DNA from: Eubacteriales bacterium | GTDB lineage: Bacteria; Bacillota; Clostridia; Oscillospirales; CAG-382 | Reading direction: 5' to 3' | Assembly (NCBI GenBank): GCA_045544855.1 | Contig: JAZPZV010000020.1 | Coordinates: 21,484-85,483 of the forward strand | DNA: 64,000 bases | Shown: positions 1 to 64,000 of the stretch, piece by piece | Numbering within the stretch: position 1 is the first letter of the stretch | Layout of the letters: every line of letters starts with the position of its first letter | Notes under the pieces: generated by a model | The model's input: the letters and a program-made list of their open reading frames with translations, nothing else | The model's database searches: none | What the model was told of the DNA's origin: nothing | Made by a program: the position numbers and the translations under genes

Positions 1-1
1 T

Positions 2-349
2 CTCCTCGCCACCGGGCTGGGATTTTCAGGCGGGCTGTTGACCGTAGGTCGCTTTGAGGGTGTCCGCTTGGCGGGGTTCCTCTGCCTGGAAGGTCTCTTG
101 CTCTTCCTCCCCGGCGCGGTCTGTATGGTTTTGACCGCCAAGGTCAGCGGAGCCACCCATCCCATGCCTCGGGTAATGCTCATCGCGACTTCCCTTTTGG
201 GAGGTGCCTTCCCCTTGGGAGCCTTCTTCCAAGGAAGCTTTCGCCCGGAGGCGTTGCAGATCTGCCTTCTGCTTGCCGCGGGGATCTTACTGTATTTCAT
301 CGCCGCAGAGTGGGCTATTTCCCTGTGGGAGAAGCGTCCGTTGCCGTAA
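2..349 (+). CDS. Multi-pass membrane protein, 3' part only (5' end upstream of window)
   Basis: Frame is open from nt 2 to the stop at 347-349. Hydrophobic helices (LLLAAGILLYFIAAEWAISLW). Directly precedes two ABC-2-permease-like paralogs. Confidence 0.5.
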   Translation, partial: LLATGLGFSGGLLTVGRFEGVRLAGFLCLEGLLLFLPGAVCMVLTAKVSGATHPMPRVMLIATSLLGGAFPLGAFFQGSFRPEALQICLLLAAGILLYFIAAEWAISLWEKRPLP

Positions 350-370
350 AAATTAAGAAAGGAGCCGCTT

Positions 371-1051
371 ATGAAAGGGCTTATCAAAAAAGAATTGCGG
401 AGTCTGCGTGTTTTTACGGTCGTGCCCATGTTCGGAATTCTCATCACAAGTCTCACTTTTCTTTTATTGAATTTTGAAAAAGACCTCTCTTCCGCCATAT
501 CTTACGGCTGTCTGTCTTCTATCAGTTACACCTGGGCGGTGGGAGGCTCATCCACAGATGCCGGCAACGGTTGGTTGGGGTGGATCGGTGTCCTTCCCGT
601 GAGCAAAGAGCAGTATTTCAAGGCCAAAAGCATTGGCGCTGCGGTTGCCGTGTCCCTTGTGCTCCTGCCCCAATGGATCTCTCTCGCCATACGATTCTGC
701 ACCGACGACGATCTGACTCCTCTTGGACTGATCCCCATGTATCTCGCATTGCTTTCCAAAGCCGTAAACACCGTGGCCGACTGTCTTCCTCCCCCCATCT
801 ACGCAGGAAAAAACCGAAGACTGTGGACTGTCCTCACGATCATTTCTTTTGTGCTACCCTTAGGGAACATTCTTCTGGCCCATCTATTGATCCAATCACC
901 GAACGAATTGCTGTATTGGGTACTGTTGCTTCTGCAGATCAGCGCCTGTCTGGTCCATACATTCGCAACGGTGAAAAATAAAGCCGAGCTGTTTGAAGGT
1001 TATCAGCTGGGGATCCCCCGGGAATTACAGATCAAGTTCCCAAGCAAGTAA
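371..1051 (+). CDS. ABC-2-type permease-like membrane protein, paralog 1
   Basis: ATG preceded by AAAGGAG. N-terminus MKGLIKKELRSL and several hydrophobic segments. C-terminal FEGYQLGIPRELQ motif shared with the next gene. Confidence 0.6.
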   Translation: MKGLIKKELRSLRVFTVVPMFGILITSLTFLLLNFEKDLSSAISYGCLSSISYTWAVGGSSTDAGNGWLGWIGVLPVSKEQYFKAKSIGAAVAVSLVLLPQWISLAIRFCTDDDLTPLGLIPMYLALLSKAVNTVADCLPPPIYAGKNRRLWTVLTIISFVLPLGNILLAHLLIQSPNELLYWVLLLLQISACLVHTFATVKNKAELFEGYQLGIPRELQIKFPSK

Positions 1052-1072
1052 GAAACACGAAAGGAGCCGTTT

Positions 1073-1735
1073 ATGAAAGGGCTTATCAAATACGAGCTGA
1101 AAAAGATGATTTCCGTGTGGTGGTTGGTATACGTCGCGGTCATGCTCCTCGCTTTCTACGCATTGGATTGGGAAGCGTACTACGGTTTCTACTTTGCCTT
1201 GGCTTCTGTCCACGTTTCAAAAGGTGTGAGTGACACCACGCGTGCGGACGAAAAAAGCGGCTGGCTGGCTCTGCAAGGGATGTTTCCCGTGAGCAAACGG
1301 CAGTATCTGACCGCAAAGTATATTCGTTACGGCGTGGTATGCGTGCTGAACGCCTGCTTCGTTTTTACACTGATCGGGATCCGTTGCGTTTTGAACGACA
1401 ACTTTGGCCTCCTCGCCTTTTGGCTTCCGCTCATGGTACACCTCTCCTTCTGTATGGCAATCAGCTCTACGTTCCCCGAAATTCTGGGCTTAAAGAGGCA
1501 TGGGCTTCGGGCGTTCCTGATCAGGAACGGATCGCTTCTCTGCAGCGCGGGAAACGGTGTATCGCTGATCATGCTTGTGAGCAATCCAGCTTGGGAAAGC
1601 CGTCTCCTCCCCTACGTCATCGGTTTTTTGGTGCTTGGGGCGGCCGTCTGCGTTCTGAACGTAAAAGAAAAGCTGGATCAGTTCGAGGACTATCAACTGG
1701 GGATCCCGTCGGAATTACAGAGAGAAGACACGTAA
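1073..1735 (+). CDS. ABC-2-type permease-like membrane protein, paralog 2
   Basis: ATG preceded by AAAGGAG. N-terminus MKGLIKYELKKM. Shared internal motif GWL..GMFPVSK.QY..AK and C-terminal FEDYQLGIPSELQ. Confidence 0.6.
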   Translation: MKGLIKYELKKMISVWWLVYVAVMLLAFYALDWEAYYGFYFALASVHVSKGVSDTTRADEKSGWLALQGMFPVSKRQYLTAKYIRYGVVCVLNACFVFTLIGIRCVLNDNFGLLAFWLPLMVHLSFCMAISSTFPEILGLKRHGLRAFLIRNGSLLCSAGNGVSLIMLVSNPAWESRLLPYVIGFLVLGAAVCVLNVKEKLDQFEDYQLGIPSELQREDT

Positions 1736-1784
1736 ACAAACGAAAAAAAGAAGTTCGCTATGGAAGGCGGACTTCTTTTGTGTT

Positions 1785-2363
1785 TTATGAAAATTGTTTG
1801 CGGAAGGCTTCTGCCGCGTCCCGGGCAAAGGGCAGGGTGAAGGACGGGGGGAAGGCGGTGGAGACAGCCTCCGTGGCGTTGAGCAGGCGGTACCAGGTGC
1901 CGGAGACGAAGGCCTGAGCGCCCTCGCGGGTGATGCCGCAGGGATAGGTCTTCCCTATGGGAAGGAAGGTGCGGTTCATCTCAAAGAACAGCTCCCTTGC
2001 CCCGGGGGTATGGTGGTACAGATGTGCGCTTGCCAGGAAGATCTCCTGCCTGTAGCGGGCAAACCAGCCCTCTTCGCTTTCGTGGGCCTTACGGTAGGGC
2101 TCGTAGCCCGCCTTGTCCCAATGAAGATCCAGAAACAGGTGGAGGAGCACCCCTTTTTCCAAGGGGTCGGAAAGATCCAAGGTCTCCCCGAAACGCAGCA
2201 GAGCATCCATCCGCCGTTCCGTGGGAAGGTGGCGGAAATGGGTGATATCCTTGGCTTCTCTTGCGGAAAGCAGGTCGGGGACGATGTTCCCGGTATAAAA
2301 CAGGGTGGGTGCGCCCGGATCGTACAGCTTGGCACAGGTCAGATGGACCATAGCGGAGGACAT
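1785..2363 (-). CDS. Hypothetical protein (192 aa)
   Basis: Starts 4 nt after the galE stop on the same strand (operon-like). I cannot name a motif with confidence. Confidence 0.5.
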   Translation of the reverse strand: MSSAMVHLTCAKLYDPGAPTLFYTGNIVPDLLSAREAKDITHFRHLPTERRMDALLRFGETLDLSDPLEKGVLLHLFLDLHWDKAGYEPYRKAHESEEGWFARYRQEIFLASAHLYHHTPGARELFFEMNRTFLPIGKTYPCGITREGAQAFVSGTWYRLLNATEAVSTAFPPSFTLPFARDAAEAFRKQFS

Positions 2364-2366
2364 GGA

Positions 2367-3362
2367 TCAGTTCGCCTTCTCAAAGTTCCATGCGGAACGG
2401 CACATCTCTTCCAAGGTGTGCTTGGCTCTCCAGCCCAATTCACGCTCTGCCTTGGCGGGGTCGGACCAACACTCGGCAATGTCGCCGGGGCGGCGGTCGG
2501 TGATCTCGTAGGGGATCTTGATCCCGGTGGAGCGCTCAAAGGCCTTCACCAGATCCAACACGCTGTAGCCCACGCCGGTGCCCAGGTTATACACCTTTAC
2601 GCCGGAATCGGCCATCTTGTTCACCACGGCGATGTGGCCTGCGGCAAGATCCTCCACGTGGATGAAGTCACGGACGCCGGTGCCGTCGTGGGTGGGATAA
2701 TCGTTGCCGTAGATGCACAGCTTGGGCAGGACGCCCTTTGCCACGCGGGTGACGTAGGGCATCAGGTTGTTGGGGATGCCGTTGGGGTTATCCCCGATGA
2801 GGCAGCTTTCGTGAGCGCCGATGGGGTTGAAGTAACGCAGGAGGACAACGCTCCAGCGCCGATCGGAAACGTACAGGTCGGAAAGGATCCGCTCCAGATA
2901 CAGCTTGGTGGTGCCGTAGGGGTTGGTGGTGCCGCCTGTGGGAAAATCCTCGCGGATGGGCACGGAGGCGGGAGTACCGTACACCGTGGCGGAGGAGGAG
3001 AACACGATCTTGAAGCATCCGTGCTCACGCATCACGTCCAGCAGAGTCAAAGTGCCGGTGATGTTGTTGTGGTAATACTCCAAAGGCTTGGAGACAGATT
3101 CGCCCACAGCCTTCAGTCCTGCAAAATGGATCACCGCATCGATCTTATGGGTGTAGAAAATGGTGTCCAGAGCCTCTCTGTCCAGAATATCCGCGCGGTA
3201 GAAGGTGGGCTTCTTCCCGGTGATCTTCTCGATGGCGGAGACAACAGACGCCTTAGAATTGGAAAGGTTATCCACGATCACCACTTCGTCCCCCTGCTCA
3301 AGCAGTTGGACACAGGTGTGAGAACCGATGTAACCCGTTCCGCCGGTAACCAAAATACGCAT
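2367..3362 (-). CDS. galE: UDP-glucose 4-epimerase
   Basis: MRILVTGGTGYIGSH Rossmann motif and catalytic YGTTK. Start moved to the internal ATG at 3362; the upstream 40 codons of the ORF look non-coding. Confidence 0.9.
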   Translation of the reverse strand: MRILVTGGTGYIGSHTCVQLLEQGDEVVIVDNLSNSKASVVSAIEKITGKKPTFYRADILDREALDTIFYTHKIDAVIHFAGLKAVGESVSKPLEYYHNNITGTLTLLDVMREHGCFKIVFSSSATVYGTPASVPIREDFPTGGTTNPYGTTKLYLERILSDLYVSDRRWSVVLLRYFNPIGAHESCLIGDNPNGIPNNLMPYVTRVAKGVLPKLCIYGNDYPTHDGTGVRDFIHVEDLAAGHIAVVNKMADSGVKVYNLGTGVGYSVLDLVKAFERSTGIKIPYEITDRRPGDIAECWSDPAKAERELGWRAKHTLEEMCRSAWNFEKAN

Positions 3363-3558
3363 AGAAACAACTCCCTTGCCGATTGATAGCTTTATTTTAT
3401 CACAGCTTTCGGGAAAAAGCAAGTGGCGGCGGGAAGTTTTTTGGTAGAAAGGCAGGCGTGGAACGACGTACTTTTTGTGCAAAAGACTTGACTTTGGGGG
3501 GGATTTGATGTATAATACCTTCTGAATAAAATTCCGCCCGCATATACTTTTGTGGGTG

Positions 3559-4731
3559 ATGACATTGAAGAAAACGCTTTTGATCCTCAGCGCCTTGGTC
3601 TTTCTGCTTGCGGCAGGGGTAACCGCCTTGGCTATGCCCTTGGTCTCTCCTTGCTTCCCTGCTTCCGATGCTCCTTTGGAGACGGGGACCTTTCCCGTGG
3701 AATTTCACCCGGGGGATCTTGCCGTGGGAGCGGAAAGCGCCATCCTCATTGACGGGGACAGCGGCAGTGTGCTGTACGCCAAGAATCCCGACGAAAAACG
3801 GGGCATGGCCAGCACCACCAAGATCATGACGGCATATGTGATCCTGAACCGATTATCCCCGGAGACTGTGGTGGAGATCACCCCGGAAATGACGGGGATA
3901 GAAGGCAGCTCCCTGTACTTAAAGGCGGGAGAAAAGCTGACGGTGGAGGAATTGCTGTACGGTCTGCTTTTGGAAAGCGGGAACGACAGCGCCGTTGCCC
4001 TTGCCGTTGCCTGCGACGGCAGTGTGGATGCGTTCGCCAAGCGGATGAACGAGACTGCGGCGGAGCTGGGACTTGAAAACACGCGGTTTGCCAACCCTCA
4101 CGGGCTTTCTGCAGAGGGGCATTACACCACGGCGAGAGAGCTGGCGTTGCTCACGGCGGAGGCCTTGCAGAACGAGACCTTCGGGGAGATCGTTGCCACC
4201 TATCAGACCCGTATTCCCTACGAGGGCATCGAGGGCGGGCGGTATCTCACCAACCACAATCCCCTGCTGAAAGGCTACGAGGGTATGATCGGTGTCAAGA
4301 CGGGGTGGACCACCGCAGACGGCAAGTGCTTCGTCAGTGCGGCAAAGCGGGAGGGGATGACCCTCATTGCGGTGACTCTGGGAGATACGGGAATTTCCGC
4401 TACTCACAGGAAGCTGTTGGACTATGGCTTTGAACATTTTGAAAAACGCACCCTGACGGTGGAGACGCCCTTGCAATTGCCCGTGGTGGGAGGAGAAGCC
4501 TCCTTTTTGCAAGCAGAGGCGGAAACGCTCACCGTGACCCTGCCCAAGGGCGGAGAGACGGGTGTGAGAATAGAGACCCTGCCCTTTGTGTACGCAGGGG
4601 TTGCAAAAGGCACGTACTGCGGGAGGGCTGTCTTCCTGTGGGACGGCGTGGAGGTGGGCAGTGCGCCCATGGTCACGGCGGAAACGGTGCCTGTGAAGAA
4701 GATCTCCCTTTGGGAGAAATGGTTTGGATAA
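3559..4731 (+). CDS. D-alanyl-D-alanine carboxypeptidase (serine peptidase S11, PBP5-like)
   Basis: Signal-like N-terminus MTLKKTLLILSALVFLLAAG. SxxK (STTK), SGN (ESGNDSA) and KTG (VKTGWT) motifs. Confidence 0.85.
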   Translation: MTLKKTLLILSALVFLLAAGVTALAMPLVSPCFPASDAPLETGTFPVEFHPGDLAVGAESAILIDGDSGSVLYAKNPDEKRGMASTTKIMTAYVILNRLSPETVVEITPEMTGIEGSSLYLKAGEKLTVEELLYGLLLESGNDSAVALAVACDGSVDAFAKRMNETAAELGLENTRFANPHGLSAEGHYTTARELALLTAEALQNETFGEIVATYQTRIPYEGIEGGRYLTNHNPLLKGYEGMIGVKTGWTTADGKCFVSAAKREGMTLIAVTLGDTGISATHRKLLDYGFEHFEKRTLTVETPLQLPVVGGEASFLQAEAETLTVTLPKGGETGVRIETLPFVYAGVAKGTYCGRAVFLWDGVEVGSAPMVTAETVPVKKISLWEKWFG

Positions 4732-4735
4732 AACG

Positions 4736-5533
4736 ATGGACGTAAAACTGCAAAAGTACGTTTCCGACTGCGGGCTCATGTCCCGCAGGGCGGCGGAACG
4801 GGAAATTGAAGAAGGGCATTTTGCCATCAACGGGGTAAAGGCCAAGCTGGGGGACCGTGTGGAGCCCGGCAAGGACAAGGTCACTTACCGAGGCGAGGTG
4901 CTGAAGAAGAGCGGCAAAAAGGTGTATCTGCTTCTCAACAAGCCTGCGGGAGTGGTGACTACCATGCAGGATGAGTTGGGCAGAAAGACCGTATCGGAGC
5001 TGATCGACCTGCCGGGCAAACGGGTGTACCCCGTGGGCAGGCTGGATAAGGACAGCGAGGGATTGCTTCTCATGACCGACGACGGGGAGTTTGCCAACCG
5101 CATTTCCCACCCTTCCGGCGGGATCAAAAAGGTATATTACGTGATGGTGGCGGGCAGGATCGAAAACAACCAATTGGATTCTCTCCGTGCCATGCGGGTG
5201 CTGGAGGGCGAGCCCATCAATCCCGTTGAGGTGGAGCTGATGGAGCGGAGCGATAACGCCAGCAAGGTGCGGTTCGTTCTCTCCGAGGGAAAGAACCGTC
5301 AGATCCGCAGGATGTGCGAGGCTGTGGGGCTTTCCGTTATGCAGCTGCGCAGGGTGCAGATGGGAAATCTGCGGTTGGGTACTCTGGAATACGGCGCTTA
5401 TCGCCACTTGACGGACGAAGAACGAAAAGGCTTATTAAAACTCACGAACGAGGGAAAGATACATGGAAGAAATGACCTTCGAGCAGGCTCTGGCAAGGCT
5501 GGAGCAGATCGTAAAAGAACTGGAAGGCGGTAA
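4736..5533 (+). CDS. rluB: Pseudouridine synthase, RsuA/RluB family with S4 domain
   Basis: S4-like N-terminus (KLQKYVSDCGLMSRRAAEREI) and catalytic VGRLDKDSEGLLLMTDDGE. Basic C-terminal tail overlaps xseB. Confidence 0.85.
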   Translation: MDVKLQKYVSDCGLMSRRAAEREIEEGHFAINGVKAKLGDRVEPGKDKVTYRGEVLKKSGKKVYLLLNKPAGVVTTMQDELGRKTVSELIDLPGKRVYPVGRLDKDSEGLLLMTDDGEFANRISHPSGGIKKVYYVMVAGRIENNQLDSLRAMRVLEGEPINPVEVELMERSDNASKVRFVLSEGKNRQIRRMCEAVGLSVMQLRRVQMGNLRLGTLEYGAYRHLTDEERKGLLKLTNEGKIHGRNDLRAGSGKAGADRKRTGRR

Positions 5534-5684
5534 CGTTCCGTTGGATGATCTCATGCGCCTTTACGACGAAGGCACTACCCTGGTAAAGGCTTGTACGGAG
5601 AAGATCACCGCCGCCGAGCAGAAGGTACGCCTGGTGCAGATGAAGAACGGCACCGTCACCGAGGAGGCGTTTGAAGGACAATGA
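5463..5684 (+). CDS. xseB: Exodeoxyribonuclease VII small subunit
   Basis: 73 aa with TFEQALARLEQIVKELEGGNVPLDDLMRLYDEG, typical of XseB. The stop overlaps the ispA start (ATGA). Confidence 0.85.
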   Translation: MEEMTFEQALARLEQIVKELEGGNVPLDDLMRLYDEGTTLVKACTEKITAAEQKVRLVQMKNGTVTEEAFEGQ

Positions 5685-6574
5685 GCTTGTTTGCTACACG
5701 GTTGTCCGACCACGCGGCCTTGGCCAACAAAGCCCTGGCAACGCTGTTGCCCTCCCGTGAGGACGGGTACGATAAGATCCTGCGGGAGGCCATGGCCTAT
5801 TCCGTTGAAAACGGCGGAAAGCGGCTTAGGGCCCATCTGGTGATGGAATTCTGCGAGCTTTGCGGCGGCAATAGGGAGGCTTGTCTCCCCTACGCCGCAG
5901 GCATTGAGATGATGCACGCATTCTCTTTGATCCACGACGATCTCCCCTGCATGGATAACGATACCCTGCGGAGAGGAAAGCCCACCAACCACGTGGTATA
6001 CGGCGAATCCACCGCCCTTTTGGCGGGAGACGCTTTGTCCCTGCTGGCATTGGAGACGGTGGCAAACAATCCGTCCTGCAACGATGCCGAGAATCTTGCG
6101 GCGGTGAAGCTGTTGGCTTCCTATGCCGGATGCTTTGGGATGTGCGGAGGACAGCAGATCGATCTGCAAAGCGAAAACAAGCAGATCTCCATGGAAGAGT
6201 TAGAGGCTCTGGTAAACAAAAAGACGGGTGCGCTTTTTGCCGCCGCCTGCGAGCTGGGGTGCATTGCCGCCGGCAATGACGAAAAGCGGCGGGAATTGGC
6301 AAATCGGTTCGGTTTGACCACCGGGCTGGCTTTCCAGATCGCAGACGATCTTTTGGATCTCCGTGCAGATATATCCACTTTGGGAAAGACTCCCGGGAAG
6401 GATGCGGAAAGCGGGAAATCCACCTTCGTTTCCCTTTTGGGGGAAGCGGAGGCTTACGACTATGCGTCCACCCTTTGCAAGAAAGCAAAGGAGCTGTTGG
6501 ACGGCTTTGGCGACAGCGAGGCAAAGGAATCGCTGTGTGCCTATTGTGATTACATCATCACAAGAACTTATTGA
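5681..6574 (+). CDS. ispA: Farnesyl/geranylgeranyl diphosphate synthase
   Basis: First Asp-rich motif IHDDLPCMDNDTLRRGKPT and second motif FQIADDLLD. Confidence 0.9.
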   Translation: MSLFATRLSDHAALANKALATLLPSREDGYDKILREAMAYSVENGGKRLRAHLVMEFCELCGGNREACLPYAAGIEMMHAFSLIHDDLPCMDNDTLRRGKPTNHVVYGESTALLAGDALSLLALETVANNPSCNDAENLAAVKLLASYAGCFGMCGGQQIDLQSENKQISMEELEALVNKKTGALFAAACELGCIAAGNDEKRRELANRFGLTTGLAFQIADDLLDLRADISTLGKTPGKDAESGKSTFVSLLGEAEAYDYASTLCKKAKELLDGFGDSEAKESLCAYCDYIITRTY

Positions 6575-6579
6575 CGCAG

Positions 6580-7190
6580 ATCTACGCAGGGTGACCTGCC
6601 TGATCATAAACCTGAAAAGATGGCGCAGTATCCTAGTTAACCAAGTACCGTCGAACGTGTGCCTAAAAACGCACGAAACGGCAAATCGATGAAGCTCCTT
6701 GTGCTTGCTTCTTACGCCCAGTCTGGGGTGGGTGCTGGGAGAAATGGGCCGGTGGGCCGCTCGCAATGGCATGCGATACAAGGTCCCAACGGCTTTGGAG
6801 GCTTTTTTCTGTGGGCACGGAATTGACCGTTTCACCTACAGTCTAAAGATTAAACCCATTACGCGGTGCGATGTTTTCGACGCTGTGGATGGTGTAGCCC
6901 GCCTTGAGTGAGTGCAGCGGATGATCTTCCCTCTTTGGGGAATTTCTGAAATTGTAGTTGCAAAAAAGGATTAGGCGGCGCGAGGTTATTGAGGAAATCT
7001 CCTAGGCTGAAAATCACAGGCGCGAAGCGGATTGCAGTGCGGACTCTCTTAGGCAATCAAGCCCCGGATACAGTAATGTACCGGCGTCGGTTTTAATGGG
7101 GAACCGCCTTTCGGTAACGGAAGGTAACCGCATCGGGGAAAACCTGCTTGACCGTATGCCGCAAAGTTTACGCTTCGCGTCGCCATCAAT
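6580..7190 (+). ncRNA. ole: Probable OLE-class large non-coding RNA (boundaries approximate)
   Basis: About 610 nt with no credible ORF between ispA and an oapA-like gene. The order xseB-ispA-gap-oapA-dxs-tlyA-nadK-argR-recN matches the published OLE locus. Local stems are visible. Not verified with a covariance model. Confidence 0.6.
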
Positions 7191-7191
7191 G

Positions 7192-7746
7192 TCGCTTCGC
7201 TCTCACTGCGAAGCACACGGCTTCGCAGTGATTTTCGCCCTGCTTCCGCGCAGGGCGGGCCCCTCACGGGGTTCGCAACAAGTTGCGAATTTTTCTCGCT
7301 CGTTAGCCACGGCGAGAAAAACTGTTATCGGTGTCTTTTCATGCGGAATGAATCCGCATGAGCGACGCAATTATTATCGCTTCGCTCTCACTGCGAAGCG
7401 CACGGCTTCGCAGTGATTTACACGTCCCTTCCGCGGGACGTGAGCCCCTCACGGGGTTCGCAACAAGTTGCGAATTTTTCTCGCTCGTTAGCCACGGCGA
7501 GAAAAACTGTTATCGGTGTCTTTTTGCCCGAAATGAATTCGGGCAAGCGACGCAATTATTATCGCTTCGCTCTCACTGCGAAGCGCACGGCTTCGCAGTG
7601 ATTTTCGCCCTGCTTCCGCGCAGGGCGGGCCCCTTACGGGGTTCGCACTACGTGCGAATTTTTCTCGCTCGTTAACCACGGCGAGAAAAACTGTTATCGG
7701 TGTCTTTTTGCCCGAAATGAATTCGGGCAAGCGACGCAATTATTTA
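7192..7746. repeat. Three tandem 185-bp units, each built of six hairpins
   Basis: Unit starts (TCGCTTCGCTCTCACTGCGAAGC) at 7192, 7377 and 7562. Stems of hairpins B, D and F differ between units by compensated changes. Confidence 0.95.
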
Positions 7747-7769
7747 TATGCGCTACGCGCGTTAAGGGA

Positions 7770-7848
7770 CTTCCCGAAAACGGTAGTTTTCGGCAGGGAA
7801 AGTTTTTTGGAGTTTTTAAGGACCTTTTTTTCAAAAAAGGTTCTTAAG
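7770..7848. repeat. Two-module palindromic element (CCGAAAAC-N4-GTTTTCGG plus AAGGACCTTTTTT/AAAAAAGGTTCTT)
   Basis: Hairpins at 7774-7793 and 7816-7848. The same two modules recur at 16126, 34562/34620 and 49218/49326. Confidence 0.8.
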
Positions 7849-7876
7849 AAAGGGTCTGAAGAAAAGGATTATCAAA

Positions 7877-8449
7877 ATGTCTATATTGAAGAAAAACAAC
7901 GAATCGGGGAAAGAGCCTCCCAGTAAAAAGGATGCGAAAAAAAAGAGCAGGGTAAGATGGGTCGTAACGGCATTTCTTGTGAGCTTTGTCATCTCTGCCG
8001 TGTTTTCGGTAACTATGGGAGAGGTCACGGCGAACGCCAACATTGTCGTTGCCATTTTACTGCTGCTTTTCTTTATTGCGCTGGGTATTTTGTTTGACGT
8101 AGTGGGACTTGCCGTGGCAACGGCGGATGCCTCCCCCTTCCACTCCATGGCGGCAAGAAAGCTCCGTGCGGGGAAAAAGGGTGTTTGGCTGGTGGCCAAC
8201 TCCGACAAGGTGTCCTCGGTGTGTAACGACATCGTGGGTGATATCTGCGGCGTCGTGACGGGTGCGGCGGGTGCCGCCATCGTTGCCAAGCTGTTTGCCG
8301 ACGGGGCGTTTTGGTACTCCCTGGCGGTGACCTCCCTGATCTCCGCCATCACGGTAGGAGGCAAGGCGGCCTGCAAGAACTTTGCCATGAAGCACAGCGA
8401 AAACATCGTCATGCTGGTGGCAAAGGCTATGTGTTTGTTCAGAAAATAA
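7877..8449 (+). CDS. oapA: OapA-like small multi-pass membrane protein (OLE-associated protein candidate)
   Basis: 190 aa with a Lys-rich N-terminus followed by about four hydrophobic helices. Sits between the OLE-like gap and dxs. Named from synteny only. Confidence 0.6.
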   Translation: MSILKKNNESGKEPPSKKDAKKKSRVRWVVTAFLVSFVISAVFSVTMGEVTANANIVVAILLLLFFIALGILFDVVGLAVATADASPFHSMAARKLRAGKKGVWLVANSDKVSSVCNDIVGDICGVVTGAAGAAIVAKLFADGAFWYSLAVTSLISAITVGGKAACKNFAMKHSENIVMLVAKAMCLFRK

Positions 8450-8479
8450 GGAGACCTGCCCCGAAGGGCGGGAAAGAGT

Positions 8480-10348
8480 ATGCTGGAATCCATCCACTCC
8501 CCCGAAGATCTGAAAAAGATCCCAAGGGACGAGCTTTTAAATTTGACCAACGAAATACGGGAAGAGCTGGTGCGGGTGGTGTCGGAAAACGGCGGCCATC
8601 TTGCCGCCAATCTGGGCGTGGTGGAGCTTACGGTGGCATTACACCGTGTGTTCGACTGCCCGACGGACAGCATCATCTTTGACGTGGGACATCAGGCCTA
8701 CGTCCACAAGCTTTTGACCGGGAGACGGGAGCAGTTTGCCACCCTGCGGAAGCATGGGGGGCTTTCCGGCTTCCCCAAGATCAGCGAATCGGAATACGAC
8801 GCCTTTGGGTGCGGGCACAGCTCCACCTCCATTTCCGCCGCCATCGGTATTGCCGCGGCAAAGCGGCTTTCCGGGGACGAAAGCTACACGGTGGCAGTCA
8901 TCGGAGACGGTGCTTTTACCGGAGGCATGGCCTACGAGGCTTTGAACAACTGCGCGGGAAATAACAAGCTGATCGTCATTCTTAACGACAATACCATGTC
9001 CATCGCCCGCAACGTGGGGGCAATGGATACATACCTCAACCGCTTCCGCAACAGCGGAAAGTATTTCCGTTTGAAGAGCCGTGTGAAGAGCTTTTTCCGT
9101 TGCATTCCCTTGGTGGGAAAAGGACTGGTGAAGCTGGCCACATGGGTGAAGAACCGGCTGAAGCATCTGCTGGTGCGGGAAAATTTCTTTGAACACATGG
9201 GGCTTTCCTATTACGGCCCTCTGGACGGAAACGACGAGGCTTTGCTGGAAACGGTTTTGAACGAGGCTAAGGAGGACGGGCACTGCAGTGTGGTGCATAT
9301 CCTCACCCAGAAGGGCAAGGGCTATTCCTACGCAGAGGCGCGTCCCGACCTGTTCCACGGCATCGGCAGGTTTGATCCCGCCACCGGTGAGCCTTATTCC
9401 TCCGGCGGGGGCAATTTCTCCGCCGCCTTCGGCAACGCCCTTTGCAGGCTTGCCAAGGAGGACAAGCGGATCTGCGCCATTTCCGCCGCCATGCCCGACG
9501 GCACGGGGCTTGCGGATTTTGCGGAGATCTTCCCGGACCGGTTCTTTGACGTAGGCATCGCAGAGGAGCACGCGGTGACCTTTGCCTGCGGTCTGGCGCG
9601 GCAGGGCATGAAGCCCGTATTTGCGGTGTATTCCACCTTCGCACAGAGAGCCTACGACCAGCTGATCCACGACGGGGCGTTGCAGAATCTGCCCATCGTC
9701 ATCGCTTTGGACCGCGCAGGTCTGGTGGGCGAGGACGGTCCCACGCACCACGGTATTTTCGACGTGGCGTTTTTGAATCAGATCCCCGGGTTCACGGTGT
9801 ATTCCCCCGAAACCTACGGGGAATTGGAGGTCTGTCTGAAAAAGGCTGTTGCGCTCCCCTCTCCCGCGGCGGTACGTTATCCCAGGGGGAAGGAAGCCAC
9901 CTGCACGCAGGAAGCCGTTTATGCAGACGATTCCCTGGCGGTGTACGATTACGGCAGTGATCCCGCCGTGGTGTTCTATACCTACGGCCGTTTTTCCGCA
10001 GAGGTGCGGCAGGCGGCCGAGACCCTTGCAGGCAAGGGCATTTCCGCAAGAGTGGTGAGACTGATCCGCGTGAAGCCCTTGGAGGTTTCCCGCTTGGCGG
10101 CCTACGCAGAGGGTGCAAGCCTTGTGTACGTGGCGGAGGAAGGCATTCGGGAAGGCGGCGTTGGGGAGACCTTGGTGTCTGCCTTTGCGGAAGCCGGTCT
10201 TTGCAGAAATACCCGTGTGTTCATCCGTGCCATTGCGGGGCAATTCCCCACCCATGGCACCACCAAGGAGCTGTTTGCCGATCTGGGCATGACCGCAGAG
10301 CAGATGGCCGCAGAGGCGGAAGGGATGGTGGGCAGTTTTGCGCATTGA
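8480..10348 (+). CDS. dxs: 1-deoxy-D-xylulose-5-phosphate synthase
   Basis: 622 aa. TPP motif GDGAFTGGMAYEALN and transketolase-like middle and C-terminal regions. Confidence 0.95.
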   Translation: MLESIHSPEDLKKIPRDELLNLTNEIREELVRVVSENGGHLAANLGVVELTVALHRVFDCPTDSIIFDVGHQAYVHKLLTGRREQFATLRKHGGLSGFPKISESEYDAFGCGHSSTSISAAIGIAAAKRLSGDESYTVAVIGDGAFTGGMAYEALNNCAGNNKLIVILNDNTMSIARNVGAMDTYLNRFRNSGKYFRLKSRVKSFFRCIPLVGKGLVKLATWVKNRLKHLLVRENFFEHMGLSYYGPLDGNDEALLETVLNEAKEDGHCSVVHILTQKGKGYSYAEARPDLFHGIGRFDPATGEPYSSGGGNFSAAFGNALCRLAKEDKRICAISAAMPDGTGLADFAEIFPDRFFDVGIAEEHAVTFACGLARQGMKPVFAVYSTFAQRAYDQLIHDGALQNLPIVIALDRAGLVGEDGPTHHGIFDVAFLNQIPGFTVYSPETYGELEVCLKKAVALPSPAAVRYPRGKEATCTQEAVYADDSLAVYDYGSDPAVVFYTYGRFSAEVRQAAETLAGKGISARVVRLIRVKPLEVSRLAAYAEGASLVYVAEEGIREGGVGETLVSAFAEAGLCRNTRVFIRAIAGQFPTHGTTKELFADLGMTAEQMAAEAEGMVGSFAH

Positions 10349-11072
10349 TCTGTTTCTTGCGGAAAACGGCTATTGCAAAAGCCGCTCCAAGGCTGCGGAA
10401 GCCATTAAGGAAGGCCGTGTTCTGGTAGGCGGCAAGCCTGTGGAAAAGCCCTCTTTCCTTGTGGAGGACGGCATGGAAGTGACGCTTCTGGAAACGGAGG
10501 AGGAAGGCTTCGTCTCCCGTGCGGGGTACAAGCTGGAAGGGGCGCTGAAGGCCTTTGGCGTAGACGTTTCCGGCATGACCGCCGTGGACCTGGGTGCTTC
10601 CACCGGGGGCTTTACCGATTGTCTGTTGCAAAGAGGCGCCTCCTACGTGTACGCCGTGGACGTGGGACACAGCCAGCTGGACGAAAAGCTGCTGTGTGAT
10701 GCCCGTGTAAAAAATATGGAAAAAACCAACGCACGGTACTTGAAAAAGGAAGATTTTGCCCGTCCCGTGGACATTGTGGTGACGGACGTTTCCTTTATCT
10801 CCCAAAGACTTTTATACCCCGCCGTGGGGGACATTCTCCCTGTGGGCGGGCTCTTTATCTCCCTGATCAAGCCCCAGTTCGAGGTGGGAAAACAGCACGT
10901 GGGAAAGGGCGGCATCGTCCGTGATCCCCGTGGAAAGCTGTTTTGCAATCTGCTGGAGGCGTTGAAGCTTGAGGGAAGCAATCACGGATTAAAGCTTTTA
11001 TCATACACCGACTCCCCCATTTTGGGCGGGGACGGCAATCGGGAATACCTGGCCTATTGGCGGAAGGAGTGA
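10338..11072 (+). CDS. tlyA: TlyA-family rRNA 2'-O-methyltransferase (hemolysin A-like)
   Basis: S4 N-terminus (RIDLFLAENGYCKSRSKAAEAIKEGRV) and SAM motif VDLGASTGGFTDCLL. Confidence 0.85.
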   Translation: MRIDLFLAENGYCKSRSKAAEAIKEGRVLVGGKPVEKPSFLVEDGMEVTLLETEEEGFVSRAGYKLEGALKAFGVDVSGMTAVDLGASTGGFTDCLLQRGASYVYAVDVGHSQLDEKLLCDARVKNMEKTNARYLKKEDFARPVDIVVTDVSFISQRLLYPAVGDILPVGGLFISLIKPQFEVGKQHVGKGGIVRDPRGKLFCNLLEALKLEGSNHGLKLLSYTDSPILGGDGNREYLAYWRKE

Positions 11073-11078
11073 AGTCCC

Positions 11079-11909
11079 ATGCTGTACAAAACCATACTGC
11101 TGTATCCCAATCAAAGCAGACCGGTGGATCGGCGTGACTTTGAGAAGGTAGCTTCCCTGCTGTCGGGCATGGGGTACACCCTGTTCACCTCGGACAGCTC
11201 CTTTGCCACCGATGAGATCCGTTATCTCCCCACCCACGCCGCCTACTCCGGCTGTGATGCGGTGGTGGTGTTGGGCGGTGACGGCACCATGCTTGCCGCC
11301 GCACGTCTGGCAAGAAAGACGGGGATCCCCTTGGTGGGCATCAACTTCGGCACTTTGGGCTATATGGCGGAATTGGAAATTTCGGAATGCCACCTGCTGG
11401 CAGGGCTGGAGGAAGCGGGCATCGAGGAGCGTATGCTTTTGGATGCCACCGTGGAAGGGGAAGGCGTTCCCCTGCAGACCATGACGGGGTTGAACGAGGC
11501 GGCGGTCTGCCGTGCCGTTCCCGGTACGCTGATCCGTTTGCGGCTGTTCTGCGACGGCAACGAGGTCTGCTCTTACCGCGGGGACGGGATGATCGTTTCC
11601 ACCCCCACAGGCTCCAGCGCATACAACCTTTCCGCAGGCGGGCCCATCATCGATCCCAAGCTGAACGCTTTTTGCGTGTCTCCCCTGGCGCCCCACACCC
11701 TGGCGGCCATGCGTCCCATGGTGTTCTCCCCGGACTCCGTGCTTACGGTGGAGATCGAAGGAGATGCCTCCGTGGCGGTGGACAGCAACCTCTTCCCTGT
11801 TTTGAAGGGCAAGAGCCGCCTTACGGTGAAGCAGAGCGAGGACAAGGTGAAGCTTTTGAAGCTGAAAAACGCAGGCTTTTACGAAGCGCTGATGAAGAAA
11901 CTGACGTAA
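11079..11909 (+). CDS. nadK: NAD kinase
   Basis: GGDGTML motif, later NEA and STPTGSSAYNLSAGGP motifs. Confidence 0.9.
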   Translation: MLYKTILLYPNQSRPVDRRDFEKVASLLSGMGYTLFTSDSSFATDEIRYLPTHAAYSGCDAVVVLGGDGTMLAAARLARKTGIPLVGINFGTLGYMAELEISECHLLAGLEEAGIEERMLLDATVEGEGVPLQTMTGLNEAAVCRAVPGTLIRLRLFCDGNEVCSYRGDGMIVSTPTGSSAYNLSAGGPIIDPKLNAFCVSPLAPHTLAAMRPMVFSPDSVLTVEIEGDASVAVDSNLFPVLKGKSRLTVKQSEDKVKLLKLKNAGFYEALMKKLT

Positions 11910-11930
11910 GGTCAATAAAGAGAGAGCTTT

Positions 11931-12401
11931 ATGAAAAACAAACGACAAGCAGCCATTCTGGAGCTGATCGAGAATAACGTGGTGGACACCCAGGAGCTTT
12001 TGCAGGAAATGCTGGCGGCAAGGGGCTTTTCCGTGACCCAGGCCACCGTTTCCAGAGATATCCGAGAGCTGAATCTGGTGAAATCCATCGGAGAGGACGG
12101 GGTGTATAAATACCGTGCCCAAGTCTCCCCCAGGAAAGAGCGGCAGATGATCTCCGACACCTACATTCCCATTCTGCGCCACGCCGCCACCGGGGCGGAA
12201 GCCGCCGGCAATCTGGTGGTGGTCAAGACCCGTAACGGCATGGGCAACGCCGTGGGTGCAGCCCTGGATGCCATTGCCATCCCCGAATGCGTGGGCACGC
12301 TGGCGGGGGACGACACCCTGCTGATCATCGCCAAAACACCCGAAGGTGCAGAGAGGATCTGCAACGACCTGTGCAGAATGATCTTCTCCGACCACGATTG
12401 A
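11931..12401 (+). CDS. argR: Arginine repressor
   Basis: 156 aa. Winged-helix N-terminus (KRQAAILELIENN..VTQATVSRDIREL) and C-terminal GTLAGDDT motif. Confidence 0.9.
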   Translation: MKNKRQAAILELIENNVVDTQELLQEMLAARGFSVTQATVSRDIRELNLVKSIGEDGVYKYRAQVSPRKERQMISDTYIPILRHAATGAEAAGNLVVVKTRNGMGNAVGAALDAIAIPECVGTLAGDDTLLIIAKTPEGAERICNDLCRMIFSDHD

Positions 12402-12432
12402 CCGCCCGACACGAAAGGAGCGTGGAGTCTCC

Positions 12433-14097
12433 ATGCTGACATCCCTTCATATCGAAAACATCGCCCTGATCCGTAGGCTTGATCTTGAGCCCGCGGCGGG
12501 GTTTTGCGCCTTTACGGGGGAAACCGGTGCGGGCAAAAGCATTCTGATCGATGCCATCGGTCTTCTTTGCGGTGCCAGAGGAGAGCGGGAGCTGATCCGT
12601 TCGGGAGAGGAATCCGCTTTGGTGGAGGGGGTATTCGATTGTCCCGTCCGCATGGAAAAGGCCTTGGAGGAGCTGGACGTTACCCCCGAGGAGGACGGGC
12701 TGCTGTTTTTAAGCCGCAGGCTGACGGCCGACGGCAGAAGCACCGCCAAGATCAACGGCAGAACGGTGCCTCTCGCCAAGCTGAGAGAGGTTGCGGCGTT
12801 GCTTTTGAACATCCACGGTCAGCAGGACACCCAAAGCCTTGCCTCCGAGGAAAAGCAGAGGGTGCTTTTGGATCTGTTCTGCGGAAACGAAGGCCTGTTG
12901 GAGGAGTACGGCAGAATTTACGGAGAATGCCGTGCCCTGCAGAGAGAATTGAAGGAAAGAAAAGAAAAAGCGGAGGATCTGGCGGAACGCAGAGATCTTC
13001 TGGAATATCAGGTAAGAGAGCTGAAGCAGGCCAAGATCCGCCCCGGTGAAGAGGCGGAGCTGACGGCGGAGCACGCTCTGCTTGCCAACAGCGAAAAGGT
13101 GACGGAAAACGCCCACGAGGCCTACGGTGCTTTGTACGGCAATGATCTTTCCGCCATGGCACAGCTGAAGACCTCCATGCAGGCGGTGAAGCGGTTGGCT
13201 TCCATTCTGCCCGAGTGCAAGGAATACTTTGCACGGATGGAGGACGTGAAGGCAGAGCTGACGGACATTGCGGAAAGTCTGTTGCCCTACGCCGACCACA
13301 TGGAAAACACGGCGGAACGGTTGACGGTGGTGGAAAACCGCTTGGAAAAGCTTTCCGCATTGGAACGGAAATACAGGACCGACGAAGCGGGGCTGGCGGA
13401 AAAGCTGAAAAAGGCCTCCGCAGACCTGGCACTTTTGGAAAACTGCGGGGAGGATTGCCTGCAATTGGAAAAGGCGCTTAAGGAAAAGGAAGCCCTTCTG
13501 AAGGAGGCGGGTGCGGCCTTACGGCAGGCCCGTATCCGCGGAGGGAAGCTTCTTTCGGAGCGGGTGCAGGAAGCTTTGGCAGAGCTGGATATGCCCAAGG
13601 TGCGGTTCGTGATCTCCGTGGAAGAAGGAGCTGCCACCCCCGACGGTATGGATGCCATTGACTTCTCCGTCAGCGCCAATGCGGGAGAAGCGCCCCGTCC
13701 CATCGGAAAGATCGCCTCGGGTGGTGAGCTTTCCCGTATTATGCTCTGTCTGCAATGCGTTTTGGCAGACGTGATGGAGACCCCCACCATGATCTTTGAC
13801 GAGATCGACACCGGTATTTCCGGCAAGACCAACGAAAAGATCGGGCGGATGATGGCACAGATCGCCTCCGGCGGCAACACCCAGGTGATCTGCGTCACCC
13901 ATGCGGCACAGCTGGCGGCTTGCGCTTCCCATCAGTACCGCATTTCCAAGAAGGAAGAAAACGGCAGAACCCAGACGGAGGTCCTGCTTCTGAACAGAGA
14001 AGAACGGATCGGGGAGCTTGCCCGCATTATGGGCGGTCTGCAGGTGACGGATACCGTTCGGAAGGCGGCAGAGGAACTGCTGGACGGTGGGGCATGA
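12433..14097 (+). CDS. recN: DNA repair protein RecN
   Basis: Walker A FTGETGAGKSILIDA, long coiled-coil middle, signature ASGGELSRIML and Walker B MIFDEIDTG. Confidence 0.95.
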   Translation: MLTSLHIENIALIRRLDLEPAAGFCAFTGETGAGKSILIDAIGLLCGARGERELIRSGEESALVEGVFDCPVRMEKALEELDVTPEEDGLLFLSRRLTADGRSTAKINGRTVPLAKLREVAALLLNIHGQQDTQSLASEEKQRVLLDLFCGNEGLLEEYGRIYGECRALQRELKERKEKAEDLAERRDLLEYQVRELKQAKIRPGEEAELTAEHALLANSEKVTENAHEAYGALYGNDLSAMAQLKTSMQAVKRLASILPECKEYFARMEDVKAELTDIAESLLPYADHMENTAERLTVVENRLEKLSALERKYRTDEAGLAEKLKKASADLALLENCGEDCLQLEKALKEKEALLKEAGAALRQARIRGGKLLSERVQEALAELDMPKVRFVISVEEGAATPDGMDAIDFSVSANAGEAPRPIGKIASGGELSRIMLCLQCVLADVMETPTMIFDEIDTGISGKTNEKIGRMMAQIASGGNTQVICVTHAAQLAACASHQYRISKKEENGRTQTEVLLLNREERIGELARIMGGLQVTDTVRKAAEELLDGGA

Positions 14098-14627
14098 CTT
14101 GGTTGAAGACCCACAAAAAGCAGGTGTTCACCTGGCTGTTGATCCTTGCCACCCTGGGATGTCAGATCTTTATCTTCTCCAACTCCCTGCGGGACGGAGA
14201 AGAATCCGCCAAGCAAAGCGGTATCGTGGTGGAGCTGGTAAAGCCCCCTGTGGAACAGCTTTTGCCCGTCGTGAAGGTAGAGCCCACGGAGCAGAACATC
14301 GTGCGCTTCGTGCGGAAGGCGGCACACTTTTTGGAGTTTGCCCTGCTTGGCTGTCTGTGCTGTTTTACGGCACGGCGATTTACGGAAAAGAAAGGGTTGT
14401 TTTTGACCTTGCCTTTGGGATACGCGGTGCTTACCGCCTTTGCGGATGAAGGGATCCAACTCCTTTCCGCAGGACGGGCAGGCAGGCTGACGGACGTGCT
14501 CATCGACAGCGCAGGCGCTGTGACGGGGCTGTTGTTCGCCTTTGGCTGTCTGGCACTTTGGGGGTATTTCCGCAAAAGGAAGGACAAAAACAAGGTTACC
14601 CACAAAAATACGGAGGAAATGAAATGA
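14094..14627 (+). CDS. VanZ-family membrane protein
   Basis: ATG overlaps the recN stop (ATGA). Motifs KAAHFLEFALLG and DEGIQLLSAGRAGRLTDVLIDSAG. Confidence 0.75.
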   Translation: MTWLKTHKKQVFTWLLILATLGCQIFIFSNSLRDGEESAKQSGIVVELVKPPVEQLLPVVKVEPTEQNIVRFVRKAAHFLEFALLGCLCCFTARRFTEKKGLFLTLPLGYAVLTAFADEGIQLLSAGRAGRLTDVLIDSAGAVTGLLFAFGCLALWGYFRKRKDKNKVTHKNTEEMK

Positions 14628-16024
14628 AAAACACCATGAAAGCAAAAAGGATCTTCTCTCTGCTGACGGCGGTGGTTTTGCTCTGCCTGCCCTGCTTGCT
14701 GGCTTCCTGCGAAACGGAAAGCCCGGAGAGCACAAGCAGTACGGAAAGCATTGCGCCCCCCACCCATGCAGAGCTGTTCTGGGAGGCGGTGTGCACCGTG
14801 GGGGACTATTTCGGTCCCATGGAGGCCACCTTCGGGATGCCCCTGTTCACCATTCTGACGGGCTCTGAGGACGGCACCGAGACGGAGATTTTGAACATCG
14901 AGAAGATCGCCGCCATGAACGTGAATCTGCTGGGAGATCAGCCCGTTCGCAAGGAAGCGGTGACCAAGACCTTGGGGAATTTGATCAACACCTCCGGCAC
15001 CTGGTATGCCGCAGGGGAGGAGATCCTGTTCGAGGAGCTGGCAAACGAGGATCTGGAGTATTTCCTCCTCCCCGAGGTGCAGGCGGATCCTTACGCCCTG
15101 ACCTCCGGCGGCGGGCTTAGCTCCATGCTGAGCATGGACATGAATCTGGTTCCCGACGGACTTTTGGATTCTTTGGAAACGGCTGTGAAGGAGCTGTTCA
15201 CCGACGAGATGATCCTGATCGCCAAGAGCGACGTGGTGGATACCTACACCATCACCATGGATCCCGAGACCGCCAAGGCTTTTGACGCTATTCTGGAAGA
15301 AAACATGAAGGAAAGCGGCATGGACGGTCTGTTCGGCACCGGGGACTTGACCAACAACGAGGGCATTGAGGTGTCCGGCGGCACTTCAGAGCTGACCAAG
15401 GTGCTGGTTCTGAACGTGGCGGAAGGCAAGAACTATCAGCTGAAGCTTTCCACCATGGATAACGGTACTGCCGTTTCCGTTGCATATTTCACCATTTCCG
15501 TGAACGGCGCGGTGACCACCCTGCAGTACACCGTCACCGAAGGAGAGACGGAGGTCTCCCGCACAAGCTGTACCTTCACCGTGGCGGCCAACAATCTGAA
15601 AATGGAGGCCGAGATGGTGGAAAACGGCAACACCACCACTGCGGATCTCACCGTTTCCGCAGACGAGGTCAAGAAGCTCACCTTCAAGGGGGACATCAAC
15701 ACCTCTTACGTGGCGGAGGGGATGACCCTTGCTGTCCCCATCGCTGTCAGCGGTACTTATCACGATACGGAAAACGAAGTCAAGACCACCTTCGCCCTGT
15801 CCGCTTCCGTGTCCGGACTGCTGGAACTCGCCGTTTCCGGTGAGAACGTCTTTATCCCCGGCACCCCCGAGGTTAAGGCACCCCAGGCCGATCTGAAGGT
15901 CACCGAGACGAATATGGATACGCTGATCCAACAGATGGAATCCGTGTATCCCTCTGCCGCCGCCCTTTATCAGACCCTGATGGGGCTGACGGAGTTCGAC
16001 CCCGGGACGGTCCCCAACCAATAA
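14624..16024 (+). CDS. Lipoprotein, unknown function
   Basis: GGAGG RBS and ATG overlapping the vanZ stop. Signal plus lipobox LLASC. Thr/Glu-rich beta-type sequence. Confidence 0.75.
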   Translation: MKNTMKAKRIFSLLTAVVLLCLPCLLASCETESPESTSSTESIAPPTHAELFWEAVCTVGDYFGPMEATFGMPLFTILTGSEDGTETEILNIEKIAAMNVNLLGDQPVRKEAVTKTLGNLINTSGTWYAAGEEILFEELANEDLEYFLLPEVQADPYALTSGGGLSSMLSMDMNLVPDGLLDSLETAVKELFTDEMILIAKSDVVDTYTITMDPETAKAFDAILEENMKESGMDGLFGTGDLTNNEGIEVSGGTSELTKVLVLNVAEGKNYQLKLSTMDNGTAVSVAYFTISVNGAVTTLQYTVTEGETEVSRTSCTFTVAANNLKMEAEMVENGNTTTADLTVSADEVKKLTFKGDINTSYVAEGMTLAVPIAVSGTYHDTENEVKTTFALSASVSGLLELAVSGENVFIPGTPEVKAPQADLKVTETNMDTLIQQMESVYPSAAALYQTLMGLTEFDPGTVPNQ

Positions 16025-16030
16025 ACAAAA

Positions 16031-16063
16031 GAACGGGGACGCTTTACGGCGTTCCCGTTTTTG
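16031..16063 (+). terminator. Rho-independent terminator of the recN-vanZ-lipoprotein unit
   Basis: AACGGGGACGC-tttac-GGCGTTCCCGTT followed by a T-run. Confidence 0.7.
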
Positions 16064-16196
16064 CTACAAGGGGGGGCGCAACCTCGCTTTAGCGAGGTAT
16101 AGAATCATTCAAAGAACTTTTAATGCCGAAAACTGACGTTTTCGGAAAATGATCGAACGTATTCACATTGCGGGGTTAACACATTGGAGGTAACTT

Positions 16197-17015
16197 ATGC
16201 ATTACGATCTGCACGTACACACCCACCTTTCCGATTGTGCGGCCAAGGACGCCTTGTTCCACCGCTATATCGCCGCGGCGGAAAAAGCCAACCAAACCGT
16301 TCTGGGCTTCACCGACCACAGCTGGGGCAAGGGTGTCCCCGGGGCCTCTTCCTGGTACCAAAAGCAGCCCTATGAGCGGCTGGCGGCACAGAAAAAGGAG
16401 ATCGAATTCTACCTGGCGGAGCATCCCTCTACCGTAAAGGTGTTCCAGGGCGCAGAGGGAGAATACGCAAACTTCTTGCTTGGCTTGGACGAGGAGGCGG
16501 CGCAGTACGCCGATTATATCATCATCCCCCACGACCACGTCCACATGAAGGGCTTCGTGATCCCTGCGGACAAAACAAGCGCCAAGGACGTGGCGAAATT
16601 CCTGCTGGAAAGCTTTGAAGCCCTTTGCAAGCACCCGAAAAGAGGGCTGTTCGTAGGGCTTTGCCACCCCATGATCCCCTGCTGTATGCCCTGGGAATTC
16701 AAAAACGAAGCCTACAAGTACATCACCGACGCCCAACTGAAGGACGCCTTGACGGGGGCCAAGGAGGCGGGGCTGTGGATGGAACTGAACCTTTCCGAAT
16801 TCGGCTCTGTGCCGGACGGCGAATTGGAAAGCTTTGAATATCTGCGCTTCTTCCGCATTGCCAAAGAGGTGGGGAATATTCTGTATTGGGGCAGCGACTC
16901 CCACACCGTGGAGTCTTACGAAAAGCGGATCCCCTATTCCGAAAAGATCCTCGCCCTCACGGGGCTTACGGAAGAGGATTTCATGGCGGCAGAGCGTGCC
17001 ATGCTAAGCCGTTAA
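16197..17015 (+). CDS. PHP-domain metal-dependent phosphoesterase
   Basis: MHYDLHVHTHLSDCA motif, later FTDHSW and GSDSH. RBS GGAGG. Confidence 0.8.
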   Translation: MHYDLHVHTHLSDCAAKDALFHRYIAAAEKANQTVLGFTDHSWGKGVPGASSWYQKQPYERLAAQKKEIEFYLAEHPSTVKVFQGAEGEYANFLLGLDEEAAQYADYIIIPHDHVHMKGFVIPADKTSAKDVAKFLLESFEALCKHPKRGLFVGLCHPMIPCCMPWEFKNEAYKYITDAQLKDALTGAKEAGLWMELNLSEFGSVPDGELESFEYLRFFRIAKEVGNILYWGSDSHTVESYEKRIPYSEKILALTGLTEEDFMAAERAMLSR

Positions 17016-17407
17016 AGCGTGCCGTACACCGCCATGGTGAAGGTCTCCAGAGCCCTCTTGCGGTCACGGTAGATGGCGGAGCGTTCCTTTTGGTGGCGTT
17101 CCGAAAGCTCTTCCACACAGTCCTTGGTGCGGTGGACGAAAAACAGATCCAGCAGATCCTTTTGGTATTCCGTCAGCACGGCGTACCCCCGTTCCATCCG
17201 CTCGGATTCCTCGTACAGGGCGCGGAGGCGATGCCTTACGTCCTGTGCCTTGGTGTTCAGCCGTTCTCTGCGGGGGCATTCCCCAATGGTGGGGTCTGCC
17301 AGCTCCCCTTCCAGAAAACGGATCTCGTCCTCAAGAGTCTCCCGGGCGATCTCCACCAAGGACTTTCGCGCCAGCATTTTTTCGGCAATTTTGGTGTAGC
17401 TGTCCAT
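17012..17407 (-). CDS. Small sigma-70 region-4-like HTH protein
   Basis: 131 aa. The C-terminal LTEYQKDLLDLFFV...ELSERHQKERSAIYRDRKRALE resembles a sigma region 4 HTH. Transcribed divergently from the LRR gene pair. Confidence 0.55.
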   Translation of the reverse strand: MDSYTKIAEKMLARKSLVEIARETLEDEIRFLEGELADPTIGECPRRERLNTKAQDVRHRLRALYEESERMERGYAVLTEYQKDLLDLFFVHRTKDCVEELSERHQKERSAIYRDRKRALETFTMAVYGTL

Positions 17408-17714
17408 TTTGTTTCCTTTCTTCTCATAAACCTGTCTGTCATCTCATCGCCGTCACGGATGGAGCGTAACCGTGGCGGCGTCCTTCTTTTTCAAACAACG
17501 AACATCTGTTCTTGTTCGGTAAATGGAGTATAGCACAAAAATTCCCCCTTGTCAAGGGGTTTTTGCTTTTTGTACACATTGCACAAAAAAACGGTCGACC
17601 CATGTCAAAAATGCAGAAATTTGTCCACAGGACATTTTTTCATGCTTTGTTTCTTGTTTCTTCACATTTTCTATGGTAAAATAAAGAAAAAATGACTTGA
17701 AAGGAGTGTCTTTT

Positions 17715-20321
17715 GTGAAGAAGACGTTATCTTTGGTTCTTTGCCTTGCTTTGCTTTCGGTGGTGTGTCCCGTCTTTTTCACCGAAGAAGCCGTGGCGTG
17801 CGGACCGTACCCGGGGGAATCGTATTACGAACAAGGGTATGAAGAGTATGAAAACGGCAGATATTCCTGTGCCGTTAAGGGAGACGAGGCGGTTCTGCTG
17901 CATTACAAGGGCGTCTTTGGCCAAACGGAGATCGTTGTGGATGCCAATATCGGTCCCTACAAGCTGGTTGAGATCGCCGACAACGCCTTTGAGGGTTGCG
18001 GCGCCAAGCGGGTGGTGATTCCCGAGGGCGTAGTGGAAATGGGCGATGGGGTATTTGAACAAAGCTCTGTGGAAGAGATCGTTCTCCCGAACAGCTTGCG
18101 GGTCATTCACGGTGCATTCACCAACATGGATCAGATTGAGAAAATCGTGATCCCCGAGGGTGTGGAGGAACTGTACGACACGGTGTTCTCCAACTGCGAG
18201 AAGCTGAAGGAAGTGACCCTGCCTTCCACGCTGAAAAGCGTTGTAAATCTGTTCAGCAATTGTCCTTCCATAGAGACTGTGGTGTTGCCGGAAGGCTTGG
18301 AAGTCATGGACGGCTACGTTTTCTATTTGTGCGACAGCGCAAAATCTCTTATCATTCCTTCCACGGTACGTTCTATGAGCTACGCTCCCGTGGTAGGCTG
18401 CGACAGCTTTGAATCGTTGTCTGTAGCCCCGGGAAATGAAAACGTAAAGCTGGAAAACGGATGCCTCATCACCTCCGAGGGAGTGTTGGTGCAAGGCTTC
18501 TCGGGATGTGTGATCCCCACGGAGGGGTTGGCTGCCATTGGCGGCAGTGCCTTCTACCACGCAGATTGGCTGGAAGAGATCACCATTCCCCACGGCGTGA
18601 CATCCATCGGCGCAGGTGCTTTTATCGGATGTAATAACTTGACCAAGGTAGTTCTGCCCCGGGGGCTTACACAGATAGGAGTATCCGCATTCTCCGGCTG
18701 TAAGGCTTTGAAAGAGGTCGCGCTTCCCGACAGCGTTGAAAGCATTGGAGACACTGCCTTCACCGGCTGTAAGCAGCTGGATCTGAAGATGCCGGCCGGC
18801 TTGAAGTCTGTGGGGGAAAGCGCATTCAGAAACACAGCCATTACCTCCGCCATCTTCCCCGAAACACTGGAATTTCTGGGAGAACAAGCGTTAAGAGATT
18901 GCGAGCAGTTGGAAGTCCTTCATCTTCCCGCAGGGCTGAAGAGCCTGCCTTGGCTGCTCACCTCAGGATGCACAAATGTGAAGGAGCTGGTATTACCTGC
19001 CGGCTTGGAAACCTACGAGCCGGGTTCGTTCAGCTATATGCCCAATCTGCAGAAAGCGGAGCTGGACGAGAGCAATCCCAACTTCTATTTGAACGGCTTC
19101 TGCCTGATGAGTAGAGACGGCACGCTTTTGGCGGCGCTCTCAGGTGGCGATATCCCGAAAGAGACGAAGGTTATCGGCAAGCAAGCCTTCCGGCACTTTG
19201 TTCAACATGAGCCCCTGTTCCTTCCCGAAGGCGTGGAACGCTTGGCATCGCAGGCTTTCGACCAAGCGGACGTACCTGAGATCGTTTTGCCCGCCTCGTT
19301 GAAAATAATTGATGATTATGCGTTTTATTATGCAAATATCGAAAGCCTTTACATTCCCGCCACGGTAGAGGATATGGGATATAATCTGTGTCAGGGCTGC
19401 TTCTACCTACGTCAGGTGGATATGGGATATGAGAAAAAACCCGACGGATGGGAGGACAGAATGACGCTGAGCTTTGGCGGACGAGTTGTCTGGAACGTAA
19501 ACTCCCGCCGCACAGACATCTATAAGGTCAGCGGTGATTTCCGATACGAGATAGTAGATGGCGAAGCTCATATCGTAGAGTATCTGGGCGATGCCACCGA
19601 GTTGGTGATCCCCGAGACCATCGACGGCTACAAGGTAACGGTATTGGGAATGAAAGCATTGGAAGATCAAGCTAAGCTTACTTCCATCACCTTGCCGAAC
19701 ACCATCCATACTCTCGAAAGGAATTCCATTGATGGTTGCGCTTCCTTAAAGGAGCTGATTCTTCCCAACAGCGTAAAGACTCTGAAACACTGTGCCATTT
19801 GGGACTGCGAAAGCTTGGAATACGTATATATCCCCAATGTGACAACGGTGGGATCCCAAGCCATTGACTATTGCACTAACCTGAAAAAGGTGGAGTGTGC
19901 GCCCACAAAACAACCTGCTTCTTGGGACGATCGCTGGCACGGTTACGTTTCCGAGATCGAGATCGTTTGGGGCGTTCCCCATCCCAATGAGGAGGATCCT
20001 GTGGATCCGCCCGTGGAGCCGATTGATCCGCCGGAGGTTTCGGAGGAAGTGAGCGAAGAGGTTTCCGAAGAGGTTTCGGAAGAAGTTTCGGAGGAAGTTT
20101 CCGAGGAAGAATCTGTGGAAGTTTCCGAGGAAGAATCCGAAGCGGTCTCCGAAGAAGAATCTGCGGCAAGCGAGGAGGAACAGACGTCCTCTGCCGAAAG
20201 CATCGCGGAAAGCGAGACGGAAGAGCCTGCAAAGGGCAGCTTCCCCTGGATTCCCGTGGGGATCGCCGTGGTATTGGTTGCCGCTGTGGCGGTGATCTTG
20301 GTTATCAGAAAAAAGAAATAA
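17715..20321 (+). CDS. BspA-type leucine-rich-repeat surface protein 1 with acidic EVSE linker and C-terminal TM anchor
   Basis: Probable GTG start 8 nt after AAAGGAG. Signal peptide, then many IPEGV..IG..AF..C..L..V.LP repeats. Tail is (EVSE)n plus TM plus RKKK. Confidence 0.85.
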   Translation: MKKTLSLVLCLALLSVVCPVFFTEEAVACGPYPGESYYEQGYEEYENGRYSCAVKGDEAVLLHYKGVFGQTEIVVDANIGPYKLVEIADNAFEGCGAKRVVIPEGVVEMGDGVFEQSSVEEIVLPNSLRVIHGAFTNMDQIEKIVIPEGVEELYDTVFSNCEKLKEVTLPSTLKSVVNLFSNCPSIETVVLPEGLEVMDGYVFYLCDSAKSLIIPSTVRSMSYAPVVGCDSFESLSVAPGNENVKLENGCLITSEGVLVQGFSGCVIPTEGLAAIGGSAFYHADWLEEITIPHGVTSIGAGAFIGCNNLTKVVLPRGLTQIGVSAFSGCKALKEVALPDSVESIGDTAFTGCKQLDLKMPAGLKSVGESAFRNTAITSAIFPETLEFLGEQALRDCEQLEVLHLPAGLKSLPWLLTSGCTNVKELVLPAGLETYEPGSFSYMPNLQKAELDESNPNFYLNGFCLMSRDGTLLAALSGGDIPKETKVIGKQAFRHFVQHEPLFLPEGVERLASQAFDQADVPEIVLPASLKIIDDYAFYYANIESLYIPATVEDMGYNLCQGCFYLRQVDMGYEKKPDGWEDRMTLSFGGRVVWNVNSRRTDIYKVSGDFRYEIVDGEAHIVEYLGDATELVIPETIDGYKVTVLGMKALEDQAKLTSITLPNTIHTLERNSIDGCASLKELILPNSVKTLKHCAIWDCESLEYVYIPNVTTVGSQAIDYCTNLKKVECAPTKQPASWDDRWHGYVSEIEIVWGVPHPNEEDPVDPPVEPIDPPEVSEEVSEEVSEEVSEEVSEEVSEEESVEVSEEESEAVSEEESAASEEEQTSSAESIAESETEEPAKGSFPWIPVGIAVVLVAAVAVILVIRKKK

Positions 20322-20355
20322 AGAAACTTTATTAAGATAGAAAGGGGTGTCTTTT

Positions 20356-22971
20356 GTGAAGAAGACGTTATGTTTGGTTCTTTGCCTTGCTTTGCTTTCG
20401 GTGGTGTGTCCCGTCTTTTTCACCGAAGAAGCCGTGGCGTGCGAGGGAGACGATTGGGGTGACAGATACCGCGAAGACGGATACGCAATAGAAGAGTTTG
20501 GAGACTACCGCCTTGCCATCAAGGACGGCGAGGCTACCCTGCTGGAATATTACGGATGGGAAAAAGACATCGTTATAGAGGCGGAAGTGGGCGGCTATCC
20601 CATCGTGGAAATTGATTCCATGGCTTTTGCCTACACCGTCCCGGAGACCCTTGTGATCCCGGAGGGTGTGAAAGAGATCGGCGGGTTCTATTTCTACAAC
20701 GGATTTGATTTAAGAGAGATCACCCTGCCCTCCACTCTGCGGGTCATCCACGGCGGGTTTGACGGCTGTGATGCCGTAGAGAAGATGGTGATCCCCGAGG
20801 GCGTGGAGGAAATGCACGGAACGGCTTTCTCTTATTGCGAAAAGCTGAAGGAAGTGGTTCTGCCCTCTACCCTGAAAAAAGTGGGCGGCTTGTTCATTGA
20901 ATGTCCCTACGTGGAAACCGTACTTCTCCCCGAGGGGCTGGAAGAAATCACAGGGATCATCTTCTACGACTGCGCCAACGCAAAATCGGTGGAGATCCCC
21001 TCCACGGTGAAGCACATGACCCACGCCCCTGTGGTGCGCTGTGAAAAGTTTGAAGAGCTGACTTTTGCCCCCGGGAATGAGTACCTACGGATGGAAAACA
21101 ACTGTCTGATCACCGCCGACGGCGTACTGTTGCAAGGCTACGAGGGCAGTTCCGTCCCCGCCGAGGGGATCACCGCCATCGGTGCTTACGCTTTCTGCTA
21201 CGCCGACTGGCTGACGGAAGCCATTTTGGGGGATGAGGTCACCTCCGTGGGAACCTGGGCGTTTTTGGGTTGTGAGAACCTGACCAAGGTCAGCCTTCCG
21301 GAAGGGATCACTGCAATTGAATCCCAGACCTTTCAAAGCTGCACGTCTCTGGCGGAATTCCGGATGCCTTCCACCGTTACAAAGATCGGTTCCTTTGCTT
21401 TCCACAAGTGCAAGGAGCTGTCCCACGTAGACTTCCCTCCCGCTTTGGAGGAGCTGGGAAGAAGTGCGTTCAACAATTCCGGCATCACCTCCGCCATCCT
21501 GCCGGATACCATCACAAGCTTGGGTACGGAAGTTTTTTACGGCTGTAAGAATCTGGAAACTCTGCGGCTCCCCGCCGGTCTGCCCGATCTGGGGGAAAGC
21601 TTGCTTTCCGGTTGCTCCAATTTGAAGGAGCTGGCGCTTCCCGAAGGAATTACCTCCATCGATCGCTTTGCTTTAAGCAATTTGGAGAAGCTGGAGAAGC
21701 TGCATTTGCCCTCCACCCTGGTAAACGTGGAAGGCGACTCCTTCGGAGCCATTCCCAATCTGAAGGAGCTGACGGTTGCGGAAGGCAATCCCGTTTTGTA
21801 TACAGAAGGTCCCTTCCTGATGAACAAAGACGGTACCTTGGTGCGTGCCTTTGCTTATGGGGAGCTGCCCGAGGGGATCACCACCATTGGCGGATACGCC
21901 TTCTACAACTGCTCCGGCTGGGACGTGTTTACCGTTCCCGAGGGTGTGGTCACCATTGAGGAGCACGCTTTCTACAGCGCCGCCGTGAACAGGATCGACC
22001 TACCCCGAAGCTTGAAAGAAATCGGGCAGTGCGCCTTCTCCCGTGCGGAGATCAAAAGCATCTTCCTGCCTGCTACCATCCAATCGCTGGACTATGACGT
22101 ATTTGAGCTTTGTTCTTGTTTGGCCACGATCTACGCAGAGCCTGCGGAACGCCCCTCCTTCTGGGCCAGTTGGGACGGTGACTTCAAGGGAACCGTGGTA
22201 TGGGGAGCAACGGGAATTCCCGATGACAACTTCCTGCGTAGCGGCGACTACCTCTACGATATCGTAGGAGACGGCGTCAGCATCCGCGCCTATCTGGGCG
22301 AAGCAACGGAGATCACGATTCCCCCGGAGCTGGGCGGATTGCCTGTGATCCAATTAGGAAACGGCGCATTCACGGAACAGCAGGCTTTGGTTTCCATTAA
22401 ACTGCCGGACACCTTGAAGCGCGTGGGCGACCAAGCATTCCAATACTGCTCCTCCCTTAAGGAGCTGGTCTTCCCGGACGGCGTGGAATACATCGGCAGA
22501 GACGCATTGTTCAGCTGTAACAGCCTGGAATATGTTTATTTGCCCGATGCGGACGTGGTCGGCACCGATGCAGTCTCCTATTGCCGTGAATTGAAGGTGG
22601 TGGAATGTGCGCCCAAGGAACAGCCTGCCGGATGGTCTTTGCGGTGGTACGCTGCGCTCCCCGCCGCCCAAATCGTTTGGGGCGTGAACGAGGAAGAACC
22701 CGTTGAGCCTCCCGTTGAGCCGGTTGACCCGCCGGAGGTAAGCGAGGAAGTGAGTGAAGAGGTCTCGGAGGAAGTTTCCGAAGAGGTTTCCGAGGAAGTG
22801 TCCGAAGAAGAAAGCGCCGAAGCAAGCGTGGAGGAACAGGTATCCTCCGCCTCCGGCGAGACGGTGAGTGAAACGGAAGAGTCCGACGGAGAGTTCCCCA
22901 AGATATGGATCGTTGTCATTGCGATTTTGGTTGCCATGGCAGTGGCCATCGTGATTTTGAGAAAGAAGTAA
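20356..22971 (+). CDS. BspA-type leucine-rich-repeat surface protein 2 (paralog)
   Basis: Same GTG start context and signal peptide as gene 1 and collinear LRR body. The track ORFs are 874 codons in both genes. Confidence 0.85.
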   Translation: MKKTLCLVLCLALLSVVCPVFFTEEAVACEGDDWGDRYREDGYAIEEFGDYRLAIKDGEATLLEYYGWEKDIVIEAEVGGYPIVEIDSMAFAYTVPETLVIPEGVKEIGGFYFYNGFDLREITLPSTLRVIHGGFDGCDAVEKMVIPEGVEEMHGTAFSYCEKLKEVVLPSTLKKVGGLFIECPYVETVLLPEGLEEITGIIFYDCANAKSVEIPSTVKHMTHAPVVRCEKFEELTFAPGNEYLRMENNCLITADGVLLQGYEGSSVPAEGITAIGAYAFCYADWLTEAILGDEVTSVGTWAFLGCENLTKVSLPEGITAIESQTFQSCTSLAEFRMPSTVTKIGSFAFHKCKELSHVDFPPALEELGRSAFNNSGITSAILPDTITSLGTEVFYGCKNLETLRLPAGLPDLGESLLSGCSNLKELALPEGITSIDRFALSNLEKLEKLHLPSTLVNVEGDSFGAIPNLKELTVAEGNPVLYTEGPFLMNKDGTLVRAFAYGELPEGITTIGGYAFYNCSGWDVFTVPEGVVTIEEHAFYSAAVNRIDLPRSLKEIGQCAFSRAEIKSIFLPATIQSLDYDVFELCSCLATIYAEPAERPSFWASWDGDFKGTVVWGATGIPDDNFLRSGDYLYDIVGDGVSIRAYLGEATEITIPPELGGLPVIQLGNGAFTEQQALVSIKLPDTLKRVGDQAFQYCSSLKELVFPDGVEYIGRDALFSCNSLEYVYLPDADVVGTDAVSYCRELKVVECAPKEQPAGWSLRWYAALPAAQIVWGVNEEEPVEPPVEPVDPPEVSEEVSEEVSEEVSEEVSEEVSEEESAEASVEEQVSSASGETVSETEESDGEFPKIWIVVIAILVAMAVAIVILRKK

Positions 22972-22979
22972 TATGGACA

Positions 22980-23008
22980 GGAGCCGTGTCTTCACGCGGC
23001 TCCTTTTC
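22980..23008 (+). terminator. Rho-independent terminator after the LRR pair
   Basis: GGAGCCGTG-tcttca-CGCGGCTCC followed by TTTT. Confidence 0.75.
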
Positions 23009-23092
23009 CTTTGGAAAAAAAGCGGTTTTCTCTTGCATTTGGGGGATTTGTGTGCTATACTTGGATGAATGAAACGCGGAGGTTCTTTCTGT

Positions 23093-23812
23093 ATGTTATT
23101 GTTTTACGTTCGCCACGGCGACCCTATCTACGATCCCGATTCCCTGACCCCCTTGGGCCACAAGCAGGCGGAAGCCCTTGCCAAGCGGTTGTGCCGCTAC
23201 GGCATTGACGAGATCTATTCCTCTTCCTCCAACCGCGCGGTGCTGACGGGTACCCCCACGGCGGAGCTTTTGAAGAAGGAGATCCACAAGGTGGATTGGT
23301 GTCACGAGGGCAAGGCGTGGGAATACACCGCCATGCCCAACGGAAAAGGCGGCCGTTCCTGGCCCATTGCCTGTGCAGATAACGCCCGTTTGTTTATGCG
23401 TCCCGACGTCATGGCCTTGGGCGAGAAGTGGTACACCCACCCCGACGTGATGGCTCTTCACGATTTTACACCGGGGCTTGCCGCCATCAACCGGGACGTG
23501 GATGCGTTTATCGCCTCTTTGGGCTACGAACACGACAGAGAAAACCATATTTATCTCCCCACCGCCCCCAACGATAAGAGAGTGGCGCTGTTTGCCCATT
23601 ACGGCGCGGGGATGTGCGTGCTGAGCAGTCTTTTGGATATCCCCTACAACGTATTCTGCACCCATTTCAATCTCTCCACCAGCGGTATGACGGTGATCAA
23701 ATTCCAGGAACGGGATGGCTTTGTCATTCCCGAGGTACTGACCCTTTCCAACGACTCCCACGTTTACGCCGAGGGTCTGCCCACCAAGTACAACAATGCG
23801 TATTATTTCTGA
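23093..23812 (+). CDS. Histidine phosphatase family protein (phosphoglycerate-mutase-like)
   Basis: MLLFYVRHGDP (RHG motif) with GGAGG 10 nt upstream. Later LFAHYGAG. Confidence 0.8.
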   Translation: MLLFYVRHGDPIYDPDSLTPLGHKQAEALAKRLCRYGIDEIYSSSSNRAVLTGTPTAELLKKEIHKVDWCHEGKAWEYTAMPNGKGGRSWPIACADNARLFMRPDVMALGEKWYTHPDVMALHDFTPGLAAINRDVDAFIASLGYEHDRENHIYLPTAPNDKRVALFAHYGAGMCVLSSLLDIPYNVFCTHFNLSTSGMTVIKFQERDGFVIPEVLTLSNDSHVYAEGLPTKYNNAYYF

Positions 23813-23813
23813 T

Positions 23814-24317
23814 ATGAAAAAACTGTTTTTACTGCTTTTGGCGGTGTGCCTGCTGGCGGGGTGTGAACAGCCTCCCTCCCCCGCGGTTTCCGAGGGGGGA
23901 GAATCCTCCGTGGAGGAAAGTGAGATCTCGGAGGAATCCTCCGAGGAAGAAAGCCTGCCGGAAAAGCAGGTTCTGGTTTTGCTTTACGAGTATTACATCA
24001 CCGCAAACGTGAAGTCCGACGGGATCTTCTACGAATACACCTACTGCTTTGACGAGGAAGGCAGGGTATTCAACGCCGTAGCGAAGCTGATCTACCCATC
24101 ACGGGAAAAGGCGGAGACGGAGTATTACCAGCTGATCAAGGCGGAATACCCCAACGTGGAATTGAAGGGCAATGAACTGTACTTCTCCTTCCCCAAAAAG
24201 AAGTGCCCCTACTTCGGCATCACCTACACAGCACTCCCCTACCTGCTGGAGGAATCGGTGTATATCATCACCGACTTCAACCTTCCGGAGGAGGAAGAGG
24301 TGTCCGAGGAAGATTGA
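23814..24317 (+). CDS. Lipoprotein, unknown function
   Basis: MKKLFLLLLAVCLLAGC lipobox followed by an acidic Ser/Glu linker. Confidence 0.7.
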   Translation: MKKLFLLLLAVCLLAGCEQPPSPAVSEGGESSVEESEISEESSEEESLPEKQVLVLLYEYYITANVKSDGIFYEYTYCFDEEGRVFNAVAKLIYPSREKAETEYYQLIKAEYPNVELKGNELYFSFPKKKCPYFGITYTALPYLLEESVYIITDFNLPEEEEVSEED

Positions 24318-24320
24318 TTT

Positions 24321-24390
24321 CTTTCAAAAATCAAAGAAAATGAAAGAAAATCAAAGAAAATCGAAAAAAATTCAAAAAAGTTTGAAAAAC
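24321..24390 (+). promoter_or_regulatory. Phased A-tract array (UP-element-like) upstream of the rplM promoter
   Basis: Seven consecutive 10-mers of the form NAAAGAAAAT, so exactly 10-bp period. Confidence 0.6.
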
Positions 24391-24393
24391 CTC

Positions 24394-24421
24394 TTGACAA
24401 ATCCGTTTTCTGTGCTATAAT
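24394..24421 (+). promoter_or_regulatory. Sigma-A-type promoter of rplM-rpsI
   Basis: TTGACA (24394-24399), 16-nt spacer ending in TGC, TATAAT (24416-24421). Confidence 0.7.
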
Positions 24422-24465
24422 TGCAAAGGCTTAAGAAAATATGGATTTATGAAAGGACTATGCAT

Positions 24466-24894
24466 ATGTCTACTACGATGCTCAAAAAAGAGACCGTTGA
24501 GCGCAAGTGGTACGTAATCGACGCCGCAGGTAAGACCCTGGGTAAGGTTGCTGTCGCTGCTGCAACGATCCTGAACGGTAAGCACCGCCCCGAATACACT
24601 CCTCACGTGGATTGCGGCGAATGCGTGATCGTGATCAACGCCGGTAAGGTCGTTCTCACCGGTAAGAAGCTGGATCAGAAGATCCACTACCACCACACCG
24701 GTTATATCGGTGGCATGAAGGCTGTCAAGTATCGCACTCTGATGGCTACCAAGCCCGAAATGGCAGTTGAACTGGCCGTTAAGGGTATGCTTCCCAAGAA
24801 CACCATCGGTGACAACAGCTTTGGCCGTCTGAAGGTCTATGCCGGCGCTGAACATCAGCAGGCTGCCCAGATGCCCATCCCTGTTGAACTCTAA
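24466..24894 (+). CDS. rplM: 50S ribosomal protein L13
   Basis: [29 protein letters not shown]....[12 protein letters not shown]. Confidence 0.95.
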
Positions 24895-24909
24895 GAAATA
24901 AGGAGGTAA

Positions 24910-25320
24910 ATGAACATGACTTACACACCCGCAGTTCCTTATTTTTACGGCACCGGCAGAAGAAAGACTTCCGTAGCTCGCGTTCGCGTTATGGTTGGTA
25001 CCGGTTCTATCACCGTTAACGGCAAGGCCGCAAAGGAATATTTCGGTCTTGACACTCTGATGCTCATCGTCAACCAGCCCTTCACCACCACCGGTACCGA
25101 AGGCAAGTTCGACGTGATCTGCACCGTTAAGGGCGGCGGCCTCTCCGGTCAGGCAGGCGCTGTTCGCCACGGTATTGCAAGAGCTCTTCTCCAGGCTGAC
25201 GATGCTTATCGTCCCGTCCTCAAGAAGGCAGGCCTCTTGACCCGTGACCCTCGTATGAAGGAAAGAAAGAAGTACGGCTTGAAGGCTGCTCGTCGCGCTT
25301 CTCAGTTCTCCAAGAGATAA
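24910..25320 (+). CDS. rpsI: 30S ribosomal protein S9
   Basis: [17 protein letters not shown] ... C-terminal [25 protein letters not shown]. Confidence 0.95.
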
Positions 25321-25352
25321 TTACAGCCTTACGGCAATTATTTCGATATACA

Positions 25353-25384
25353 AAAAGCTCTGCATCTGCGGAGCTTTTTTGTTT
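25353..25384 (+). terminator. Rho-independent terminator of rplM-rpsI
   Basis: AAAGCTCTGCA/TGCGGAGCTTT arms followed by TTTTTGTTTT. Confidence 0.8.
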
Positions 25385-25386
25385 TC

Positions 25387-25494
25387 AAGCACCTCGGTCA
25401 TTGCAACACCGAAATCACCTCTAATATCTACGTTCACATTTTCAAAGAATACAAAGCCAAGATGGCTGAATCTATCGAGCACGATTTGCTTTGA
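25387..25494 (+). pseudogene. 3'-terminal remnant of a tyrosine recombinase/integrase gene
   Basis: Translates to KHLGHCNTEITSNIYVHIFKEYKAKMAESIEHDLL*. This is the LGH....T...Y.H box II with the catalytic Tyr. No upstream coding part remains; it abuts the rpsI terminator. Confidence 0.7.
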
Positions 25495-25536
25495 TCAAAA
25501 AGGGCGGTTCAATTTGTATAGAATTGAGCCGTCCTA

Positions 25537-25565
25537 TTTACTTTTCACCGTTTTTATGGTATAAT
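25537..25565 (+). promoter_or_regulatory. Promoter module copy P1 (TTTACT-17-TATAAT)
   Basis: CCTATTTACTTTT...TGGTATAAT. Same layout as P2-P4. Confidence 0.6.
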
Positions 25566-25609
25566 ACAACTAATAGATAAACTTGAATTTGGAAAAGGAG
25601 TATGATTGT

Positions 25610-25957
25610 ATGAAATCGATGAAAACTATAGCTATTCTACTAACACCGCTTTTATTATTCGCTATCTTGTTTATTCCTTATAATTTAGCTAATCAACACT
25701 TTATTGTCGATTGGCTGGGCTGTGGCTGCCCTGTAATAGATGAAGCGGGCAATATGGTTGAAAACAACTTTAACGCTAATGATTTCACGGCATTATTTTG
25801 GTTAGTTATCTCTGTTTGTGTGGTTGCAATTTCGGTGTTTTTATCAAAAAGAATACCGAAAGAAAAGATGTGGTTCAGAGTTCTGTATATAGTAGGTATG
25901 CTTTTGATATCACTCGTGATAACTTATCAATTCTGCCAAATGATGATGTGGAAGTGA
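25610..25957 (+). CDS. Small membrane protein, low GC
   Basis: ATG 9 nt after AAAGGAG. Three hydrophobic helices. AT-rich codon usage unlike the flanking core genes. Confidence 0.6.
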   Translation: MKSMKTIAILLTPLLLFAILFIPYNLANQHFIVDWLGCGCPVIDEAGNMVENNFNANDFTALFWLVISVCVVAISVFLSKRIPKEKMWFRVLYIVGMLLISLVITYQFCQMMMWK

Positions 25958-26114
25958 CAAATTCCAATTTGTCGAGCTTAATAGGCGTTGAATGTTGGTG
26001 TGATTTTGGTGCAAATTTGGTGCAACACTTTATGCGACGATACTCACGATATTCACGATATCAAACGGTGTTCTTAAAACTCCAAGAGATAAGCGGTTTT
26101 TATTGGAAAATTCA

Positions 26115-26142
26115 GCACTCACGTTTGTGGGTGCTGTTTTTT
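26115..26142 (+). terminator. Terminator hairpin, copy 1 of an identical pair
   Basis: GCACTCAC-gttt-GTGGGTGC followed by TGTTTTTT. The same 28 nt recur at 27568. Confidence 0.7.
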
Positions 26143-26214
26143 CGTTTCGACGTGTCGATAAGTGGCCGGCACGCATGGGATATGGTGTAAAGTCGTTTTG
26201 CCCTTCAACGCAAA

Positions 26215-26399
26215 CGGGCTGCCGAAGGACGTCAGCCCCTACGAAGCCGAACAGAGGGAGGGTAAAAAACAGACCTGGATTTCCCGCATGGAGGACGGTA
26301 AAAAACACGTTTTATGCCTACCTCGTTGCGCGAAAATGCGGTTTCATTTTAGCCCATACATCTTGCGTTTTCGTAGGGGTTGACGTCCACGGCAACCCG
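26215..26399. mobile_element. MITE-like element with imperfect terminal inverted repeats of about 30 bp
   Basis: CGGGCTGCCGAAGGACGTCAGCCCCTACGAAGCCG at 26215 versus the reverse complement of CGTTTTCGTAGGGGTTGACGTCCACGGCAACCCG ending at 26399. No ORF inside. Confidence 0.4.
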
Positions 26400-26478
26400 A
26401 AGCCGAAGATAACGAGTTTTGGCGACGCAAGGATATTTTTTCGTGACAAAAAGGGCATGGAATTGTAAACAATCCCTC

Positions 26479-26507
26479 TTTACTTTTAGCAAAATGTGTG
26501 GTATGAT
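26479..26507 (+). promoter_or_regulatory. Promoter module copy P2 (TTTACT-17-TATGAT)
   Basis: CCTCTTTACTTTT...TGTGGTATGAT, 49 nt upstream of the ATG at 26556. Confidence 0.6.
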
Positions 26508-26555
26508 GATACAAATTCGTATCGACCAACTTGAGAGCAAACGAGGGTATAAGAA

Positions 26556-27161
26556 ATGAAAATAGATGGCTGCGTAACAGACGGAAGCGGTGCGCCCATA
26601 GCAAATGCGCTGGTTGAAATAAAAGGAGAATCCTTCGATACGCTTTTCAGCACGGAAAGCAACGAAGACGGCTATTACATGCTGGACATCCCGGCAGGTC
26701 GATACCCTTTTTTGACAGCAGTGAAGGACTACGGAATCAACTATTTGGAATACTGGTGCCAGAATATTTCCCTGCAAGCTGACATGTCGTTGAACGTGAG
26801 CTTCGACAAATTGGAGATCTACGGATTGCACGTATTTTCTGTCAAAGGCGCCGGTAATAGCCTGATGGCATATTTCAGACCCATGAGTTTGCCTAAATTC
26901 CGGCAAGGGTTGCAAGATATTGCGCCGGAGAACCTTGTGATCAAAGCAAGCATCGACGGGCAGGAAAGACCCGTTATCCATACGAATCCGGTTAAGGAGC
27001 TTACGGAAGGTCTTGAATTGTCCGCATACCTGATCCAGGTTGAAACAAGTGGGCGCGATATTCCTTGGCACAAGTTTGATCTGCAAATCACAGACGCCGA
27101 TCGTCATTACGGTGCGGCAACAATTTTTAATCAAGACGTTCAGCAGTGTGGGAATGTGTAA
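26556..27161 (+). CDS. Carboxypeptidase-regulatory-like (CarboxypepD_reg) domain protein
   Basis: N-terminus KIDGCVTDGSGAPIANALVEIKGESFDTLFSTESNEDGYYMLDIPAGRY is typical of the beta-sandwich fold. Low-GC gene. Confidence 0.6.
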   Translation: MKIDGCVTDGSGAPIANALVEIKGESFDTLFSTESNEDGYYMLDIPAGRYPFLTAVKDYGINYLEYWCQNISLQADMSLNVSFDKLEIYGLHVFSVKGAGNSLMAYFRPMSLPKFRQGLQDIAPENLVIKASIDGQERPVIHTNPVKELTEGLELSAYLIQVETSGRDIPWHKFDLQITDADRHYGAATIFNQDVQQCGNV

Positions 27162-27198
27162 TCGTTAGAGGAATTTGAAGTTGACGGAGGTATCGCAG

Positions 27199-27546
27199 AT
27201 GACAATCGGAGAAGTAAGTTTATATACGAATGACGTGGTAACCTTGGCAAATTTCTATAAGCAACTGTTCGATATTGATAATCAAAGCAACGATACCGTG
27301 CATCAGGTTATCATATCCGAGGGAACGTCGTTTACAATTTACAATGATGGTTCCCGCAAGAATAACAATAATCAGAATATCAGATTAGCATTTACTGTAG
27401 ACGATATCCACGCAGAATACCAAAAGCTCCTGACACTCGGCGTTGAGATCATTGAAAAACCCACTAAGCGACCTTGGGGAGCGACGAATATGAGTTTTTA
27501 CGATCCCGATAGAAATATAATCTATTTCAGAAGTTTCACTACCTAA
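27199..27546 (+). CDS. VOC-family (glyoxalase/bleomycin-resistance) protein
   Basis: GGAGG 8 nt upstream of the ATG. The 115-aa sequence ends KPTKRPWGATNMSFYDPDRNIIYF. Confidence 0.8.
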   Translation: MTIGEVSLYTNDVVTLANFYKQLFDIDNQSNDTVHQVIISEGTSFTIYNDGSRKNNNNQNIRLAFTVDDIHAEYQKLLTLGVEIIEKPTKRPWGATNMSFYDPDRNIIYFRSFTT

Positions 27547-27567
27547 CAAAGTCCAATTTGACAAGCG

Positions 27568-27597
27568 GCACTCACGTTTGTGGGTGCTGTTTTTTTA
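27568..27597 (+). terminator. Terminator hairpin, copy 2 of an identical pair
   Basis: GCACTCAC-gttt-GTGGGTGC followed by TGTTTTTTT. Confidence 0.7.
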
Positions 27598-27763
27598 CGG
27601 GCGATTCGTGAATCGCCCCTACGGGCACGACTTGGGAAAGGCGAAGCTCCCTGCGGGAGATGCTCCCTTCGGGAGCGGAACGTGCTTTCGGTCTTTTGCA
27701 CCCACGGCTTTGTCGAGGAGCAAAGGGTTCCCCTTTTTGTAGGGGCGATTCACGAATCGCCCG
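27598..27763. mobile_element. 166-bp MITE-like element bounded by perfect 25-bp inverted repeats
   Basis: CGGGCGATTCGTGAATCGCCCCTAC (27598-27622) is the exact reverse complement of GTAGGGGCGATTCACGAATCGCCCG (27739-27763). The core holds CTCCC-TGC-GGGAG and GCTCCC-TTC-GGGAGC hairpins. Confidence 0.55.
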
Positions 27764-27788
27764 CGTGGGGAACAAGATGAATTTTCTC

Positions 27789-27817
27789 TTTACTTTTTGA
27801 GAAAAGCATGGTACAAT
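27789..27817 (+). promoter_or_regulatory. Promoter module copy P3 (TTTACT-17-TACAAT)
   Basis: GAATTTTCTCTTTACTTTTT...ATGGTACAAT. Directly follows the 25-nt palindrome, as in P4. Confidence 0.6.
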
Positions 27818-27845
27818 TACAATACAAATACTAAGGAGGAGCGTT

Positions 27846-28763
27846 ATGGGAACATACGTAAGCACGGGCAGATCTTTTGAGTTGCCATTCAGAAGTATTC
27901 TGCACAAGAATGCGTTTGCGCCGACGGACAAGGATGAAACGATCATTGAAGCGTTGGCAAATGCCAATTTGAGCCATATTCAGACCACAAAAACTCCTTC
28001 GGAAAATGAATTGAAAATTTTGAATGAAATATTCAAACGCAATCCGAATATCGCTTTCAGAGAGTACAGCTTATCCTTCAAAAGCGTTGACGTTGCGTAT
28101 TTAGCGAAGCTAACGCATTTGAAATCGCTTTACTTGGATATATACAGCGAAATAGAAAACCTTGACGTTATAGAGAAGCTGAATTTGGATTACCTATCAT
28201 TGCATTGCTTTCATCTGAAGGACTATGAATTTTTGCGAAACGTAAGCTCGTCCATCAAAGGATTGACAATCGATTTGGAAGACAAGACTTACAGGATGGA
28301 CATCAACCACATTCTCCATATGACGGAGCTTGAATCCTTGGCCATTCGAAACGTAAAGAAAGGTCTTGATCAAATCGGCAAATTCGAAAATCTCAAAGCG
28401 CTATATCTGAGATCGATCGGCATAAAAGAGTATGGCTTTTTAAGAGAAATGAATGTCAAAAAAATATATCTCAGCTTTCAGAACGCCGCGTACTTTGATA
28501 CGTTTGGGATCAACGAAACCATTGAAGAAGTCAGTCTGTGGATGAACAAGAGTTTGACCGATCTGAGCTTTTTGCTTCAGTTCCCCAATTTGAAGAGGGT
28601 CATTATCTCCAACCAAAAGAAAGTGGAGTTTATCCCGGATCTAACGGGACTGACAAAGCTTGAAGAGATCTATTTTTTGGAAAAGGATGCCGAAGAGGTT
28701 CGCAAGCACTGTAATCCCAACGTTAAGATCCACTCGCACTACAATCCGGCCGATATTAGCTGA
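27846..28763 (+). CDS. Leucine-rich-repeat protein without signal peptide, low GC
   Basis: AAGGAGGA RBS. Repeats of the type L..L..L.L... (LTHLKSLYLDIYS, LNLDYLSLHCFHL, FENLKALYLRSIG, FPNLKRVIISN). Confidence 0.75.
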   Translation: MGTYVSTGRSFELPFRSILHKNAFAPTDKDETIIEALANANLSHIQTTKTPSENELKILNEIFKRNPNIAFREYSLSFKSVDVAYLAKLTHLKSLYLDIYSEIENLDVIEKLNLDYLSLHCFHLKDYEFLRNVSSSIKGLTIDLEDKTYRMDINHILHMTELESLAIRNVKKGLDQIGKFENLKALYLRSIGIKEYGFLREMNVKKIYLSFQNAAYFDTFGINETIEEVSLWMNKSLTDLSFLLQFPNLKRVIISNQKKVEFIPDLTGLTKLEEIYFLEKDAEEVRKHCNPNVKIHSHYNPADIS

Positions 28764-28913
28764 AGAGACCTCATTCCGAGCGGGCGTATAGCTTAATACC
28801 ATGCACAGCGATACACCGTCATGGGTTGAAAAAGAATTTCTCGCTTTTTTGTGAGGAATTTCCGCTTTTCGGTTGTATAATGGGTAGACGAAAACGGAAA
28901 AGAGGGTGTTTTT

Positions 28914-29792
28914 ATGAAGAAGATCATATCTTTCCTACTTGCCCTTCTGCTGGGGATCACTGCTTTGGCGGGGTGCGGGCAGACGCAATCGGAGCGCTCC
29001 ACGGGGGAACCATCCGCCGAGCCTCAGGGCTCCCCATACACATACAGCGACTCGGAGATCCGCGCGGGAGAGCAGGTCATCCGCCCCATTCAGACGATTT
29101 TGTGGCGGGAGACCGCAGACAAGGAAGCTCCCGACGGGAAACGGTTTGAGGATCCGGGAGGGGCGTACAAGATCCTGAACGATCCCGCCACCGACGTTGC
29201 CGACTTCCCCAGGATCACCACCTCGGAAGCCTTGACGTTGATCCAGCCCCAAGGGACGGAACAGAACACGCGCCCTTCCATATACGATATGCAGTTCCGG
29301 GAGGTCTATTTCTACGGGATCTGCTGGGAGACCTTGCACACCCTTACCCCCGGTGAATACGTGGTGACCTTTACCCAGCGGAAGGAATACCGCCCCAACA
29401 GCCAGGGGGGCTACGAGGTCTGCTGTTACCAGAACATCTTCGTTCTGGTGGTGGAGGCAGCGGAGATCACCTCCTCTTGCGTGAAGCAGGAGGGCGACGA
29501 GTATTTTGTGATACTGCCCATTTCCGGGGTAGAGCTGAGGGTGAGAGACACCGAAGTTCCCCGCCTTGCTTGGCTGGACGACGAGCTGTTGCGGGCGGCG
29601 GAGGAAAAAATAAGCCAAGAGATGGCGAAATACACCGATTCCCCCTATTTCTATTTGGAAACGGACAGAGAGGGCTATCTTTGCCTGGCTTCCGAGGAGA
29701 TCGTTTACTTCGACGGCTCCGAGGATGAAGCGGATAGCGGCGGTTGCGGCGACCACAAGCACGTCTTCGCCAGCGAAAGGATCATGAAGTAA
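28914..29792 (+). CDS. Lipoprotein, unknown function
   Basis: MKKIISFLLALLLGITALAGC lipobox. High-GC codon usage resumes here. Confidence 0.7.
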   Translation: MKKIISFLLALLLGITALAGCGQTQSERSTGEPSAEPQGSPYTYSDSEIRAGEQVIRPIQTILWRETADKEAPDGKRFEDPGGAYKILNDPATDVADFPRITTSEALTLIQPQGTEQNTRPSIYDMQFREVYFYGICWETLHTLTPGEYVVTFTQRKEYRPNSQGGYEVCCYQNIFVLVVEAAEITSSCVKQEGDEYFVILPISGVELRVRDTEVPRLAWLDDELLRAAEEKISQEMAKYTDSPYFYLETDREGYLCLASEEIVYFDGSEDEADSGGCGDHKHVFASERIMK

Positions 29793-29809
29793 AGCACGGG
29801 AGGCCAAGT

Positions 29810-30244
29810 ATGGTCAGAGAGATCAGAGAAAATGAATTGCAGGCCCTGTTGGAATTGTATTTGTTCTTGCACGAGACGGAGGTGCCGGAGATGACGGACC
29901 GTCTGCGGGAGACCTGGGAGGCCATTCTGGCGGATCCCAACCATCATATCATCGTGAAGGAAGCGGATGGAAAGCTCGTTTCCTCCTGCGTTTGCGTGGT
30001 GATCCCCAATCTGACCAGGGGTGTGTGTCCTTACGCCTTTGTGGAAAACGTGGTGACCCACGGAGATTTCCGCGGCAAGGGCTACGCCACGGAGTGTTTG
30101 GCCTACGCAAAAAAGCTCGCAGAGGCGGCAGGGTGCTACAAAATGATGTTGCTCACCGGCTCCAAGGAGGATTCCACGCTGGATTTCTACCGCCGTGCAG
30201 GGTACAATTCCGAGGACAAGACGGCCTTCGTGCAGTGGCTTTGA
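29810..30244 (+). CDS. GNAT-family N-acetyltransferase
   Basis: ATG at 29810. Acetyl-CoA motif FRGKGYATECLAYA. Confidence 0.85.
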   Translation: MVREIRENELQALLELYLFLHETEVPEMTDRLRETWEAILADPNHHIIVKEADGKLVSSCVCVVIPNLTRGVCPYAFVENVVTHGDFRGKGYATECLAYAKKLAEAAGCYKMMLLTGSKEDSTLDFYRRAGYNSEDKTAFVQWL

Positions 30245-30257
30245 AAAAAGGCTTTGA

Positions 30258-30288
30258 CAGCATCCGTGAAAAGCGGGTGCTGTTTTTT
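30258..30288 (+). terminator. Rho-independent terminator
   Basis: CAGCATCCG-tgaaaag-CGGGTGCTG followed by TTTTTT. Confidence 0.75.
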
Positions 30289-30313
30289 GTAGGGGCGATT
30301 CACGAATCGCCCG
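30289..30313. repeat. Third identical copy of the 25-nt palindrome GTAGGGGCGATTCACGAATCGCCCG
   Basis: Identical to 27739-27763. Produces the spurious IHESP/IRESP peptides in the ORF track. Confidence 0.9.
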
Positions 30314-30334
30314 GATAAGGACGAATTTTTCCTC

Positions 30335-30363
30335 TTTACTTTTTCCCCTTTTTGTGGTATGAT
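30335..30363 (+). promoter_or_regulatory. Promoter module copy P4 (TTTACT-17-TATGAT)
   Basis: GAATTTTTCCTCTTTACTTTTT...TGTGGTATGAT. Confidence 0.6.
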
Positions 30364-30394
30364 CAAGAAAGCAACGGAAAGAGAGTACAGACCA

Positions 30395-30838
30395 ATGACA
30401 GAGACGCCCATCATCAGAAAAATGGAAGAACAAGACAGGCAAAGCGTACTGGAGATGATGCGCATGTTTTACGCCTCCCCTGCCGTTTCCACAAACGGAT
30501 CGGAGGAGATCTTCCAAACGGACATCGACTGCTGTGTAGAAGGCTCTCCTTATCTGGAGGGATACGTGTTCTTGCAGGCGGGCGAGGTGGCAGGCTACGG
30601 GATGCTGGCAAAAAGCTTTTCCACCGAGTTCGGAAAGAGATGCATCTGGATCGAGGATCTGTACGTGAAGGAAGCCTTTCGGGGTCTGGGCTTGGGCAGT
30701 GCGTTTTTGCGGTTTGCAGAAACGGCTTACCCCGACGCTTTGTTGCGTTTGGAGGTAGAAGAAGACAACGAGAGGGCTTTGCACGTCTACAAAAAGGGCG
30801 GGTTTACCCTTTTGCCCTATATGGAAATGAAGAAATAA
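30395..30838 (+). CDS. GNAT-family N-acetyltransferase
   Basis: Start moved to the ATG at 30395, because the track start at 30359 lies inside the -10 box of P4. Motif FRGLGLGSAFLRFA. Confidence 0.8.
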   Translation: MTETPIIRKMEEQDRQSVLEMMRMFYASPAVSTNGSEEIFQTDIDCCVEGSPYLEGYVFLQAGEVAGYGMLAKSFSTEFGKRCIWIEDLYVKEAFRGLGLGSAFLRFAETAYPDALLRLEVEEDNERALHVYKKGGFTLLPYMEMKK

Positions 30839-30936
30839 GACTCCACCTGCGGTTGAGTTCTCCCCTATTCAACCTACGGTGTGTAGACTTTGGTGAAAAA
30901 GACGGGTATACTGCATAGCGAAAGGAGGCCGAGACA

Positions 30937-31548
30937 ATGGATCAATTGAAGATCGGTAAATTCATTGCAGAACAAAGAAAGAAAAACGACTTGACCCAGA
31001 TGCAATTGGCGGAAAAGCTGAACATCACGGACAGAGCGGTTTCCAAATGGGAAAACGGGAAGGCGATGCCCGACGTTGCCACCATTCCCGCGCTGTGCGA
31101 TATTCTGGGCGTCACCATCAACGATCTATTTACAGGGGAGGTAGTATCTGTGGAGAACTACGACAAGAAAATGGAAAACAATTTAATGGAAATGGCACAG
31201 GAGCTGGAGCGAAAAAACAAAACGGTCTGGAGATCCATGTGGATCATTCTGTGGCTCAGCATGGCGGCATTGCTGGCGGGCTGCCTGGCCGTGGCGTATT
31301 ATATCCCCGAGGAAATCTGGCAGGTCGTGGCGGTTTTAGGGCTCGGCGTGGTATTCCTGATCCCTTGCTTCTACGCATTGAAGCTGGAGATCAGCGTGGG
31401 CGCTTACAAGTGCAAGAAATGCGGCCACGAGATCGTGCCTACCTATTCCCAGGCGTTGAACGCCATGCATATGGGCACCACCCGTTACCTGAAGTGTCCT
31501 TCCTGCGGCAAACGCAGATGGTGCAAAAAGGTTTTGAAAAAGAGCTGA
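30937..31548 (+). CDS. XRE-family HTH regulator with two TM helices and a C-terminal CxxC...CxxC zinc ribbon
   Basis: LTQMQLAEKLNITDRAVSKWENGKAMP HTH, two hydrophobic helices, then CKKCGHE....CPSCGKR. Confidence 0.8.
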   Translation: MDQLKIGKFIAEQRKKNDLTQMQLAEKLNITDRAVSKWENGKAMPDVATIPALCDILGVTINDLFTGEVVSVENYDKKMENNLMEMAQELERKNKTVWRSMWIILWLSMAALLAGCLAVAYYIPEEIWQVVAVLGLGVVFLIPCFYALKLEISVGAYKCKKCGHEIVPTYSQALNAMHMGTTRYLKCPSCGKRRWCKKVLKKS

Positions 31549-31565
31549 AAAACGGTTAAAGCCAC

Positions 31566-31594
31566 AGCGGGAGCGAAATGCTCCCGCTTTTTTG
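31566..31594 (+). terminator. Rho-independent terminator
   Basis: AGCGGGAGC-gaaat-GCTCCCGCT followed by TTTTT. Confidence 0.8.
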
Positions 31595-31671
31595 TTTACA
31601 ATTGAAATTCTTGACAGAATGGAAAATGCGTGGTATACTGAAAAGGAGAAAAACCACGGGAGGAACGGTGT

Positions 31672-32214
31672 ATGAGAAACAAATCGCCTTACGAGCTCTT
31701 CAGGACGGGACAGTGGTCCTTATTGGGGGTATTGGCGGTGACGGCCATTAATATTGTATTGGCCGCTTTTTCCGTGTCGCTGTACTTCCCTTTTTCCGCC
31801 TGCATTCCCAGAGACCTCATTCTGTGGGGGGCGAAGACCGGTGGAAGCTGGGCTTCCCTGGGGGTGGTTGGCGCCATTCTCGTTTTCTTCTGCTTCCTTG
31901 CCTGTGAGATTTTGGTGCTGAGGCAGGAAAAGCTCCCCGCCTTCCGTTTGGCCTTTGGGCTTTACGCCGCAGACAGCTTGGTGTATCTGGTGTTTGCGTT
32001 GCCGGAGATCACCCAGCACGGTTTTGGCATCATGTCCATCACCGAGGTGTTGTTGCGGTGGTTCATTCTCACCGCCCTTTACCGTGCGGACAAGGTCTGG
32101 CTGGACCCCCAAAGAAAGAACCCTGCCTTCCGTGTGGAGCCTCCCGCAAAAAAGGAAAAGCCCGAGCCTCGTCCCCAAGACGACGATGATGAAGACGAAG
32201 GGATCCAATGGTAA
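31672..32214 (+). CDS. Membrane protein with acidic C-terminus
   Basis: Four hydrophobic helices, tail PQDDDDEDEG. Promoter TTGACA...TGGTATACT at 31611-31639. Confidence 0.6.
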   Translation: MRNKSPYELFRTGQWSLLGVLAVTAINIVLAAFSVSLYFPFSACIPRDLILWGAKTGGSWASLGVVGAILVFFCFLACEILVLRQEKLPAFRLAFGLYAADSLVYLVFALPEITQHGFGIMSITEVLLRWFILTALYRADKVWLDPQRKNPAFRVEPPAKKEKPEPRPQDDDDEDEGIQW

Positions 32215-32246
32215 TTTTAGTTATCAAAAATGAAAGGAATAAAACC

Positions 32247-33200
32247 ATGAAACGCATTCTTCTTTTACTCCTTGCCACCGTTCTTTTGCTTGCTTCCTGC
32301 GGGGAAGCGGCACCTGCACCCAACGAAAGTTCTGCGGAAAACTCTTTGGAAAGCTCCGTGGCAGAATCCTCCACCGAGGAGAGCGCAGGCGGGGATACCA
32401 TTCCTCCCGCTTTTGTGAACGCCAAGAACGGCAAGCTTCCTTCCGTCTCCCACGATGCGGGAAGTGCTGTGGATCTGCTGGAAGGCGTGGAGGCGATGGA
32501 TAACGTCACCGCCGCCGAGGACTTGCAGATCGCCATCACGAACGAGGGCGGGTATGATCCCGATATTCCCGGCACTTATACCGTCACCGTTGCCGTCACC
32601 GACGAAGCGGGCAACAAGGCAGAGGCCACTGTTGAGGTCACCGTGCGCCCCGTATACGAAAAGATCACCCTCACCCTGGGCGGGGAGATCCCCTATCGTC
32701 TCAACGATACCTCCGCTTTGGTGTACACCTCCTCCGGCACCTCCTTCCGCACGGCGGACGTGATCCAGGTGATGGACAAGGACTTCTTCCTGGAAGAATA
32801 CAACGCTCACAAGGCAGAACATACCAACAACGGCACCGTTCCCTTCTTCCCCAACGGCGTCATCGTCATCACCGATGAAAACGGACTGATCGTACAGGTA
32901 CGCATCGCCTGCGGTGAGACCATTCAAATCAATGCAGACAACTCCGTGAAGACCTCCGGTCTTTCCTGGACCAACTCCATCGACGCCACCTCCGGCGGCG
33001 GTATGTTCAAAGGGCTTGCAGCAGAGCTGGACAGCATCATCCCCAACGGCGGGCAGCTGGCCTTCGTGGGCAACCCCGGGGCAGTCCTCTGCCGCACCTT
33101 CCTGATCCAGTCCCTCTTCTCCTCCGACTACGTCAGCGGTGCGTTGGCTTTGAACCAACAAAACATTTACCCCATCGGCGGAACGCTGGTGCTGGAATAA
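32247..33200 (+). CDS. Lipoprotein with Ig-like (DUF5011-type) domain
   Basis: Lipobox LLASCGEAAPAP. PDIPGTYTVTVAVTDEAGNKAEATVEVTV is typical of Ig-like surface domains. Confidence 0.7.
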   Translation: MKRILLLLLATVLLLASCGEAAPAPNESSAENSLESSVAESSTEESAGGDTIPPAFVNAKNGKLPSVSHDAGSAVDLLEGVEAMDNVTAAEDLQIAITNEGGYDPDIPGTYTVTVAVTDEAGNKAEATVEVTVRPVYEKITLTLGGEIPYRLNDTSALVYTSSGTSFRTADVIQVMDKDFFLEEYNAHKAEHTNNGTVPFFPNGVIVITDENGLIVQVRIACGETIQINADNSVKTSGLSWTNSIDATSGGGMFKGLAAELDSIIPNGGQLAFVGNPGAVLCRTFLIQSLFSSDYVSGALALNQQNIYPIGGTLVLE

Positions 33201-33212
33201 AGGAGAGTCCGT

Positions 33213-34535
33213 ATGAAAAAATGGTTTTTGTTTCTACTTTCGGCAGTTTTGCTGTTATCCGCCTGCGGAGAAGCGGCGCCTGCACCCACAGAAAGCAACG
33301 GGGGCGCCTCCTCGGAGCCTCCCGTAAGCACCGAGCCGGATACCGAGCCTCCCGTGTTGCGGATCAACAAGAGCGTTCGCGAGGTGACCATCAAGAAGGG
33401 TGCTACGTTCGATCTGATGCAAGGCGTTACCGCCAAGGATAACGTGGACGGCAAGATCGAGGACCGTGTGGAGATCAACGACGGCGGGTTCGACCCCAAC
33501 GTTCCCGGGGTATACACCATCGGCTATTTCGTTGCCGACTCTGCGGGCAATGCGGCGGAGGCGGTATTCCGCACCATCACCGTGATGGAGACGGAGGCCA
33601 TGGCCGCTCCTCCGCTTTGGGAGGGTGTGATCGAAGGAGAAAAGAAGAATCCCGCCAAGCCCGCTTTGTTCGGCGGCGCCTGGTACTACAAGGTGGTCTC
33701 CTCCAAGGACAAGTGGGTGGGCATTGAAGCCACCGTGACCCTGCCCGAGATCGATATCAACCGCTACAACGGCAGTTACGACGACAGCCTTGCCGCAGAT
33801 CCGGGCGCCAAGAATCTGGACAACCCCTCCGTTTACCTTGGCGGTCACGCACAGACAGAATCCGACGTGGGGCTTTCCTTCTCCAGAGCGCTTACGGACG
33901 TGAAGTCCGGCACTCTCAGCACCGGGAACATCGCCTTCCGTCCCTTCTGGCGGTACATCACCGATGAGGATCAGGACGTGGGCGGTTACGACGCCCACGG
34001 CGGTGAGTACGCCGTTTCCGCCAACGGAAACAACTGCATTGCCAATTATCATTGGAAATACACCGAGTACTATTACCTCCCCGGGGATCAGCTGAGGATC
34101 ATCGTGTTCTCTCCCGAGCCCGGGAAGATGCAGCTGCAGATCGATGTTTTGGCAGTTTCCACCCTGCCCTCCTCCGTGGAGATCCGCGAGAAGTACGGCT
34201 GGAACGCCCCTGCGGATTTCTTGAGCCCCATCTTCACCTCTCCCGGGCAGGGAACGGGAATGGATGCGGAGTTCAAGCGGGTATGTGCCATTGACCAGTC
34301 CGGCAACGAGGGCGGTACGGCCATTGCCACCGAGACCTTGGTGAAGGACGTGATCTGGCACGAGACTTATCTTTACCGCGAGATCGACGGTACGCTTTAC
34401 CGTGTTCCCATGAGCGAGGACAGACGGGCCGCCATCGGTGCGCCCTATGAGGATCGGTTCACCGTCACCCACGAGGGGGTGGACTCCTCCAAGGGCGGCG
34501 AGGTGGTCACCATCCATCCGGGGTATAAGGAGTAA
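33213..34535 (+). CDS. Lipoprotein with Ig-like (DUF5011-type) domain and large unknown C-terminal domain
   Basis: Lipobox LLSACGEAAPAP. PNVPGVYTIGYFVADSAGNAAEAVFRTITV. Confidence 0.7.
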   Translation: MKKWFLFLLSAVLLLSACGEAAPAPTESNGGASSEPPVSTEPDTEPPVLRINKSVREVTIKKGATFDLMQGVTAKDNVDGKIEDRVEINDGGFDPNVPGVYTIGYFVADSAGNAAEAVFRTITVMETEAMAAPPLWEGVIEGEKKNPAKPALFGGAWYYKVVSSKDKWVGIEATVTLPEIDINRYNGSYDDSLAADPGAKNLDNPSVYLGGHAQTESDVGLSFSRALTDVKSGTLSTGNIAFRPFWRYITDEDQDVGGYDAHGGEYAVSANGNNCIANYHWKYTEYYYLPGDQLRIIVFSPEPGKMQLQIDVLAVSTLPSSVEIREKYGWNAPADFLSPIFTSPGQGTGMDAEFKRVCAIDQSGNEGGTAIATETLVKDVIWHETYLYREIDGTLYRVPMSEDRRAAIGAPYEDRFTVTHEGVDSSKGGEVVTIHPGYKE

Positions 34536-34561
34536 GAATACGGGGCAAGAAGGTACGGGGC

Positions 34562-34639
34562 GTTAAGAACCTTTCTTTGAAAAGAAAGGTTCTTAACAAT
34601 CTCCAAAGAAACCTCATTGCCGAAAACTGTCGTTTTCGG
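34562..34639. repeat. Two-module palindromic element (17-bp-arm AAGAACCTTTCTTT palindrome plus CCGAAAAC-N4-GTTTTCGG)
   Basis: Arms 34562-34578/34581-34597 are perfect. The second hairpin is at 34620-34639. Confidence 0.85.
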
Positions 34640-34933
34640 GGGAAATGAAAAAGCCGGTGCAATCTCACTTTCATTGCCTCGGCTTTTATCAATAGGAACC
34701 TCATCCACCGTTTGCGGGGGATGAAGAAGGTTCTTTTCCTGCTTTATACTCCCCGCAACGGTCCTCCTTCCCCAGAGGGGAAGGCAAAAACTCCCTTTCG
34801 GGAGTTGGAAATTGTCGTATGCCCCTGCGGGGCGGAACTAAGATCGTCTATTCTCTCGCCATGATTTATGGCTGTGCACGATTGAACGCTTTTTGCGCAC
34901 GCCGTAGGCGGATGAGGTTCCTTCGCTTTTGAA

Positions 34934-34968
34934 TTAAAAACGAGGCTGGGTCGAAAGACTCAGCCTCT
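34934..34968 (-). terminator. Rho-independent terminator of the cotF-like operon
   Basis: On the minus strand, GAGGCTGAGTC-tttc-GACCCAGCCTC followed by a T-run. Confidence 0.75.
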
Positions 34969-34978
34969 TGCGTTCTCT

Positions 34979-35224
34979 TTAATTGCTTGCGTATTTCTGC
35001 TTGGTTTGGTTGATCTTGGACTGCTCCACGTTTTGGGTGGGGTACCAGCCCTTTTCCTTCATTTTGTCGTAGATCTCCTTCTGCATCTGCAGAGTACGGG
35101 TGAGAGAAGAATCGAAAACGTTTCGCACCTTGGCGGTGGAGGATTCGATAGATCCGTGGAGGTAGAGGTCTCCTACCCCCTTGGTGGTGAGGAGAAGGCT
35201 CTCCATGAGGTTTTTGTCGTCCAT
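34979..35224 (-). CDS. CotF-like spore coat protein
   Basis: 81 aa. DLLLTTKG...YLHGSIESSTAKVRNVF pattern of Coat F domain proteins. Confidence 0.75.
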   Translation of the reverse strand: MDDKNLMESLLLTTKGVGDLYLHGSIESSTAKVRNVFDSSLTRTLQMQKEIYDKMKEKGWYPTQNVEQSKINQTKQKYASN

Positions 35225-35247
35225 GTGTGTTCCTTTCCGTTGAAATG

Positions 35248-35421
35248 TTACAGTACGTTGTAGAGGGTGTTAAACAACTCTCCGTGGCCTGCGGCAAGGC
35301 CGCTGACGAAGTTTTTCAGCTGGGGGTCGGTCAGCTTGGCGGCGCACTCGGTGCATTGGGTCATGAGAAATTGCTCGTGCCCCAGGGCGTCCTCCAGATA
35401 CAGCAGTTCTTTTTCGCTCAT
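35248..35421 (-). CDS. Small CotF-associated spore coat protein (57 aa, below ORF-track cutoff)
   Basis: My translation: MSEKELLYLEDALGHEQFLMTQCTECAAKLTDPQLKNFVSGLAAGHGELFNTLYNVL*. GGAGG about 8 nt upstream. Ends 24 nt before the next gene. Confidence 0.6.
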   Translation of the reverse strand: MSEKELLYLEDALGHEQFLMTQCTECAAKLTDPQLKNFVSGLAAGHGELFNTLYNVL

Positions 35422-35555
35422 GAAGTGTCCTCCTTTGAAAATATTTACAAAAACCTCTTTACATCCCCGCTTCCTTTGTGGTAAACTAAGGAAGTAAAGT
35501 GTTCTGTATCTATCTTTGCCTTGTTTTGGGAAAGATATACAGGAATGGGAAAGGA

Positions 35556-36200
35556 ATGTCTTTTATGAGCGGATTCGAGATCGGCAGAGTGGCGGTGGGC
35601 GATCTGAGCACCAACTGCTACGTGGTGAAAAACAAAGAGACGGGGGATGCCTGCGTCATCGACCCCGGCGACAATCTGACGCTGATCCAGGATCTGCTTC
35701 ACCGTATGGACGCAAAATGTCGGCTCATTCTGTTGACCCACGGTCACTTTGACCACATTTTGGCGGTGGGAGACCTGCGCAGTGACCGTGCTCCCGTTTG
35801 CATTCACAAATCGGACGCACATATGCTCACACAGCGGGATATGTTCTCCAACATGATCCCATACGATCCCCGCCCCTTTGAGGCGGCGGATTACGTGTTT
35901 GACAGGGAAGCAAGCTACACCGTTGGCGGCTTTACCTTCTACGTGATCCCCACCCCCGGCCACACCAAGGGAAGCGTTTGTTATTTGTTTGACGACAACC
36001 TGTTCACCGGGGACACCCTGTTCAAGGGAGGCATCGGCACGCTGAACTTCGGCGGGGATGCTTACGATATGGCAAACACCCTGCGGATGCTTTGCAAGCT
36101 TCCCGGGGATTACACCGTTTACCCCGGTCACGATGAGAAGACCACCCTTTCCGACGAGATCGCTCACAATCCCTTCCTGCAGGAGTACAGAAGAAAATGA
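35556..36200 (+). CDS. MBL-fold metallo-hydrolase (glyoxalase II-like)
   Basis: THGHFDH motif, later PTPGHTKGS and PGHD. Confidence 0.85.
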   Translation: MSFMSGFEIGRVAVGDLSTNCYVVKNKETGDACVIDPGDNLTLIQDLLHRMDAKCRLILLTHGHFDHILAVGDLRSDRAPVCIHKSDAHMLTQRDMFSNMIPYDPRPFEAADYVFDREASYTVGGFTFYVIPTPGHTKGSVCYLFDDNLFTGDTLFKGGIGTLNFGGDAYDMANTLRMLCKLPGDYTVYPGHDEKTTLSDEIAHNPFLQEYRRK

Positions 36201-36697
36201 AACGATTCCTTGTTTCGGCAGTTCTTGCCGTTTTTGCCCTGCTCTTTCTTTGCGGCTGTGCCCCCGGCCCCATCAACGAGGGGGAGACCTATCTGGAGGG
36301 GGCTTGGTATTTTTCCGATGAGACCATCGGGCTGAACGTAGGCTACAACTTCTTCCCCGACGGGGGCGGGTATCAGTTCATCGGCAGTACGGTGAACCCC
36401 ATCCGCTACGGCGTTTACGAGGGGAATATCTACATCGCCGTAGGTGGCGGCAGGGCGGACGCATTCTCCTTTGAACAAAAGGGAGACAGCATCGTTATCG
36501 GCGGCTTGGAATACCTTTACGCCGAAGAGGATGAGGACACCGCTCAGTCCATTGCGGACATCATCTCCAAGGAAAGCCCTGCAGATCCTCAAGCCCCCAC
36601 GGGCGGGGTCACCTTTTACATCCTGGCCTGCGTGGCCTTTGGGCTGGTGATCTTCCTGCTGGTGTGGGTGGTGCGTACCTTCCGCAAGAAGGCGTAA
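36197..36697 (+). CDS. Lipoprotein with C-terminal TM/KK tail
   Basis: Lipobox LFLCGC. Tail GGVTFYILACVAFGLVIFLLVWVVRTFRKKA. Confidence 0.65.
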   Translation: MKRFLVSAVLAVFALLFLCGCAPGPINEGETYLEGAWYFSDETIGLNVGYNFFPDGGGYQFIGSTVNPIRYGVYEGNIYIAVGGGRADAFSFEQKGDSIVIGGLEYLYAEEDEDTAQSIADIISKESPADPQAPTGGVTFYILACVAFGLVIFLLVWVVRTFRKKA

Positions 36698-36720
36698 GTT
36701 TGATAGCTGATGAAAGGGTG

Positions 36721-38124
36721 ATGCCTTTGAAAAAACTGATCTGTATGACAGCTTGCTGTGCTCTCTTGTTTGCAGGCTGTAACGCCCACGAACACAAATA
36801 TACCGATACCGTAGTCCCTCCCACCTGCACGGAAATGGGCTACACCGTCCATAGCTGCGGGTGCGGCGAGACGTATTTTTCCGACTACCGCACCACCGCC
36901 ACCCATTCCTTTGGGGACTGGATCGCAGGGGTCACAGCTACCTTGACGGAAGGCGGCGAGGAGTACCGCCTCTGCAAGACCTGCGGATATTTGCAGACCC
37001 GTAACACGCAAAACGCCTCCGTGTTGCCCAAGGTCTATCTTTCCTCCGAGGGCAGTGTTTTCTATTCCCACGGAGAACTGCATTTCACCTGCGACAGCAA
37101 CTCCCTGGTGGGGGAAGGCAAGCCGGAGATCCAGCTGTTGTTCACCAAAAACGGCAGTTTATTCCCCGTGGATCTGGGATGGGGCGAGCAGAGCGCTTAC
37201 CGCCTGGATCCCTGCACCCCCGATCTGACTTACGCCCGCGCCTCTGCGGCGGAAGCACTTTGGGATGCTTGCACAAAGCTTCGGGAGAATGCTTCCGAGG
37301 CTCCCGTGTCCCGCCTGTATCCCGTAGGCGGCGGATATCTCGTTCAGGTCTATCACGATGACGACTATTTGGGGATCTACCGTTTGACGCCTCCCATGGG
37401 CGGATGGGCTTACGCCGCGTCTCAGGTCGGCCCTACGGCCGTCTTCCGCGGAAGCAAGCACAGTGCGGAATGTCTGTTCCTCACCTCCCCCGTGTACGAC
37501 GAAGAAGGCTTTGCCCTGCAGTATTGCTCCACCGAAAACGGAGAGTGGGCAAAAGAAAGCTTTGAAGCCTTTATAAACTTTGTACGAAAATCCTCCGACG
37601 GGGACTTTAAGGAAAAGCTCTCCGAGTATACCGATCTTACGGCACTGATGGATCACTTCTTGCTCACCGTTCTTTTCGGTTCCGGCAACGGCGACACGGA
37701 AGGGACCCTCTGGTCCACGGCGGACGGGGTGCATTGGCTACCTTCCTTCTCTCCCCTCCACACGGCCTACGGCTTGACAGAGGATGGCAAGCAGACCTCT
37801 GCCGCCTTGGGGATCCCCATTCCCGTTGAGAGCGCCTCCATAGCTTACGAAGGGGACAACCTTCTGTGGCAACGGCTTTGCAACGTATTCGGTGAAGAAT
37901 TGAGAGTTCGTTACACCCGGCTCCGCGCCTCGGCGCTTCATTCCCCCACGGCTCTGTACAGAAGCGTTCTGCATCAGCAAGCGGCGGCAGAAGCAGAGCT
38001 TTTGGAGATGGAAAAGAATCTGCTCCCCTCTCTTTCTCAGAACGCAGTAAAGGTGGAGACACTGAAAGACTATATTCAAGACCGCCTTGCCGCCATGGAT
38101 GCATGGTTAGGCGCTTTTGAATAA
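36721..38124 (+). CDS. CotH-like protein with Cys-rich N-terminal module (lipoprotein)
   Basis: Lipobox LFAGC. HxYxxxVxPPTCTEMGYTVHSCGCGE module. The C-terminal LWQRLCNVFGEELRVRYTRLR...LKDYIQDRL resembles the CotH C-terminus. Confidence 0.5.
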   Translation: MPLKKLICMTACCALLFAGCNAHEHKYTDTVVPPTCTEMGYTVHSCGCGETYFSDYRTTATHSFGDWIAGVTATLTEGGEEYRLCKTCGYLQTRNTQNASVLPKVYLSSEGSVFYSHGELHFTCDSNSLVGEGKPEIQLLFTKNGSLFPVDLGWGEQSAYRLDPCTPDLTYARASAAEALWDACTKLRENASEAPVSRLYPVGGGYLVQVYHDDDYLGIYRLTPPMGGWAYAASQVGPTAVFRGSKHSAECLFLTSPVYDEEGFALQYCSTENGEWAKESFEAFINFVRKSSDGDFKEKLSEYTDLTALMDHFLLTVLFGSGNGDTEGTLWSTADGVHWLPSFSPLHTAYGLTEDGKQTSAALGIPIPVESASIAYEGDNLLWQRLCNVFGEELRVRYTRLRASALHSPTALYRSVLHQQAAAEAELLEMEKNLLPSLSQNAVKVETLKDYIQDRLAAMDAWLGAFE

Positions 38125-38156
38125 GAGAAAAATGATAGAAAAATCACGAAAAGCTA

Positions 38157-38185
38157 TTGACAAATCGTGATCGCCGTGCTATAAT
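38157..38185 (+). promoter_or_regulatory. Sigma-A-type promoter of the T-box leader
   Basis: TTGACA (38157-38162), 17-nt spacer, TATAAT (38180-38185). Confidence 0.7.
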
Positions 38186-38191
38186 CCCTAC

Positions 38192-38452
38192 AACTTCATA
38201 AAAGCTGTGACGAGGACAAGGGTGTTCGTTTATCCGGTTTTCAGAGACCTGCCGTTTGGTGCGAGGCAGGAGCCGCTACGTTCGCTTATCACCTCCGAGC
38301 CGCAATGCCGAGCCTTGAACGGCAGGGTCAGGTGTTGACGGAGTTTCCGCCGTAGAAAGGGAAAAGCGTTGGTTGACGTGTCAAATGAGTGGTTGTAAAG
38401 TACTTTTGGGTTCAAAGACTTTATCTCGTTGCAGATAAAGTCTTTCTTTTTT
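38192..38452 (+). promoter_or_regulatory. T-box riboswitch-like leader
   Basis: GCUGUGACGAGGA K-turn-like base. AGAGA bulge (38243-38247). Distal stem CCUGCC/GGCAGG with a GUUUGGUGCGA loop. Stem III TTGAC-GT-GTCAA. AUGAG-UGGUUG bulge. Antiterminator UAAAGU/ACUUUA competes with terminator 38414-38452. Confidence 0.65.
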
Positions 38453-38513
38453 CCTCTCAAAGACAACGGCAAGCACAGGAAAAAATTTTTCGGAACAGAA
38501 AGGAACAAAAGAA

Positions 38514-40817
38514 ATGGAACAGCAGACCAAACTCATCGCCCAACGATTGAAATGGGCGCGTATCAACGCCGACGTCTCCCCCGAGACCCTTGCCTCCGCC
38601 TGCGGTGTCACCGTAGAGGAATATCTGGAGCTGGAAAAAGGGGAAAAGGATTTTTACTTTAACTTTTTGTATAACTGCGCATTGACCTTGCAGATGGACC
38701 TTTCCGAGCTGGTCTCCGGTACGGACCCCAAGCTTGGCTTCTTTACCCTCACCCGCGCAGGGGGCGGTATGCCCATCCGTAAGGGAGACGGCTTCCATTA
38801 CCGTCACGTAGCGCCCTTTTTGAAGAACCGTCTTTCCGAGCCCTTCGTGGTCACCGCGGTGTACGACGCCGTCAAGGAGACCTCTCCCATCGAGCTTGCC
38901 ACCCACCCCGGGCAGGAGTTCGACATGGTTTTGGAGGGGCAGTTAAAGATCCAGCTGGACGATCACGTGTTCATCCTCAACGAGGGAGACAGCATCTTCT
39001 ACGAATCCGAGCACGCTCACGGTATGGTGGCCATGGGCGGGAGGGACTGTAAGTTCCTTGCCATCGTTCACAAGGAGGGCGAGACTCCCGAGAACCAGCC
39101 CGTTTTGCAGGAGACTCCCTTCGTGGCAAAAGAGGTGGATTCCTTTGCGGATCCCGTGGCCTATAACAAGAGATACGAAAACTGCATCTATAAGAAGTTC
39201 GTAGAGGAAGACATCGACGAAAACGGCAGGCTGAAGAGCATCCGCTTCACCCCGCCCGAAAACTTCAACTTTGCCTACGACGTGATGGACGCTTTGGCGG
39301 AGAAGAATCCCTCCAAGCGTGCCATGGTCTGGGTGGACGACGACCTTACCCAAAGAGACTTTACCTTTAAGGAACTGCAGGACGAGGTCAACCGTACCGC
39401 CAACTACTTCGCTTCCCTTGGTGTCAAGAAAGGCGACCGCGTGATGCTGGTGCTGAAGCGGCACTATCAGTTCTGGTTTGCCATCCTGGCGCTTCACAAG
39501 CTGGGTGCCGTTGCCATCCCCGCCACCAATCAGCTGGTGGAAAAGGACTTTGTTTACCGCTTTGATGCGGCAGGGGTCTCCGCCATCTGCTGTACTGCCG
39601 ACGGCAAGGTAGCCGAAGAGGCGGAAAAAGCCGCCGCCAAGTGCGAGACGGTGAAGACCCTGGTGCTGGTCAACGGCAGCCGCGAGGGCTGGCACGATTA
39701 CGACACCGAGGTACGCCGCTTCTCCAAGCGGTTCGACAGAGTGGATACCAAGCTGGAAGAGCCCATGATCCAGCTGTTTACCTCCGGTACTACGGGCTAT
39801 CCCCGTATCGCCACCCACGATCACGGCTACGCGCTCGGTCACCTCATCACCGCCCGCTGGTGGCATTGCGTGGATCCCGAGGGACTGCATTTCACCGCCT
39901 CCGACACCGGATGGGGCAAGGCGCTGTGGGGCAAGCTTTACGGCTGTTGGTTCTGCGAATGCGCCGTGTTCGTTTACAACTACGAGCGGTTTGATCCCGA
40001 GAAGATGCTCCCCCTGTTTGCAAAATGCGGGGTGACCACCTTCTGCGCACCGCCCACTATCTACCGCTTCCTGATCAAGTGCGATCTTTCCAAGTACGAT
40101 CTTTCCACCATCCGTTACGCCTGCACGGCGGGTGAAGCTCTGAACCCCGAGGTATGGAACAAGTTCCACGAGGCAACGGGCTTGAAGATCATGGAGGCGT
40201 TTGGGCAGACGGAGACCACCCTCACCATCGGCAACCTTTACGGCGAAACACCCCGTCCCGGTTCCATGGGTGTTCCCTCCCCCGCTTACGACGTGGACAT
40301 CGTTCACGAGGACGGCACTCCCTGCGCCGTGGGTGAAGTGGGCGAGATCTGTATCCATTACGAGGAGGGCAACAAGCCCTACGGTCTGTTCATGGGGTAT
40401 TACAGAGATCCCGACAAAACTGTGGCGGCTATGCACGACGGGCTGTATCACACCGGCGACACCGCTTGGAAGGATGAAGATGGCTTCTACTGGTACGTGG
40501 GCAGAACCGACGACCTGATCAAATCCTCCGGCTACCGCATCGGGCCCTTTGAGATCGAAAGCGTTCTCATGGAGCTTCCCTACGTACTGGAATGTGCGGT
40601 AACCGGTGTTCCCGATCCCGTCCGCGGACAGGTGGTGAAGGCCACCATCGTCCTCACCGGCGGCACGGAGGAAAGTGACGGCTTGGTGAAGGAGATCCAG
40701 AATTACGTGAAGACCCATACCGCTCCTTACAAATATCCCAGAGTGGTGGAATTTGTAAAGGAACTTCCCAAGACCATCTCCGGCAAGATCCGCCGCGTGG
40801 AGCTGAAAGGGAAATAA
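38514..40817 (+). CDS. Fusion protein: XRE HTH + cupin + AMP-forming acyl-CoA synthetase
   Basis: N-terminal HTH (LIAQRLKWARINADVSPETLA). Cupin (DMVLEGQLKI..GDSIFYESEHAHG). AMP-binding motifs LFTSGTTGYPR, YHTGD, GRTDDLIKSSGYRIGPFEIES and a terminal PKTISGKIRR. Confidence 0.85.
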   Translation: MEQQTKLIAQRLKWARINADVSPETLASACGVTVEEYLELEKGEKDFYFNFLYNCALTLQMDLSELVSGTDPKLGFFTLTRAGGGMPIRKGDGFHYRHVAPFLKNRLSEPFVVTAVYDAVKETSPIELATHPGQEFDMVLEGQLKIQLDDHVFILNEGDSIFYESEHAHGMVAMGGRDCKFLAIVHKEGETPENQPVLQETPFVAKEVDSFADPVAYNKRYENCIYKKFVEEDIDENGRLKSIRFTPPENFNFAYDVMDALAEKNPSKRAMVWVDDDLTQRDFTFKELQDEVNRTANYFASLGVKKGDRVMLVLKRHYQFWFAILALHKLGAVAIPATNQLVEKDFVYRFDAAGVSAICCTADGKVAEEAEKAAAKCETVKTLVLVNGSREGWHDYDTEVRRFSKRFDRVDTKLEEPMIQLFTSGTTGYPRIATHDHGYALGHLITARWWHCVDPEGLHFTASDTGWGKALWGKLYGCWFCECAVFVYNYERFDPEKMLPLFAKCGVTTFCAPPTIYRFLIKCDLSKYDLSTIRYACTAGEALNPEVWNKFHEATGLKIMEAFGQTETTLTIGNLYGETPRPGSMGVPSPAYDVDIVHEDGTPCAVGEVGEICIHYEEGNKPYGLFMGYYRDPDKTVAAMHDGLYHTGDTAWKDEDGFYWYVGRTDDLIKSSGYRIGPFEIESVLMELPYVLECAVTGVPDPVRGQVVKATIVLTGGTEESDGLVKEIQNYVKTHTAPYKYPRVVEFVKELPKTISGKIRRVELKGK

Positions 40818-40934
40818 GCAGGGTTTTCCGTCAAATCCGACAATTTTTTGACATCTGTTTCTACAAAATAACGGTTGACATCCTGCGGGAAATGTGGTAA
40901 CATATAGGAAACGATCATAAGGAGTTATTTTGCC

Positions 40935-41414
40935 ATGAAGAATAATAACGTCGCTGCCGAGGCAGTTGCGGAAGAGACCAAGGTGATCCTTCCCGAAGAG
41001 AATAAGCCCAAAAAGGTCAAGGCACCCAAGGATAAAAAAGAACTCCACAGCATTTTCTTTGCCGCTGCATGGATCATCGCCGTCGTTGCATTGCTGTTCG
41101 CTCTGCTGGGGCAGAACGCTATGAACACCAAGGACGGTTACGCTTCCCTCAGCTACCACTGGTTTGAAGAGGTCACCAACAGAAAGACCGGCGAGGTTAC
41201 CACCGAGTGGACCGAGCAGGAGTTTGTGATCCCCGTGCTGACCACCGCGTTCTACGCTTTGGTTTCTCTGGGATTGGGTCTCGTCAGCACCGGCTTGGGC
41301 GTTACCAGCAACATCCTCAAGAAGGATAAGAAGGTTCTTACCTATCTTCCCGGCGTTGTTGTTTCCGTGTTGGCAATGATGTGCTTCCTTTCCACGGTAT
41401 TCACCAACGTATAA
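40935..41414 (+). CDS. Membrane protein, unknown function
   Basis: Lys/Glu-rich N-terminus followed by four hydrophobic helices. GGAG RBS. Confidence 0.6.
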   Translation: MKNNNVAAEAVAEETKVILPEENKPKKVKAPKDKKELHSIFFAAAWIIAVVALLFALLGQNAMNTKDGYASLSYHWFEEVTNRKTGEVTTEWTEQEFVIPVLTTAFYALVSLGLGLVSTGLGVTSNILKKDKKVLTYLPGVVVSVLAMMCFLSTVFTNV

Positions 41415-41427
41415 CAGTTTCCATAAA

Positions 41428-41466
41428 CAAAAAAGCGACCTGCTTTTGGCAGGTCGCTTTTGTTTT
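41428..41466. terminator. Bidirectional terminator between convergent genes
   Basis: AAAAGCGACCTGC-tttt-GGCAGGTCGCTTTT flanked by A-run and T-run. Confidence 0.8.
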
Positions 41467-41469
41467 GCT

Positions 41470-42174
41470 TCAGATCTCTTCTATGTGGTTCACGTACTCC
41501 AGAGAGCCGAGAGCATTGATGATCTCGGTGTGAGTTTTATACTTCCGCAGCTCCTTCCCCGTGATGGTCACCGCCAGGGAGTACACCGCCAAGCCGGAAT
41601 TCAGGTAGGCGGTGTTGGCTTCGATCTCGTCGATGGTCAGCCCCAATTCACGAATGGTGGCCACGAAGTTCTGCAGATAAGCGATGTTTTTCAGCTCCAA
41701 ATGCACCTCGAAGTGGTTGGAACGGTTTTTCAGGTATCCTTCCACGTGGGGGAACAGGGAGAGACTGCAAAGAAGCGCCAGGAACGCCACCAGGGTGATG
41801 GTGTAAAGCCCTGCACCGATGGCAAGGCCTAAGATCCCGCACGCCCAAAGCCCCACGGAGGTGGTGAGCCCCTTGATCTGGTTACGGGAGGTAAACAACA
41901 CGGAGTTCACGGTGATGATGGCGATGCCGATGACGGAGGCGGCAGACAGCAAAAACAGCTCCTTCCCCAGATACAGGTCCATCAAAATGGCAATGGTGCT
42001 GGCCAGGGAAACCAGCATAAAGGTGCGAAGTCCTGCGGCGTGGCGCTTGCTGGAGCGCTCACAGCCGATGAGCATCCCCATGACCACGGAAGCGGCCACA
42101 CGGATCAAAACGGAATAGATGTTGATCTCCGTGGCCCAAGTCCCCAAGAGATCTGCAATAGGATCTACGATCAT
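41470..42174 (-). CDS. mgtC: MgtC/SapB-family protein
   Basis: VLIRVAASVVMGMLIGCERSSKRHAAGLRTFMLVSLAS and a C-terminal ACT-like domain. Confidence 0.85.
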   Translation of the reverse strand: MIVDPIADLLGTWATEINIYSVLIRVAASVVMGMLIGCERSSKRHAAGLRTFMLVSLASTIAILMDLYLGKELFLLSAASVIGIAIITVNSVLFTSRNQIKGLTTSVGLWACGILGLAIGAGLYTITLVAFLALLCSLSLFPHVEGYLKNRSNHFEVHLELKNIAYLQNFVATIRELGLTIDEIEANTAYLNSGLAVYSLAVTITGKELRKYKTHTEIINALGSLEYVNHIEEI

Positions 42175-42191
42175 TGGTAATTCCTCCTTTG

Positions 42192-43631
42192 TTAGCGGCG
42201 TCTGCCGAAGTTTCTGCGACGGATACGGTAAGCCTCCCAGTGCTCCTCGGCGGCTTCGGTGAAGGCCTGCTCCTCCTCGTGGGGAGGGGGCAGGGTCTCC
42301 TGGATCTTGCGGATACGGCGGATGAGAAGCTCTGCGTCGGAAAGCTGTTCCCCGTGGCTTACTTCCTCTGCGGGGATCAGATCCTCCAGCTTTTCGGAAT
42401 AGGCGCCGGAAAGATACAGAGCAAGCTTTGCCAGAGCAGGACCAACCAACTCGTACAGGATGCCCGCCGCAAGGATCACGGTGTGCAAAGCACTCCCCAC
42501 TTCCCCGCCGATGGTACGGGCACCGATGGCGGCAAGACCGATGGCCACCCCCGCCTGGGGGATCAGGGCAAGGCCTAAGTAGTTGCGGGTCTTTTTTGAG
42601 GTGCGTACCAACTGACAGCCCAAAAAAGCGCCCAGATACTTCCCTGCGATGCGCACGAGAAAATACAGAATACCCACTACCAGCAAAGAAATGCTTCCCA
42701 CAGCCCCCACGGGGGAAAGCAAAGCTCCCAGGTCAAAGCGGAGACCGCTTCCCACGAAGAAGATCAGCAGGATGGGCGGGCTGAAATAGCCAAGCTGCTT
42801 GAACAGCTTACTGTCGTCGGTGGTGTTGACGTACACCGTTCCCATAGACATACAGCCAAGAAGCGGCGAGATGTTCAGTACGGCGCACACTCCGCAGAAG
42901 GCCGCCAGCAGGGACACGGAGATGATCAGGCGGTTATCCGTGGAGCGTTTGGTGGGCATGAGCCATTTCATTAAAAGGCCGAACAAGCCGCCCAACAATA
43001 AAGCTCCCAAATTGGCGATCAAGGGGAACAGCACGTCCCAAAGGGCCACGTCCCCGCCGGGGGACAGCAAGGACAGTGCCAAGGACACCGCCACACTGTA
43101 GGCCACCAGACCGATGATGTCATCCAGGGCCATGGATTGGAGCAGGGTGTTGACAAACTCCCCCTTTGCCCCGGTCTGACGGATGGTCACGGCGGTGGAG
43201 GTGGGGGCGGTCACCGCCGCCAAGGCGGCAAGAACGATGGAAAAAGCCAGATTCAGCCCCAACACGAAGTACAAAAGAACAAAAACCAGGCCGGATGCCA
43301 AGGTGGACTCCAGCAAGGCGATGACCAGCACCCTTCCCCCGTTTTTCCGTAAAACGGAAAGGCGGAAGAATTCACCGATGGAAAAGGCCACGAAGGACAA
43401 GGCCACGTCGGACAAAAAGTCCATCCCCTCCGCCACGGGAGCGGGAATCAGGCTCAGGCAGTAAGGACCCAGAAGGATCCCCGTGAGAATGTAAGCGGTG
43501 ACGTTGGGCAGGCGGCAAAGCTTGGTGAGCCTGGTCATAGCAAAGCCGCAAAACAGGATCGCAGCGATGGAGAACACCACTCCCCCGGAGGGAGAAGCGG
43601 TATACAGCCCTTCCGCAAAGGTTTTAAACAA
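42192..43631 (-). CDS. Cation:proton antiporter (CPA2/Kef-type)
   Basis: LPNVTAYILTGILLGP motif and about 12 helices. Probable TTG start at 43631, 9 nt after GGGGAG; the track start at 43694 adds 21 unlikely codons. Confidence 0.8.
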   Translation of the reverse strand: MFKTFAEGLYTASPSGGVVFSIAAILFCGFAMTRLTKLCRLPNVTAYILTGILLGPYCLSLIPAPVAEGMDFLSDVALSFVAFSIGEFFRLSVLRKNGGRVLVIALLESTLASGLVFVLLYFVLGLNLAFSIVLAALAAVTAPTSTAVTIRQTGAKGEFVNTLLQSMALDDIIGLVAYSVAVSLALSLLSPGGDVALWDVLFPLIANLGALLLGGLFGLLMKWLMPTKRSTDNRLIISVSLLAAFCGVCAVLNISPLLGCMSMGTVYVNTTDDSKLFKQLGYFSPPILLIFFVGSGLRFDLGALLSPVGAVGSISLLVVGILYFLVRIAGKYLGAFLGCQLVRTSKKTRNYLGLALIPQAGVAIGLAAIGARTIGGEVGSALHTVILAAGILYELVGPALAKLALYLSGAYSEKLEDLIPAEEVSHGEQLSDAELLIRRIRKIQETLPPPHEEEQAFTEAAEEHWEAYRIRRRNFGRRR

Positions 43632-43726
43632 TGGCAACACTCCCCTTTCTATTGAGGAAAAAGTTGCGGAGCACCCCCAAAAGATGCCCCGCACGGTAAA
43701 ACAAGATTACGTTCCCGGGGCAGAGA

Positions 43727-44416
43727 TCATTCTTCTGCCACTTCGAACTTATACCCTACGCCCCAAATGGTCTTCAGCGTCCATTTTTCGGAAGCGCCCT
43801 CCAGCTTCTCGCGGAGACGCTTGATGTGCACGTCAACGGTACGGCTGTCGCCCAGGTAATCGAAGCCCCAGACCTTATCCAACAGCTGGTCTCTGGTGAA
43901 CACTCGATTGTAGTTGAAGGCCAGGAAGTAGATCAGCTCCAGCTCCTTGGGGGGCAGGTCGATGGCCTTGCCCTTGATCTTCAACTCGTACTTCTGGAGA
44001 GAGATCTCCAGGTTGTCGAACTTGATCACCTCGCCGTCGGCATTGTCGTGCTTGGCGTAGCGACGCAGGACCGCCTTGATACGGGCGCATACCTCCTTCA
44101 TATCAAAGGGCTTGACGATGAAATCGTCTGCACCCAGCTCCAGCCCAAGGACCTTATCGATGGTCTCGCCCTTTGCGGTAACCATGATGATGGGCTTGGA
44201 GGATTGCTTGCGGATCTCCTGACAGACCTGCCAGCCGTCCATACGGGGCATCATGATATCCAAAAGCACCAGATCGGGCTCGTAGGTACGGAACAGGCTC
44301 ACGCCCTCCATACCGTCCTGCGCGGTGCGGACCTCGTAGCCCTCCTTTTGAAGATACATACAAAGAAGATCGCAGATGTTGCTGTCGTCGTCGATACAAA
44401 GAATACGGGTCGCCAT
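43727..44416 (-). CDS. OmpR-family response regulator
   Basis: MATRILCIDDD..DLVLLDIMMPRMDG receiver domain. Winged helix RTVDVHIKRLREKL. No histidine kinase adjacent. Confidence 0.9.
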   Translation of the reverse strand: MATRILCIDDDSNICDLLCMYLQKEGYEVRTAQDGMEGVSLFRTYEPDLVLLDIMMPRMDGWQVCQEIRKQSSKPIIMVTAKGETIDKVLGLELGADDFIVKPFDMKEVCARIKAVLRRYAKHDNADGEVIKFDNLEISLQKYELKIKGKAIDLPPKELELIYFLAFNYNRVFTRDQLLDKVWGFDYLGDSRTVDVHIKRLREKLEGASEKWTLKTIWGVGYKFEVAEE

Positions 44417-44641
44417 AGAGGAACCTCCTGTAAAATTCATAGTTTTGTTATTTTTGGAACTCTTTCCGATAACAATATACCATACATTTTTCCCATTGTC
44501 AATAGGTTTTTGTCAAATTTGGTAAATTTTATTCAAAAACTTTTATGAAACAAAATTGTATATTGCAATTGTCCGGGAAATGGTGTATAGTATAGGATAG
44601 AGATTTTTAGCACGCAGAAGAAAAAGAGGTATCTTTTTGTT

Positions 44642-45736
44642 ATGAAACTTGGTATTGTCGGTCTTCCCAACGTGGGAAAAAGCACCCTGTTCAACGCCCT
44701 GACCAAGGCGGGTGCGGAAAGCGCAAACTATCCCTTTTGTACCATCGACCCCAACGTGGGCATCGTTGCCGTTCCCGACGAGCGGCTGGATAAGCTGGCG
44801 GAGATGTATCACCCCAAGAAGGTGACCCCCGCCGTCATTGAGTTCGTAGACATCGCAGGGCTTGTGAAGGGCGCTTCTCAGGGAGAAGGGCTGGGGAACA
44901 AGTTCCTTTCCCATATCCGCGAGGTGGATGCCATCGTCCACGTGGTTCGTTGCTTCGGCGGTAGCGAGGTCATTCACGTGGAGGACAGCGTTGACCCTGC
45001 CAGAGACGTGGACATCATCAACACCGAGCTGATCCTTTCCGACATGGAGCTGCTTGAACGCCGAATCGACCGTGTGAAGAAGGCAGGCAAGGGGGACAAG
45101 TCCGCCCTGGCCATTCTTCCCGCATTGGAGCGCATCGGGGATGCGTTGCAGAACGGCAAACCTGCCAGAAGCGTGGAGCTTTCCGAGGAAGAAAAGGCAG
45201 AGCTGTTCGATCTGCCCCTGCTTTCCTGGAAGCCCGTGATCTACTGTGCCAACGTGGCCGAGAATGACCTTGCCAAAGATCCCACTGAAAATCCCTACTA
45301 CAACGCCCTTTGCAAGGCAGTCGAGGGAGAACGTGCGGAGATCATCACCGTTTGCGCCGGTATTGAGGCAGAGTTGGCAGAGCTGGACGAGGAGGAACAG
45401 CAGGCGTTCTTGGAGGATCTGGGGGTTACCGAAGCCGGGCTTGCCAAGCTGATCCGCGCTTCCTACCATCTGCTGGGGTACATCAGCTATCTCACCGCGG
45501 GAGAGCCCGAGGTTCGCGCCTGGACCATCGTGAGAGGCACCAAGGCGCCCCAGGCGGCAGGTAAGATCCACTCCGACTTTGAGCGGGGCTTCATCCGCGC
45601 AGAGGTGGTGGCCTTCGACGCCTTGATGGAAAAGGGCTCTTACGTTGCCTGCAAGGAGGCGGGGCTGGTCCGCTCCGAGGGCAAGGAGTACGTGATGCAG
45701 GACGGAGACATCGTTCTCTTTAGATTTAACGTTTAA
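44642..45736 (+). CDS. ychF: Ribosome-binding ATPase YchF
   Basis: [19 protein letters not shown]-loop and a TGS-like C-terminus. Confidence 0.95.
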
Positions 45737-45834
45737 TGTTTATACGGGAACCTGTTTTGAAGTTTTTCAAAAAGAGTTTCGGTGAGCGACGCAATTTATT
45801 GTAACTTCATAAAATGAGTTTTGATGAGAGAGCC

Positions 45835-45868
45835 CGAGAGAGAACCTTTTTCCAAAAGGTTCTCTCTC
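45835..45868. repeat. Palindromic AACCTTTT/AAAAGGTT-type hairpin
   Basis: GAGAGAACCTTTT-tcc-AAAAGGTTCTCTC. Preceded at 45785-45800 by GAGCGACGCAATTTAT, which also closes each 185-bp unit at 7361, 7546 and 7730. Confidence 0.8.
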
Positions 45869-45900
45869 GGAACAACCAAAATAAAAAGGAGACAGACACT

Positions 45901-48447
45901 ATGCATTTCAAAAGACTTCTCCCTGCGCTGCTGGCGGTGATCCTGCTGGTGGCTTCCCTGCCCTTTGCGGTGTCCGCAGAGGTGGTGACGGTGAAGATCA
46001 ACGGCTTCAACTGCTTCCGCAACAGCGGCAACCTGATCATCTACACCGATTCCTACGGTTCCGAGACCAACACCAACGAATGGGGCGTAGAGGCGGTGGT
46101 AGGCCCTGACAACAAGGTGATTTCCGTTGGCGGAAACGATAACGCCATCCCCGCAGGCGGGTTTGTGATCTCCGGTCACGAATCCGACGTAGACGGCAAG
46201 ATGCGCACCTGGATCCAGAAAAACGTAAACGTAGGCGACTACGCTTACTACAATGAACGCACCATGCTGTTGACGGTTTCCACCGAGCCCATCGATATGA
46301 ACGAAGAGGTGTTCTACGATGCGGAAAGAACGTTCAACGGTGTCAACGTCACCCGCGGCGAGAACTATCTGGTGGTTTACACCCCCTCCAAAGGCAAGAC
46401 CACCGGTACCAACGAGTTCGGATACGAGGTAATCGTTGAGGACGGCTTGGTAGTCTCTTTGGGCGGCAACGATACCGCCATTCCCAAGAACGGTTTCGTG
46501 GTCTCTGCCCACGGCTCTTCCATCGACTGGCTGAAGACCTACGTACAGCTGGGCATGACCGCTTCCTACGATGCTTCCGCAAAGACCGTCAAGTTCAGCT
46601 ACAACGCCGAGAGCCTGGAGCGTGGCATGGCGGCGATCCTGGAGGCTCTGTCCCCCGCCTTGGAGGACGCCAAGGAAAACTTCATGTATTTGCAGTACGA
46701 CGTGCTGGAACAGCAGATCGCCGAGGCGAAGAAGCTGTTCGAGGACGCCCTGGCGGCACACAAGAACGATGGCTCCGACAGAGAGTTTGCCACGGTCTGC
46801 GACGTGGTCACCGACAAGGTAGCCATCATCCGCAGCTCTATCTCCGAAAGCTACACCGTGCAGTACCGTGCGGCTTGGGTGCGCCCTTCTCAGAAGAGCG
46901 CAAAAGAGGTTGACGCCTACGTGAAGGAGCTTCACGACGCAGGGATCAACACCATCTGCGTGGAGGGCAACTTCAACAACGGCGTGATCATGAACACCCC
47001 CAAGGATTGCTATTTCCAGCGGATCAAGACCTTCAACTACGACGTGCTCCAGGCATACGTGGACGCTTGCCACAAGTACGGCATGGAATGCCACCTTTGG
47101 ATGGCCATCATGGAGGTGGGTCACAGCAAGGGGCAGTATTACTCCGACAACATCGCCTACAAGAAGCCGGAGTGGCTCTCTCTGAGCAACAAGGGTACTC
47201 CTCACAACCCCGACGACTTCATGATGATCGACCCTGCCAACGACGAGGCACGGGAATATCTTGTAAACTTCTACGAATACATCATCCGCAACTACGATAT
47301 CGACTGCTTTGAATTGGACTACATCCGTTACTATTCCAGAGCGGATCTGGACTTCGGCTACACCGAGGCGGCCTTTAAGAAATTTGAGGAGCAGTACCAC
47401 TACGGCGTGACCCCCACCTACGACACCAATGCTTCTTACTGGGAGGATTGGAAGAAGTTCCGTATGTCCCAGGTCACCGAGATGGTGAAGGCTGTCCGCG
47501 AGATGATCGACCGTGTTCGTCCCGAGGTGCTTCTCTCCGCAGATGTGGTCGCCACCGTGAACGGCGCTACGGAATACAACTATCAGGACTTCGTGACCTG
47601 GCTCCAGAACGATTGGCTGGACATTCTTCATCCCATGGCCTACGGCGACGGCTACGGCGACGATATCCGTCAGCAGGTGAAGCTGGCCGGGGATCAGTGC
47701 ATGATCGTTACCGGCTTGGGTGTGTTCATGGCAGAGCTGGGCGCTACCGAGATGGTACGCCAGGCGGCGGAGGACAATATGAACGGCGCTTACGGCGATT
47801 GCTTCTTTGAAGGCTCTGCTTATCTGAAGGATATGGCAGGCCCTGCCCTGCAGGAAACCGTTTATCGCAACGACGCCATCGCGCCCTTCTCAGATCCCGA
47901 CGCCTCCATCAAGGCTTGCCTGGACTACATGAAGGGCAGGATCAACGACGTATTGGTTCCCTTCGGTGGTCTCACCGCCGAGGAAGCCGAGAGCTTTGGG
48001 GAAATGATCGATGGGTTGAAGGAATCCGTTACCGATGGGAAAATGGACGGCGATATGCTGATGGACTTCACCCTGGCCATTAAGAAGCTGACCAACAAAA
48101 AGGTGAAGGATACCATGCTGGCAGACCTTTACAGAGCGGAGCAGATCACCTGCGTGCTCTACAAGGTGGATCAGAACAAGCTTTACGGGGAGCTGAAGCT
48201 TCCCGAGGGAGAGCCCTTTGATCCCAACCCCGCACCCGGACCCGGGGAAACAAGCAAGGACGAGAGCGAGGACGAGGAAAGCAGCCAGCCCTCCGAGGAA
48301 TCCTCCCAAGCGGAATCCACCACCGAAAACACTGCTTCCGCACCCGAGGAAGCAGGCAGCTCTTCCACCACGATCATCATCGTGATCTGCGTGGCAGTGG
48401 CTTTGGCAGGTGCCGTGGTGATCATCCTGGTCCTGCGCAAGAAATGA
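45901..48447 (+). CDS. Secreted glycosyl-hydrolase-like family 10 (GHL10/YngK-type) protein with C-terminal TM anchor
   Basis: Signal MHFKRLLPALLAVILLVASLPFAVSA. RAAWVRPSQKSAKEVDAYVKELHDAGINTICVEG is typical of GHL10. Acidic linker plus TM plus RKK tail. Confidence 0.7.
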   Translation: MHFKRLLPALLAVILLVASLPFAVSAEVVTVKINGFNCFRNSGNLIIYTDSYGSETNTNEWGVEAVVGPDNKVISVGGNDNAIPAGGFVISGHESDVDGKMRTWIQKNVNVGDYAYYNERTMLLTVSTEPIDMNEEVFYDAERTFNGVNVTRGENYLVVYTPSKGKTTGTNEFGYEVIVEDGLVVSLGGNDTAIPKNGFVVSAHGSSIDWLKTYVQLGMTASYDASAKTVKFSYNAESLERGMAAILEALSPALEDAKENFMYLQYDVLEQQIAEAKKLFEDALAAHKNDGSDREFATVCDVVTDKVAIIRSSISESYTVQYRAAWVRPSQKSAKEVDAYVKELHDAGINTICVEGNFNNGVIMNTPKDCYFQRIKTFNYDVLQAYVDACHKYGMECHLWMAIMEVGHSKGQYYSDNIAYKKPEWLSLSNKGTPHNPDDFMMIDPANDEAREYLVNFYEYIIRNYDIDCFELDYIRYYSRADLDFGYTEAAFKKFEEQYHYGVTPTYDTNASYWEDWKKFRMSQVTEMVKAVREMIDRVRPEVLLSADVVATVNGATEYNYQDFVTWLQNDWLDILHPMAYGDGYGDDIRQQVKLAGDQCMIVTGLGVFMAELGATEMVRQAAEDNMNGAYGDCFFEGSAYLKDMAGPALQETVYRNDAIAPFSDPDASIKACLDYMKGRINDVLVPFGGLTAEEAESFGEMIDGLKESVTDGKMDGDMLMDFTLAIKKLTNKKVKDTMLADLYRAEQITCVLYKVDQNKLYGELKLPEGEPFDPNPAPGPGETSKDESEDEESSQPSEESSQAESTTENTASAPEEAGSSSTTIIIVICVAVALAGAVVIILVLRKK

Positions 48448-49205
48448 TGGGTAAGCTTTTTGGGGAACCGTCCGTAGCGGCGGTTCCCTATTCTCTCCCC
48501 GCACAGGGCTTGGTCTCCCCTGTCAAGCTGGCGTTTCTTTCCGATCTTCATGGAGAAGAATATGGCAGAAGCCTGGAATTGGTGCGGGAATTTGCCCCGG
48601 ATCTGGTGATCTTCGGGGGCGACACCTTTGACGAGCGGGTCTCCCTGAAGGGCGGGCTTGCGGCATTGCAGGCCTTTCAAAAGGAGTTCCGAACCTTCTA
48701 CGTGCCCGGCAACCATGAGATCAAGACAGGGCGTTACGATCTGGTGAAGCGGGCGGCAAGAGCCACGGGGGCGCGCCTGTTGGCGGGAGAAAACGCTTTG
48801 GTGGTGATCGGAGAGAATCAACTTTTGATCTGCGGGGTGGAAGATCCTCTGCACCGGGAAGAGGTCTACAAGCAGCAGCTTTTGGACGCCTGCCAAGCGG
48901 TACGTCCCGGCAGATGTGCCTTGCTGGTGACCCACCGTCCCGAACGGGCCAAGGATTATGCTGGGTTGCCCTTTGATCTGGTGTTGACCGGTCACGCTCA
49001 CGGTGGGCAATGGCGGTTTCCCTTCCTGGAAGACGGCTTTTTAGCTCCCGACGTAGGGTTCTTCCCCAAGTACACAGGCGGGCTCTACGATCTGAAGGGC
49101 ACCAAGCTATTGGTCAGCCGCGGGCTGGCAACGAAAAACACCCGCGTTCCCCGCATCGGCAACCCGCCGGAGCTGTGTTTGGTTACGTTGGTACCAAAGG
49201 GATAA
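48444..49205 (+). CDS. Metallophosphoesterase
   Basis: SDLHG, GGDTFDE, GNHE and GHAHGGQ motifs. ATG overlaps the upstream stop. Confidence 0.8.
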   Translation: MMGKLFGEPSVAAVPYSLPAQGLVSPVKLAFLSDLHGEEYGRSLELVREFAPDLVIFGGDTFDERVSLKGGLAALQAFQKEFRTFYVPGNHEIKTGRYDLVKRAARATGARLLAGENALVVIGENQLLICGVEDPLHREEVYKQQLLDACQAVRPGRCALLVTHRPERAKDYAGLPFDLVLTGHAHGGQWRFPFLEDGFLAPDVGFFPKYTGGLYDLKGTKLLVSRGLATKNTRVPRIGNPPELCLVTLVPKG

Positions 49206-49217
49206 AGAAGGAACGGA

Positions 49218-49400
49218 CGAGAGAAACCTTTTTTGTAAAAAAGGTTTCTCTCGTGCTCTTTTCCAAAAAACTTTTCATGCAAAAGAACCTTCCGCAAAAG
49301 CAGAAGGTTCTTTGTGTTTTTTCTCCCCAAAACGACAGTTTTGGGCAATGGGTTTTCTTTTTTGTTAAACTTTTTTCTTTTTCCGAAAAGAAAAAAGTTT
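49218..49400. repeat. Four consecutive palindromic hairpins in a convergent intergenic region
   Basis: Hairpins at 49218-49253, 49282-49312, 49326-49345 and 49367-49400, with near-perfect arms of 8-16 nt. Confidence 0.85.
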
Positions 49401-49411
49401 AGTTGCTCCCC

Positions 49412-50713
49412 TTACAGCACCAACCACAGCCCCAGCAGAGCGGCGGCCATGGAGCAGAGGGACACGGGTGCGCAGTAGCGGATGAACTTGCCGAAGGACA
49501 TCTTCACCCCGTAGCGGGAAAGGAGGCTCATCCACAGGATCCCCGCAAGAGCGCCGATAGGGGTGAGGTAAGCACCCAAGTTAGATCCCGCCACCGCGGC
49601 GAACAACGCCCCTGCCGCCTCTGAAGAGGGCACGGCCGCCACCACGGCGGAATAGAACACGCTCATGGGAATGTTGTTCACCAGATTGGCGGCAAGGAAG
49701 GAGGAAGCACCGAAGGTGAGGATGCCGTTCCCTTGGGTCAACAGAGAGGCCAGGGCTTCCGTCGCCCCCGCCTTGCGGAGCGCCAGCACCACCACGAACA
49801 TGGAAAGCACGAAGGGAATGATCTCCCAGGGCGCACGGCGGAAGGAATCGGTGATCATTTTCAAGCCCTTCCCTCGGGCAAGGAGGTACACCGCCATGGA
49901 AACGTACAGACTGACAAAGCACACCAAAGTGATCAGCCACATGGGCATGGCAAGGAAGTTGGAAAACACCAGCAGGAGGATACATACCGCCAAGTGCAAA
50001 ATGGCGGTGATCACCGCAGGCAGATCCTCCAAGCGGGGATGATCGTCGTTTGCTTCCATGGGCTTTTGCAGACTTTTTCGGAACATCAGCCACAGGACGA
50101 TAAAAGAAACCGTTCCCGCAAGCAACGTGGGCAGCCACATCACCTGCAGGTAGGAAAGGAAATCCACTTCCCCGGAGGTACACAGGCAGATGTTGGTGGG
50201 ATTACCGATGAGCAATCCCATGCTCCAGGTATTTGCCGCCACAAACTCAGATACCAGAAATGGCAGAGGGTCGATCTTGGCGCCTTTTGAGAAGAAGCAC
50301 AGGAAGGGAGTGAAGGTGAGGATCACCACGTCGTTGGAGGTGAACACGGTGAGCACGGAGACCATGAGATACAGGCTGACGAACAGCTTTTTCTGACTGC
50401 TCCCCGCGTGGTGCAGAACCTTGGAGGCCAGCCAACGGAAGAAGCCCGCCTGATCCAGAAATACGGAAAGCAAGGTCATGGAAAGGAACAGCACCAAAAG
50501 CTGCAGGGGATTGATCCCGCCGCTTTGGGTGAGGCCTTCCAGGATCTCTTCCCCGCTGATCCTGCCCAGGAGCCACAAGAGCACCCCGCCGATAAGGGGG
50601 GCGAACCAATAAGTACTGATAAAATGCCGACGGACAGATACCGACGGGAAGAAGAACACCAGCCCCAGCATGGTGATGCAGGCCGCGGCGGCGATGAGAA
50701 CGGTAAGGAGCAT
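49412..50713 (-). CDS. ArsB/NhaD-superfamily permease
   Basis: 433 aa, 10-12 helices, GINPLQLLVLFLSMTLLSVFLDQAGFF motif region. Confidence 0.75.
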   Translation of the reverse strand: MLLTVLIAAAACITMLGLVFFFPSVSVRRHFISTYWFAPLIGGVLLWLLGRISGEEILEGLTQSGGINPLQLLVLFLSMTLLSVFLDQAGFFRWLASKVLHHAGSSQKKLFVSLYLMVSVLTVFTSNDVVILTFTPFLCFFSKGAKIDPLPFLVSEFVAANTWSMGLLIGNPTNICLCTSGEVDFLSYLQVMWLPTLLAGTVSFIVLWLMFRKSLQKPMEANDDHPRLEDLPAVITAILHLAVCILLLVFSNFLAMPMWLITLVCFVSLYVSMAVYLLARGKGLKMITDSFRRAPWEIIPFVLSMFVVVLALRKAGATEALASLLTQGNGILTFGASSFLAANLVNNIPMSVFYSAVVAAVPSSEAAGALFAAVAGSNLGAYLTPIGALAGILWMSLLSRYGVKMSFGKFIRYCAPVSLCSMAAALLGLWLVL

Positions 50714-50860
50714 ATTGCGACCTCCAAAAGGATTCTCTCATTTATACGCCTTTTTTCACCGTTCGTCAAGGGGTTTTTCCGATTTTCTGTTGACAAATCG
50801 CCTGTTTCTGTGGTATACTGCTTTGGTATAAACAGTAACACACAAGGAATGGTAATTGTT

Positions 50861-52087
50861 ATGACAGTCTATGAAGATCTTCAGTGGCGCGGCTTGATCG
50901 AGAGCATCTCCGATCCCGCCCTGATCGACAAATTGAACGAGGGTGGTCTCACCTTCTATATCGGTACCGACCCCACGGCGGACAGCCTGCATTTGGGGCA
51001 TTATTCCTCTTTCCTTATCACCCGCCGTCTGGCAGAGGCAGGCCATCACCCCCTGATCCTGGTGGGCGGTGCCACCGGATTGGTGGGCGACCCCAGAGGA
51101 ACCGTGGAACGCGCCCTTTCTCAGAAGGAAGTGGTATTCCGCAACTTTGAGGCCTTGAAGGCACAGGTACAGAAGCTGTTCCCCTACCCCGTGGTGAACA
51201 ACTACGACTGGATCAAGGATATGAACGTTCTGGACTTCTTCCGTGACATCGGTAAGTTCATCAACGTTGGCTATATGCTGGGCAAGGATCACGTAAAACG
51301 TCAGATGGAGACGGGTATCTCCTACGCCGAGTTCTCCTATATGCTCATCCAGGGCTACGACTTCAAGTATCTCCACGAGCATATGAACGTGGATCTCCAG
51401 GTGGCAGGCTCCGACCAGTGGGGCAACATCACCACCGGTATTGAGCTGATCCGCAAGACCACCGGGGAGACGGTCTACGCCATGACCATGCCTCTGATCA
51501 CCGATTCCCAGGGCAACAAGTTCGGCAAGTCCGAGGGCAACGCCGTTTGGCTGGATAAGAACAAGACCTCCTCTTACGAGCTGTATCAGTTCCTGTTGAA
51601 CGCAGAGGACGTGATGGCCGTTCCCTATCTGAAGCGTCTGACCTTCCTCTCCCGCGAGGAGATCGAGGAGATCGAGCGTCAGCACAACGAACAGCCCCAT
51701 CTCCGCTTGGCGCAGAAGGCCTTGGCAAAGGAGATCATCACCGACCTCCACGGCGATGGTGCATACGAGGAAGCCGTTCGCATCAGCGAGCAGTTGTTCT
51801 CCGGGGACATCAAGTCCATCCCTCCCCAGGATCTGCTGGCGGGACTGAAGAACGTGCCCCATTTTGAGATCCCCGAGGGCACCCGTCTGCTGGACGCTTT
51901 GAAGCTGGGCGGCGCCGCATCCTCCAACCGTGAGGGCAACGATTTCCTGAAGGCAGGGGCGGTGTCTTTGAACGGCGACATCGAAAAGGACGGCAACGTA
52001 CTGTTGACCAAGGAAAACGCCATCGACGGCAAATTCGTGGTCATCCGCAGAGGCAAGAAGAAGTACTACGTAGCGACTTTCTGCTAA
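50861..52087 (+). CDS. tyrS: Tyrosyl-tRNA synthetase
   Basis: HIGH-type motif ADSLHLGH, KMSKS-type KFGKS and a C-terminal S4 domain. Promoter TTGACA (50790) / TATACT (50814) leaves only about a 35-nt leader. Confidence 0.95.
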   Translation: MTVYEDLQWRGLIESISDPALIDKLNEGGLTFYIGTDPTADSLHLGHYSSFLITRRLAEAGHHPLILVGGATGLVGDPRGTVERALSQKEVVFRNFEALKAQVQKLFPYPVVNNYDWIKDMNVLDFFRDIGKFINVGYMLGKDHVKRQMETGISYAEFSYMLIQGYDFKYLHEHMNVDLQVAGSDQWGNITTGIELIRKTTGETVYAMTMPLITDSQGNKFGKSEGNAVWLDKNKTSSYELYQFLLNAEDVMAVPYLKRLTFLSREEIEEIERQHNEQPHLRLAQKALAKEIITDLHGDGAYEEAVRISEQLFSGDIKSIPPQDLLAGLKNVPHFEIPEGTRLLDALKLGGAASSNREGNDFLKAGAVSLNGDIEKDGNVLLTKENAIDGKFVVIRRGKKKYYVATFC

Positions 52088-52093
52088 TGAGTT

Positions 52094-52128
52094 CTCCCCC
52101 GTGTTTGAAAAAAGCACGGGGGATTTTT
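52094..52128 (+). terminator. Rho-independent terminator of tyrS
   Basis: TCCCCCGTG-loop-CACGGGGGA followed by TTTTT. Confidence 0.8.
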
Positions 52129-52213
52129 CTGTAAAAATGAACCTTTCTCCCCTTTTTTCCGTCTTAATAGGTGAAAACGTTTTCAAAGAAAAAAACAACG
52201 GAGGCGTGCCAAA

Positions 52214-53461
52214 ATGGAATTTGAAGATTTGCTGAAACAGCACATGGGCGTTTTGGAACGCTTTGTGAAGTACAAGATCGGCAACCCCGCAGACGGCGAG
52301 GACGTTCTGCAAGAGGTATGCTTATCGGCGTACCGGCATTTTCCCGACTTGAAGGACCCTGCCGCCTTTAAGGGCTGGCTGCTTGCCATTGCGCGTAACA
52401 AATGCAACGATCACTACCGCAAGAAGGGTGAGCCCGCGAAGGTGTCTTTAGACGAGGTAGGCGAAGCCGTTCTCACCGTGGGCGCAAGAGGGTTGATACA
52501 AGCGAATCCGGTGCGGGACACCCTGGAACGGCTTTGTGAAAGGGATCGGCAGATCCTGTATCTTGCGTATTTTGCAGAGCTCTCCCAAAAGGAGATCGCC
52601 GCAAGACTTCATATCCCGGTAGGAACGGTGAAAAGCCGCCTCCATCACGCAAAAGAAGCGTTCAGAGAACGCTTCACGGAGAAAGGAAGAAGATTTATGA
52701 AAGATTTTCCCAAGACGATGCCCGCATACACCATCGAGAAGGGAGAAGGCACCCCCTTCCCCCTGCACCACCGGGAGCTCCCCGGGATGTTTATCATCCC
52801 CCGCATGGGGGAAAAACTCAGCTTTGCCATGTACGACTTCCCCGAGAGGGTACAAAACGGCAAGTACGCCATGGAGACGGTGGGCAAGGTCAGCATTCAC
52901 GGCGTGGAGGGCGTTGCCATCAAAAAGCGCTACGAAAACGGCAAGGAACACGCCTGCGAAACGGTTTACGCCGCCCTGTCGGACACCCATTGCAAGTACC
53001 TGGGCGGGATGTATCACGACGGCGAAGGGGTGACGCATCTGGTGACCTTCTTGGACGAAGAGTTTGAAGAAAGCTACGGCATCGGGGAGAACAACTGCGG
53101 ATTTCCCGTGGAACGGATCCCCCGCGGGCTGGTCACCGAGACGGAAGCGGGAGAGCTCACCATGGGGACGGGAGATCTTTCCGACGTGGTGGGACGCTAT
53201 ACGGTGGTGCTGGACGGCAAGCGCTACGACACGGTGAAGCTTGTTGACTTTCAGGAAGGAAGCGGCGGCGGGATGCTGTGCGAGTACTATCTGGACGCTC
53301 ACGGAAGAACGGTGCTGTGGCGGCGGTTCAACAAGGACGATTGGCAGTTTGACCGCTACGGGAAGCCTTGGACGGAAATGCTTCCCGACAATCAGCAACT
53401 AACTGTGAACGGCGAGACCTACGTTCATTGGTACGATTGCATCACGGACTACGTGCTTTGA
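52214..53461 (+). CDS. ECF-type sigma-70 factor fused to a roughly 250-aa C-terminal domain of unknown function
   Basis: Region 2 (DVLQEVCLSAYRHF..FKGWLLAIARNKCNDHYRKK) and region 4 (LSQKEIAARLHIPVGTVKSRLHHAKE), then 250 aa without a TM segment. Confidence 0.8.
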   Translation: MEFEDLLKQHMGVLERFVKYKIGNPADGEDVLQEVCLSAYRHFPDLKDPAAFKGWLLAIARNKCNDHYRKKGEPAKVSLDEVGEAVLTVGARGLIQANPVRDTLERLCERDRQILYLAYFAELSQKEIAARLHIPVGTVKSRLHHAKEAFRERFTEKGRRFMKDFPKTMPAYTIEKGEGTPFPLHHRELPGMFIIPRMGEKLSFAMYDFPERVQNGKYAMETVGKVSIHGVEGVAIKKRYENGKEHACETVYAALSDTHCKYLGGMYHDGEGVTHLVTFLDEEFEESYGIGENNCGFPVERIPRGLVTETEAGELTMGTGDLSDVVGRYTVVLDGKRYDTVKLVDFQEGSGGGMLCEYYLDAHGRTVLWRRFNKDDWQFDRYGKPWTEMLPDNQQLTVNGETYVHWYDCITDYVL

Positions 53462-53469
53462 GGATATGA

Positions 53470-53506
53470 AACGACCCTCGATGGAGTGCATCGGGGGTCG
53501 TTGTTT
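53470..53506. terminator. Bidirectional terminator between convergent genes
   Basis: AACGACCCTCGATG-gagtg-CATCGGGGGTCGTT. Confidence 0.7.
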
Positions 53507-53509
53507 ACG

Positions 53510-55453
53510 TTATGCTTTCTTTTTCTTGAAGATAGGCAGGAGCACCACGGCCAGTACGATCACTGCGGCGACGATGGCGATCCAAAGCCAAGTGCCGCCA
53601 TCTTCCTCGGCCTGCTGTGCGGCAGAAGATTCCGCGGGGGCAGAGGACTCGGGTTGGGATTCCGCAGGGGTGGACTCTGCGGGAGATTCCGTAGAAGACT
53701 CCTCGGGTGCAGACTCTTCGGGTGCAGACTCCTCGGGGGTGGATTCCTCCGGCTTGGATTCCTCGGGCTTGGATTCCTCGGGGGTGGAGGTATCGGGGGT
53801 AAAGCCCTCCTTCACGCCTACCAGGAATTCCGAGCAGAACACGAAATTACCTCCCGCCACGCCGAAGGACATCTTCACGTATCTTGCGGTGACGGGTGCG
53901 GTTTCGAACTTGATGCAGGAATCCTTGGAATCCATGATCTGCAGAGGAGTGGTCAGCAAGCGGAAATTTCTGCCGTCCTCGGAAATATAGAGGTTGATCC
54001 CCGTGGGAGAACCGATGCCGTAATCCAAACGGTTATCGAAATGGGCGTAGAAGTGGGTCAGGTCGTTGCGAACCTCCCCAAGGTCGATGGTGACGCTCAT
54101 TTTACCGTCGCTGTCCAGCAGGGAGTGGTGGTATGCGTGCCAATCGGTGCTGAGGGGGGTGTCGGCGAGGATGCCGTCGGTAAGCTCCTTGCCGTCCACC
54201 TGTTGATACTCTGCGCCGTTGCCGTCCACGTAGGATCTGCTGGCGGTATACTTCTTACCGATGGAGATCCAATCCACGTCGGGTGCTTTGAGAGAATCTC
54301 TGCCGATATCGTCCACCACGATATAGCCGTTTTCCGTCTGCTCGGGACGGACGGCATCGATATCCGCCTGTGTCAGGGTCTTCTTGGCGTATTTGTAGGT
54401 GAGGTCGTAGACCAGACGGTAACGCTCGTCGGTGGAATAGCAGGCCTTGTAATACACGGCGGTCTTACCGTCCTGGTAATACATCTTCACGGCGTTCATC
54501 ATGGAAGAATTCAACCCGCCCTCCAGATAGTTCAGATATCTGGCGAAGTATTCGTCGGTGTAAACTCTGCCGTCACATTCCATTTCCATGGAAAGACCGT
54601 ACTGTTCGGAGGCGGCTATGCTGGCCTTCACACGGGTGGGGTCGTTGTAGCCGATCCACATCAGGTTGGGCTGCATACAAGCCACGTCGAAGCCGAAGCT
54701 TTCCCAACGCTCGTAGCCGTTGGCCTTGTACCAAGGGATCCAGATGAACTTCAATCCCTTGGAATGGAGGTAGTCTGCGGCGTACTTCAGGATCTCGGCA
54801 TCATCCCCTGCGGCGATGTACTCCTCCAGCCAATAGAAGCCCACCAGATCCAGATTCTTGTAGCCTCGCTGTTCAAAACGGGAGATCTGTTCGTCGATCA
54901 TCCATTTGACGGCGTACTTTCTGTCTTCCATTTTGGAAAAGTTCAGACTTCTGCCCCCCAGAGTGCCGAAGTTGGTCGCTCTCTTGCCGGGGTACAAAAG
55001 GGTGAAGAACACGCCCGCCTTGCTGTCCGTGTTTCCCAAAGCCGCCTTGGTGGTGCCGTAAGCCTTTTCCAAGGCGTCTACGTTTGCCCCTGCGGCAAAG
55101 GTATCGTCCACGTAGGAGGTCCAGTCGATGGCCTTGGTGGGGTTGCCTTCATCCAAATGCATCCTCGCCCCGGAGGGACCGTAGTCCATGCAGGGCAGGA
55201 ACAGGTAGCTGTCGAAGAAAAAGTCCTTGATATTGCCCTTGGTATCCAGATAAGCGGTGTAGGGCAAAAGGTCCTTTTCGTAATGTCTGCCGTTGTCCGC
55301 ACCGGAGCGGCGGAAGGTATAGGTGAGACAGACGTTCTCGTAGCCCTCCAGATCGTCGGCGGTGGGGACCTTGGTTGCTGCGGCCGGCTGAATGCACAAC
55401 AGCAAGGGCAACACCAGCAGAACCGTTAAGGTGATAGAAAGAATTCTTTTCAT
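53510..55453 (-). CDS. Secreted DUF4855-like/discoidin-like domain protein with PEES linker and C-terminal TM anchor
   Basis: Signal MKRILSITLTVLLVLPLLLC. The functional name is tentative. Tail is (PEES) repeats plus GGTWLWIAIVAAVIVLAVVLLPIFKKKKA. Confidence 0.7.
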   Translation of the reverse strand: MKRILSITLTVLLVLPLLLCIQPAAATKVPTADDLEGYENVCLTYTFRRSGADNGRHYEKDLLPYTAYLDTKGNIKDFFFDSYLFLPCMDYGPSGARMHLDEGNPTKAIDWTSYVDDTFAAGANVDALEKAYGTTKAALGNTDSKAGVFFTLLYPGKRATNFGTLGGRSLNFSKMEDRKYAVKWMIDEQISRFEQRGYKNLDLVGFYWLEEYIAAGDDAEILKYAADYLHSKGLKFIWIPWYKANGYERWESFGFDVACMQPNLMWIGYNDPTRVKASIAASEQYGLSMEMECDGRVYTDEYFARYLNYLEGGLNSSMMNAVKMYYQDGKTAVYYKACYSTDERYRLVYDLTYKYAKKTLTQADIDAVRPEQTENGYIVVDDIGRDSLKAPDVDWISIGKKYTASRSYVDGNGAEYQQVDGKELTDGILADTPLSTDWHAYHHSLLDSDGKMSVTIDLGEVRNDLTHFYAHFDNRLDYGIGSPTGINLYISEDGRNFRLLTTPLQIMDSKDSCIKFETAPVTARYVKMSFGVAGGNFVFCSEFLVGVKEGFTPDTSTPEESKPEESKPEESTPEESAPEESAPEESSTESPAESTPAESQPESSAPAESSAAQQAEEDGGTWLWIAIVAAVIVLAVVLLPIFKKKKA

Positions 55454-55511
55454 ACAGGCCTCGCAAAAACAGTATTTTATTCATTATAGCATAGATGCAC
55501 ACGCTTGTCAA

Positions 55512-55546
55512 CGAAAAAAGCTCCGATGGCAAACATCGAAGCTTTT
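55512..55546 (-). terminator. Rho-independent terminator after degV
   Basis: On the minus strand, AAGCTTCGATG-tttgc-CATCGGAGCTT followed by TTTTTT. Confidence 0.75.
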
Positions 55547-55560
55547 TGGTAAGTATTCTC

Positions 55561-56421
55561 TTATCTTTGCGTGCCCAGGAAGAACACGGCGATGGTGCCG
55601 GGGCCGGAGTGTGCGCCAATGATGGTACCGGTGGGAGAGATGATGACCTCGGGAACCTTCAACTCCGCCTTCAGCTTCTCTGCGATCCACTCTGCCTCCT
55701 CCAGACAGTCGCCGTGGCAGATGGCCATGGTCTGGGTGGCGGGCCGGGTGGCATATTCCTTCACCTTATCCACCATGGTCTGCAGGGAGGCTTTTCTGCC
55801 TCTCACCTTGGACATATTGATGAGGTGGCCCTCGTCATCCACGTGAAGGATGGGCTTGATCCCCAGCATAGTGCCCGCAACGGCGGTCACGGCGGAGATC
55901 CGGCCGCCACGCTTCAAGAACATCAGGTCGTCCACGGTGAACCAATGCACCAACCGGAGCAGGTTCTCGTTGACCCAATCACGCACCTCCTCGATGGTGG
56001 CGCCTGCCTGCTGTTTCCTTGCCGCCAAAACGGTAAGCAGGCCGTGGCCTGTGGAAGCGCACTTGGTGCTGATGTGATACAGCTTACGGTCGGGGTATTT
56101 TTCCGCCAGCTCTTCCATTGCCAGCTTGCCGTTGTTATAAGAACAGCTCAAGCCCTCGGAGAAGCCAAGGTACAGAATGTCCTTGCCGGACTCCAATACG
56201 GGGATCATCTTTTCGGTATATTCCTCGGGAGAGGGTGCGGAGGTGGAGGCCACTTCCCCTGCACGCAGACGTTCATAGAAGGCGTGGCTATCCAACGTAT
56301 CGATATCTTCCTCCTTGCCGCTGACGAACAAATGCAGATTCACGATCTGCAAACCGTAGCGGTTGATCTCCTCTATGGGCAGATCCACGGAGGAATCCGC
56401 AAAAATAACAAATTCAGCCAT
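55561..56421 (-). CDS. degV: DegV-family fatty-acid-binding protein
   Basis: FVIFADSSVDLP N-terminus and the typical DegV length and pattern. Confidence 0.9.
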   Translation of the reverse strand: MAEFVIFADSSVDLPIEEINRYGLQIVNLHLFVSGKEEDIDTLDSHAFYERLRAGEVASTSAPSPEEYTEKMIPVLESGKDILYLGFSEGLSCSYNNGKLAMEELAEKYPDRKLYHISTKCASTGHGLLTVLAARKQQAGATIEEVRDWVNENLLRLVHWFTVDDLMFLKRGGRISAVTAVAGTMLGIKPILHVDDEGHLINMSKVRGRKASLQTMVDKVKEYATRPATQTMAICHGDCLEEAEWIAEKLKAELKVPEVIISPTGTIIGAHSGPGTIAVFFLGTQR

Positions 56422-56491
56422 AGGAAAAACTCCTTATCGTTTTTGTTTGTAGGCACAGTATACCACAATTTTCCGTCCTTGTCAATGGTTT

Positions 56492-57814
56492 TTAGCACAG
56501 TGTGTGCTGATTTTTTAAGACGAAAAGCAGGTCTTCACGGGTGTTTTGCCACTTACCGTCGAACACGCCCTCCAAAAGGAACTGCAGAATCTTCCCTACC
56601 TCTTCCCCGGCGGGAACGCCCAATTCCAGCAATTCCTTGCCTCCGATGGCAAGAGCGGAAACGGAAAGACAGGGGTTGCTTTCCAGCACCGCCTCCACGG
56701 CGGCACGGCGTTCCTTGGCGGAAGCAAGACAGGCTTCGGGATGGGCTTTGGCGGCGGCATCCCCTTCCATAAGGGTCAAAAGGGGCTGTGCCAATTCCGG
56801 AGTGATCCGTGCCAGCAGGCGCAAGATCCGCGGGGTATCCCACTTTCTGAGAAGGGTATCGTGCTCTCGGATCAAGGTTTTGACACGGCGTATCAGCTTC
56901 TTTTCCATGCGCAAACGGTTCATGGCTTCTTCCGCCAGCCTTGCGCCCGCCTCCGGGTGACCCTTGAACCGACCACCGTCTGCCGTCTGCGGTTTCCCCA
57001 GATCGTGGAAGAAGGCGGCAAGGCGCAGGGTGGGATCGGGCGGCATGGCCTCCACCACCTGCAGAGTATGGGTATACACGTCGTGGAGATGGTAGGGAGA
57101 CTTTTGGTCAAACTCAAAAGCGGGGCGGATCTCCGGCAGGAAGAAGGCGATGAGCTCACGGTATTCGGAAAGGACCTTTCTTGCCCCCTTGCCGCAAAGA
57201 AGCTTGGTGAATTCCACGGCGATCCGTTCCATAGAGATATGCGCCAGCAAGGGAATAGATTCCAGCATGGCGGTCTTGGTAGCCTCCTCCACGGTGAAAT
57301 CCAGAGTGGAAGCAAACCGTGCCCCCCGCAAGATCCGCAAGGCATCCTCGCGGAAGCGGCGGGCAGGATCCCCCACACAGCGGATGAGCCCCTTTTGCAG
57401 GTCTTCCCTGCCGCCGAACAGATCCACAAGGCCCGTTTTCGGGCTCCAGGCCATGGCACAGACGGTGAAATCCCTGCGAGAGAGATCCTCTTCCAAGGTG
57501 GAAGCGAAGGTCACCCCGTCGGGATGGCGGCCGTCGGAATAGGTGCTTTCGGTACGGAAGGTGGTGATCTCCAAGGGAAGGTGTTGGGAAAACACCGTAA
57601 CGGTGCCGTGACGGATGCCCGTTTCCACCACGTTTTGATCGAAAAACAGCTTTTTCACTTCCTCGGGAGTGGCGGAGGTGGTGAGGTCATAGTCCGTGGG
57701 AGTCACGCCCCGCAGGACGTCCCGCACACAGCCCCCCACCAAAAAGCCTTGGCGTCCGTTGGAATTCAGCCGTTCCAAGGCCTCCGTGACTTGAAAGGGC
57801 AGGTCAGTCCACAT
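56492..57814 (-). CDS. cca: CCA-adding tRNA nucleotidyltransferase
   Basis: GGCVRDVLRG..DYDLTT head domain and HD motif FFHDLGK. Confidence 0.9.
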   Translation of the reverse strand: MWTDLPFQVTEALERLNSNGRQGFLVGGCVRDVLRGVTPTDYDLTTSATPEEVKKLFFDQNVVETGIRHGTVTVFSQHLPLEITTFRTESTYSDGRHPDGVTFASTLEEDLSRRDFTVCAMAWSPKTGLVDLFGGREDLQKGLIRCVGDPARRFREDALRILRGARFASTLDFTVEEATKTAMLESIPLLAHISMERIAVEFTKLLCGKGARKVLSEYRELIAFFLPEIRPAFEFDQKSPYHLHDVYTHTLQVVEAMPPDPTLRLAAFFHDLGKPQTADGGRFKGHPEAGARLAEEAMNRLRMEKKLIRRVKTLIREHDTLLRKWDTPRILRLLARITPELAQPLLTLMEGDAAAKAHPEACLASAKERRAAVEAVLESNPCLSVSALAIGGKELLELGVPAGEEVGKILQFLLEGVFDGKWQNTREDLLFVLKNQHTLC

Positions 57815-58574
57815 AGGAGAACAGGTCGCCGCTTTCGATGTAGCAGATCTCTAAATCGGGATACTTTTCCGCCAGATCGGAAGCGAAGGCCTCCATCCCC
57901 GGGGCTTCGCAGGCGCAATGTCCCAGCACCAGCATGGCCTTGGGGATACCGAATTGGGAAGCATCGCGGATGGGCTCGCCGTCCCGCCATTCGCAGATCT
58001 CCCCGGTGATCATCAGCTGGTTGTCGTCCCCAAGGAACTTATCCGCCGCACCGCTTCCCCCCGCACCCAGCATCACGTTGATGTTGGTAACGAGTAACCC
58101 GGGGTCGCCGATGATGCGGGGATGGCGGATGCCCAGGGTCTCTTTTACGCTCTTGGCCAGATCGTACACCGTGGTGGGAGTGTCCAGCACGAAGCTGTTT
58201 CTGCCGTCAAAGACACCCTTCCAGCCCGCAAAACGCAAAAAACCTTCATTGATGTGGTCGAAATCCACGCCCCAATGGATGTAGTCGTGGAAACGGTACA
58301 GGGTGAAGGGCAGTTCCGCAACGAAGGCACGCTTTTGGAGGGTGACGTCGTCCTCTCTGGGGTTCTCAAAATGGTCGTGGAAGGTGGGCTCGTGGGTGAT
58401 CACCATGTCCGCACCCCACTTTTTGGCTTGGTTCAGCACGTCGGGGGTGGCGGTCATACAGATGGCAACCTTCTTCACTTCCTTTTCCGGGTCGCCGTGC
58501 TTGCAGGTGTCTACGGTGGGTCTGCCCAGATCGGCCCCTGCGATGAGCTGTTCCATCAGTTCTCTTGCTGTCAT
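57804..58574 (-). CDS. NIF3-family dinuclear metal-centre protein
   Basis: ADMVITHEPTFH motif and C-terminal GHCACE. Overlaps cca by 11 nt. Confidence 0.8.
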   Translation of the reverse strand: MTARELMEQLIAGADLGRPTVDTCKHGDPEKEVKKVAICMTATPDVLNQAKKWGADMVITHEPTFHDHFENPREDDVTLQKRAFVAELPFTLYRFHDYIHWGVDFDHINEGFLRFAGWKGVFDGRNSFVLDTPTTVYDLAKSVKETLGIRHPRIIGDPGLLVTNINVMLGAGGSGAADKFLGDDNQLMITGEICEWRDGEPIRDASQFGIPKAMLVLGHCACEAPGMEAFASDLAEKYPDLEICYIESGDLFSYVD

Positions 58575-58642
58575 AAAAGGGACTTCCTTTCCATAAAAAA
58601 GCGGGAGAAGCGTGTTGCTTCCCCCGCAAAATAAATGAATAA

Positions 58643-59953
58643 TTAGTTCAAAGTGATCACGGGGATCTTGGCGTAGTCGTTTCTGCCGATGATACCGCCG
58701 CCGTTACGGTAGGTGATGTTCTTCCAAACGTTCTTGGAAACGTCGCTTTCGTTGGTGGAGTTCACGGAGAAGGTCAGACCCATTTCGGTGCCCTTCTCGG
58801 GAGTCACACCCAGCTCTGCGAAGGAAACAGCAACCTCGTAAACGGTGATCTGCTCGCCGTCGTCACGGGAGCAAGCAACCTGTGCGTCGGTAACGCCGTA
58901 GAAGCAGGTATCACCGCTGTCGTTTACTGCAAATCCGGAGGAAATAACCACCTTCTCGTTATCGGCAGTCTTGTCGATCACGCGGTCAAAGTGCTCGGAG
59001 ATGTATTCCCCTGCAGGGCTTTCGGAGGAGAACTTCACCTGGATGCACTCGTACTGCCACATATCCCCCGCCTTATCCTGGGTGATGGGGCAATAGTGAT
59101 AGGGAGACTGTACCACCACGCAGAGATACAGATAGGTATCGTCGTAGGTCACGTAGTAGTCTGCGGTGGCGTAGTAGTTGTCCTTCTCGAACTGAGCGTA
59201 GGACCAAGCCTCGTTCTCTGCATCGATGTGGTCGATGAAATACTTGTCCCATTCGCCTTCGGTAAAGGTACCGTCGATGGTGGGAGCGGTGTCGGCCTTG
59301 TCTACCTCGTAGTCAACGCCGTCGTAGAGATGGAGACCGTGGGGGAACACGGTGGTGCCGTCGGCAACGTCCTTGGCACGGGTGATGTAAGTTTCCTGAT
59401 AAGAATGGATAGCGATCAGGAAGCCGTCCTCATCGGCGATAACTTCCTCAGCCTCGCCAACCTCGTAGAAGGCGGTCTTCACGTAGCCGAAATACTCGTG
59501 ATCGTAGGTGAACGCAACCACGGCGAAGTCAGCCAGCTCCTCGGCATCCAGCAGACCGTATTCCTCGGTGTAGAGGATCACGGCGCCGTAAGAGGGCTCA
59601 ACGTCCACGCCGGTCAAAGGAATGGCGTTGGAGCTTGTGGCGCGGTCGTTCACGGTAACGGTGCCGATGGAGACGAACTTGTTGATGGTCTCGGGAGGGG
59701 TCTGCTCACCGGGATCTTCGGTGGAAGTATCCTCGGAAGGCTCCTCGGAGGGTTCTTCGGAAGGCTCTTCGGAAGGTGCCTCAGAGGGGTTTACGGCCTC
59801 GGAGGATGCTTCCTCGGAAGAAACGGGGGCTTCACTGCTAACGGGAGCGGAAGAGGAAGCGGTGTTGCTTGTTTCTTCGGTCTCGCCGCAGGCTGCCAGA
59901 GCGAATACCATGACAGCTGCCAGCAGAAGGGTCAGAAATCTTTTCATTTTCAT
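58643..59953 (-). CDS. Lipoprotein with CBM9/DOMON-like C-terminal domain (tentative)
   Basis: Lipobox FALAACGE, a Ser/Glu/Pro linker, then IDGTFTEGEWD...YLYLCVVV... Confidence 0.65.
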   Translation of the reverse strand: MKMKRFLTLLLAAVMVFALAACGETEETSNTASSSAPVSSEAPVSSEEASSEAVNPSEAPSEEPSEEPSEEPSEDTSTEDPGEQTPPETINKFVSIGTVTVNDRATSSNAIPLTGVDVEPSYGAVILYTEEYGLLDAEELADFAVVAFTYDHEYFGYVKTAFYEVGEAEEVIADEDGFLIAIHSYQETYITRAKDVADGTTVFPHGLHLYDGVDYEVDKADTAPTIDGTFTEGEWDKYFIDHIDAENEAWSYAQFEKDNYYATADYYVTYDDTYLYLCVVVQSPYHYCPITQDKAGDMWQYECIQVKFSSESPAGEYISEHFDRVIDKTADNEKVVISSGFAVNDSGDTCFYGVTDAQVACSRDDGEQITVYEVAVSFAELGVTPEKGTEMGLTFSVNSTNESDVSKNVWKNITYRNGGGIIGRNDYAKIPVITLN

Positions 59954-60007
59954 ATTCTCCTTACTTGTTTATGTTTTTCTTTATTATATAGGAAAACCAA
60001 AGGGATG

Positions 60008-60526
60008 TCAAGACTTTTTTGCGTTCTTGCGGTCAAAACGCCACATGGCGATGAAGATGGAGGCGGTATTGAAGCACTCGGTGATCACCCCTGCCCAGGA
60101 GACCTTCACCAAATTGTACGCCAGCCACATCCAGGAGCCAGGAAGGGTGAGGCGGCGGACGGCCTTGGGCTGATCCACCCACAGCCCGAAGCTTGTGACC
60201 ACCATGGCCACGGTGGGAAGCAAGGACAGCCAATTTTCCCAGGTGGCGATACAGCACCCTGCGGAAACGATAGAGAACAGATAGGGCCAGAAGGATCGGG
60301 AAGCCCAGGGGGCGGACCCCTTCTTGGAATATACAAATCCCCTTGCCACTCCGATGGCGTTCATGGCCATGCCGGAATAGGCACCCAGAAGTCCGAAGTG
60401 CAACGTCCATACCATGGAGGAAAGCATTTGCAGGAAGGTGATCCTTTCCCGCTTGTTTTGCTGAAAGGAGATGAACGCCAGGGTCATCCCCACGAAGCCC
60501 ACAGCCTGGGCGATATAATAGGTCAT
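60008..60526 (-). CDS. YgjV-family inner membrane protein
   Basis: Start at ATG 60526 (MTYYIAQAVGFVGMTLAFISFQ). Five helices. Confidence 0.7.
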   Translation of the reverse strand: MTYYIAQAVGFVGMTLAFISFQQNKRERITFLQMLSSMVWTLHFGLLGAYSGMAMNAIGVARGFVYSKKGSAPWASRSFWPYLFSIVSAGCCIATWENWLSLLPTVAMVVTSFGLWVDQPKAVRRLTLPGSWMWLAYNLVKVSWAGVITECFNTASIFIAMWRFDRKNAKKS

Positions 60527-60720
60527 AAAGAAGTCCGTCCTTTTTCCGGAAAGATACGGGGTATTATACTGCATTTGAAAGAGAAATGCAAGAGGGAGAA
60601 AAATATTTGCGTTTTTTAAAAAAGCTTTGGACGTTTGGCGGACTTTCGACATATGTATTATGAGCACGGAATTTCAGTAAAGCTCCCCCTCTGCCCAACC
60701 GGTATTTTTTCAAAAAATAC

Positions 60721-60750
60721 TTGACAAGGGGGGGGCTGAATGTGTATAAT
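60721..60750 (+). promoter_or_regulatory. Sigma-A-type promoter
   Basis: TTGACA (60721-60726), 18-nt spacer, TATAAT (60745-60750). Leaves a leader of about 136 nt. Confidence 0.6.
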
Positions 60751-60892
60751 AAAAATCGAGAAGGTGTCTTTTATCTCCTTCATCCCAAACAGAGGTGGTT
60801 TCCATGAAGCAGCCCGTAGGAATCGGGTGACGCCGGTTATCCGGTTCTGAAATCGAATTACGGAAAAAATAAAAAGAAAGGTAGCACCTAAC

Positions 60893-63469
60893 ATGAAATT
60901 ACGCACATGCAACCCAAGCGTGCGTACTTCCCTGCTGATGTTGCTTTCCCTTTTGTTTGTGATGAGCGTTACGCTCCCCGTATTTTCGGTTTACTCACAA
61001 CCAACAGGCAAGACGGCAGAGGTCGTTACGCAGGAACCTCTCATACCGCAGGAGGATATTCCCCCCGCCGTGGGTAAGGAGCTTGCCGCAGAGCGCGGGC
61101 ATATGCTCCGCCTGCGGGCTTCGGAAGGTAATCTGAATACTGTGGTATTCCGCAACCAAGACCAAACCCAAACCATGTACGTCTTTAACCACCCCGTGAA
61201 ATACGTCAATACCGTGGGTGAAATCAAAGATATTTCCATTGAGATCGCAGACAGCACCAAAGAGCAGGGCGCCTTTGTCACCAAGGACGCCTACGTACAG
61301 ACCTTCTTCCCCCGCGATCTTTACGACGGCGTAACAATCAGTGCAGACGACGTCAGCATCCGCTCCGTTCCCGTCGCACCCGCCTCCCGCAATACGGCGC
61401 AGGCATACAGAGTGGATTCCGAGACGGTTGCATATCCTTATGGTAAGAATACGTCGCTCGAATACACCCTGACCTATACGGGCTACAAGGAAGATATCGT
61501 GGTCTCTTCCTACACGGGGCAGACGGAATATCAATTCCGTTTGTATACCGGAGGTTTGCAGTTGATCTGTGAGGACGGCTCCTATTACCTGGCAGACGCT
61601 GACGGCAAGCTCCGCGCCACCATCGGGGATATCATCGTCTTCACCGCAGACGAACGGAACAACTGCATGGGCAGCATGACCCATGTCACCGTCAAACCAA
61701 ACGAAGAATATCTGCTGACCATTCACTTAGATGCAGATTACCTCAAGGACGAAAAAACGGCGTACCCCATCCGCATCGATCCCACCGTTGAAATTCTTTA
61801 CGAGCAGAACGGCGAGGGCGCCATTGAGGACGTGACCATCAACAGTCTGGAAGGCTCTTCCGGTTCCTCCGGTTCTCTGTTCATCGGCAAGCGGGACACC
61901 TACGGGATCTCCCGTGTGCTGATGAAATTCCCGGGGCTTTCCGACGATTTAGTGGCGTTCCCCGGGCAGCTCCTGAAAGCGGAAGTGGAACTCCGGGATA
62001 TCCTGGGCGGAAGCACCGCTATGACCGTAACGTGCCATATTTTCACAGGTGGCACTTGGGACGAGGACACTGCAAGCTGGACCTCGGTAAATCCCAACAG
62101 TTACAGCCCCGCCATCAGCTCCAACTCTGTTTCCTATTCCAACGGAACCTCCATCTCCCATCGGTACACGTTTTCAATCATGGATGCTTTGATCGAATGG
62201 ACCAACGGAGTTGCAGATCCCGAGCAAGGCTTGATCTTTAAAACCACTCCCACGCAGGAAGCTTCGTCAACGCTTCTTCATAAAACATTCGCTTCCTACA
62301 ACCGTTCTTCTTATCAGCCCAGCTTGTACATTGTATACACCAACCCGTTTTACAGTTCGTTCGCGGAAACGAGTTCGTTGTATTCGAGAGAAGATTCCTC
62401 TGTTTCCGTATATGATAACTTGCAAATGTTTTCCAATTGCTATGGCTACGCGTTACGAATGTTTTGCAGTTCAGACGAAGGAACGCCTTATAAGCAGCAG
62501 CCTGGTGAGTTTTTTGACAAAACGAATGGCGTGTACTTAGATAGTTGTAGCACAACAGTTTATAATTATTCTGACACAAAAGCGTGTCGTAACTCTGCGT
62601 ACACATCAAGTCTGTCAACGGCCAAAGCCATCTTTTACGAGCTAATCGAAAAAGACATGGCACAAATGGGATACAGCATAGAAGAAGCTGATGCCTCTGC
62701 CTTAAGCGAACCCACCACAGCAAGCAAGCGATTGGTACTTTTGGTGATGGATCGCACTTTATCCGCTATTGAGGAGGAAATTTGGGAAGAATCCGGTCAT
62801 AACCCCTACTACGATTACCGATATGATTACCACTTCTATATGCAACATACCGACGGCACCTGGTCTCACAAGCCCGGAAACGGAGAAGCTATCTCTTACT
62901 GTATAAATGATCCAACCGTCACTTTAACAAACGAAAACATTCTGACGCACGCTGCGGATGGAAACGGAGACTGCTTTGCAAACGATCCTTATGTATGCAA
63001 CCGATACAATGAAATCGTTATGTTGTTTTACGTGACAAAACCTGCCGTTGCAGATTACAACCACAAGGCCGGACAAAACGAAGAGGACGCGTTTTCTGAA
63101 ATATGCACCGTAGATCTCGCAGGAGATAATTTCGTGACTGCGCAAAAAATTCGGCCGGATATCACCGTACAAGGCAAAGCAGACCATCAAAACGATTCGG
63201 ATTATTTCGTGATGACAACCACCCAATCCGGAAATTACCAAATCGTTTTCAACAAAGCAGAAACGACGGATTCAGCAACTTTCACTTGGACTGTTTCCGT
63301 GATCACAGAGGCCGGTCATTTAATCAACAACGTTCAAGGCACAGGTACCACGATGAGTTTTAGTGCTACTTTAGGAACAGGAGAGTACTATATTTTTGTG
63401 AAGTGTTTGACAGAGCATTCCATGAGACAAGATTTGGAGTATTCCATTGAATGCCGAACACCGGAATGA
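60893..63469 (+). CDS. Secreted multidomain protein: DNRLRE-like N-terminal region, Cys-His hydrolase-like module, PPC-type C-terminal domain
   Basis: Signal peptide. SRVLMKF..LLKAEVEL...WDEDTASW is typical of DNRLRE domains. SNCYGYAL ... YHFYMQHTDGTWSHKPG is a candidate Cys/His pair. DSDYFVMTTTQSGNYQIVF...YYIFVKC is PPC-like. Confidence 0.7.
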   Translation: MKLRTCNPSVRTSLLMLLSLLFVMSVTLPVFSVYSQPTGKTAEVVTQEPLIPQEDIPPAVGKELAAERGHMLRLRASEGNLNTVVFRNQDQTQTMYVFNHPVKYVNTVGEIKDISIEIADSTKEQGAFVTKDAYVQTFFPRDLYDGVTISADDVSIRSVPVAPASRNTAQAYRVDSETVAYPYGKNTSLEYTLTYTGYKEDIVVSSYTGQTEYQFRLYTGGLQLICEDGSYYLADADGKLRATIGDIIVFTADERNNCMGSMTHVTVKPNEEYLLTIHLDADYLKDEKTAYPIRIDPTVEILYEQNGEGAIEDVTINSLEGSSGSSGSLFIGKRDTYGISRVLMKFPGLSDDLVAFPGQLLKAEVELRDILGGSTAMTVTCHIFTGGTWDEDTASWTSVNPNSYSPAISSNSVSYSNGTSISHRYTFSIMDALIEWTNGVADPEQGLIFKTTPTQEASSTLLHKTFASYNRSSYQPSLYIVYTNPFYSSFAETSSLYSREDSSVSVYDNLQMFSNCYGYALRMFCSSDEGTPYKQQPGEFFDKTNGVYLDSCSTTVYNYSDTKACRNSAYTSSLSTAKAIFYELIEKDMAQMGYSIEEADASALSEPTTASKRLVLLVMDRTLSAIEEEIWEESGHNPYYDYRYDYHFYMQHTDGTWSHKPGNGEAISYCINDPTVTLTNENILTHAADGNGDCFANDPYVCNRYNEIVMLFYVTKPAVADYNHKAGQNEEDAFSEICTVDLAGDNFVTAQKIRPDITVQGKADHQNDSDYFVMTTTQSGNYQIVFNKAETTDSATFTWTVSVITEAGHLINNVQGTGTTMSFSATLGTGEYYIFVKCLTEHSMRQDLEYSIECRTPE

Positions 63470-63491
63470 TAGACCTATAGGAGGGATACCC

Positions 63492-64000
63492 ATGAAGAAA
63501 ACATTGACTATTTTAATGATTTGCATTTTGCTTATCGGCGTTGGCGTTGCGTTAACCGTACTTGCCGATACGGCGGAAGAGGCAAAGGAAAACTCCGAAG
63601 CGGCAGTTGTTCAAGAACCCGTGGATATTGATACTCCGATTGCACCAACCATGGCTCTTGACTCCCTGTACACCGTAAAGGATGAAATTGTAACCATTTT
63701 GGACGAAGAAAAAGTTGATGCTCTGCTTTCTTCGTCTAAAGAAACGGGCGAGCACGCGCTGACAGAAGAAAGCTTCGAGGCTTTAATGGCAAACACGTTT
63801 CGTTTGATGAAAGAATACACCAAATTTGAAACTACGGACAAAACGATGCTCGATTCTACCGTAACGAAAGAAGAATTCGTCTTCAATGACTTGATTAGAA
63901 TGCAATTAGAAGCGCTCGCCTCCGACGCATACGTTTTCTCAACGCATGAAGCGTTTCCACTTTCGGTGTATATAAACTCACACATCCCCGGCACTATCTA
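63492..64000 (+). CDS. Membrane-anchored/secreted protein, 5' part only (runs off window)
   Basis: AGGAGGG RBS. ATG at 63492. MKKTLTILMICILLIGVGVALTVLA. My translation shows the frame open to nt 64000. Absent from the ORF track because it has no stop. Confidence 0.6.
   Translation, partial: MKKTLTILMICILLIGVGVALTVLADTAEEAKENSEAAVVQEPVDIDTPIAPTMALDSLYTVKDEIVTILDEEKVDALLSSSKETGEHALTEESFEALMANTFRLMKEYTKFETTDKTMLDSTVTKEEFVFNDLIRMQLEALASDAYVFSTHEAFPLSVYINSHIPGTI

Follow-up and report, generated by a model that had tools for sequence, protein, structure and literature searches.

What lies between ispA and dxs in this genome? The DNA analysed here, hereafter the window, is 64,000 nt long, and under protein-only annotation its ole region would stay blank. 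The initial annotation read 6575-7191 as a large non-coding RNA of the OLE (ornate, large, extremophilic) class, and the gene for a 190-aa membrane protein at 7877-8449 as its partner OapA. OLE is among the largest bacterial non-coding RNAs that lack an assigned biochemical function, so that a correct annotation is worthwhile. We thus examined the identity and extent of the RNA, its conserved elements, the membrane protein, and the DNA that separates them.

The gene order on which the proposal leaned was borne out by Pfam matches. Upstream are xseB (5463-5684, Exonuc_VII_S) and ispA (5681-6574, polyprenyl_synt); downstream of the membrane protein gene are dxs (8480-10348), a tlyA-like gene with S4 and FtsJ methyltransferase domains (10338-11072), nadK (11079-11909), argR (11931-12401) and recN (12433-14097), all on the + strand. 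These are, respectively, the upstream and downstream members of the usual ole cluster, and the order from dxs to recN is the same in relatives L001 and L002. In Halalkalibacterium halodurans, the classic ole gene order is that of the ispA-dxs cluster. PMC10898510 is a further source for the H. halodurans order.

The Rfam covariance model of OLE (RF01071) was searched against 5000-10000, then against the whole window. It matched 6604-7202 on the + strand with 361.7 bits, far over the gathering score of 50 (E-value of about 1e-102 to 9e-104). Model positions 1-616 of 616 are aligned and the match is not truncated. The RNA is 599 nt long, as expected from the roughly 600 nt initially proposed, and the proposed coordinates were essentially right. 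OLE is the sole Rfam family detected above gathering score in the 64-kb window, in which ARAGORN found no tRNA or tmRNA. Scores of relatives are close to that of the window (358.7 bits for L001, 354.9 bits for L006), and these three are the lowest of 42 OLE matches, at 355-362 bits versus 375-534 for the others.

Could the interval 6575-7191 code for one or several small proteins, rather than for an RNA? Mechanical ORFs of 55-211 aa do overlap it on both strands. It had been said to carry only ORFs of 60-70 codons without a recognisable product; the sizes were underestimated, the edges being overlapped by three longer ORFs, at 6200-6835 (minus strand, 211 aa), 6363-6692 (109 aa) and 7096-7416 (106 aa). 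None of the nine ORFs across 6200-7926 has a Pfam match at E ≤ 0.1. Against a coding role, moreover, a structured RNA model of 616 positions is matched over the interval at E ~1e-102, and base pairs are preserved by substitutions across 40 homologues. We consider a coding role so improbable as to be negligible. On the evidence of the sequence, it is nearly certain that 6604-7202 (+) is an OLE RNA gene and that 7877-8449 encodes OapA, its membrane partner. The window OLE belongs to an RNA family that is already known and curated, standard tools detect it, and its novelty is low. A published catalogue of OLE spans about 2,800 Bacillota genomes (PMC11332333), and with the family already in Rfam the present copy adds nothing basic. 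The unusual features of the locus are limited to a short P9 and to a repeat-filled spacer, both described below.

The stem tests used 40 OLE RNAs aligned with MAFFT, and P numbers were assigned to Rfam helices by inference from the text of PMC9723947 and PMC12265935. A Rfam consensus hairpin at 6655-6674 (+), with the A-rich loop CCUAAAAA (6661-6668), was assigned to P4, a published dimer contact (PMC12265935); within the alignment, CUAAAAA is invariant across the 40 RNAs. At 6685-6741 (+), also in the Rfam consensus, AUCGAUGAAG (J4a/5) is followed by the long P5/P5.1 hairpin with its GCCCA loop. J4a/5 belongs to the k-turn site for OapC (element roles are from PMC9723947 and PMC12265935). Both loops of this pair, GCCCA of P5.1 and its partner CAAUGGCAUG (6765-6774), are intact. 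Further downstream, the P13 hairpin (7064-7084, +; CCGG-A-UACA-GUAA-UGUA-CCGG in the Rfam alignment) retains the GNRA tetraloop and the single-nucleotide bulge which together make up the OapB binding site (PMC7936274). The GUAA loop also caps P14a, and the GAGGAAAUCUC hairpin and the P12 to P15 domain are intact. Invariant columns of the 40-sequence alignment are present in the window, namely CUAAAAA, GCCCA, AUGGCAU, GUAGCC, GCAAAA and GGGAAA.

Three local stems had been singled out at the start, and they fared differently. The first, TCGCA/TGCGA at 6761-6776 (+), is the consensus hairpin P6.1 (UCGCA-AUGGCA-UGCGA): 93% of cells are paired (6761-6765/6772-6776) and 4 of its 5 pairs show compensatory changes among the 40 OLE RNAs. 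P6.1 is the one hairpin on which OLE covariation was tested explicitly; the covariance model scores structure and sequence together. The stem CCUAGG/CUUAGG is paired in 48% of cells with zero compensatory changes, and ACCG/CGGT in 71% of cells, again with zero compensatory changes and out of register with the Rfam consensus hairpin. By this alignment, these two of the three proposed stems lie outside the conserved structure.

One element that clearly departs from the family is P9 (6900-6972, +). Comparison within the alignment indicates that it is truncated and devoid of its self-complementary tip loop. The P9 segment measures 66 nt in the window, 62 in L001, 65 in L006 and 61 in L007, versus 91-99 nt in the 36 other OLE RNAs (overall median 94), that is, about 30 nt less in the window; in the Rfam alignment, 13 nt are found where the model has 41. 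P7 is also short (54 nt, median 68), and P8 is of the usual size (43 nt, median 43). All 36 long-P9 RNAs have a self-complementary tip, GGCC in 33 cases and UAGCUA in 3, and the tip loop is missing from the same 4 RNAs of 40 (window, L001, L006 and L007). In cryo-EM structures, this symmetrical loop is reported to be the fourth dimerisation contact (PMC12265935). Judging from the sequence, all other binding and contact elements are present.

Such a truncation might be the mark of a decaying, nonfunctional OLE relic, deprived of P9 and separated from oapA by inserted repeats. The Rfam scores, lowest in the comparison set, the loss of the kissing loop with the truncated P9, and the repeat array and terminator-like hairpin that separate ole from oapA would fit such a decay. 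Several observations argue the other way. L001 and L006, which are separate MAGs, keep the same architecture with a nucleotide identity of about 90%, and the short P9 is also found in the more distant relative L007. The remaining conserved loops and the P13 site are intact, as is oapA with its invariant motifs. Finally, natural OLE variants with reduced P7-P9 have been described and are presumably functional (PMC11332333, PMC12265935), so that the P9 tip is dispensable for OLE family membership (PMC11332333). Decay is very unlikely in our view, and we retain the reading of a short-P9 OLE RNA. That the OLE RNA of this clade is naturally devoid of the P9 tip is relevant to the need for the reported dimer contact. 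The locus closest to that of the window is L006, from the MAG Oscillospiraceae bacterium SIG690 (proteins 96% identical, and about 91% identity at the nucleotide level over 5402-8500). OLE is expected in anaerobic or extremophilic Bacillota; the closest loci here come from gut and rumen MAGs assigned to Oscillospiraceae or Clostridia.

We next turned to the 190-aa protein, encoded on the + strand. OapA is a distant CNNM relative with a distinctive DxxxD motif (PMC11332333), and is expected to score lower on the CNNM domain than true MpfA proteins do. The protein has a borderline match to PF01595 (CNNM), of 30.4 bits for a cut-off of 28.4, and it contains DxxxD as D118-IVG-D122. N117, D118, G121 and D122 are invariant in 23 homologues, in the alignment of which the whole block C-N-D-x-x-G-D-I is invariant. 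OapA is expected to lack the proline that CNNM domains conserve; the only prolines of the present protein are residues 14, 15 and 87. Homologues are numerous (1206 at E ≤ 0.001) and mostly unnamed Clostridia metagenome proteins; in a collection of 5.8 billion protein sequences, the best match has 90% identity and none is identical, from which we conclude that the source of the window is a related species absent from the collections searched. The NCBIfam scan of the protein returned chance-level matches, none of them to an OapA model.

A sequence search against the PDB gave nothing meaningful, which made a fold search necessary. The AlphaFold (AF2) model is all-helical (pLDDT 81.4, pTM 0.70), with long helices at 15-53, 56-82, 109-139 and 145-172. 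An OapA is expected to have four predicted transmembrane helices; on a simple hydropathy scale, three stretches are clearly hydrophobic and the fourth helix weakly so. Its top PDB fold matches by Foldseek were archaeal CorB (7m1t/7m1u) and the bacterial CorC transmembrane domain (7cff/7cfg), with a probability of 1.00 and a TM-score of 0.49-0.56 on the query. For the OapA model of H. halodurans, too, the published top match is CorB 7M1U.

Linkage to ole is the operational definition of OapA. A scan with the two OapA peptide blocks of highest conservation, run on a single genome for each species, yielded 80 loci, mostly from Oscillospiraceae and other Clostridia MAGs, along with Sporobacter termitidis and a Thermosediminibacteraceae MAG. 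A full-length OLE was found just upstream of the OapA homologue in 39 of the 40 loci scanned with Rfam. The exception, L046, is a MAG from Bacilli; a similar one, L056, has its OLE about 1.8 kb upstream. Together, DxxxD, the borderline CNNM match, the CorB/CorC fold and the 39/40 linkage uphold the proposed identity of 7877-8449 as OapA. Neither of the two outcomes named in advance as fatal to the proposal, no OLE match above the gathering threshold and no likeness of the protein to OapA, was obtained. Family membership of the RNA, its conserved elements, the gene context and the OapA features are all results of the present analysis. Among window ORFs of at least 90 aa, Pfam detected no OapB-like (KOW) or OapC-like (L7Ae) protein. 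This says little, because these genes need not be nearby and because OapC, of about 80 aa, is smaller than the cut-off. Going by published correlations, the source genome would have OapB and OapC and be devoid of MpfA.

We then examined the DNA between the two genes. The initial annotation had described a gap of 617 nt. That interval does hold the structured RNA, but the gap from ispA to the membrane protein gene is 1302 nt, and its second part (7192-7876, 685 nt), which contains a tandem repeat, had been overlooked. From the end of ole at 7202 to the start of oapA at 7877, the distance is 674 nt; it is 328 nt in L006 and roughly 0-180 nt in other loci. The 7192-7876 spacer folds at -342.7 kcal/mol (z = -13.8 versus shuffles). 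Its fold contains a terminator-like hairpin at 7770-7808 (+), CUUCCCGAAAAC-GGUA-GUUUUCGGCAGGGAAAG followed by U6, with a presumed role in termination; this hairpin is kept in relatives L001, L002, L003 and L006. A second hairpin (7816-7847, +) lies just upstream of the oapA ribosome-binding site (AAAGGA, 7863-7868). It is also conserved in relatives, with a stem changed from GGACC/GGUUC in the window to GAAAC/GUUUC in relatives. A terminator scan overlooked the spacer hairpins, whose stems have internal loops or few G-C pairs.

Because the terminator-like hairpin and 674 nt intervene, co-transcription of ole and oapA cannot be assumed. On the upstream side, the gap between the ispA stop and the OLE match is only 29 nt long, and no sigma-70-like promoter was found on the + strand of 5300-8600; the two marginal minus-strand sigma-70 matches, within repeat junctions, are at chance level. 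With this short gap and no + strand promoter consensus near ole, the simplest inference is that ole is transcribed with xseB-ispA. The repeat-and-terminator spacer breaks the usually tight ole-oapA linkage, and this bears on their co-expression.

Most of the spacer is made of the repeat. Outside the OLE family model, TRF delineated a 185-nt unit repeated three times in tandem over 7192-7744 (+), head to tail (period 185, 3.0 copies, 89% matches), and each unit is predicted to fold into six hairpins. A covariance model built for the unit, R1, scores the three window copies at 168-176 bits. When 16 copies were aligned to R1, 98.4% of cells were in standard pairs and 19 of 49 pairs were compensatory, figures that overstate independence, the copies being related to one another and their alignment having been fitted to R1. 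One-sided stem changes are nearly absent among the 16 copies, and shifting pairing partners by 1-3 columns lowers pairing to 37-55%. Hairpin B illustrates this well: its variants are CGCCCUGC/GCAGGGCG, CACGUCCC/GGGACGUG, CGUGUUCC/GGAACACG and CGUGCCGC/GCGGCACG, with the loop UUCCGC in every case. AAUGAAU is another conserved loop. Hairpin variants are combined in a mosaic-like manner between unit copies, UUUUUCUC is found invariant directly after hairpin D in every unit, and short direct repeats UCGCUWCGC flank each unit. Conserved G-U pairs occur on the + strand only, which favours a structure formed by the sense-strand RNA (or by single-stranded DNA).

Known categories were considered for this array. 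At E ≤ 5 over 7150-7900, Rfam gave chance-level matches only, and no known family explains the unit. A CRISPR array consists of short repeats parted by unique spacers; here the entire 185-nt unit repeats head to tail and there are no spacers, so that this candidate was rejected. In type III antitoxin arrays, the tandem repeats measure about 34-45 nt, and a terminator separates them from the gene of an endoribonuclease toxin. The likeness of 7192-7744 is limited to repeats followed by a terminator, and a type III toxin-antitoxin RNA was rejected with a unit of 185 nt and oapA as the downstream gene. Protein coding was rejected as well, because 185 is not divisible by 3 and copies differ by compensatory changes in stems. 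Lastly, the idea that the unit start (CGCUUCGCUC) competes with the 3' strand of P12 was dropped, as the sequence differs there in L001 and L006.

Next to ole, unit copies number three in the window, one in L001, L006 and L093, and at least two in L087, L089 and L091, which are independent ENA and JGI assemblies. Many short-read contigs terminate inside the array. Copy counts that differ across independent assemblies and contigs that break inside indicate that the array is real and its copy number variable. No further copy was found elsewhere in the 64-kb window, and R1 detected none in the other 79 OapA-anchored loci (L007-L085), a weak 16-bit match in L071 being disregarded. Neither a blastn search of the array against plasmid and phage collections nor a pattern scan of viral contigs for the unit gave a match. 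A pattern scan of metagenome contigs added a single copy, that of L086, which carries no OLE. There the unit lies on the coding strand, between a sodium:solute symporter gene, which it directly follows, and a gene for a D-2-hydroxyacid dehydrogenase. At the orthologous site, L095 has the unit (162.7 bits) and L096 a degraded copy (85.3 bits), and in L097, L098 and L099 the unit is absent, with a plain hairpin-plus-U-run terminator in the 108-nt gap. The unit is thus presence/absence polymorphic, at a terminator position. Judged by where copies occur, it is not specific to OLE.

Our best reading of the unit, a tentative one held with modest confidence, is that of a small intergenic repeat, lineage-restricted and akin to REP/BIME or BOX, with nothing OLE-specific about it, whose hairpins would serve to terminate transcription or to stabilise RNA. 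Transcripts would contain it within their 3' untranslated or intergenic portions, and recombination between the flanking direct repeats would make it grow and shrink. Copy numbers of one, at least two, or three across assemblies, the contig breaks, the second site with its intact, degraded and terminator-replaced states, the invariant UUUUUCUC and the strand-restricted G-U pairs all agree with such a repeat. Other observations agree with it less well: just two genomic sites are known, none of them a second site in the window, and the 79 other OapA-anchored loci are devoid of it. In addition, conserved loops on freely covarying stems suggest an element specifically recognised by an RNA or a protein more than a generic terminator, and template-switch repair can keep palindromes symmetrical without selection on RNA. 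A new structured RNA module, perhaps a variable-length 3' extension of OLE, or a new mobile element replacing terminators, seems rather unlikely to us. Whether or not the intergenic repeat is the correct reading, the unit is the sole possibly new item at this locus, a candidate structured element with two genomic sites so far.

How might the particle work in this lineage? Work on H. halodurans and clostridia (PMC12265935, PMC11332333, PMC9723947, PMC7936274, PMC10898510) suggests the following scheme, and expression, processing, membrane localisation, protein binding and physiological role are here expected by analogy with the family. An OLE RNA of about 600 nt would derive from a long ispA-dxs cluster transcript or have a promoter of its own, and would fold into about 25 helices and dimerise. 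An OapA dimer would bind the RNA and anchor it at the cell membrane; in recent models, stem P3 spans the bilayer (same five sources). OapB would join the particle via the P13 GNRA loop, and OapC via the k-turn beside P5. The particle is needed in H. halodurans for tolerance to ethanol, cold, high Mg2+ and poor carbon sources (same sources), and by analogy it may help cells of the present lineage to withstand alcohol, cold, excess Mg2+ and poor carbon sources. In this Oscillospiraceae-like gut lineage, the RNA retains P4, P5.1/P6.1, the k-turn and P13, and has lost the outer part of P9 with its self-complementary loop, the reported fourth dimer contact. In addition, ole and oapA have come to be separated by a hairpin-repeat array with a terminator-like hairpin.

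Comparison with known systems places each part of the locus. REP/BIME of enterobacteria and BOX of Streptococcus pneumoniae are intergenic, hairpin-forming, modular or mosaic elements, in variable tandem copies, found at gene 3' ends. The unit is likewise intergenic, hairpin-forming, mosaic and copy-variable, and located at gene 3' ends; it differs by its much greater length, its six different hairpins and its apparently very low number of copies per genome, in a comparison made on general features rather than sequence, and no associated transposase was seen near it. As for the protein, it shares with OapA the position downstream of ole, a size of about 190 aa, DxxxD, a basic N-terminus, distant CNNM similarity and a predicted CorB-like fold, a likeness drawn from features, with a fourth helix that is weakly hydrophobic. 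MpfA, CorB and CorC, Mg2+ transporters of the CNNM family, have a transmembrane fold similar to that predicted here. Unlike them, the window OapA has no CBS or CorC_HlyC domains and a Pfam score barely over the cut-off, and it has the DxxxD that CNNM domains lack.

The RNA itself can be set beside full-length OLE from H. halodurans and Clostridium. It shares with them a length of about 600 nt and an end-to-end model match, P4, the P5.1/P6.1 loops, J4a/5, P13 and the P14a GNRA loop, as well as a position between ispA and oapA-dxs in a Bacillota host, here perhaps an anaerobe. It differs by shorter P9 and P7, the absence of the tip loop, a place in the lowest Rfam score group, and the 674 nt that separate it from oapA. 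By its published description, the form it resembles, without fully matching it, is the 'variant 1' of Fernando and Breaker 2024 (PMC11332333). Both have shortened P7 and P9, but variant 1 also has a shorter P8 and often no P13 site for OapB, whereas in the window OLE P8 is normal and the P13 site is present.

The spacer between the OLE RNA gene (ole, window 6604-7202) and oapA (7877-8449), which codes for its membrane partner, contains three tandem copies of a 185-nt unit folding into six hairpins (window 7192-7744). No Rfam family matched this unit, in which compensatory changes preserve the stems and the loops UUCCGC and AAUGAAU are conserved. The unit was detected in the two closest relatives of the window (L001, 5722-5868; L006, 2204-2351) and in L091 (222-554), and its copy number differs among assemblies. 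It was also found at a symporter/dehydrogenase locus unrelated to ole (L086, 4630-4775, minus strand; L095, 3734-3879), and close relatives have this same locus without the unit.

Most of the short-read contigs carrying a near-identical oapA (loci L002-L005, L087-L092 and L094) end inside the repeat unit, 70-670 nt upstream of oapA. As contigs break there, ole will often be absent from, or truncated in, the public MAGs of the clade. Two MAGs labelled 'uncultured Bacilli' do not have ole adjoining oapA: in L056 (1-288 and 2077-2595) OLE lies approximately 1.8 kb upstream of oapA, and no OLE was detected within 2.5 kb of oapA in L046.

Directly 5' of the oapA ribosome-binding site are found two hairpins, the first resembling a terminator and ending in a U6 run (window 7770-7808), the second at 7816-7847. 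Both are kept, with some covariation, in L001, L006 and two of the oapA contigs (L002 and L003), and prompt the question of how transcription of oapA and of dxs, the next gene downstream, proceeds in this clade.

Elsewhere in the window, a gene for an MgtC-family protein (41470-42174, minus strand) adjoins one for a Na+/H+ exchanger-family protein (42192-43694, minus strand), a pair worth mentioning only because OLE particles have been linked to Mg2+ tolerance. Each of two adjacent paralogues of 874 aa (17697-20321 and 20347-22971) has six regions of BspA-type leucine-rich repeats, with LRR_5 scores of about 357 bits. The tyrS ORF (50408-52087) encodes 559 aa, with a synthetase domain beginning only at residue 179; its first ~175 codons, over which Rfam detected no T-box, may reflect a mis-called start over a leader region. 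Several ORFs without a Pfam match (14087-14449, 25798-26190, 28826-29149, 34866-35297 and 49581-50183) have a third-position G+C of 0.38-0.45, compared to about 0.7 in housekeeping genes, and may be either foreign DNA or spurious ORFs.

Within the OLE RNA itself, stem P9 (window 6900-6972) is approximately 30 nt shorter than in the 36 other OLE RNAs of a 40-sequence alignment, and its tip is missing the self-complementary loop that those RNAs carry (GGCC or UAGCUA). This short, tip-less P9 is common to L001, L006 and L007. The self-complementary P9 tip loop is one of the reported dimerisation contacts of OLE RNA (PMC12265935).

Follow-up and report, generated by a model that had tools for sequence, protein, structure and literature searches.

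BOX elements of Streptococcus pneumoniae (boxA-boxB(n)-boxC) are modular, intergenic, structured repeats of a Gram-positive genome in which the number of internal modules varies. The ERIC (IRU) elements and the bcr1-type elements of Bacillus cereus are MITE-like intergenic repeats of 100-160 nt that are transcribed together with neighboring genes and for which compensatory changes support a folded RNA, and the MIRU-type VNTRs of mycobacteria are dispersed intergenic units that are oriented as the flanking genes, occur in tandem and vary in copy number between relatives. A REP is a single imperfect palindrome, 20-40 nt in length and with a conserved head; a genome contains more than 100 of them, and within BIMEs their orientation alternates (PMC2817692). 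Here we describe a new dispersed, modular hairpin repeat that, in the best reading of these likenesses, appears to work most like the REP/BIME, BOX, ERIC/bcr1 or MIRU systems, although it departs from each of them in the testable features that define it, namely unit size and architecture, alternating orientation, terminal inverted repeats (TIR) and target duplications (TSD), and coupled ORFs.

The window analyzed here, a 64-kb stretch of DNA from a Eubacteriales bacterium, contains an OLE locus with the gene order rluB-xseB-ispA-OLE-[array]-oapA-dxs-tlyA, in which xseB-ispA-OLE-oapA-dxs-tlyA is the usual OLE neighborhood and the array of repeats occupies the spacer between OLE and oapA. The OapA proteins are CNNM-related, carry the DxxxD motif as a hallmark and are usually encoded beside ole (PMC11332333). 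The features of this region, in window coordinates, are:

5681-6574, + strand: ispA-like polyprenyl synthetase gene, upstream of OLE.
6604-7202, + strand: full-length OLE RNA gene (Rfam RF01071, matched over model positions 1-616 of 616 with 361.7 bits; gathering score 50).
7192-7376, + strand: unit 1, with leader CGCTTCGCTCTCAC and tail AGCGACGCAATTATTA; hairpins A 7203-7231, B 7236-7257 (allele CGCCCTGC), C 7260-7271, D 7272-7289, E 7290-7321 and F 7339-7361 (allele TCATGCGGA), all + strand.
7377-7561, + strand: unit 2; hairpins A 7388-7416, B 7421-7442 (allele CACGTCCC), C 7445-7456, D 7457-7474, E 7475-7506 and F 7524-7546 (allele TTGCCCGAA), all + strand.
7562-7746, + strand: unit 3; hairpins A 7573-7601, B 7606-7627 (CGCCCTGC), C 7630-7641, D 7642-7658 (allele TTCGCAC-TAC-GTGCGAA), E 7659-7690 and F 7708-7730 (TTGCCCGAA), all + strand.
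7750-7760, + strand: hairpin G, seen in the sequence as GCGC-TAC-GCGC, which closes the last unit.
7773-7850, + strand: module H, a second dispersed repeat, with H1 (CCGAAAAC-ggta-GTTTTCGG, 7774-7793) and H2 (a long A/T-rich hairpin, 7813-7850).
7877-8449, + strand: oapA (OLE-associated protein A; Pfam PF01595 and homologues), encoding a CNNM-like product with a DIVGD (DxxxD) motif.

Tandem Repeats Finder detects a single array at 7192-7744 with a period of 185, 3.0 copies and 89% matches, in agreement with the three tandem 185-bp units that had been recognized from the sequence alone. Given that the Rfam match to OLE (6604-7202) lies on the same strand, the array begins at the 3' tail of OLE, which extends into unit 1; the sequence-only reading made no mention of the adjoining OLE RNA or of the dispersed family described below. 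The 185-bp units themselves produced no OLE (RF01071) hit, even at E <= 10, and a scan of positions 6500-7950 against Rfam 15 returned, besides OLE, only chance-level hits (E 0.4-9, far under the gathering scores) and no match to the units, in line with the earlier remark that no named family corresponds to them. Neither pattern searches nor an nhmmer profile built from 31 copies detected other 185-bp copies in the 64-kb window outside 7192-7746.

One unit consists of a short leader (CGCTWCGC..TCAC), the hairpins A to F, a conserved tail (AGCGACGCAAtt.ATTGTA) and the small closing hairpin G. Hairpin G occurs in covarying versions in other copies (TCGC-tac-GCGA and CCCC-tgc-GGGG); at the internal junctions of the array, the leader of the next unit, CGCTTCGC, stands in its place, and the leader motif CGCTWCGC resembles G. 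An inverted-repeat search showed that the arms of A, B, D, E and F are 100% complementary in all three units, and hairpin C is directly visible in the sequence as CCCC-N4-GGGG, so that all hairpins listed previously are perfect inverted repeats; one correction is that the A stem comprises 12 bp (TCACTGCGAAGC/GCTTCGCAGTGA, with a 5-nt loop) rather than 11. The remaining stems are 8 bp in B (6-nt loop), 8 bp in D, 10 bp in E and 9 bp in F (5-nt loop). The units are 87-91% identical to each other, and of their 30 variable columns, the 101 stem positions account for 23 and the 84 non-stem positions for 7. The B and F alleles differ at 5 of 8 and 5 of 9 stem positions, respectively, with identical loops, exactly as described before, and the units do differ mostly inside stems; the stronger statement that every change is compensated applies to the stem changes but not to the seven changes in loops, linkers or an indel. 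The hairpin A pattern has a chance expectation of 0.00 occurrences in the window, and one unit with its flank folds at -98.6 kcal/mol vs -63.9 +/- 4.1 kcal/mol for shuffled sequences (z = -8.6). With regard to terminal inverted repeats, the sole inverted match is internal, between GCTTCGCT in the leader and AGCGACGC in the tail (7/8).

The array is neither OLE-specific nor unique to this site. The base of hairpin E was used to scan a genome collection, and blastn and nhmmer searches with the units came next; the copy numbers per genome are lower bounds. A metagenome scan contributed 7 further copies. The 185-bp unit is a member of an intergenic repeat family that is modular, rich in hairpins and dispersed in uncultured Clostridia of the rumen and gut. 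This family is previously undescribed; in the literature, we found nothing on repeats after OLE nor on a comparable repeat in Clostridia. True homologues are present on several contigs within one MAG (for example, at the OLE locus and on three other contigs of GCA_045612545.1), with at least 4 unit-carrying loci per MAG, as counted from 8-kb loci. At least 11 loci with the unit are unrelated to OLE. They include sites after an acidic DUF1292-like gene and upstream of 6S RNA, upstream of a tRNA-Ser pair, after polC, between gyrB and gyrA, after an fba-like gene, between pepP and efp, and several further sites, and the genes that flank the dispersed copies are functionally unrelated. None of the non-OLE insertion loci lies within the 64-kb window, hence there are no orthologous empty sites in it. 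Searches of plasmid and phage collections (blastn) and of viral contigs (pattern scan) gave no match to the unit.

The element is oriented as the upstream gene in 12 of 12 loci and in 13 of 14 arrangements; the exception is an inverted copy at the 6S locus (L082, 5034-5232; loci are denoted by L numbers), which ends 6 nt before the 6S RNA gene and where the usual upstream module is absent. The distance between the stop codon and the element is 0-5 nt in 8 loci, which is usual at the protein-coding loci, and 12-17 nt separate the stop codon from the hairpin A stem. For comparison, terminating ribosomes of E. coli are stalled by REP hairpins that lie within 15 nt of the stop codon (PMC12306157). 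At several loci, the 5' part of the element together with a locus-specific flank is directly repeated on either side of the B-F core, over 33-66 nt; the duplication takes in 27 nt of coding sequence at L142 and the -35 box of efp at L146. At the loci compared, neither a short target duplication of fixed length nor a terminal inverted repeat was found. The L142 copy also carries, at ~5560-5600, an insertion of ~24 nt in the tip of E that forms two more hairpins.

The compensated hairpins recur in the further copies. RNAalifold recovered hairpins A to F from 31 distinct copies that come from many loci and genomes, with 96.1% of the cells paired, compared to 83.6 +/- 0.5% when partners were shuffled (none of 500 shuffles reached the observed value) and 35-52% when partners were slid; double-sided changes were detected in 27 of the 52 pairs, in 233 cells of these 31 copies. 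The hairpins are multi-allelic, with 13 haplotypes of B, 16 of C, 17 of D, 16 of E and 12 of F and at least 10 stem types of A. By contrast, the B loop TTCCGC, the F loop (ATGAA or GTGAA), the linkers GCCCC/GGGGTT and the tail AGCGACGC are near-invariant, with rare single-base variants. The base of hairpin E and GGTGTCTTTT are invariant, which is partly a matter of ascertainment given that both served as search patterns, although the copies found via OapA also carry both. All four combinations of the two main B alleles with the two main F alleles exist, and the B hairpin of L136 joins arms from two different alleles, which do not pair, in support of the modular exchange proposed from the window alone. 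This reassortment of alleles indicates that the hairpins behave as exchangeable cassettes between conserved linkers, which accounts for the B/D/F mosaic of units 1 to 3.

The rate of evolution differs between loci. At the 6S locus (L047 vs L095) and at the L088 locus (L088 vs L138), the element differs by ~2% compared to ~31% at third codon positions of the upstream gene, and is thus under strong constraint. For the fba locus, the difference is 10-28% in stems and loops and 10-18% at third codon positions; here, stems have been replaced quickly.

With these data at hand, the comparison with the described systems can be made specific. Like REP/BIME elements, the unit is extragenic, hairpin-forming and dispersed, and occurs in mosaics with other modules (module H and a third module adjoin it); REPs, too, are often located in 3' UTRs near stop codons. 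The unit differs from these elements in that it is 185 nt long, combines seven different hairpins, is arranged head-to-tail and apparently has a low copy number; furthermore, its stems are perfectly paired and multi-allelic, and no gene for a RAYT, the Y1 transposase associated with REPs, is known for it. The modular, intergenic and structured character is shared with BOX elements but no sequence relationship was shown, and BOX elements are not known to form a chain of independent hairpins with invariant loops or to follow a rule of stop-codon adjacency. ERIC and bcr1 are each one long imperfect palindrome with terminal inverted repeats, with a short target duplication in bcr1 and with both orientations common in ERIC, whereas the unit is composed of many short hairpins and has neither a TIR nor a fixed TSD. 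Where MITEs are defined by a TIR and a short TSD of fixed length, the flank duplications found here are long and variable. MIRUs are 40-100 bp in size and are thought to carry small translationally coupled ORFs, in contrast to a 185-nt unit that varies by paired stem changes; a protein-coding repeat or a MIRU-like coupled ORF was rejected because 185 is no multiple of 3 and the variation is paired across stems rather than distributed by codon position. A CRISPR array, with constant 28-37-nt repeats and unique spacers, was likewise rejected since whole 185-nt units repeat and their variable parts are paired stem arms. Finally, an intrinsic terminator is a G+C-rich stem with a U-run directly behind it on the transcribed strand; the unit would come close to tandem terminators of this kind in hairpin A plus a U-run and hairpin D plus U5, which immediately follow the stop codon and lie on the strand of the upstream gene. 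Such terminators, however, are not conserved 185-nt cassettes with invariant loops, and in some copies of the unit, those of the window among them, hairpin A has a weak T-run behind it or none.

On the basis of these sequence comparisons, we give an even chance to the interpretation that the unit is a cis-acting, + strand 3'-end cassette with two terminator-like hairpins, which would have been spread and homogenized by recombination and amplified in tandem at OLE. Two of its hairpins would resemble intrinsic terminators, A with U3-7 behind it and D with the invariant AAUUUUUCUC, the remaining hairpins would protect or mark the 3' end of the RNA, and the cassette would insulate the upstream gene from the downstream gene. 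Between OLE and oapA, three units would supply six terminator-like hairpins which, if transcribed, may define the 3' ends of OLE and throttle read-through into oapA, with a possible effect on the OLE-to-oapA ratio. The tandem array could stem from unequal exchange between the leader CGCTWCGC and the matching motif in hairpin G, and the B/D/F mosaic from short-tract gene conversion among units and dispersed copies. The sequence-only reading had argued against a simple slippage duplication; since CGCTWCGC recurs as a short direct repeat at either end of the unit, and unequal exchange between such repeats can account for the tandem arrangement, this part of the argument is not supported and a duplication is still compatible with the data.

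Several features that are specific to the + strand speak for the 3'-end cassette, namely the gene-matched orientation, the T-runs after A and D and the C-to-U changes in the ACY/GGU helix, a weak helix of 3 bp in which such changes keep pairing in the + strand RNA alone. Hairpin A (-15 to -22.5 kcal/mol) is followed by a run of T3-T7 in most copies, which is T3-4 in the window and absent in some copies, and hairpin D (-9 to -10.6 kcal/mol) by an invariant T5; both runs are found on one strand only. Nevertheless, a simple consensus terminator scan flagged none of the A or D hairpins of the window, where A has just T3-4 and the D loop is short, and a pure terminator role leaves the invariant loops and linkers unexplained. 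In addition, efficient termination at six hairpins implies that oapA would need its own promoter, and the promoter scan found none on the + strand, which counts against the cassette. The only promoter-like matches inside the unit were two weak sigma-70-like sites (TTCGCA-16-AATAAT, 9/12) on the minus strand, which coincide with the internal unit junctions (7370-7397 and 7555-7582). An alternative pairing of the leader with hairpin A was considered as a general attenuator and rejected because it exists for the CACTGCGAAGC allele only.

The near-exclusive Watson-Crick pairing of the stems and the equal folding of both strands fit a DNA-level hairpin at least as well as the cassette. In hairpin A, 230 pairs are Watson-Crick, 1 is G-U and 3 are A-C; the B, E and F stems are ~99.6% paired, with G-U confined to chimeric or degenerate copies. 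The strand could be assigned neither from the counts of G-U vs A-C exceptions, which are about equally rare and show no strand asymmetry, nor from folding energy. Accordingly, the earlier inference of selection on structure, in RNA or cruciform DNA, is not the only reading: the hairpins covary, but the near absence of G-U is equally well explained by arm-to-arm correction at the DNA level. The main rival of the cassette, possible but on the whole doubtful, is therefore a DNA element whose hairpins matter as folded ssDNA or cruciforms, either in recognition by an HUH/Y1 enzyme or a tyrosine recombinase (as in REP/RAYT, IS200/IS605-derived PATEs or attC) or in the absorption of supercoils, with perfect pairing maintained by arm-to-arm template switching during replication, without selection on RNA. 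The near-pure Watson-Crick stems are to be expected from such template switching or from the requirement of a DNA hairpin or cruciform; the dispersal of the family, the inverted copy at the 6S locus, the long flanking duplications and the tandem amplification point in the same direction. Sites of HUH enzymes typically have conserved loops and variable stems. Template switching at quasipalindromes is also an established mutational mechanism (PMC7202029). Against a DNA element weigh the lack of both a fixed short target duplication and a terminal inverted repeat, the absence of an associated enzyme gene from all 8-kb loci looked at, and the strand-specific features listed above, of which the ACY/GGU helix is weak. 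Less probable is a structured RNA class in its own right, either a 3'-UTR element acting in cis or a small RNA, the invariant loops of which would be read by a protein partner and the dose of which would be raised by tandem copies. The strong covariation, the near-invariant B loop UUCCGC, F loop AUGAA, linkers and tail, the biased orientation and, at two loci, a conservation of the whole element ~15 times greater than that of synonymous sites are all consistent with an RNA class, but it is at odds with the lack of a conserved promoter within or upstream of the unit, the unrelated functions of the neighboring genes, the scarcity of G-U pairs, the absence of an Rfam match and the fba-locus element, which evolves as fast as synonymous sites or faster. 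Comparably improbable is a new mobile structured element in which the stems would be actively diversified and yet kept perfectly Watson-Crick, a dedicated protein would read the invariant loops, and the element would home to positions just after stop codons or the 3' ends of stable RNAs, making long target duplications, and would have been recruited in one clade as a functional 3' appendage of the OLE transcript.

Two more explanations are addressed by the OLE loci of relatives. The closest homologues of OapA (82-90% identity) are encoded in MAGs of ruminant and other gut samples, with the labels Clostridia or Eubacteriales, and the unit is present at the OLE locus of all relatives with OapA identity of at least 82%: one unit in L001, L117 and L152, two in L013, at least two in L009, L011 and L018, and three in the window. 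In L153, L155 and L156 (61-67% OapA identity), oapA follows OLE after ~30-75 nt, without a unit; the absence from more distant relatives indicates that the unit is an insertion into a normally short OLE-oapA spacer, restricted to one clade. That the units form a 3' extension of OLE RNA, serving as an accessory domain within the OLE ribonucleoprotein, is suggested by the start of the array at the OLE 3' tail and the retention of the unit in the close relatives. Furthermore, the 8-mers of the closing helix of OLE, GCGAAGCG/CGCTTCGC (7022-7029 and 7171-7178), recur in the unit leader (CGCTTCGC, 7193-7200) and in the 5' arm of hairpin A (GCGAAGC, 7207-7214), which could reflect competition between the units and the OLE helix for pairing or a mere coincidence of 8-mers. 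However, the OLE covariance model stops short of the units, and with the copies at non-OLE loci and the empty OLE loci, we reject an OLE-specific domain as very improbable. The least probable explanation is an assembly artefact or a simple recent slippage duplication without meaning. Such repeats do break the short-read assemblies of relatives, so that the copy number in any one assembly is uncertain: nearly all short-read contigs that carry the closest OapA homologues stop 30-670 nt upstream of oapA, inside unit copies (as at the contig ends among L002-L014), and OLE and oapA are therefore usually on separate contigs in short-read metagenome assemblies. The 87-91% identity among the window units shows, however, that these are neither collapsed nor expanded copies; independent samples contain one, two or more units with an identical junction; and in L013, the A, B, C, D and E stems are not the same in the two units, which hence are no recent slippage copies. 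In L152 (~2255-2300), hairpin F is split by a short insert with a hairpin of its own (ATCCGC-ttt-GCGGAT).

The OLE-oapA spacer as a whole is a mosaic of repeat modules, in which the 185-bp units are followed by module H, spanning the 130 nt after the array. Module H comprises a hairpin, CCGAAAAC-gaca-GTTTTCGG (covarying as CCCCAAAC/GTTTGGGG), followed by GGTTTCTTTGGAG and a long A/T-rich hairpin, TTAAGAACCTTTCTTTTC...GAAAGGTTCTTAA; further copies are located in the window at 34563-34641 (- strand) and 49325-49402 (+ strand), both between convergent genes, and at L082 (~6531) and L110/L144. Between the element and 6S RNA lies a third repeat, of ~155 nt and containing GGCTGTGAAAAGCCCTCTCGAAAATG, which is present once or twice in tandem (L047 ~610-745, L135, and L090 and L095 with two tandem copies each) and is absent from the window and from L082. 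Other short tandem repeats in the window, with periods of 10-36 nt (e.g., GAAGAAGTTTCC; 20034-20163, 22743-22810, 24326-24389, 53696-53788 and 59730-59776), probably encode low-complexity protein repeats.

The finding that ole and oapA, in most cases direct neighbors, can lie apart by ~690 nt of structured, terminator-like repeats of variable copy number provides a natural handle on the coupling of the two genes. For metagenomics, the family matters because short-read assemblies break in it at conserved housekeeping loci. Genome biology gains a well-defined repeat family of uncultured Clostridia that combines invariant loops, multi-allelic and strictly Watson-Crick stems, reassortment of hairpins and stop-codon adjacency, and that could help to tell RNA-level selection from palindrome correction at the DNA level. 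The significance of this family would be higher if its fast-swapping, Watson-Crick-only stems or its adjacency to stop codons reflect a dedicated mechanism.

Follow-up and report, generated by a model that had tools for sequence, protein, structure and literature searches.

The window, the 64,000-nucleotide stretch of DNA analysed here, holds four matches to a covariance model, R1, of an element in which two hairpins, A and B, are joined by a linker. The first copy (7770..7858, plus strand; 78.8 bits; also a pattern match and inverted repeat I7, with a predicted fold of z = -3.2) consists of an A hairpin (7774-7793), a pyrimidine linker (7794-7812) and a B hairpin (7813-7850), and has the OLE RNA and a set of 185-nt repeats on one side and the start codon (7877) of probable oapA on the other. 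The second, a partial or variant element on the minus strand (16067..16149; 53.6 bits, and recognizable in its sequence), retains the A hairpin (16126-16145) and linker, with a different hairpin, D (ACCTCGC-TTTA-GCGAGGT, 16081-16098), replacing B; it follows a canonical terminator (about 16033-16062) and lies 50 nt before a PHP-domain gene (16197). The best copy in the window (34552..34643, minus strand; 92.1 bits; inverted repeat I3; fold z = -5.7) has its B hairpin at 34562-34597, its linker at 34598-34619 and its A hairpin at 34620-34639, and begins 27 nt past the stop codon of the gene for an Ig-like surface protein (33213-34535). The fourth (49322..49413, plus strand; 77.7 bits; inverted repeat I4) has a compensated A variant (CCC..GGG, 49326-49345), the linker TTTTCTTTTTT and a B hairpin at 49366-49401 (TAAACTTTTTTCTTTT/AAAAGAAAAAAGTTTA). 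It lies between convergent metallophosphoesterase and ArsB/CitMHS genes, touching the ArsB stop codon, and at the orthologous site is 94-99% identical in L140, L096 and L065, where the flanks are 80-91% identical, and is replaced in L001.

Two B-like hairpins stand alone. That at 45834..45870 (CCGAGAGAGAACCTTTT / AAAAGGTTCTCTCTCGG; no strand assigned; inverted repeat I2), without A or linker and scoring only 16.7 bits to R1, is upstream of a GHL10 gene and has an orthologous hairpin in L065. The other (49217..49254, plus strand; inverted repeat I1) is 12 nt past the metallophosphoesterase stop codon and is the sole module here called terminator-like by a consensus scan; the orthologous position in L114 and L065 has another hairpin (GGGGAACCCC...). 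A further hairpin, AAAGAACCTTCCGC..GCAGAAGGTTCTTT and then GTGTTTTTT (49282..49321, plus strand; inverted repeat I11; scored by script as hairpin plus T-run), ends 12 nt before the A hairpin of the fourth copy and, directly 5′ of it, is plausibly an ordinary terminator.

Other repeats share these spacers. Directly 3′ of the OLE RNA, Tandem Repeats Finder delimits three tandem copies of a 185-nt six-hairpin unit (7192..7746, plus strand; array called at 7192-7744), each terminating in (G/A)AGCGACGCAATT; 21 of its 56 predicted pairs have compensatory changes, and dispersed single copies are present in L127, L065 and L079. A remnant of its 3′ end (GGTGAGCGACGCAATTTATT) is at 45781..45800 (plus strand), and the orthologous spacer of L065 has a full-length unit. 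The motif that an earlier note on this DNA had seen closing each unit is real, a 13-mer, GAGCGACGCAATT, exact at 7360 and 45784 and with one mismatch at 7545 and 7729; it belongs to this separate family and not to the two-hairpin element with which it had been grouped. Much the same applies to the small CYCCC-N3-4-GGGRG hairpins, for which a relaxed pattern finds 8 matches versus about 0.9 in shuffles: they are heterogeneous and likewise fall outside the two-hairpin element, among separate repeat families. A scan of JGI metagenomes for the 185-nt unit yielded 2 loci only, both without OLE RNA or the two-hairpin element, and an exact-protein look-up gave no match for the oapA-like ORF, while ychF was matched. 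There is also a separate GTAG-type REP, GTAGGGGCGATTCACGAATCGCCC, three times in the window, with the REP 5′ tetranucleotide feature that the two-hairpin element lacks.

One oriented element of two hairpins

The pattern given for module A in the earlier note, CC(G/C)AAAAC-N4-GTTTT(C/G)GG, occurs exactly at 7774, 16126, 34620 and 49326 and at no other site in the window even with 1 mismatch (0 expected in shuffles). The five B palindromes listed with it are likewise genuine inverted repeats that rank with the window's longest, with arms of 18 nt (49217-49254), 17 nt (45834-45870 and 34562-34597), 18 nt (7813-7850, 89%) and 14 nt (49282-49313). Its literal B consensus, AACCTTTT..AAAAGGTT, is exact at 45843 and 49225 and only there, the others being the variants GGACCTTTTTT, GAACCTTTCTTT and GAACCTTCCGC. 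A and B had been taken for independent words; instead they are the halves of one oriented element of about 90 nt, A-linker-B, and a single alignment frame fits 116 copies of it. The modules are indeed adjacent, and what had appeared as a change in their order is inversion of the whole unit. The A hairpin at 49326, previously paired with the palindromes at 49218 and 49282, has its true partner in the B hairpin at 49366-49401, which had been missed.

The unit starts with a pyrimidine-rich 5′ flank (the 8 nt before hairpin A are pyrimidines, with G at most 4%, and there is no GTAG), followed by hairpin A, CCGAAAAC-GNNA-GTTTTCGG, of 8 bp with its GNNA loop closed by C-G. Then come CA(A/T)T, a pyrimidine linker of the TTTCTTTGG type, a long, perfect, AT-rich hairpin B of 17-24 bp, usually based on CTTAAG, and a C-rich tail at the 3′ end. 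The GNNA loop, the 3′ CA and the 5′ pyrimidine flank are specific to one strand. Linker, loops and flanks are conserved between copies and conservation ends at the element boundaries. Within this frame A and B each exist as co-varying variants, variant A hairpins in which the whole stem is replaced keep the same GNNA loop, B can be gained or lost, and D, an optional CCTCGC hairpin, can be inserted (L001, L064, L137, L138 and L145). Units are found singly or as head-to-head doublets, an orientation that holds for all 14 tight doublets, 4 of which have one A hairpin in common.

The hairpin pairing is under strong selection. At the free positions 3 and 18 of A the two nucleotides pair in 115 of 116 copies (GC 94, AT 16, CG 5, GT 1), and in B all nine predicted apical pairs vary, eight of them with both sides changed (for example AU 47, GC 33, CG 11). 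Two hairpins are predicted to fold on both strands, with z = -2.3 to -5.7, and counts of G-U versus A-C mismatches reveal no strand asymmetry (15 versus 10).

The modules are not confined to the few sites first seen and are enriched genome-wide in one clade. A pattern scan of 185,579 species genomes, a 596-Gb collection, gave more than 101 blocks among the matches listed, with about 17 chance matches expected arithmetically in the whole collection. Among those listed, 94 blocks are from nine related ruminant or gut Clostridia MAGs, and seven are scattered single matches in unrelated taxa that look like chance. Model R1 finds 127 copies in 675 kb of clade blocks; 625 kb of control loci (440 kb of chance-match loci and 185 kb of viral loci) yielded not one. 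The density, about one element per 16-20 kb, extrapolates from 8-kb blocks to roughly 100-200 per genome. In the material searched the family is limited to this clade of Clostridia, uncultured members of the gut and rumen flora (Oscillospiraceae-like MAGs). A phage origin was considered and rejected, as viral contigs carrying A-like or A-plus-linker strings had no full element. The inability of the earlier note to assign a described family has held up: OLE (RF01071) alone among Rfam 15 families passes its gathering threshold in the window, the best sub-threshold match of B is a plastid 3′UTR AU-rich hairpin (28.7 versus 51.5 bits), and the element sequences have no match in the searchable literature. 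The element is read here as a new, previously undescribed family of mosaic repeats of REP/BIME/BOX-like kind.

Turnover at orthologous sites and the mirrored linker

Copies at orthologous sites are either conserved beyond their neighbouring genes or swapped for another variant. Element identity in 43 orthologous pairs, identified by BLAST-defined flanks, is bimodal: 93-100% with flanks at 78-96%, or 57-84%, and the latter class corresponds to the background between copies (72%). The spacer between ychF and GHL10 has five different module combinations in five close relatives, which bears out the earlier suggestion of a BIME/BOX-style mosaic. One pair of sites is filled and empty (L046 versus L106), with no clear target duplication, and one copy lacks B. 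Replacement, insertion or deletion of copies and modules is occasional, even between near-identical strains.

Polymorphism of this kind, presence or absence and replacement between genomes whose flanks are 92-97% identical, is what would be expected of a purely selfish non-autonomous mobile element, MITE- or REP-like and without host function, that is mobilized in trans, for instance by an HUH/Y1 enzyme (RAYT or IS200/IS605-type) reading hairpin A on one DNA strand. The strand-specific GNNA loop, 3′ CA and 5′ pyrimidine flank would suit such an enzyme, head-to-head doublets are also a feature of REPINs and BIMEs, and the classical GTAG-type REP in the same genomes means that a REP/RAYT lifestyle may exist there. 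Nevertheless this is a doubtful account of the family. Orthologous copies at 93-100% identity beside coding sequence at 78-96% argue for constraint in place. The A-linker-B unit has no GTAG signature, and at its ends neither terminal inverted repeats nor target-site duplications are clearly present. No orientation bias is seen in codirectional intergenic regions, where the two orientations number 20 and 18, whereas a replication-strand bias is the usual trace of single-strand transposition.

Nor was a mobilizing gene seen. In about 800 kb of 8-kb draft-MAG blocks no transposase, RAYT, recurrent neighbouring ORF or paralogous ORF came to light, which is weak evidence because MAGs lose multi-copy IS elements. 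A tblastn search of the same 800 kb or so with an approximate IS200 TnpA query gave no match, and within-MAG clustering of paralogues (at least 60% identity; again at E <= 1e-8) gave ordinary surface-protein and regulator families only. Pfam assigned no RAYT or transposase among the window ORFs adjoining the GTAG-REPs. An IS-like composite, a gene flanked by inverted elements, was also discarded, as the genes between the wider-spaced pairs are ordinary (shikimate-kinase-like, dnaA).

The linker has a property of its own. Its tract T(a)C T(b) and the apical 5′ arm of B, T(b)C T(a), are in every case mirror images, which makes the tract parallel-complementary to the purine arm, A(a)G A(b). All three co-vary in length in at least seven variant classes, and the mirror relation beats the direct one in 45 elements versus 4. 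This relation between linker and B arm is triple-helix geometry, and on the sequence pattern the element might alternate between its long hairpin and a triple helix formed within the molecule (H-DNA-like if in DNA, U.A-U / C+.G-C if in RNA), a switch that is judged unlikely. A short variant, TTTTCTTT-GGTAC-TTTCTTTT-TCCG-AAAAGAAA (L078, L097, L111 and L144), has a stem of 8 nt and loops of 5 and 4 nt. In most copies the first ‘loop’ between the mirrored tract and its target is 13-17 nt and is itself base-paired in the lower stem of B, so that triplex and full hairpin would be mutually exclusive. The triplex would be sterically easier with a mini-hairpin (GG..CC plus TTC/GAA) joining linker and B arm, an idea that was dropped: it has no covariation support, and the 5′ TTC varies uncompensated.

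Among described repeats, a comparison can be made with the intrastrand triplex motif repeats TM_ECO / BoxC (Holder et al. 2015, PMC4666352), where loci with the motif are more rearranged among closely related strains. The motif is defined there as three blocks in succession, a hairpin-forming pair and one that mirrors an arm of it, with stems of 6-15 nt and loops of 1-6 nt. Both are repeated intergenic hairpins with a third tract mirroring one arm, in carrier spacers that are rearranged among close relatives. The short variant fits that definition and most copies exceed its loop limit; TM_ECO itself is a purine motif rich in G/C, its loops 3-6 nt long, whereas here the mirrored tract is A/T-rich in most copies. 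If formed, a triplex could stall polymerases or promote recombination, which would explain reshuffled spacers between near-identical strains with the elements themselves conserved, and the mirror-tract covariation would then mark a natural, evolutionarily supported triplex-forming repeat.

Position in the genome and relation to terminators

Elements are present in 36% of convergent intergenic regions, compared with 15% of codirectional and 9% of divergent ones (p = 4e-5), with gene context taken from crude ORF calls in which 22 of 118 elements fall inside called ORFs, probably spurious ones. An enrichment at gene 3′ ends and in convergent spacers, which the earlier note had wished to see checked, is therefore present. 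It is a distribution that Rho-independent terminators, likewise hairpins downstream of genes, would share, the hairpins are stable, and the stand-alone B-like hairpins directly after stop codons, of which 49217-49254 passes the scan, add to the resemblance. Yet it is very unlikely that the copies are ordinary terminators, or unusual ones of this lineage, that are alike by convergence. On the top strand a T-run comes after B in 19 of 99 copies, and on the bottom strand in 0 of 99; for A the counts on the two strands are 19 of 99 and 12 of 99 (at most 19% in any of these settings). At least 80% of copies lack a terminator T-run behind A or B, whichever strand is read. The pyrimidine tract stands before B, not after it, and the consensus terminator scan flagged none of the four window copies. 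AT-rich stems that themselves contain the T and A tracts set the elements apart from Rho-independent terminators, and linker, loops and flanks are conserved, which makes the copies homologous rather than convergent. One orientation is as frequent as the other, a canonical terminator ends 5-12 nt before about 20 of 115 copies (~17%), and some copies are inside operons between a stop codon and the ribosome-binding site of the next gene (L046; the OLE-oapA spacer).

Covariation in both stems, and a GNNA tetraloop with a C-G closing pair that only one strand has, might instead suggest that the copies are individual small RNA genes or cis-regulatory RNAs that work in a single orientation. There is just as slight a chance of this: no conserved promoter or terminator is found beside the unit, whose conservation stops at its ends, its orientation is random relative to neighbouring genes, the mismatch counts given above have no strand preference, and there is no Rfam match. 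Least probable is that hairpin A, a 20-bp near-perfect palindrome upstream of genes in two of the four window copies (7774 before oapA, 16126 before the PHP gene), is the operator of a DNA-binding regulator and its sites a regulon, since copy numbers per genome are of the order of 100 or higher, copies are rarest in promoter-bearing divergent spacers and commonest in convergent ones, both half-sites change together in a compensatory way (G-C to A-T or C-G), whole stems are replaced with the loop kept, and the loop is always asymmetric and A always tied to linker and B. LexA, Cheo-box or other operators were considered for A and set aside, the core being AAAAC/GTTTT and not GAAC/GTTC, and the copy number and spacer distribution unfitting.

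A mosaic repeat family of uncultured Clostridia

The preferred reading, which is considered rather probable, is that of an undescribed non-coding interspersed mosaic repeat family, with a unit of about 90 nt, confined to the clade and acting through its hairpins as REP/BIME do. The likeness to REP/BIME of Enterobacteria and Pseudomonas is in short extragenic multi-copy hairpins after gene 3′ ends and in convergent spacers, single or as inverted, head-to-head pairs, with linker mosaics and without being canonical terminators. The BIME architecture of inverted palindromic pairs with a conserved linker in several combinations is matched by analogy only, the sequences being unrelated. Unlike REP, the A-linker-B unit has no 5′ GT(A/G)G, its stems are AT-rich rather than GC-rich and no RAYT gene was found with it in the 8-kb draft-MAG blocks; it also differs from REP/BIME in joining, by a pyrimidine linker, a short hairpin with a GNNA loop to an unlike one that is long and AT-rich, and in its host, a Gram-positive anaerobe clade. 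BIMEs are bound by IHF, DNA gyrase or DNA polymerase I.

Within the Firmicutes there is a parallel in BOX of Streptococcus pneumoniae (boxA-boxB-boxC), present in about 100 copies of about 100-300 nt, for which no dedicated transposase is known. It too is a modular intergenic repeat with variable modules and strong predicted secondary structure. The present family has other modules and sequences, a unit of about 90 nt and a host of another Firmicute order, and is set apart from BOX by description and not by sequence comparison. With Firmicute MITEs (RUP of pneumococcus, bcr1 of the Bacillus cereus group) it has in common small size, non-coding dispersed copies and insertion polymorphism between strains. 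Unlike those of a MITE, its A-side and B-side ends are unrelated; single units have neither terminal inverted repeats nor a recognizable target-site duplication, and no related IS element was seen in the blocks searched.

As hairpin repeats of the REP/BIME type, the elements may act as orientation-independent punctuation at gene ends, not as canonical intrinsic terminators. Their hairpins would block 3′-exonucleases in transcripts, serve as RNase III-type double-strand processing sites, or both; alternatively, within the same reading, the elements may be structural sites in DNA. Elements past canonical terminators would rarely be transcribed, which weakens a purely RNA-level role. New arrangements could come from recombination or conversion between copies, or from a trans-acting enzyme. 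Hairpin function that is indifferent to orientation does not explain the polarity of the GNNA loop and linker, and the covariation of linker and B as mirror tracts also falls outside hairpin punctuation.

Repeats such as REP/BIME, BOX, ERIC and Correia influence how stable transcripts are, how operons are punctuated and how plastic genomes are, and studies of interspersed hairpin repeats have, with few exceptions, dealt with cultured Proteobacteria and a small number of pathogens. With the covariance model and the consensus, the elements can be annotated and not confused with terminators, operators or small RNAs; the elements may be used as strain-typing markers, and they flag spacers where comparisons of MAGs will show rearrangement. 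The behavior of the family is unusually clear, with stronger conservation than that of neighbouring genes or else wholesale swap, and abundant uncultured Clostridia of gut and rumen thus have an elaborate mosaic repeat system of their own, whose spacers are shared by at least three other repeat families.

Architecture of the A-linker-B unit

Alignment of 116 copies with their flanks resolves a single oriented unit with the consensus 5'-(pyrimidine flank) CCGAAAAC-GNNA-GTTTTCGG CA(A/T)T n3-4 (A/G)GTTTCTTTGGAGATTC TTAAGAACCTTTCTTT-loop-AAAGAAAGGTTCTTAAG CGTNCCCC-3', in which a hairpin A is joined by a pyrimidine linker to a long AT-rich hairpin B. The 20-mer CC(G/C)AAAAC-N4-GTTTT(C/G)GG of hairpin A is present at 7774, 16126, 34620 and 49326, as an earlier note on this sequence had it, and at no other site in the window (shuffles expect none). 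A covariance model trained on 99 copies recognizes four units in the window, with scores of 92, 79, 78 and 54 bits. The five palindromes of that note are also there, among the window's longest inverted repeats with arms of 14-18 nt only 2-4 nt apart, but the literal consensus proposed for them, AACCTTTT..AAAAGGTT, fits two and fails for the remaining three. Modules had been thought to recur in different order at 7770 and 34562; both sites are real but are one unit on opposite strands, and the true B partner of the A at 49326 is 49366-49401, not the palindromes chosen for it. The hairpins at 49217-49254, 45834-45870 and 49282-49313 are more plausibly gene-proximal hairpins of similar design than units of the family. 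The interpretation as a mosaic repeat was nevertheless correct in outline, and the finding is real. In the 16126 copy a different hairpin, D (CCTCGC..GCGAGG), takes the place of B, and L001, L064, L137, L138 and L145 (contigs or 8-kb genome blocks from related MAGs or metagenomes, as are the other L loci) carry D as an extra hairpin between linker and B.

Where the search pattern leaves two positions of A unspecified, these pair in 115 of 116 copies (GC 94, AT 16, CG 5, GT 1), and in doublets the A slot is also occupied by the stems CCCGATAC/GTATCGGG, CCCGACAC/GTGTCGGG and CCCCAAAC/GTTTGGGG, which retain the C-GNNA-G loop and the 3' CA. For B, RNAalifold predicts nine apical pairs, all of them variable and eight with two-sided changes (one is AU in 47 copies, GC in 33 and CG in 11), and in many copies B is lengthened by pairing of GGAGATT with a CGTNCC tail. 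The two hairpins are predicted on either strand (z = -2.3 to -5.7), and since G-U and A-C mismatches are in balance (15 versus 10) they single out neither RNA strand. The unit is nonetheless intrinsically polar, through the GNNA loop, on the A-to-B strand, and through the linker.

The linker tract, T(a)C T(b), mirrors the apical part of the B 5' arm, T(b)C T(a). Mirror matching is the better in 45 elements and direct matching in 4, with 42 ties, and the match score is 7.41 with an element's own partner versus 6.40 +/- 0.08 with shuffled partners. The tract lengths fall into the (a,b)/(b,a) classes (2,3)/(3,2), (4,3)/(3,4), (3,4)/(4,3) and (4,5)/(5,4), and also (3,5)/(5,3), (4,6)/(6,4) and (4,7)/(7,3). 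We know of no replication or recombination process as a source of mirror repeats, and the relation is a requirement of a pyrimidine-motif triple helix with the linker parallel to the purine arm. Abundant intrastrand triplex repeats have been described in bacteria and linked to rearrangement among close strains, and the short variant TTTTCTTT-GGTAC-TTTCTTTT-TCCG-AAAAGAAA falls within the triplex definition of the same study (Holder et al. 2015, PMC4666352). In most copies tract and target are 13-17 nt apart and the intervening nucleotides are paired in the B lower stem, so that triplex and full hairpin would be mutually exclusive; covariation lends no support to a connecting mini-hairpin. A putative triple helix of linker and B arm is kept as a novel but rather improbable reading.

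Copy number, replacement and possible mobility

A scan for TGCCNAAAACTNNCGTTTTNGG over one genome per species gave at least 101 blocks; by our own arithmetic about 17 chance matches are expected, because 18 bases are specified in 596 Gb. Among the blocks listed, 94 belong to nine related MAGs with the labels Clostridia, Eubacteriales or Oscillospiraceae, which judging by their titles come mostly from the gut of goat, sheep, yak, buffalo and roe deer, and 7 are single matches in unrelated taxa. Over shared genes, the identity of the window is 91% with JAZNPH01 and 87-90% with SVTH01. A search for identical YchF proteins matched two metagenome contigs only, L001 and L002, and the window accordingly comes from an uncultured organism. 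The covariance model finds 127 units in 675 kb of clade blocks and none either in 440 kb of loci with chance A-like 20-mers (top score 34.6 bits) or in 185 kb of viral contigs bearing A and the linker start. Each block was selected for one unit; about 33 units come on top of that, which is one per 16-20 kb and extrapolates to roughly 100-200 copies in a 2-3 Mb genome.

Among 43 orthologous pairs, with BLAST matches in both flanks and from different MAGs, element identity is bimodal. In the conserved group elements are 93-100% identical and flanks 78-96%; the 49326 copy, for instance, is 98% identical to that of L065, with flanks at 82-85%. The second group, at 57-84%, is at the background of unrelated copies (about 72%), and its units have been swapped for another family member. 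L001, the closest relative (flanks 92-97% identical), has at the 49326 site a different A, linker and B together with an inserted D hairpin (62% identity). Five relatives, counting the window, all differ in what their ychF-GHL10 spacer contains: A-linker-B in L001, a B-like hairpin plus A-linker-B in L118, B-linker-A-linker-B with a single A in common in L002, a complete 185-nt unit (a separate repeat) plus a stand-alone hairpin in L065, and, in the window, roughly the last 19 nt of that unit together with the hairpin. L122 is without B and its orthologue L134 has it. Tight doublets are head-to-head in 14 of 14 cases, with A hairpins 0-75 nt apart, and never tail-to-tail.

A tblastn search of about 800 kb with an IS200 TnpA query (an approximate sequence) found no transposase. 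Paralogue clustering within MAGs gave ordinary families only, the genes between wider-spaced unit pairs are housekeeping, and Pfam found no RAYT among ORFs beside the window's GTAG-type REPs. All this is weak negative evidence, because multi-copy IS elements get lost from draft MAGs.

Other repeats in the same sequence

The 185-bp array of three described in the earlier note was recovered at 7192-7744; the three units as such, in tandem directly after the OLE RNA, span 7192-7746 (forward strand). The unit's motif GAGCGACGCAATT matches exactly at 7360 and 45784, and with a single mismatch at 7545 and 7729. Single copies are beside the 6S RNA gene in L127 (5041-5231), after ychF in L065 (3774-3951) and in L079 (about 4736-4882). 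This dispersed family, separate from A-linker-B, has six hairpins, conserved loops TTCCGC and AATGAAT, conserved single-stranded ATCGGTGTCTTTT and GAGCGACGCAATT, and compensatory changes in 21 of 56 predicted pairs, from six copies only. Rfam has no match for it and a JGI metagenome scan gave only 2; the family may itself be a structured RNA or a mobile element.

The window also has a classical REP-type repeat, in which GTAG precedes the palindrome GGGCGATTC-AC-GAATCGCCC, in three identical copies (27599-27622, reverse strand; 27739-27762 and 30289-30312, forward strand), with none expected. Two of them are inverted around small CTCCC..GGGAG hairpins (27646-27676), and further copies are in L058, L132, L105 and L091. 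These repeats are at the bounds of 24000-30000, where G+C is about 45% (52-58% elsewhere) and the genes encode an LRR protein, a carboxypeptidase-regulatory-like or phage-tail-like domain protein and ORFs without a Pfam match; this may be an acquired island. A multi-hairpin repeat of about 150 nt at 34691-34837, which includes the small hairpins earlier noticed at 34789 and 34821, is found again at 76-80% identity in L089, L129, L106, L071 and L067. After several units, immediately 3' of hairpin A where the unit reads B to A (L104, L116, L117, L070, L101), the motif TTTTC(T/C)TCACAAT(G/A)(T/C)(G/A)CAGGGTTCTTA recurs, preceded by a GAGAAT/GAAAAT box, and could be a further module or a promoter region. 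Unrelated to the A-linker-B family are in-frame 12/24/36-nt repeats (20034-20163, 22743-22810, 59724-59788) that encode E/S/G/V-rich low-complexity segments of two 874-aa ORFs and one other ORF.

Placement at gene ends and relation to known families

In the window the full-length OLE RNA (6604-7202, forward strand; Rfam RF01071, 361.7 bits) is followed by the 185-nt repeats, the A-linker-B modules, a gene for a CNNM/DUF21-type membrane protein, probably oapA (7877-8449), and dxs (8480-10348). At about 675 nt the spacer between OLE and oapA is longer than usual, and repeats fill it. Of the remaining module sites, one precedes a PHP-domain gene, one follows an Ig-like surface protein gene, and others are in the ychF-GHL10 spacer or between the convergently transcribed genes for the metallophosphoesterase and ArsB/CitMHS. 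In the sampled blocks, with figures that depend on crude ORF calls, occupancy is 36% for convergent spacers, 15% for codirectional and 9% for divergent ones (convergent versus divergent, odds ratio 5.7, p = 4e-5), and between codirectional genes both orientations are equally common (20 versus 18). Units often abut stop codons, and about 20 of 115 start 5-12 nt past a canonical GC-hairpin-plus-T-run terminator, as at 49282-49321 of the window. Some are within tight operons, as in the OLE-oapA spacer and in L046, where about 140 nt with a unit separate stop codon and next ribosome-binding site and the L106 spacer is 11 nt.

Ordinary terminators are an unlikely reading of the hairpins. A T-run (at least 5 T in 8 nt) comes after B in 19 of 99 copies when the top strand is read and in 0 of 99 when the bottom strand is, and after A in 19 and 12 of 99, respectively. 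The pyrimidine tract is 5' of B, the reverse of terminator layout, and a consensus terminator scan flagged no A or B hairpin of the four window units, its sole flagged module being the stand-alone hairpin 49217-49254.

REP/BIME and BOX elements are alike in kind, in architecture, placement, inverted doublets and mosaicism, but of the defining features of REPs GTAG is absent from the unit and RAYT was not found, and unlike MITEs the unit has neither terminal inverted repeats nor a clear target duplication. Rfam 15 has no family at threshold for it, and a literature search found its sequences in no paper and no paper joining Oscillospiraceae with repetitive extragenic palindromes. It is firmly shown that these repeats form a dispersed family that is structured, specific to the clade and subject to module turnover, and A-linker-B is filed as a newly recognized family among bacterial interspersed mosaic hairpin repeats. 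By analogy with REP, its role would be to punctuate transcripts or DNA with hairpins at gene ends, and not termination.
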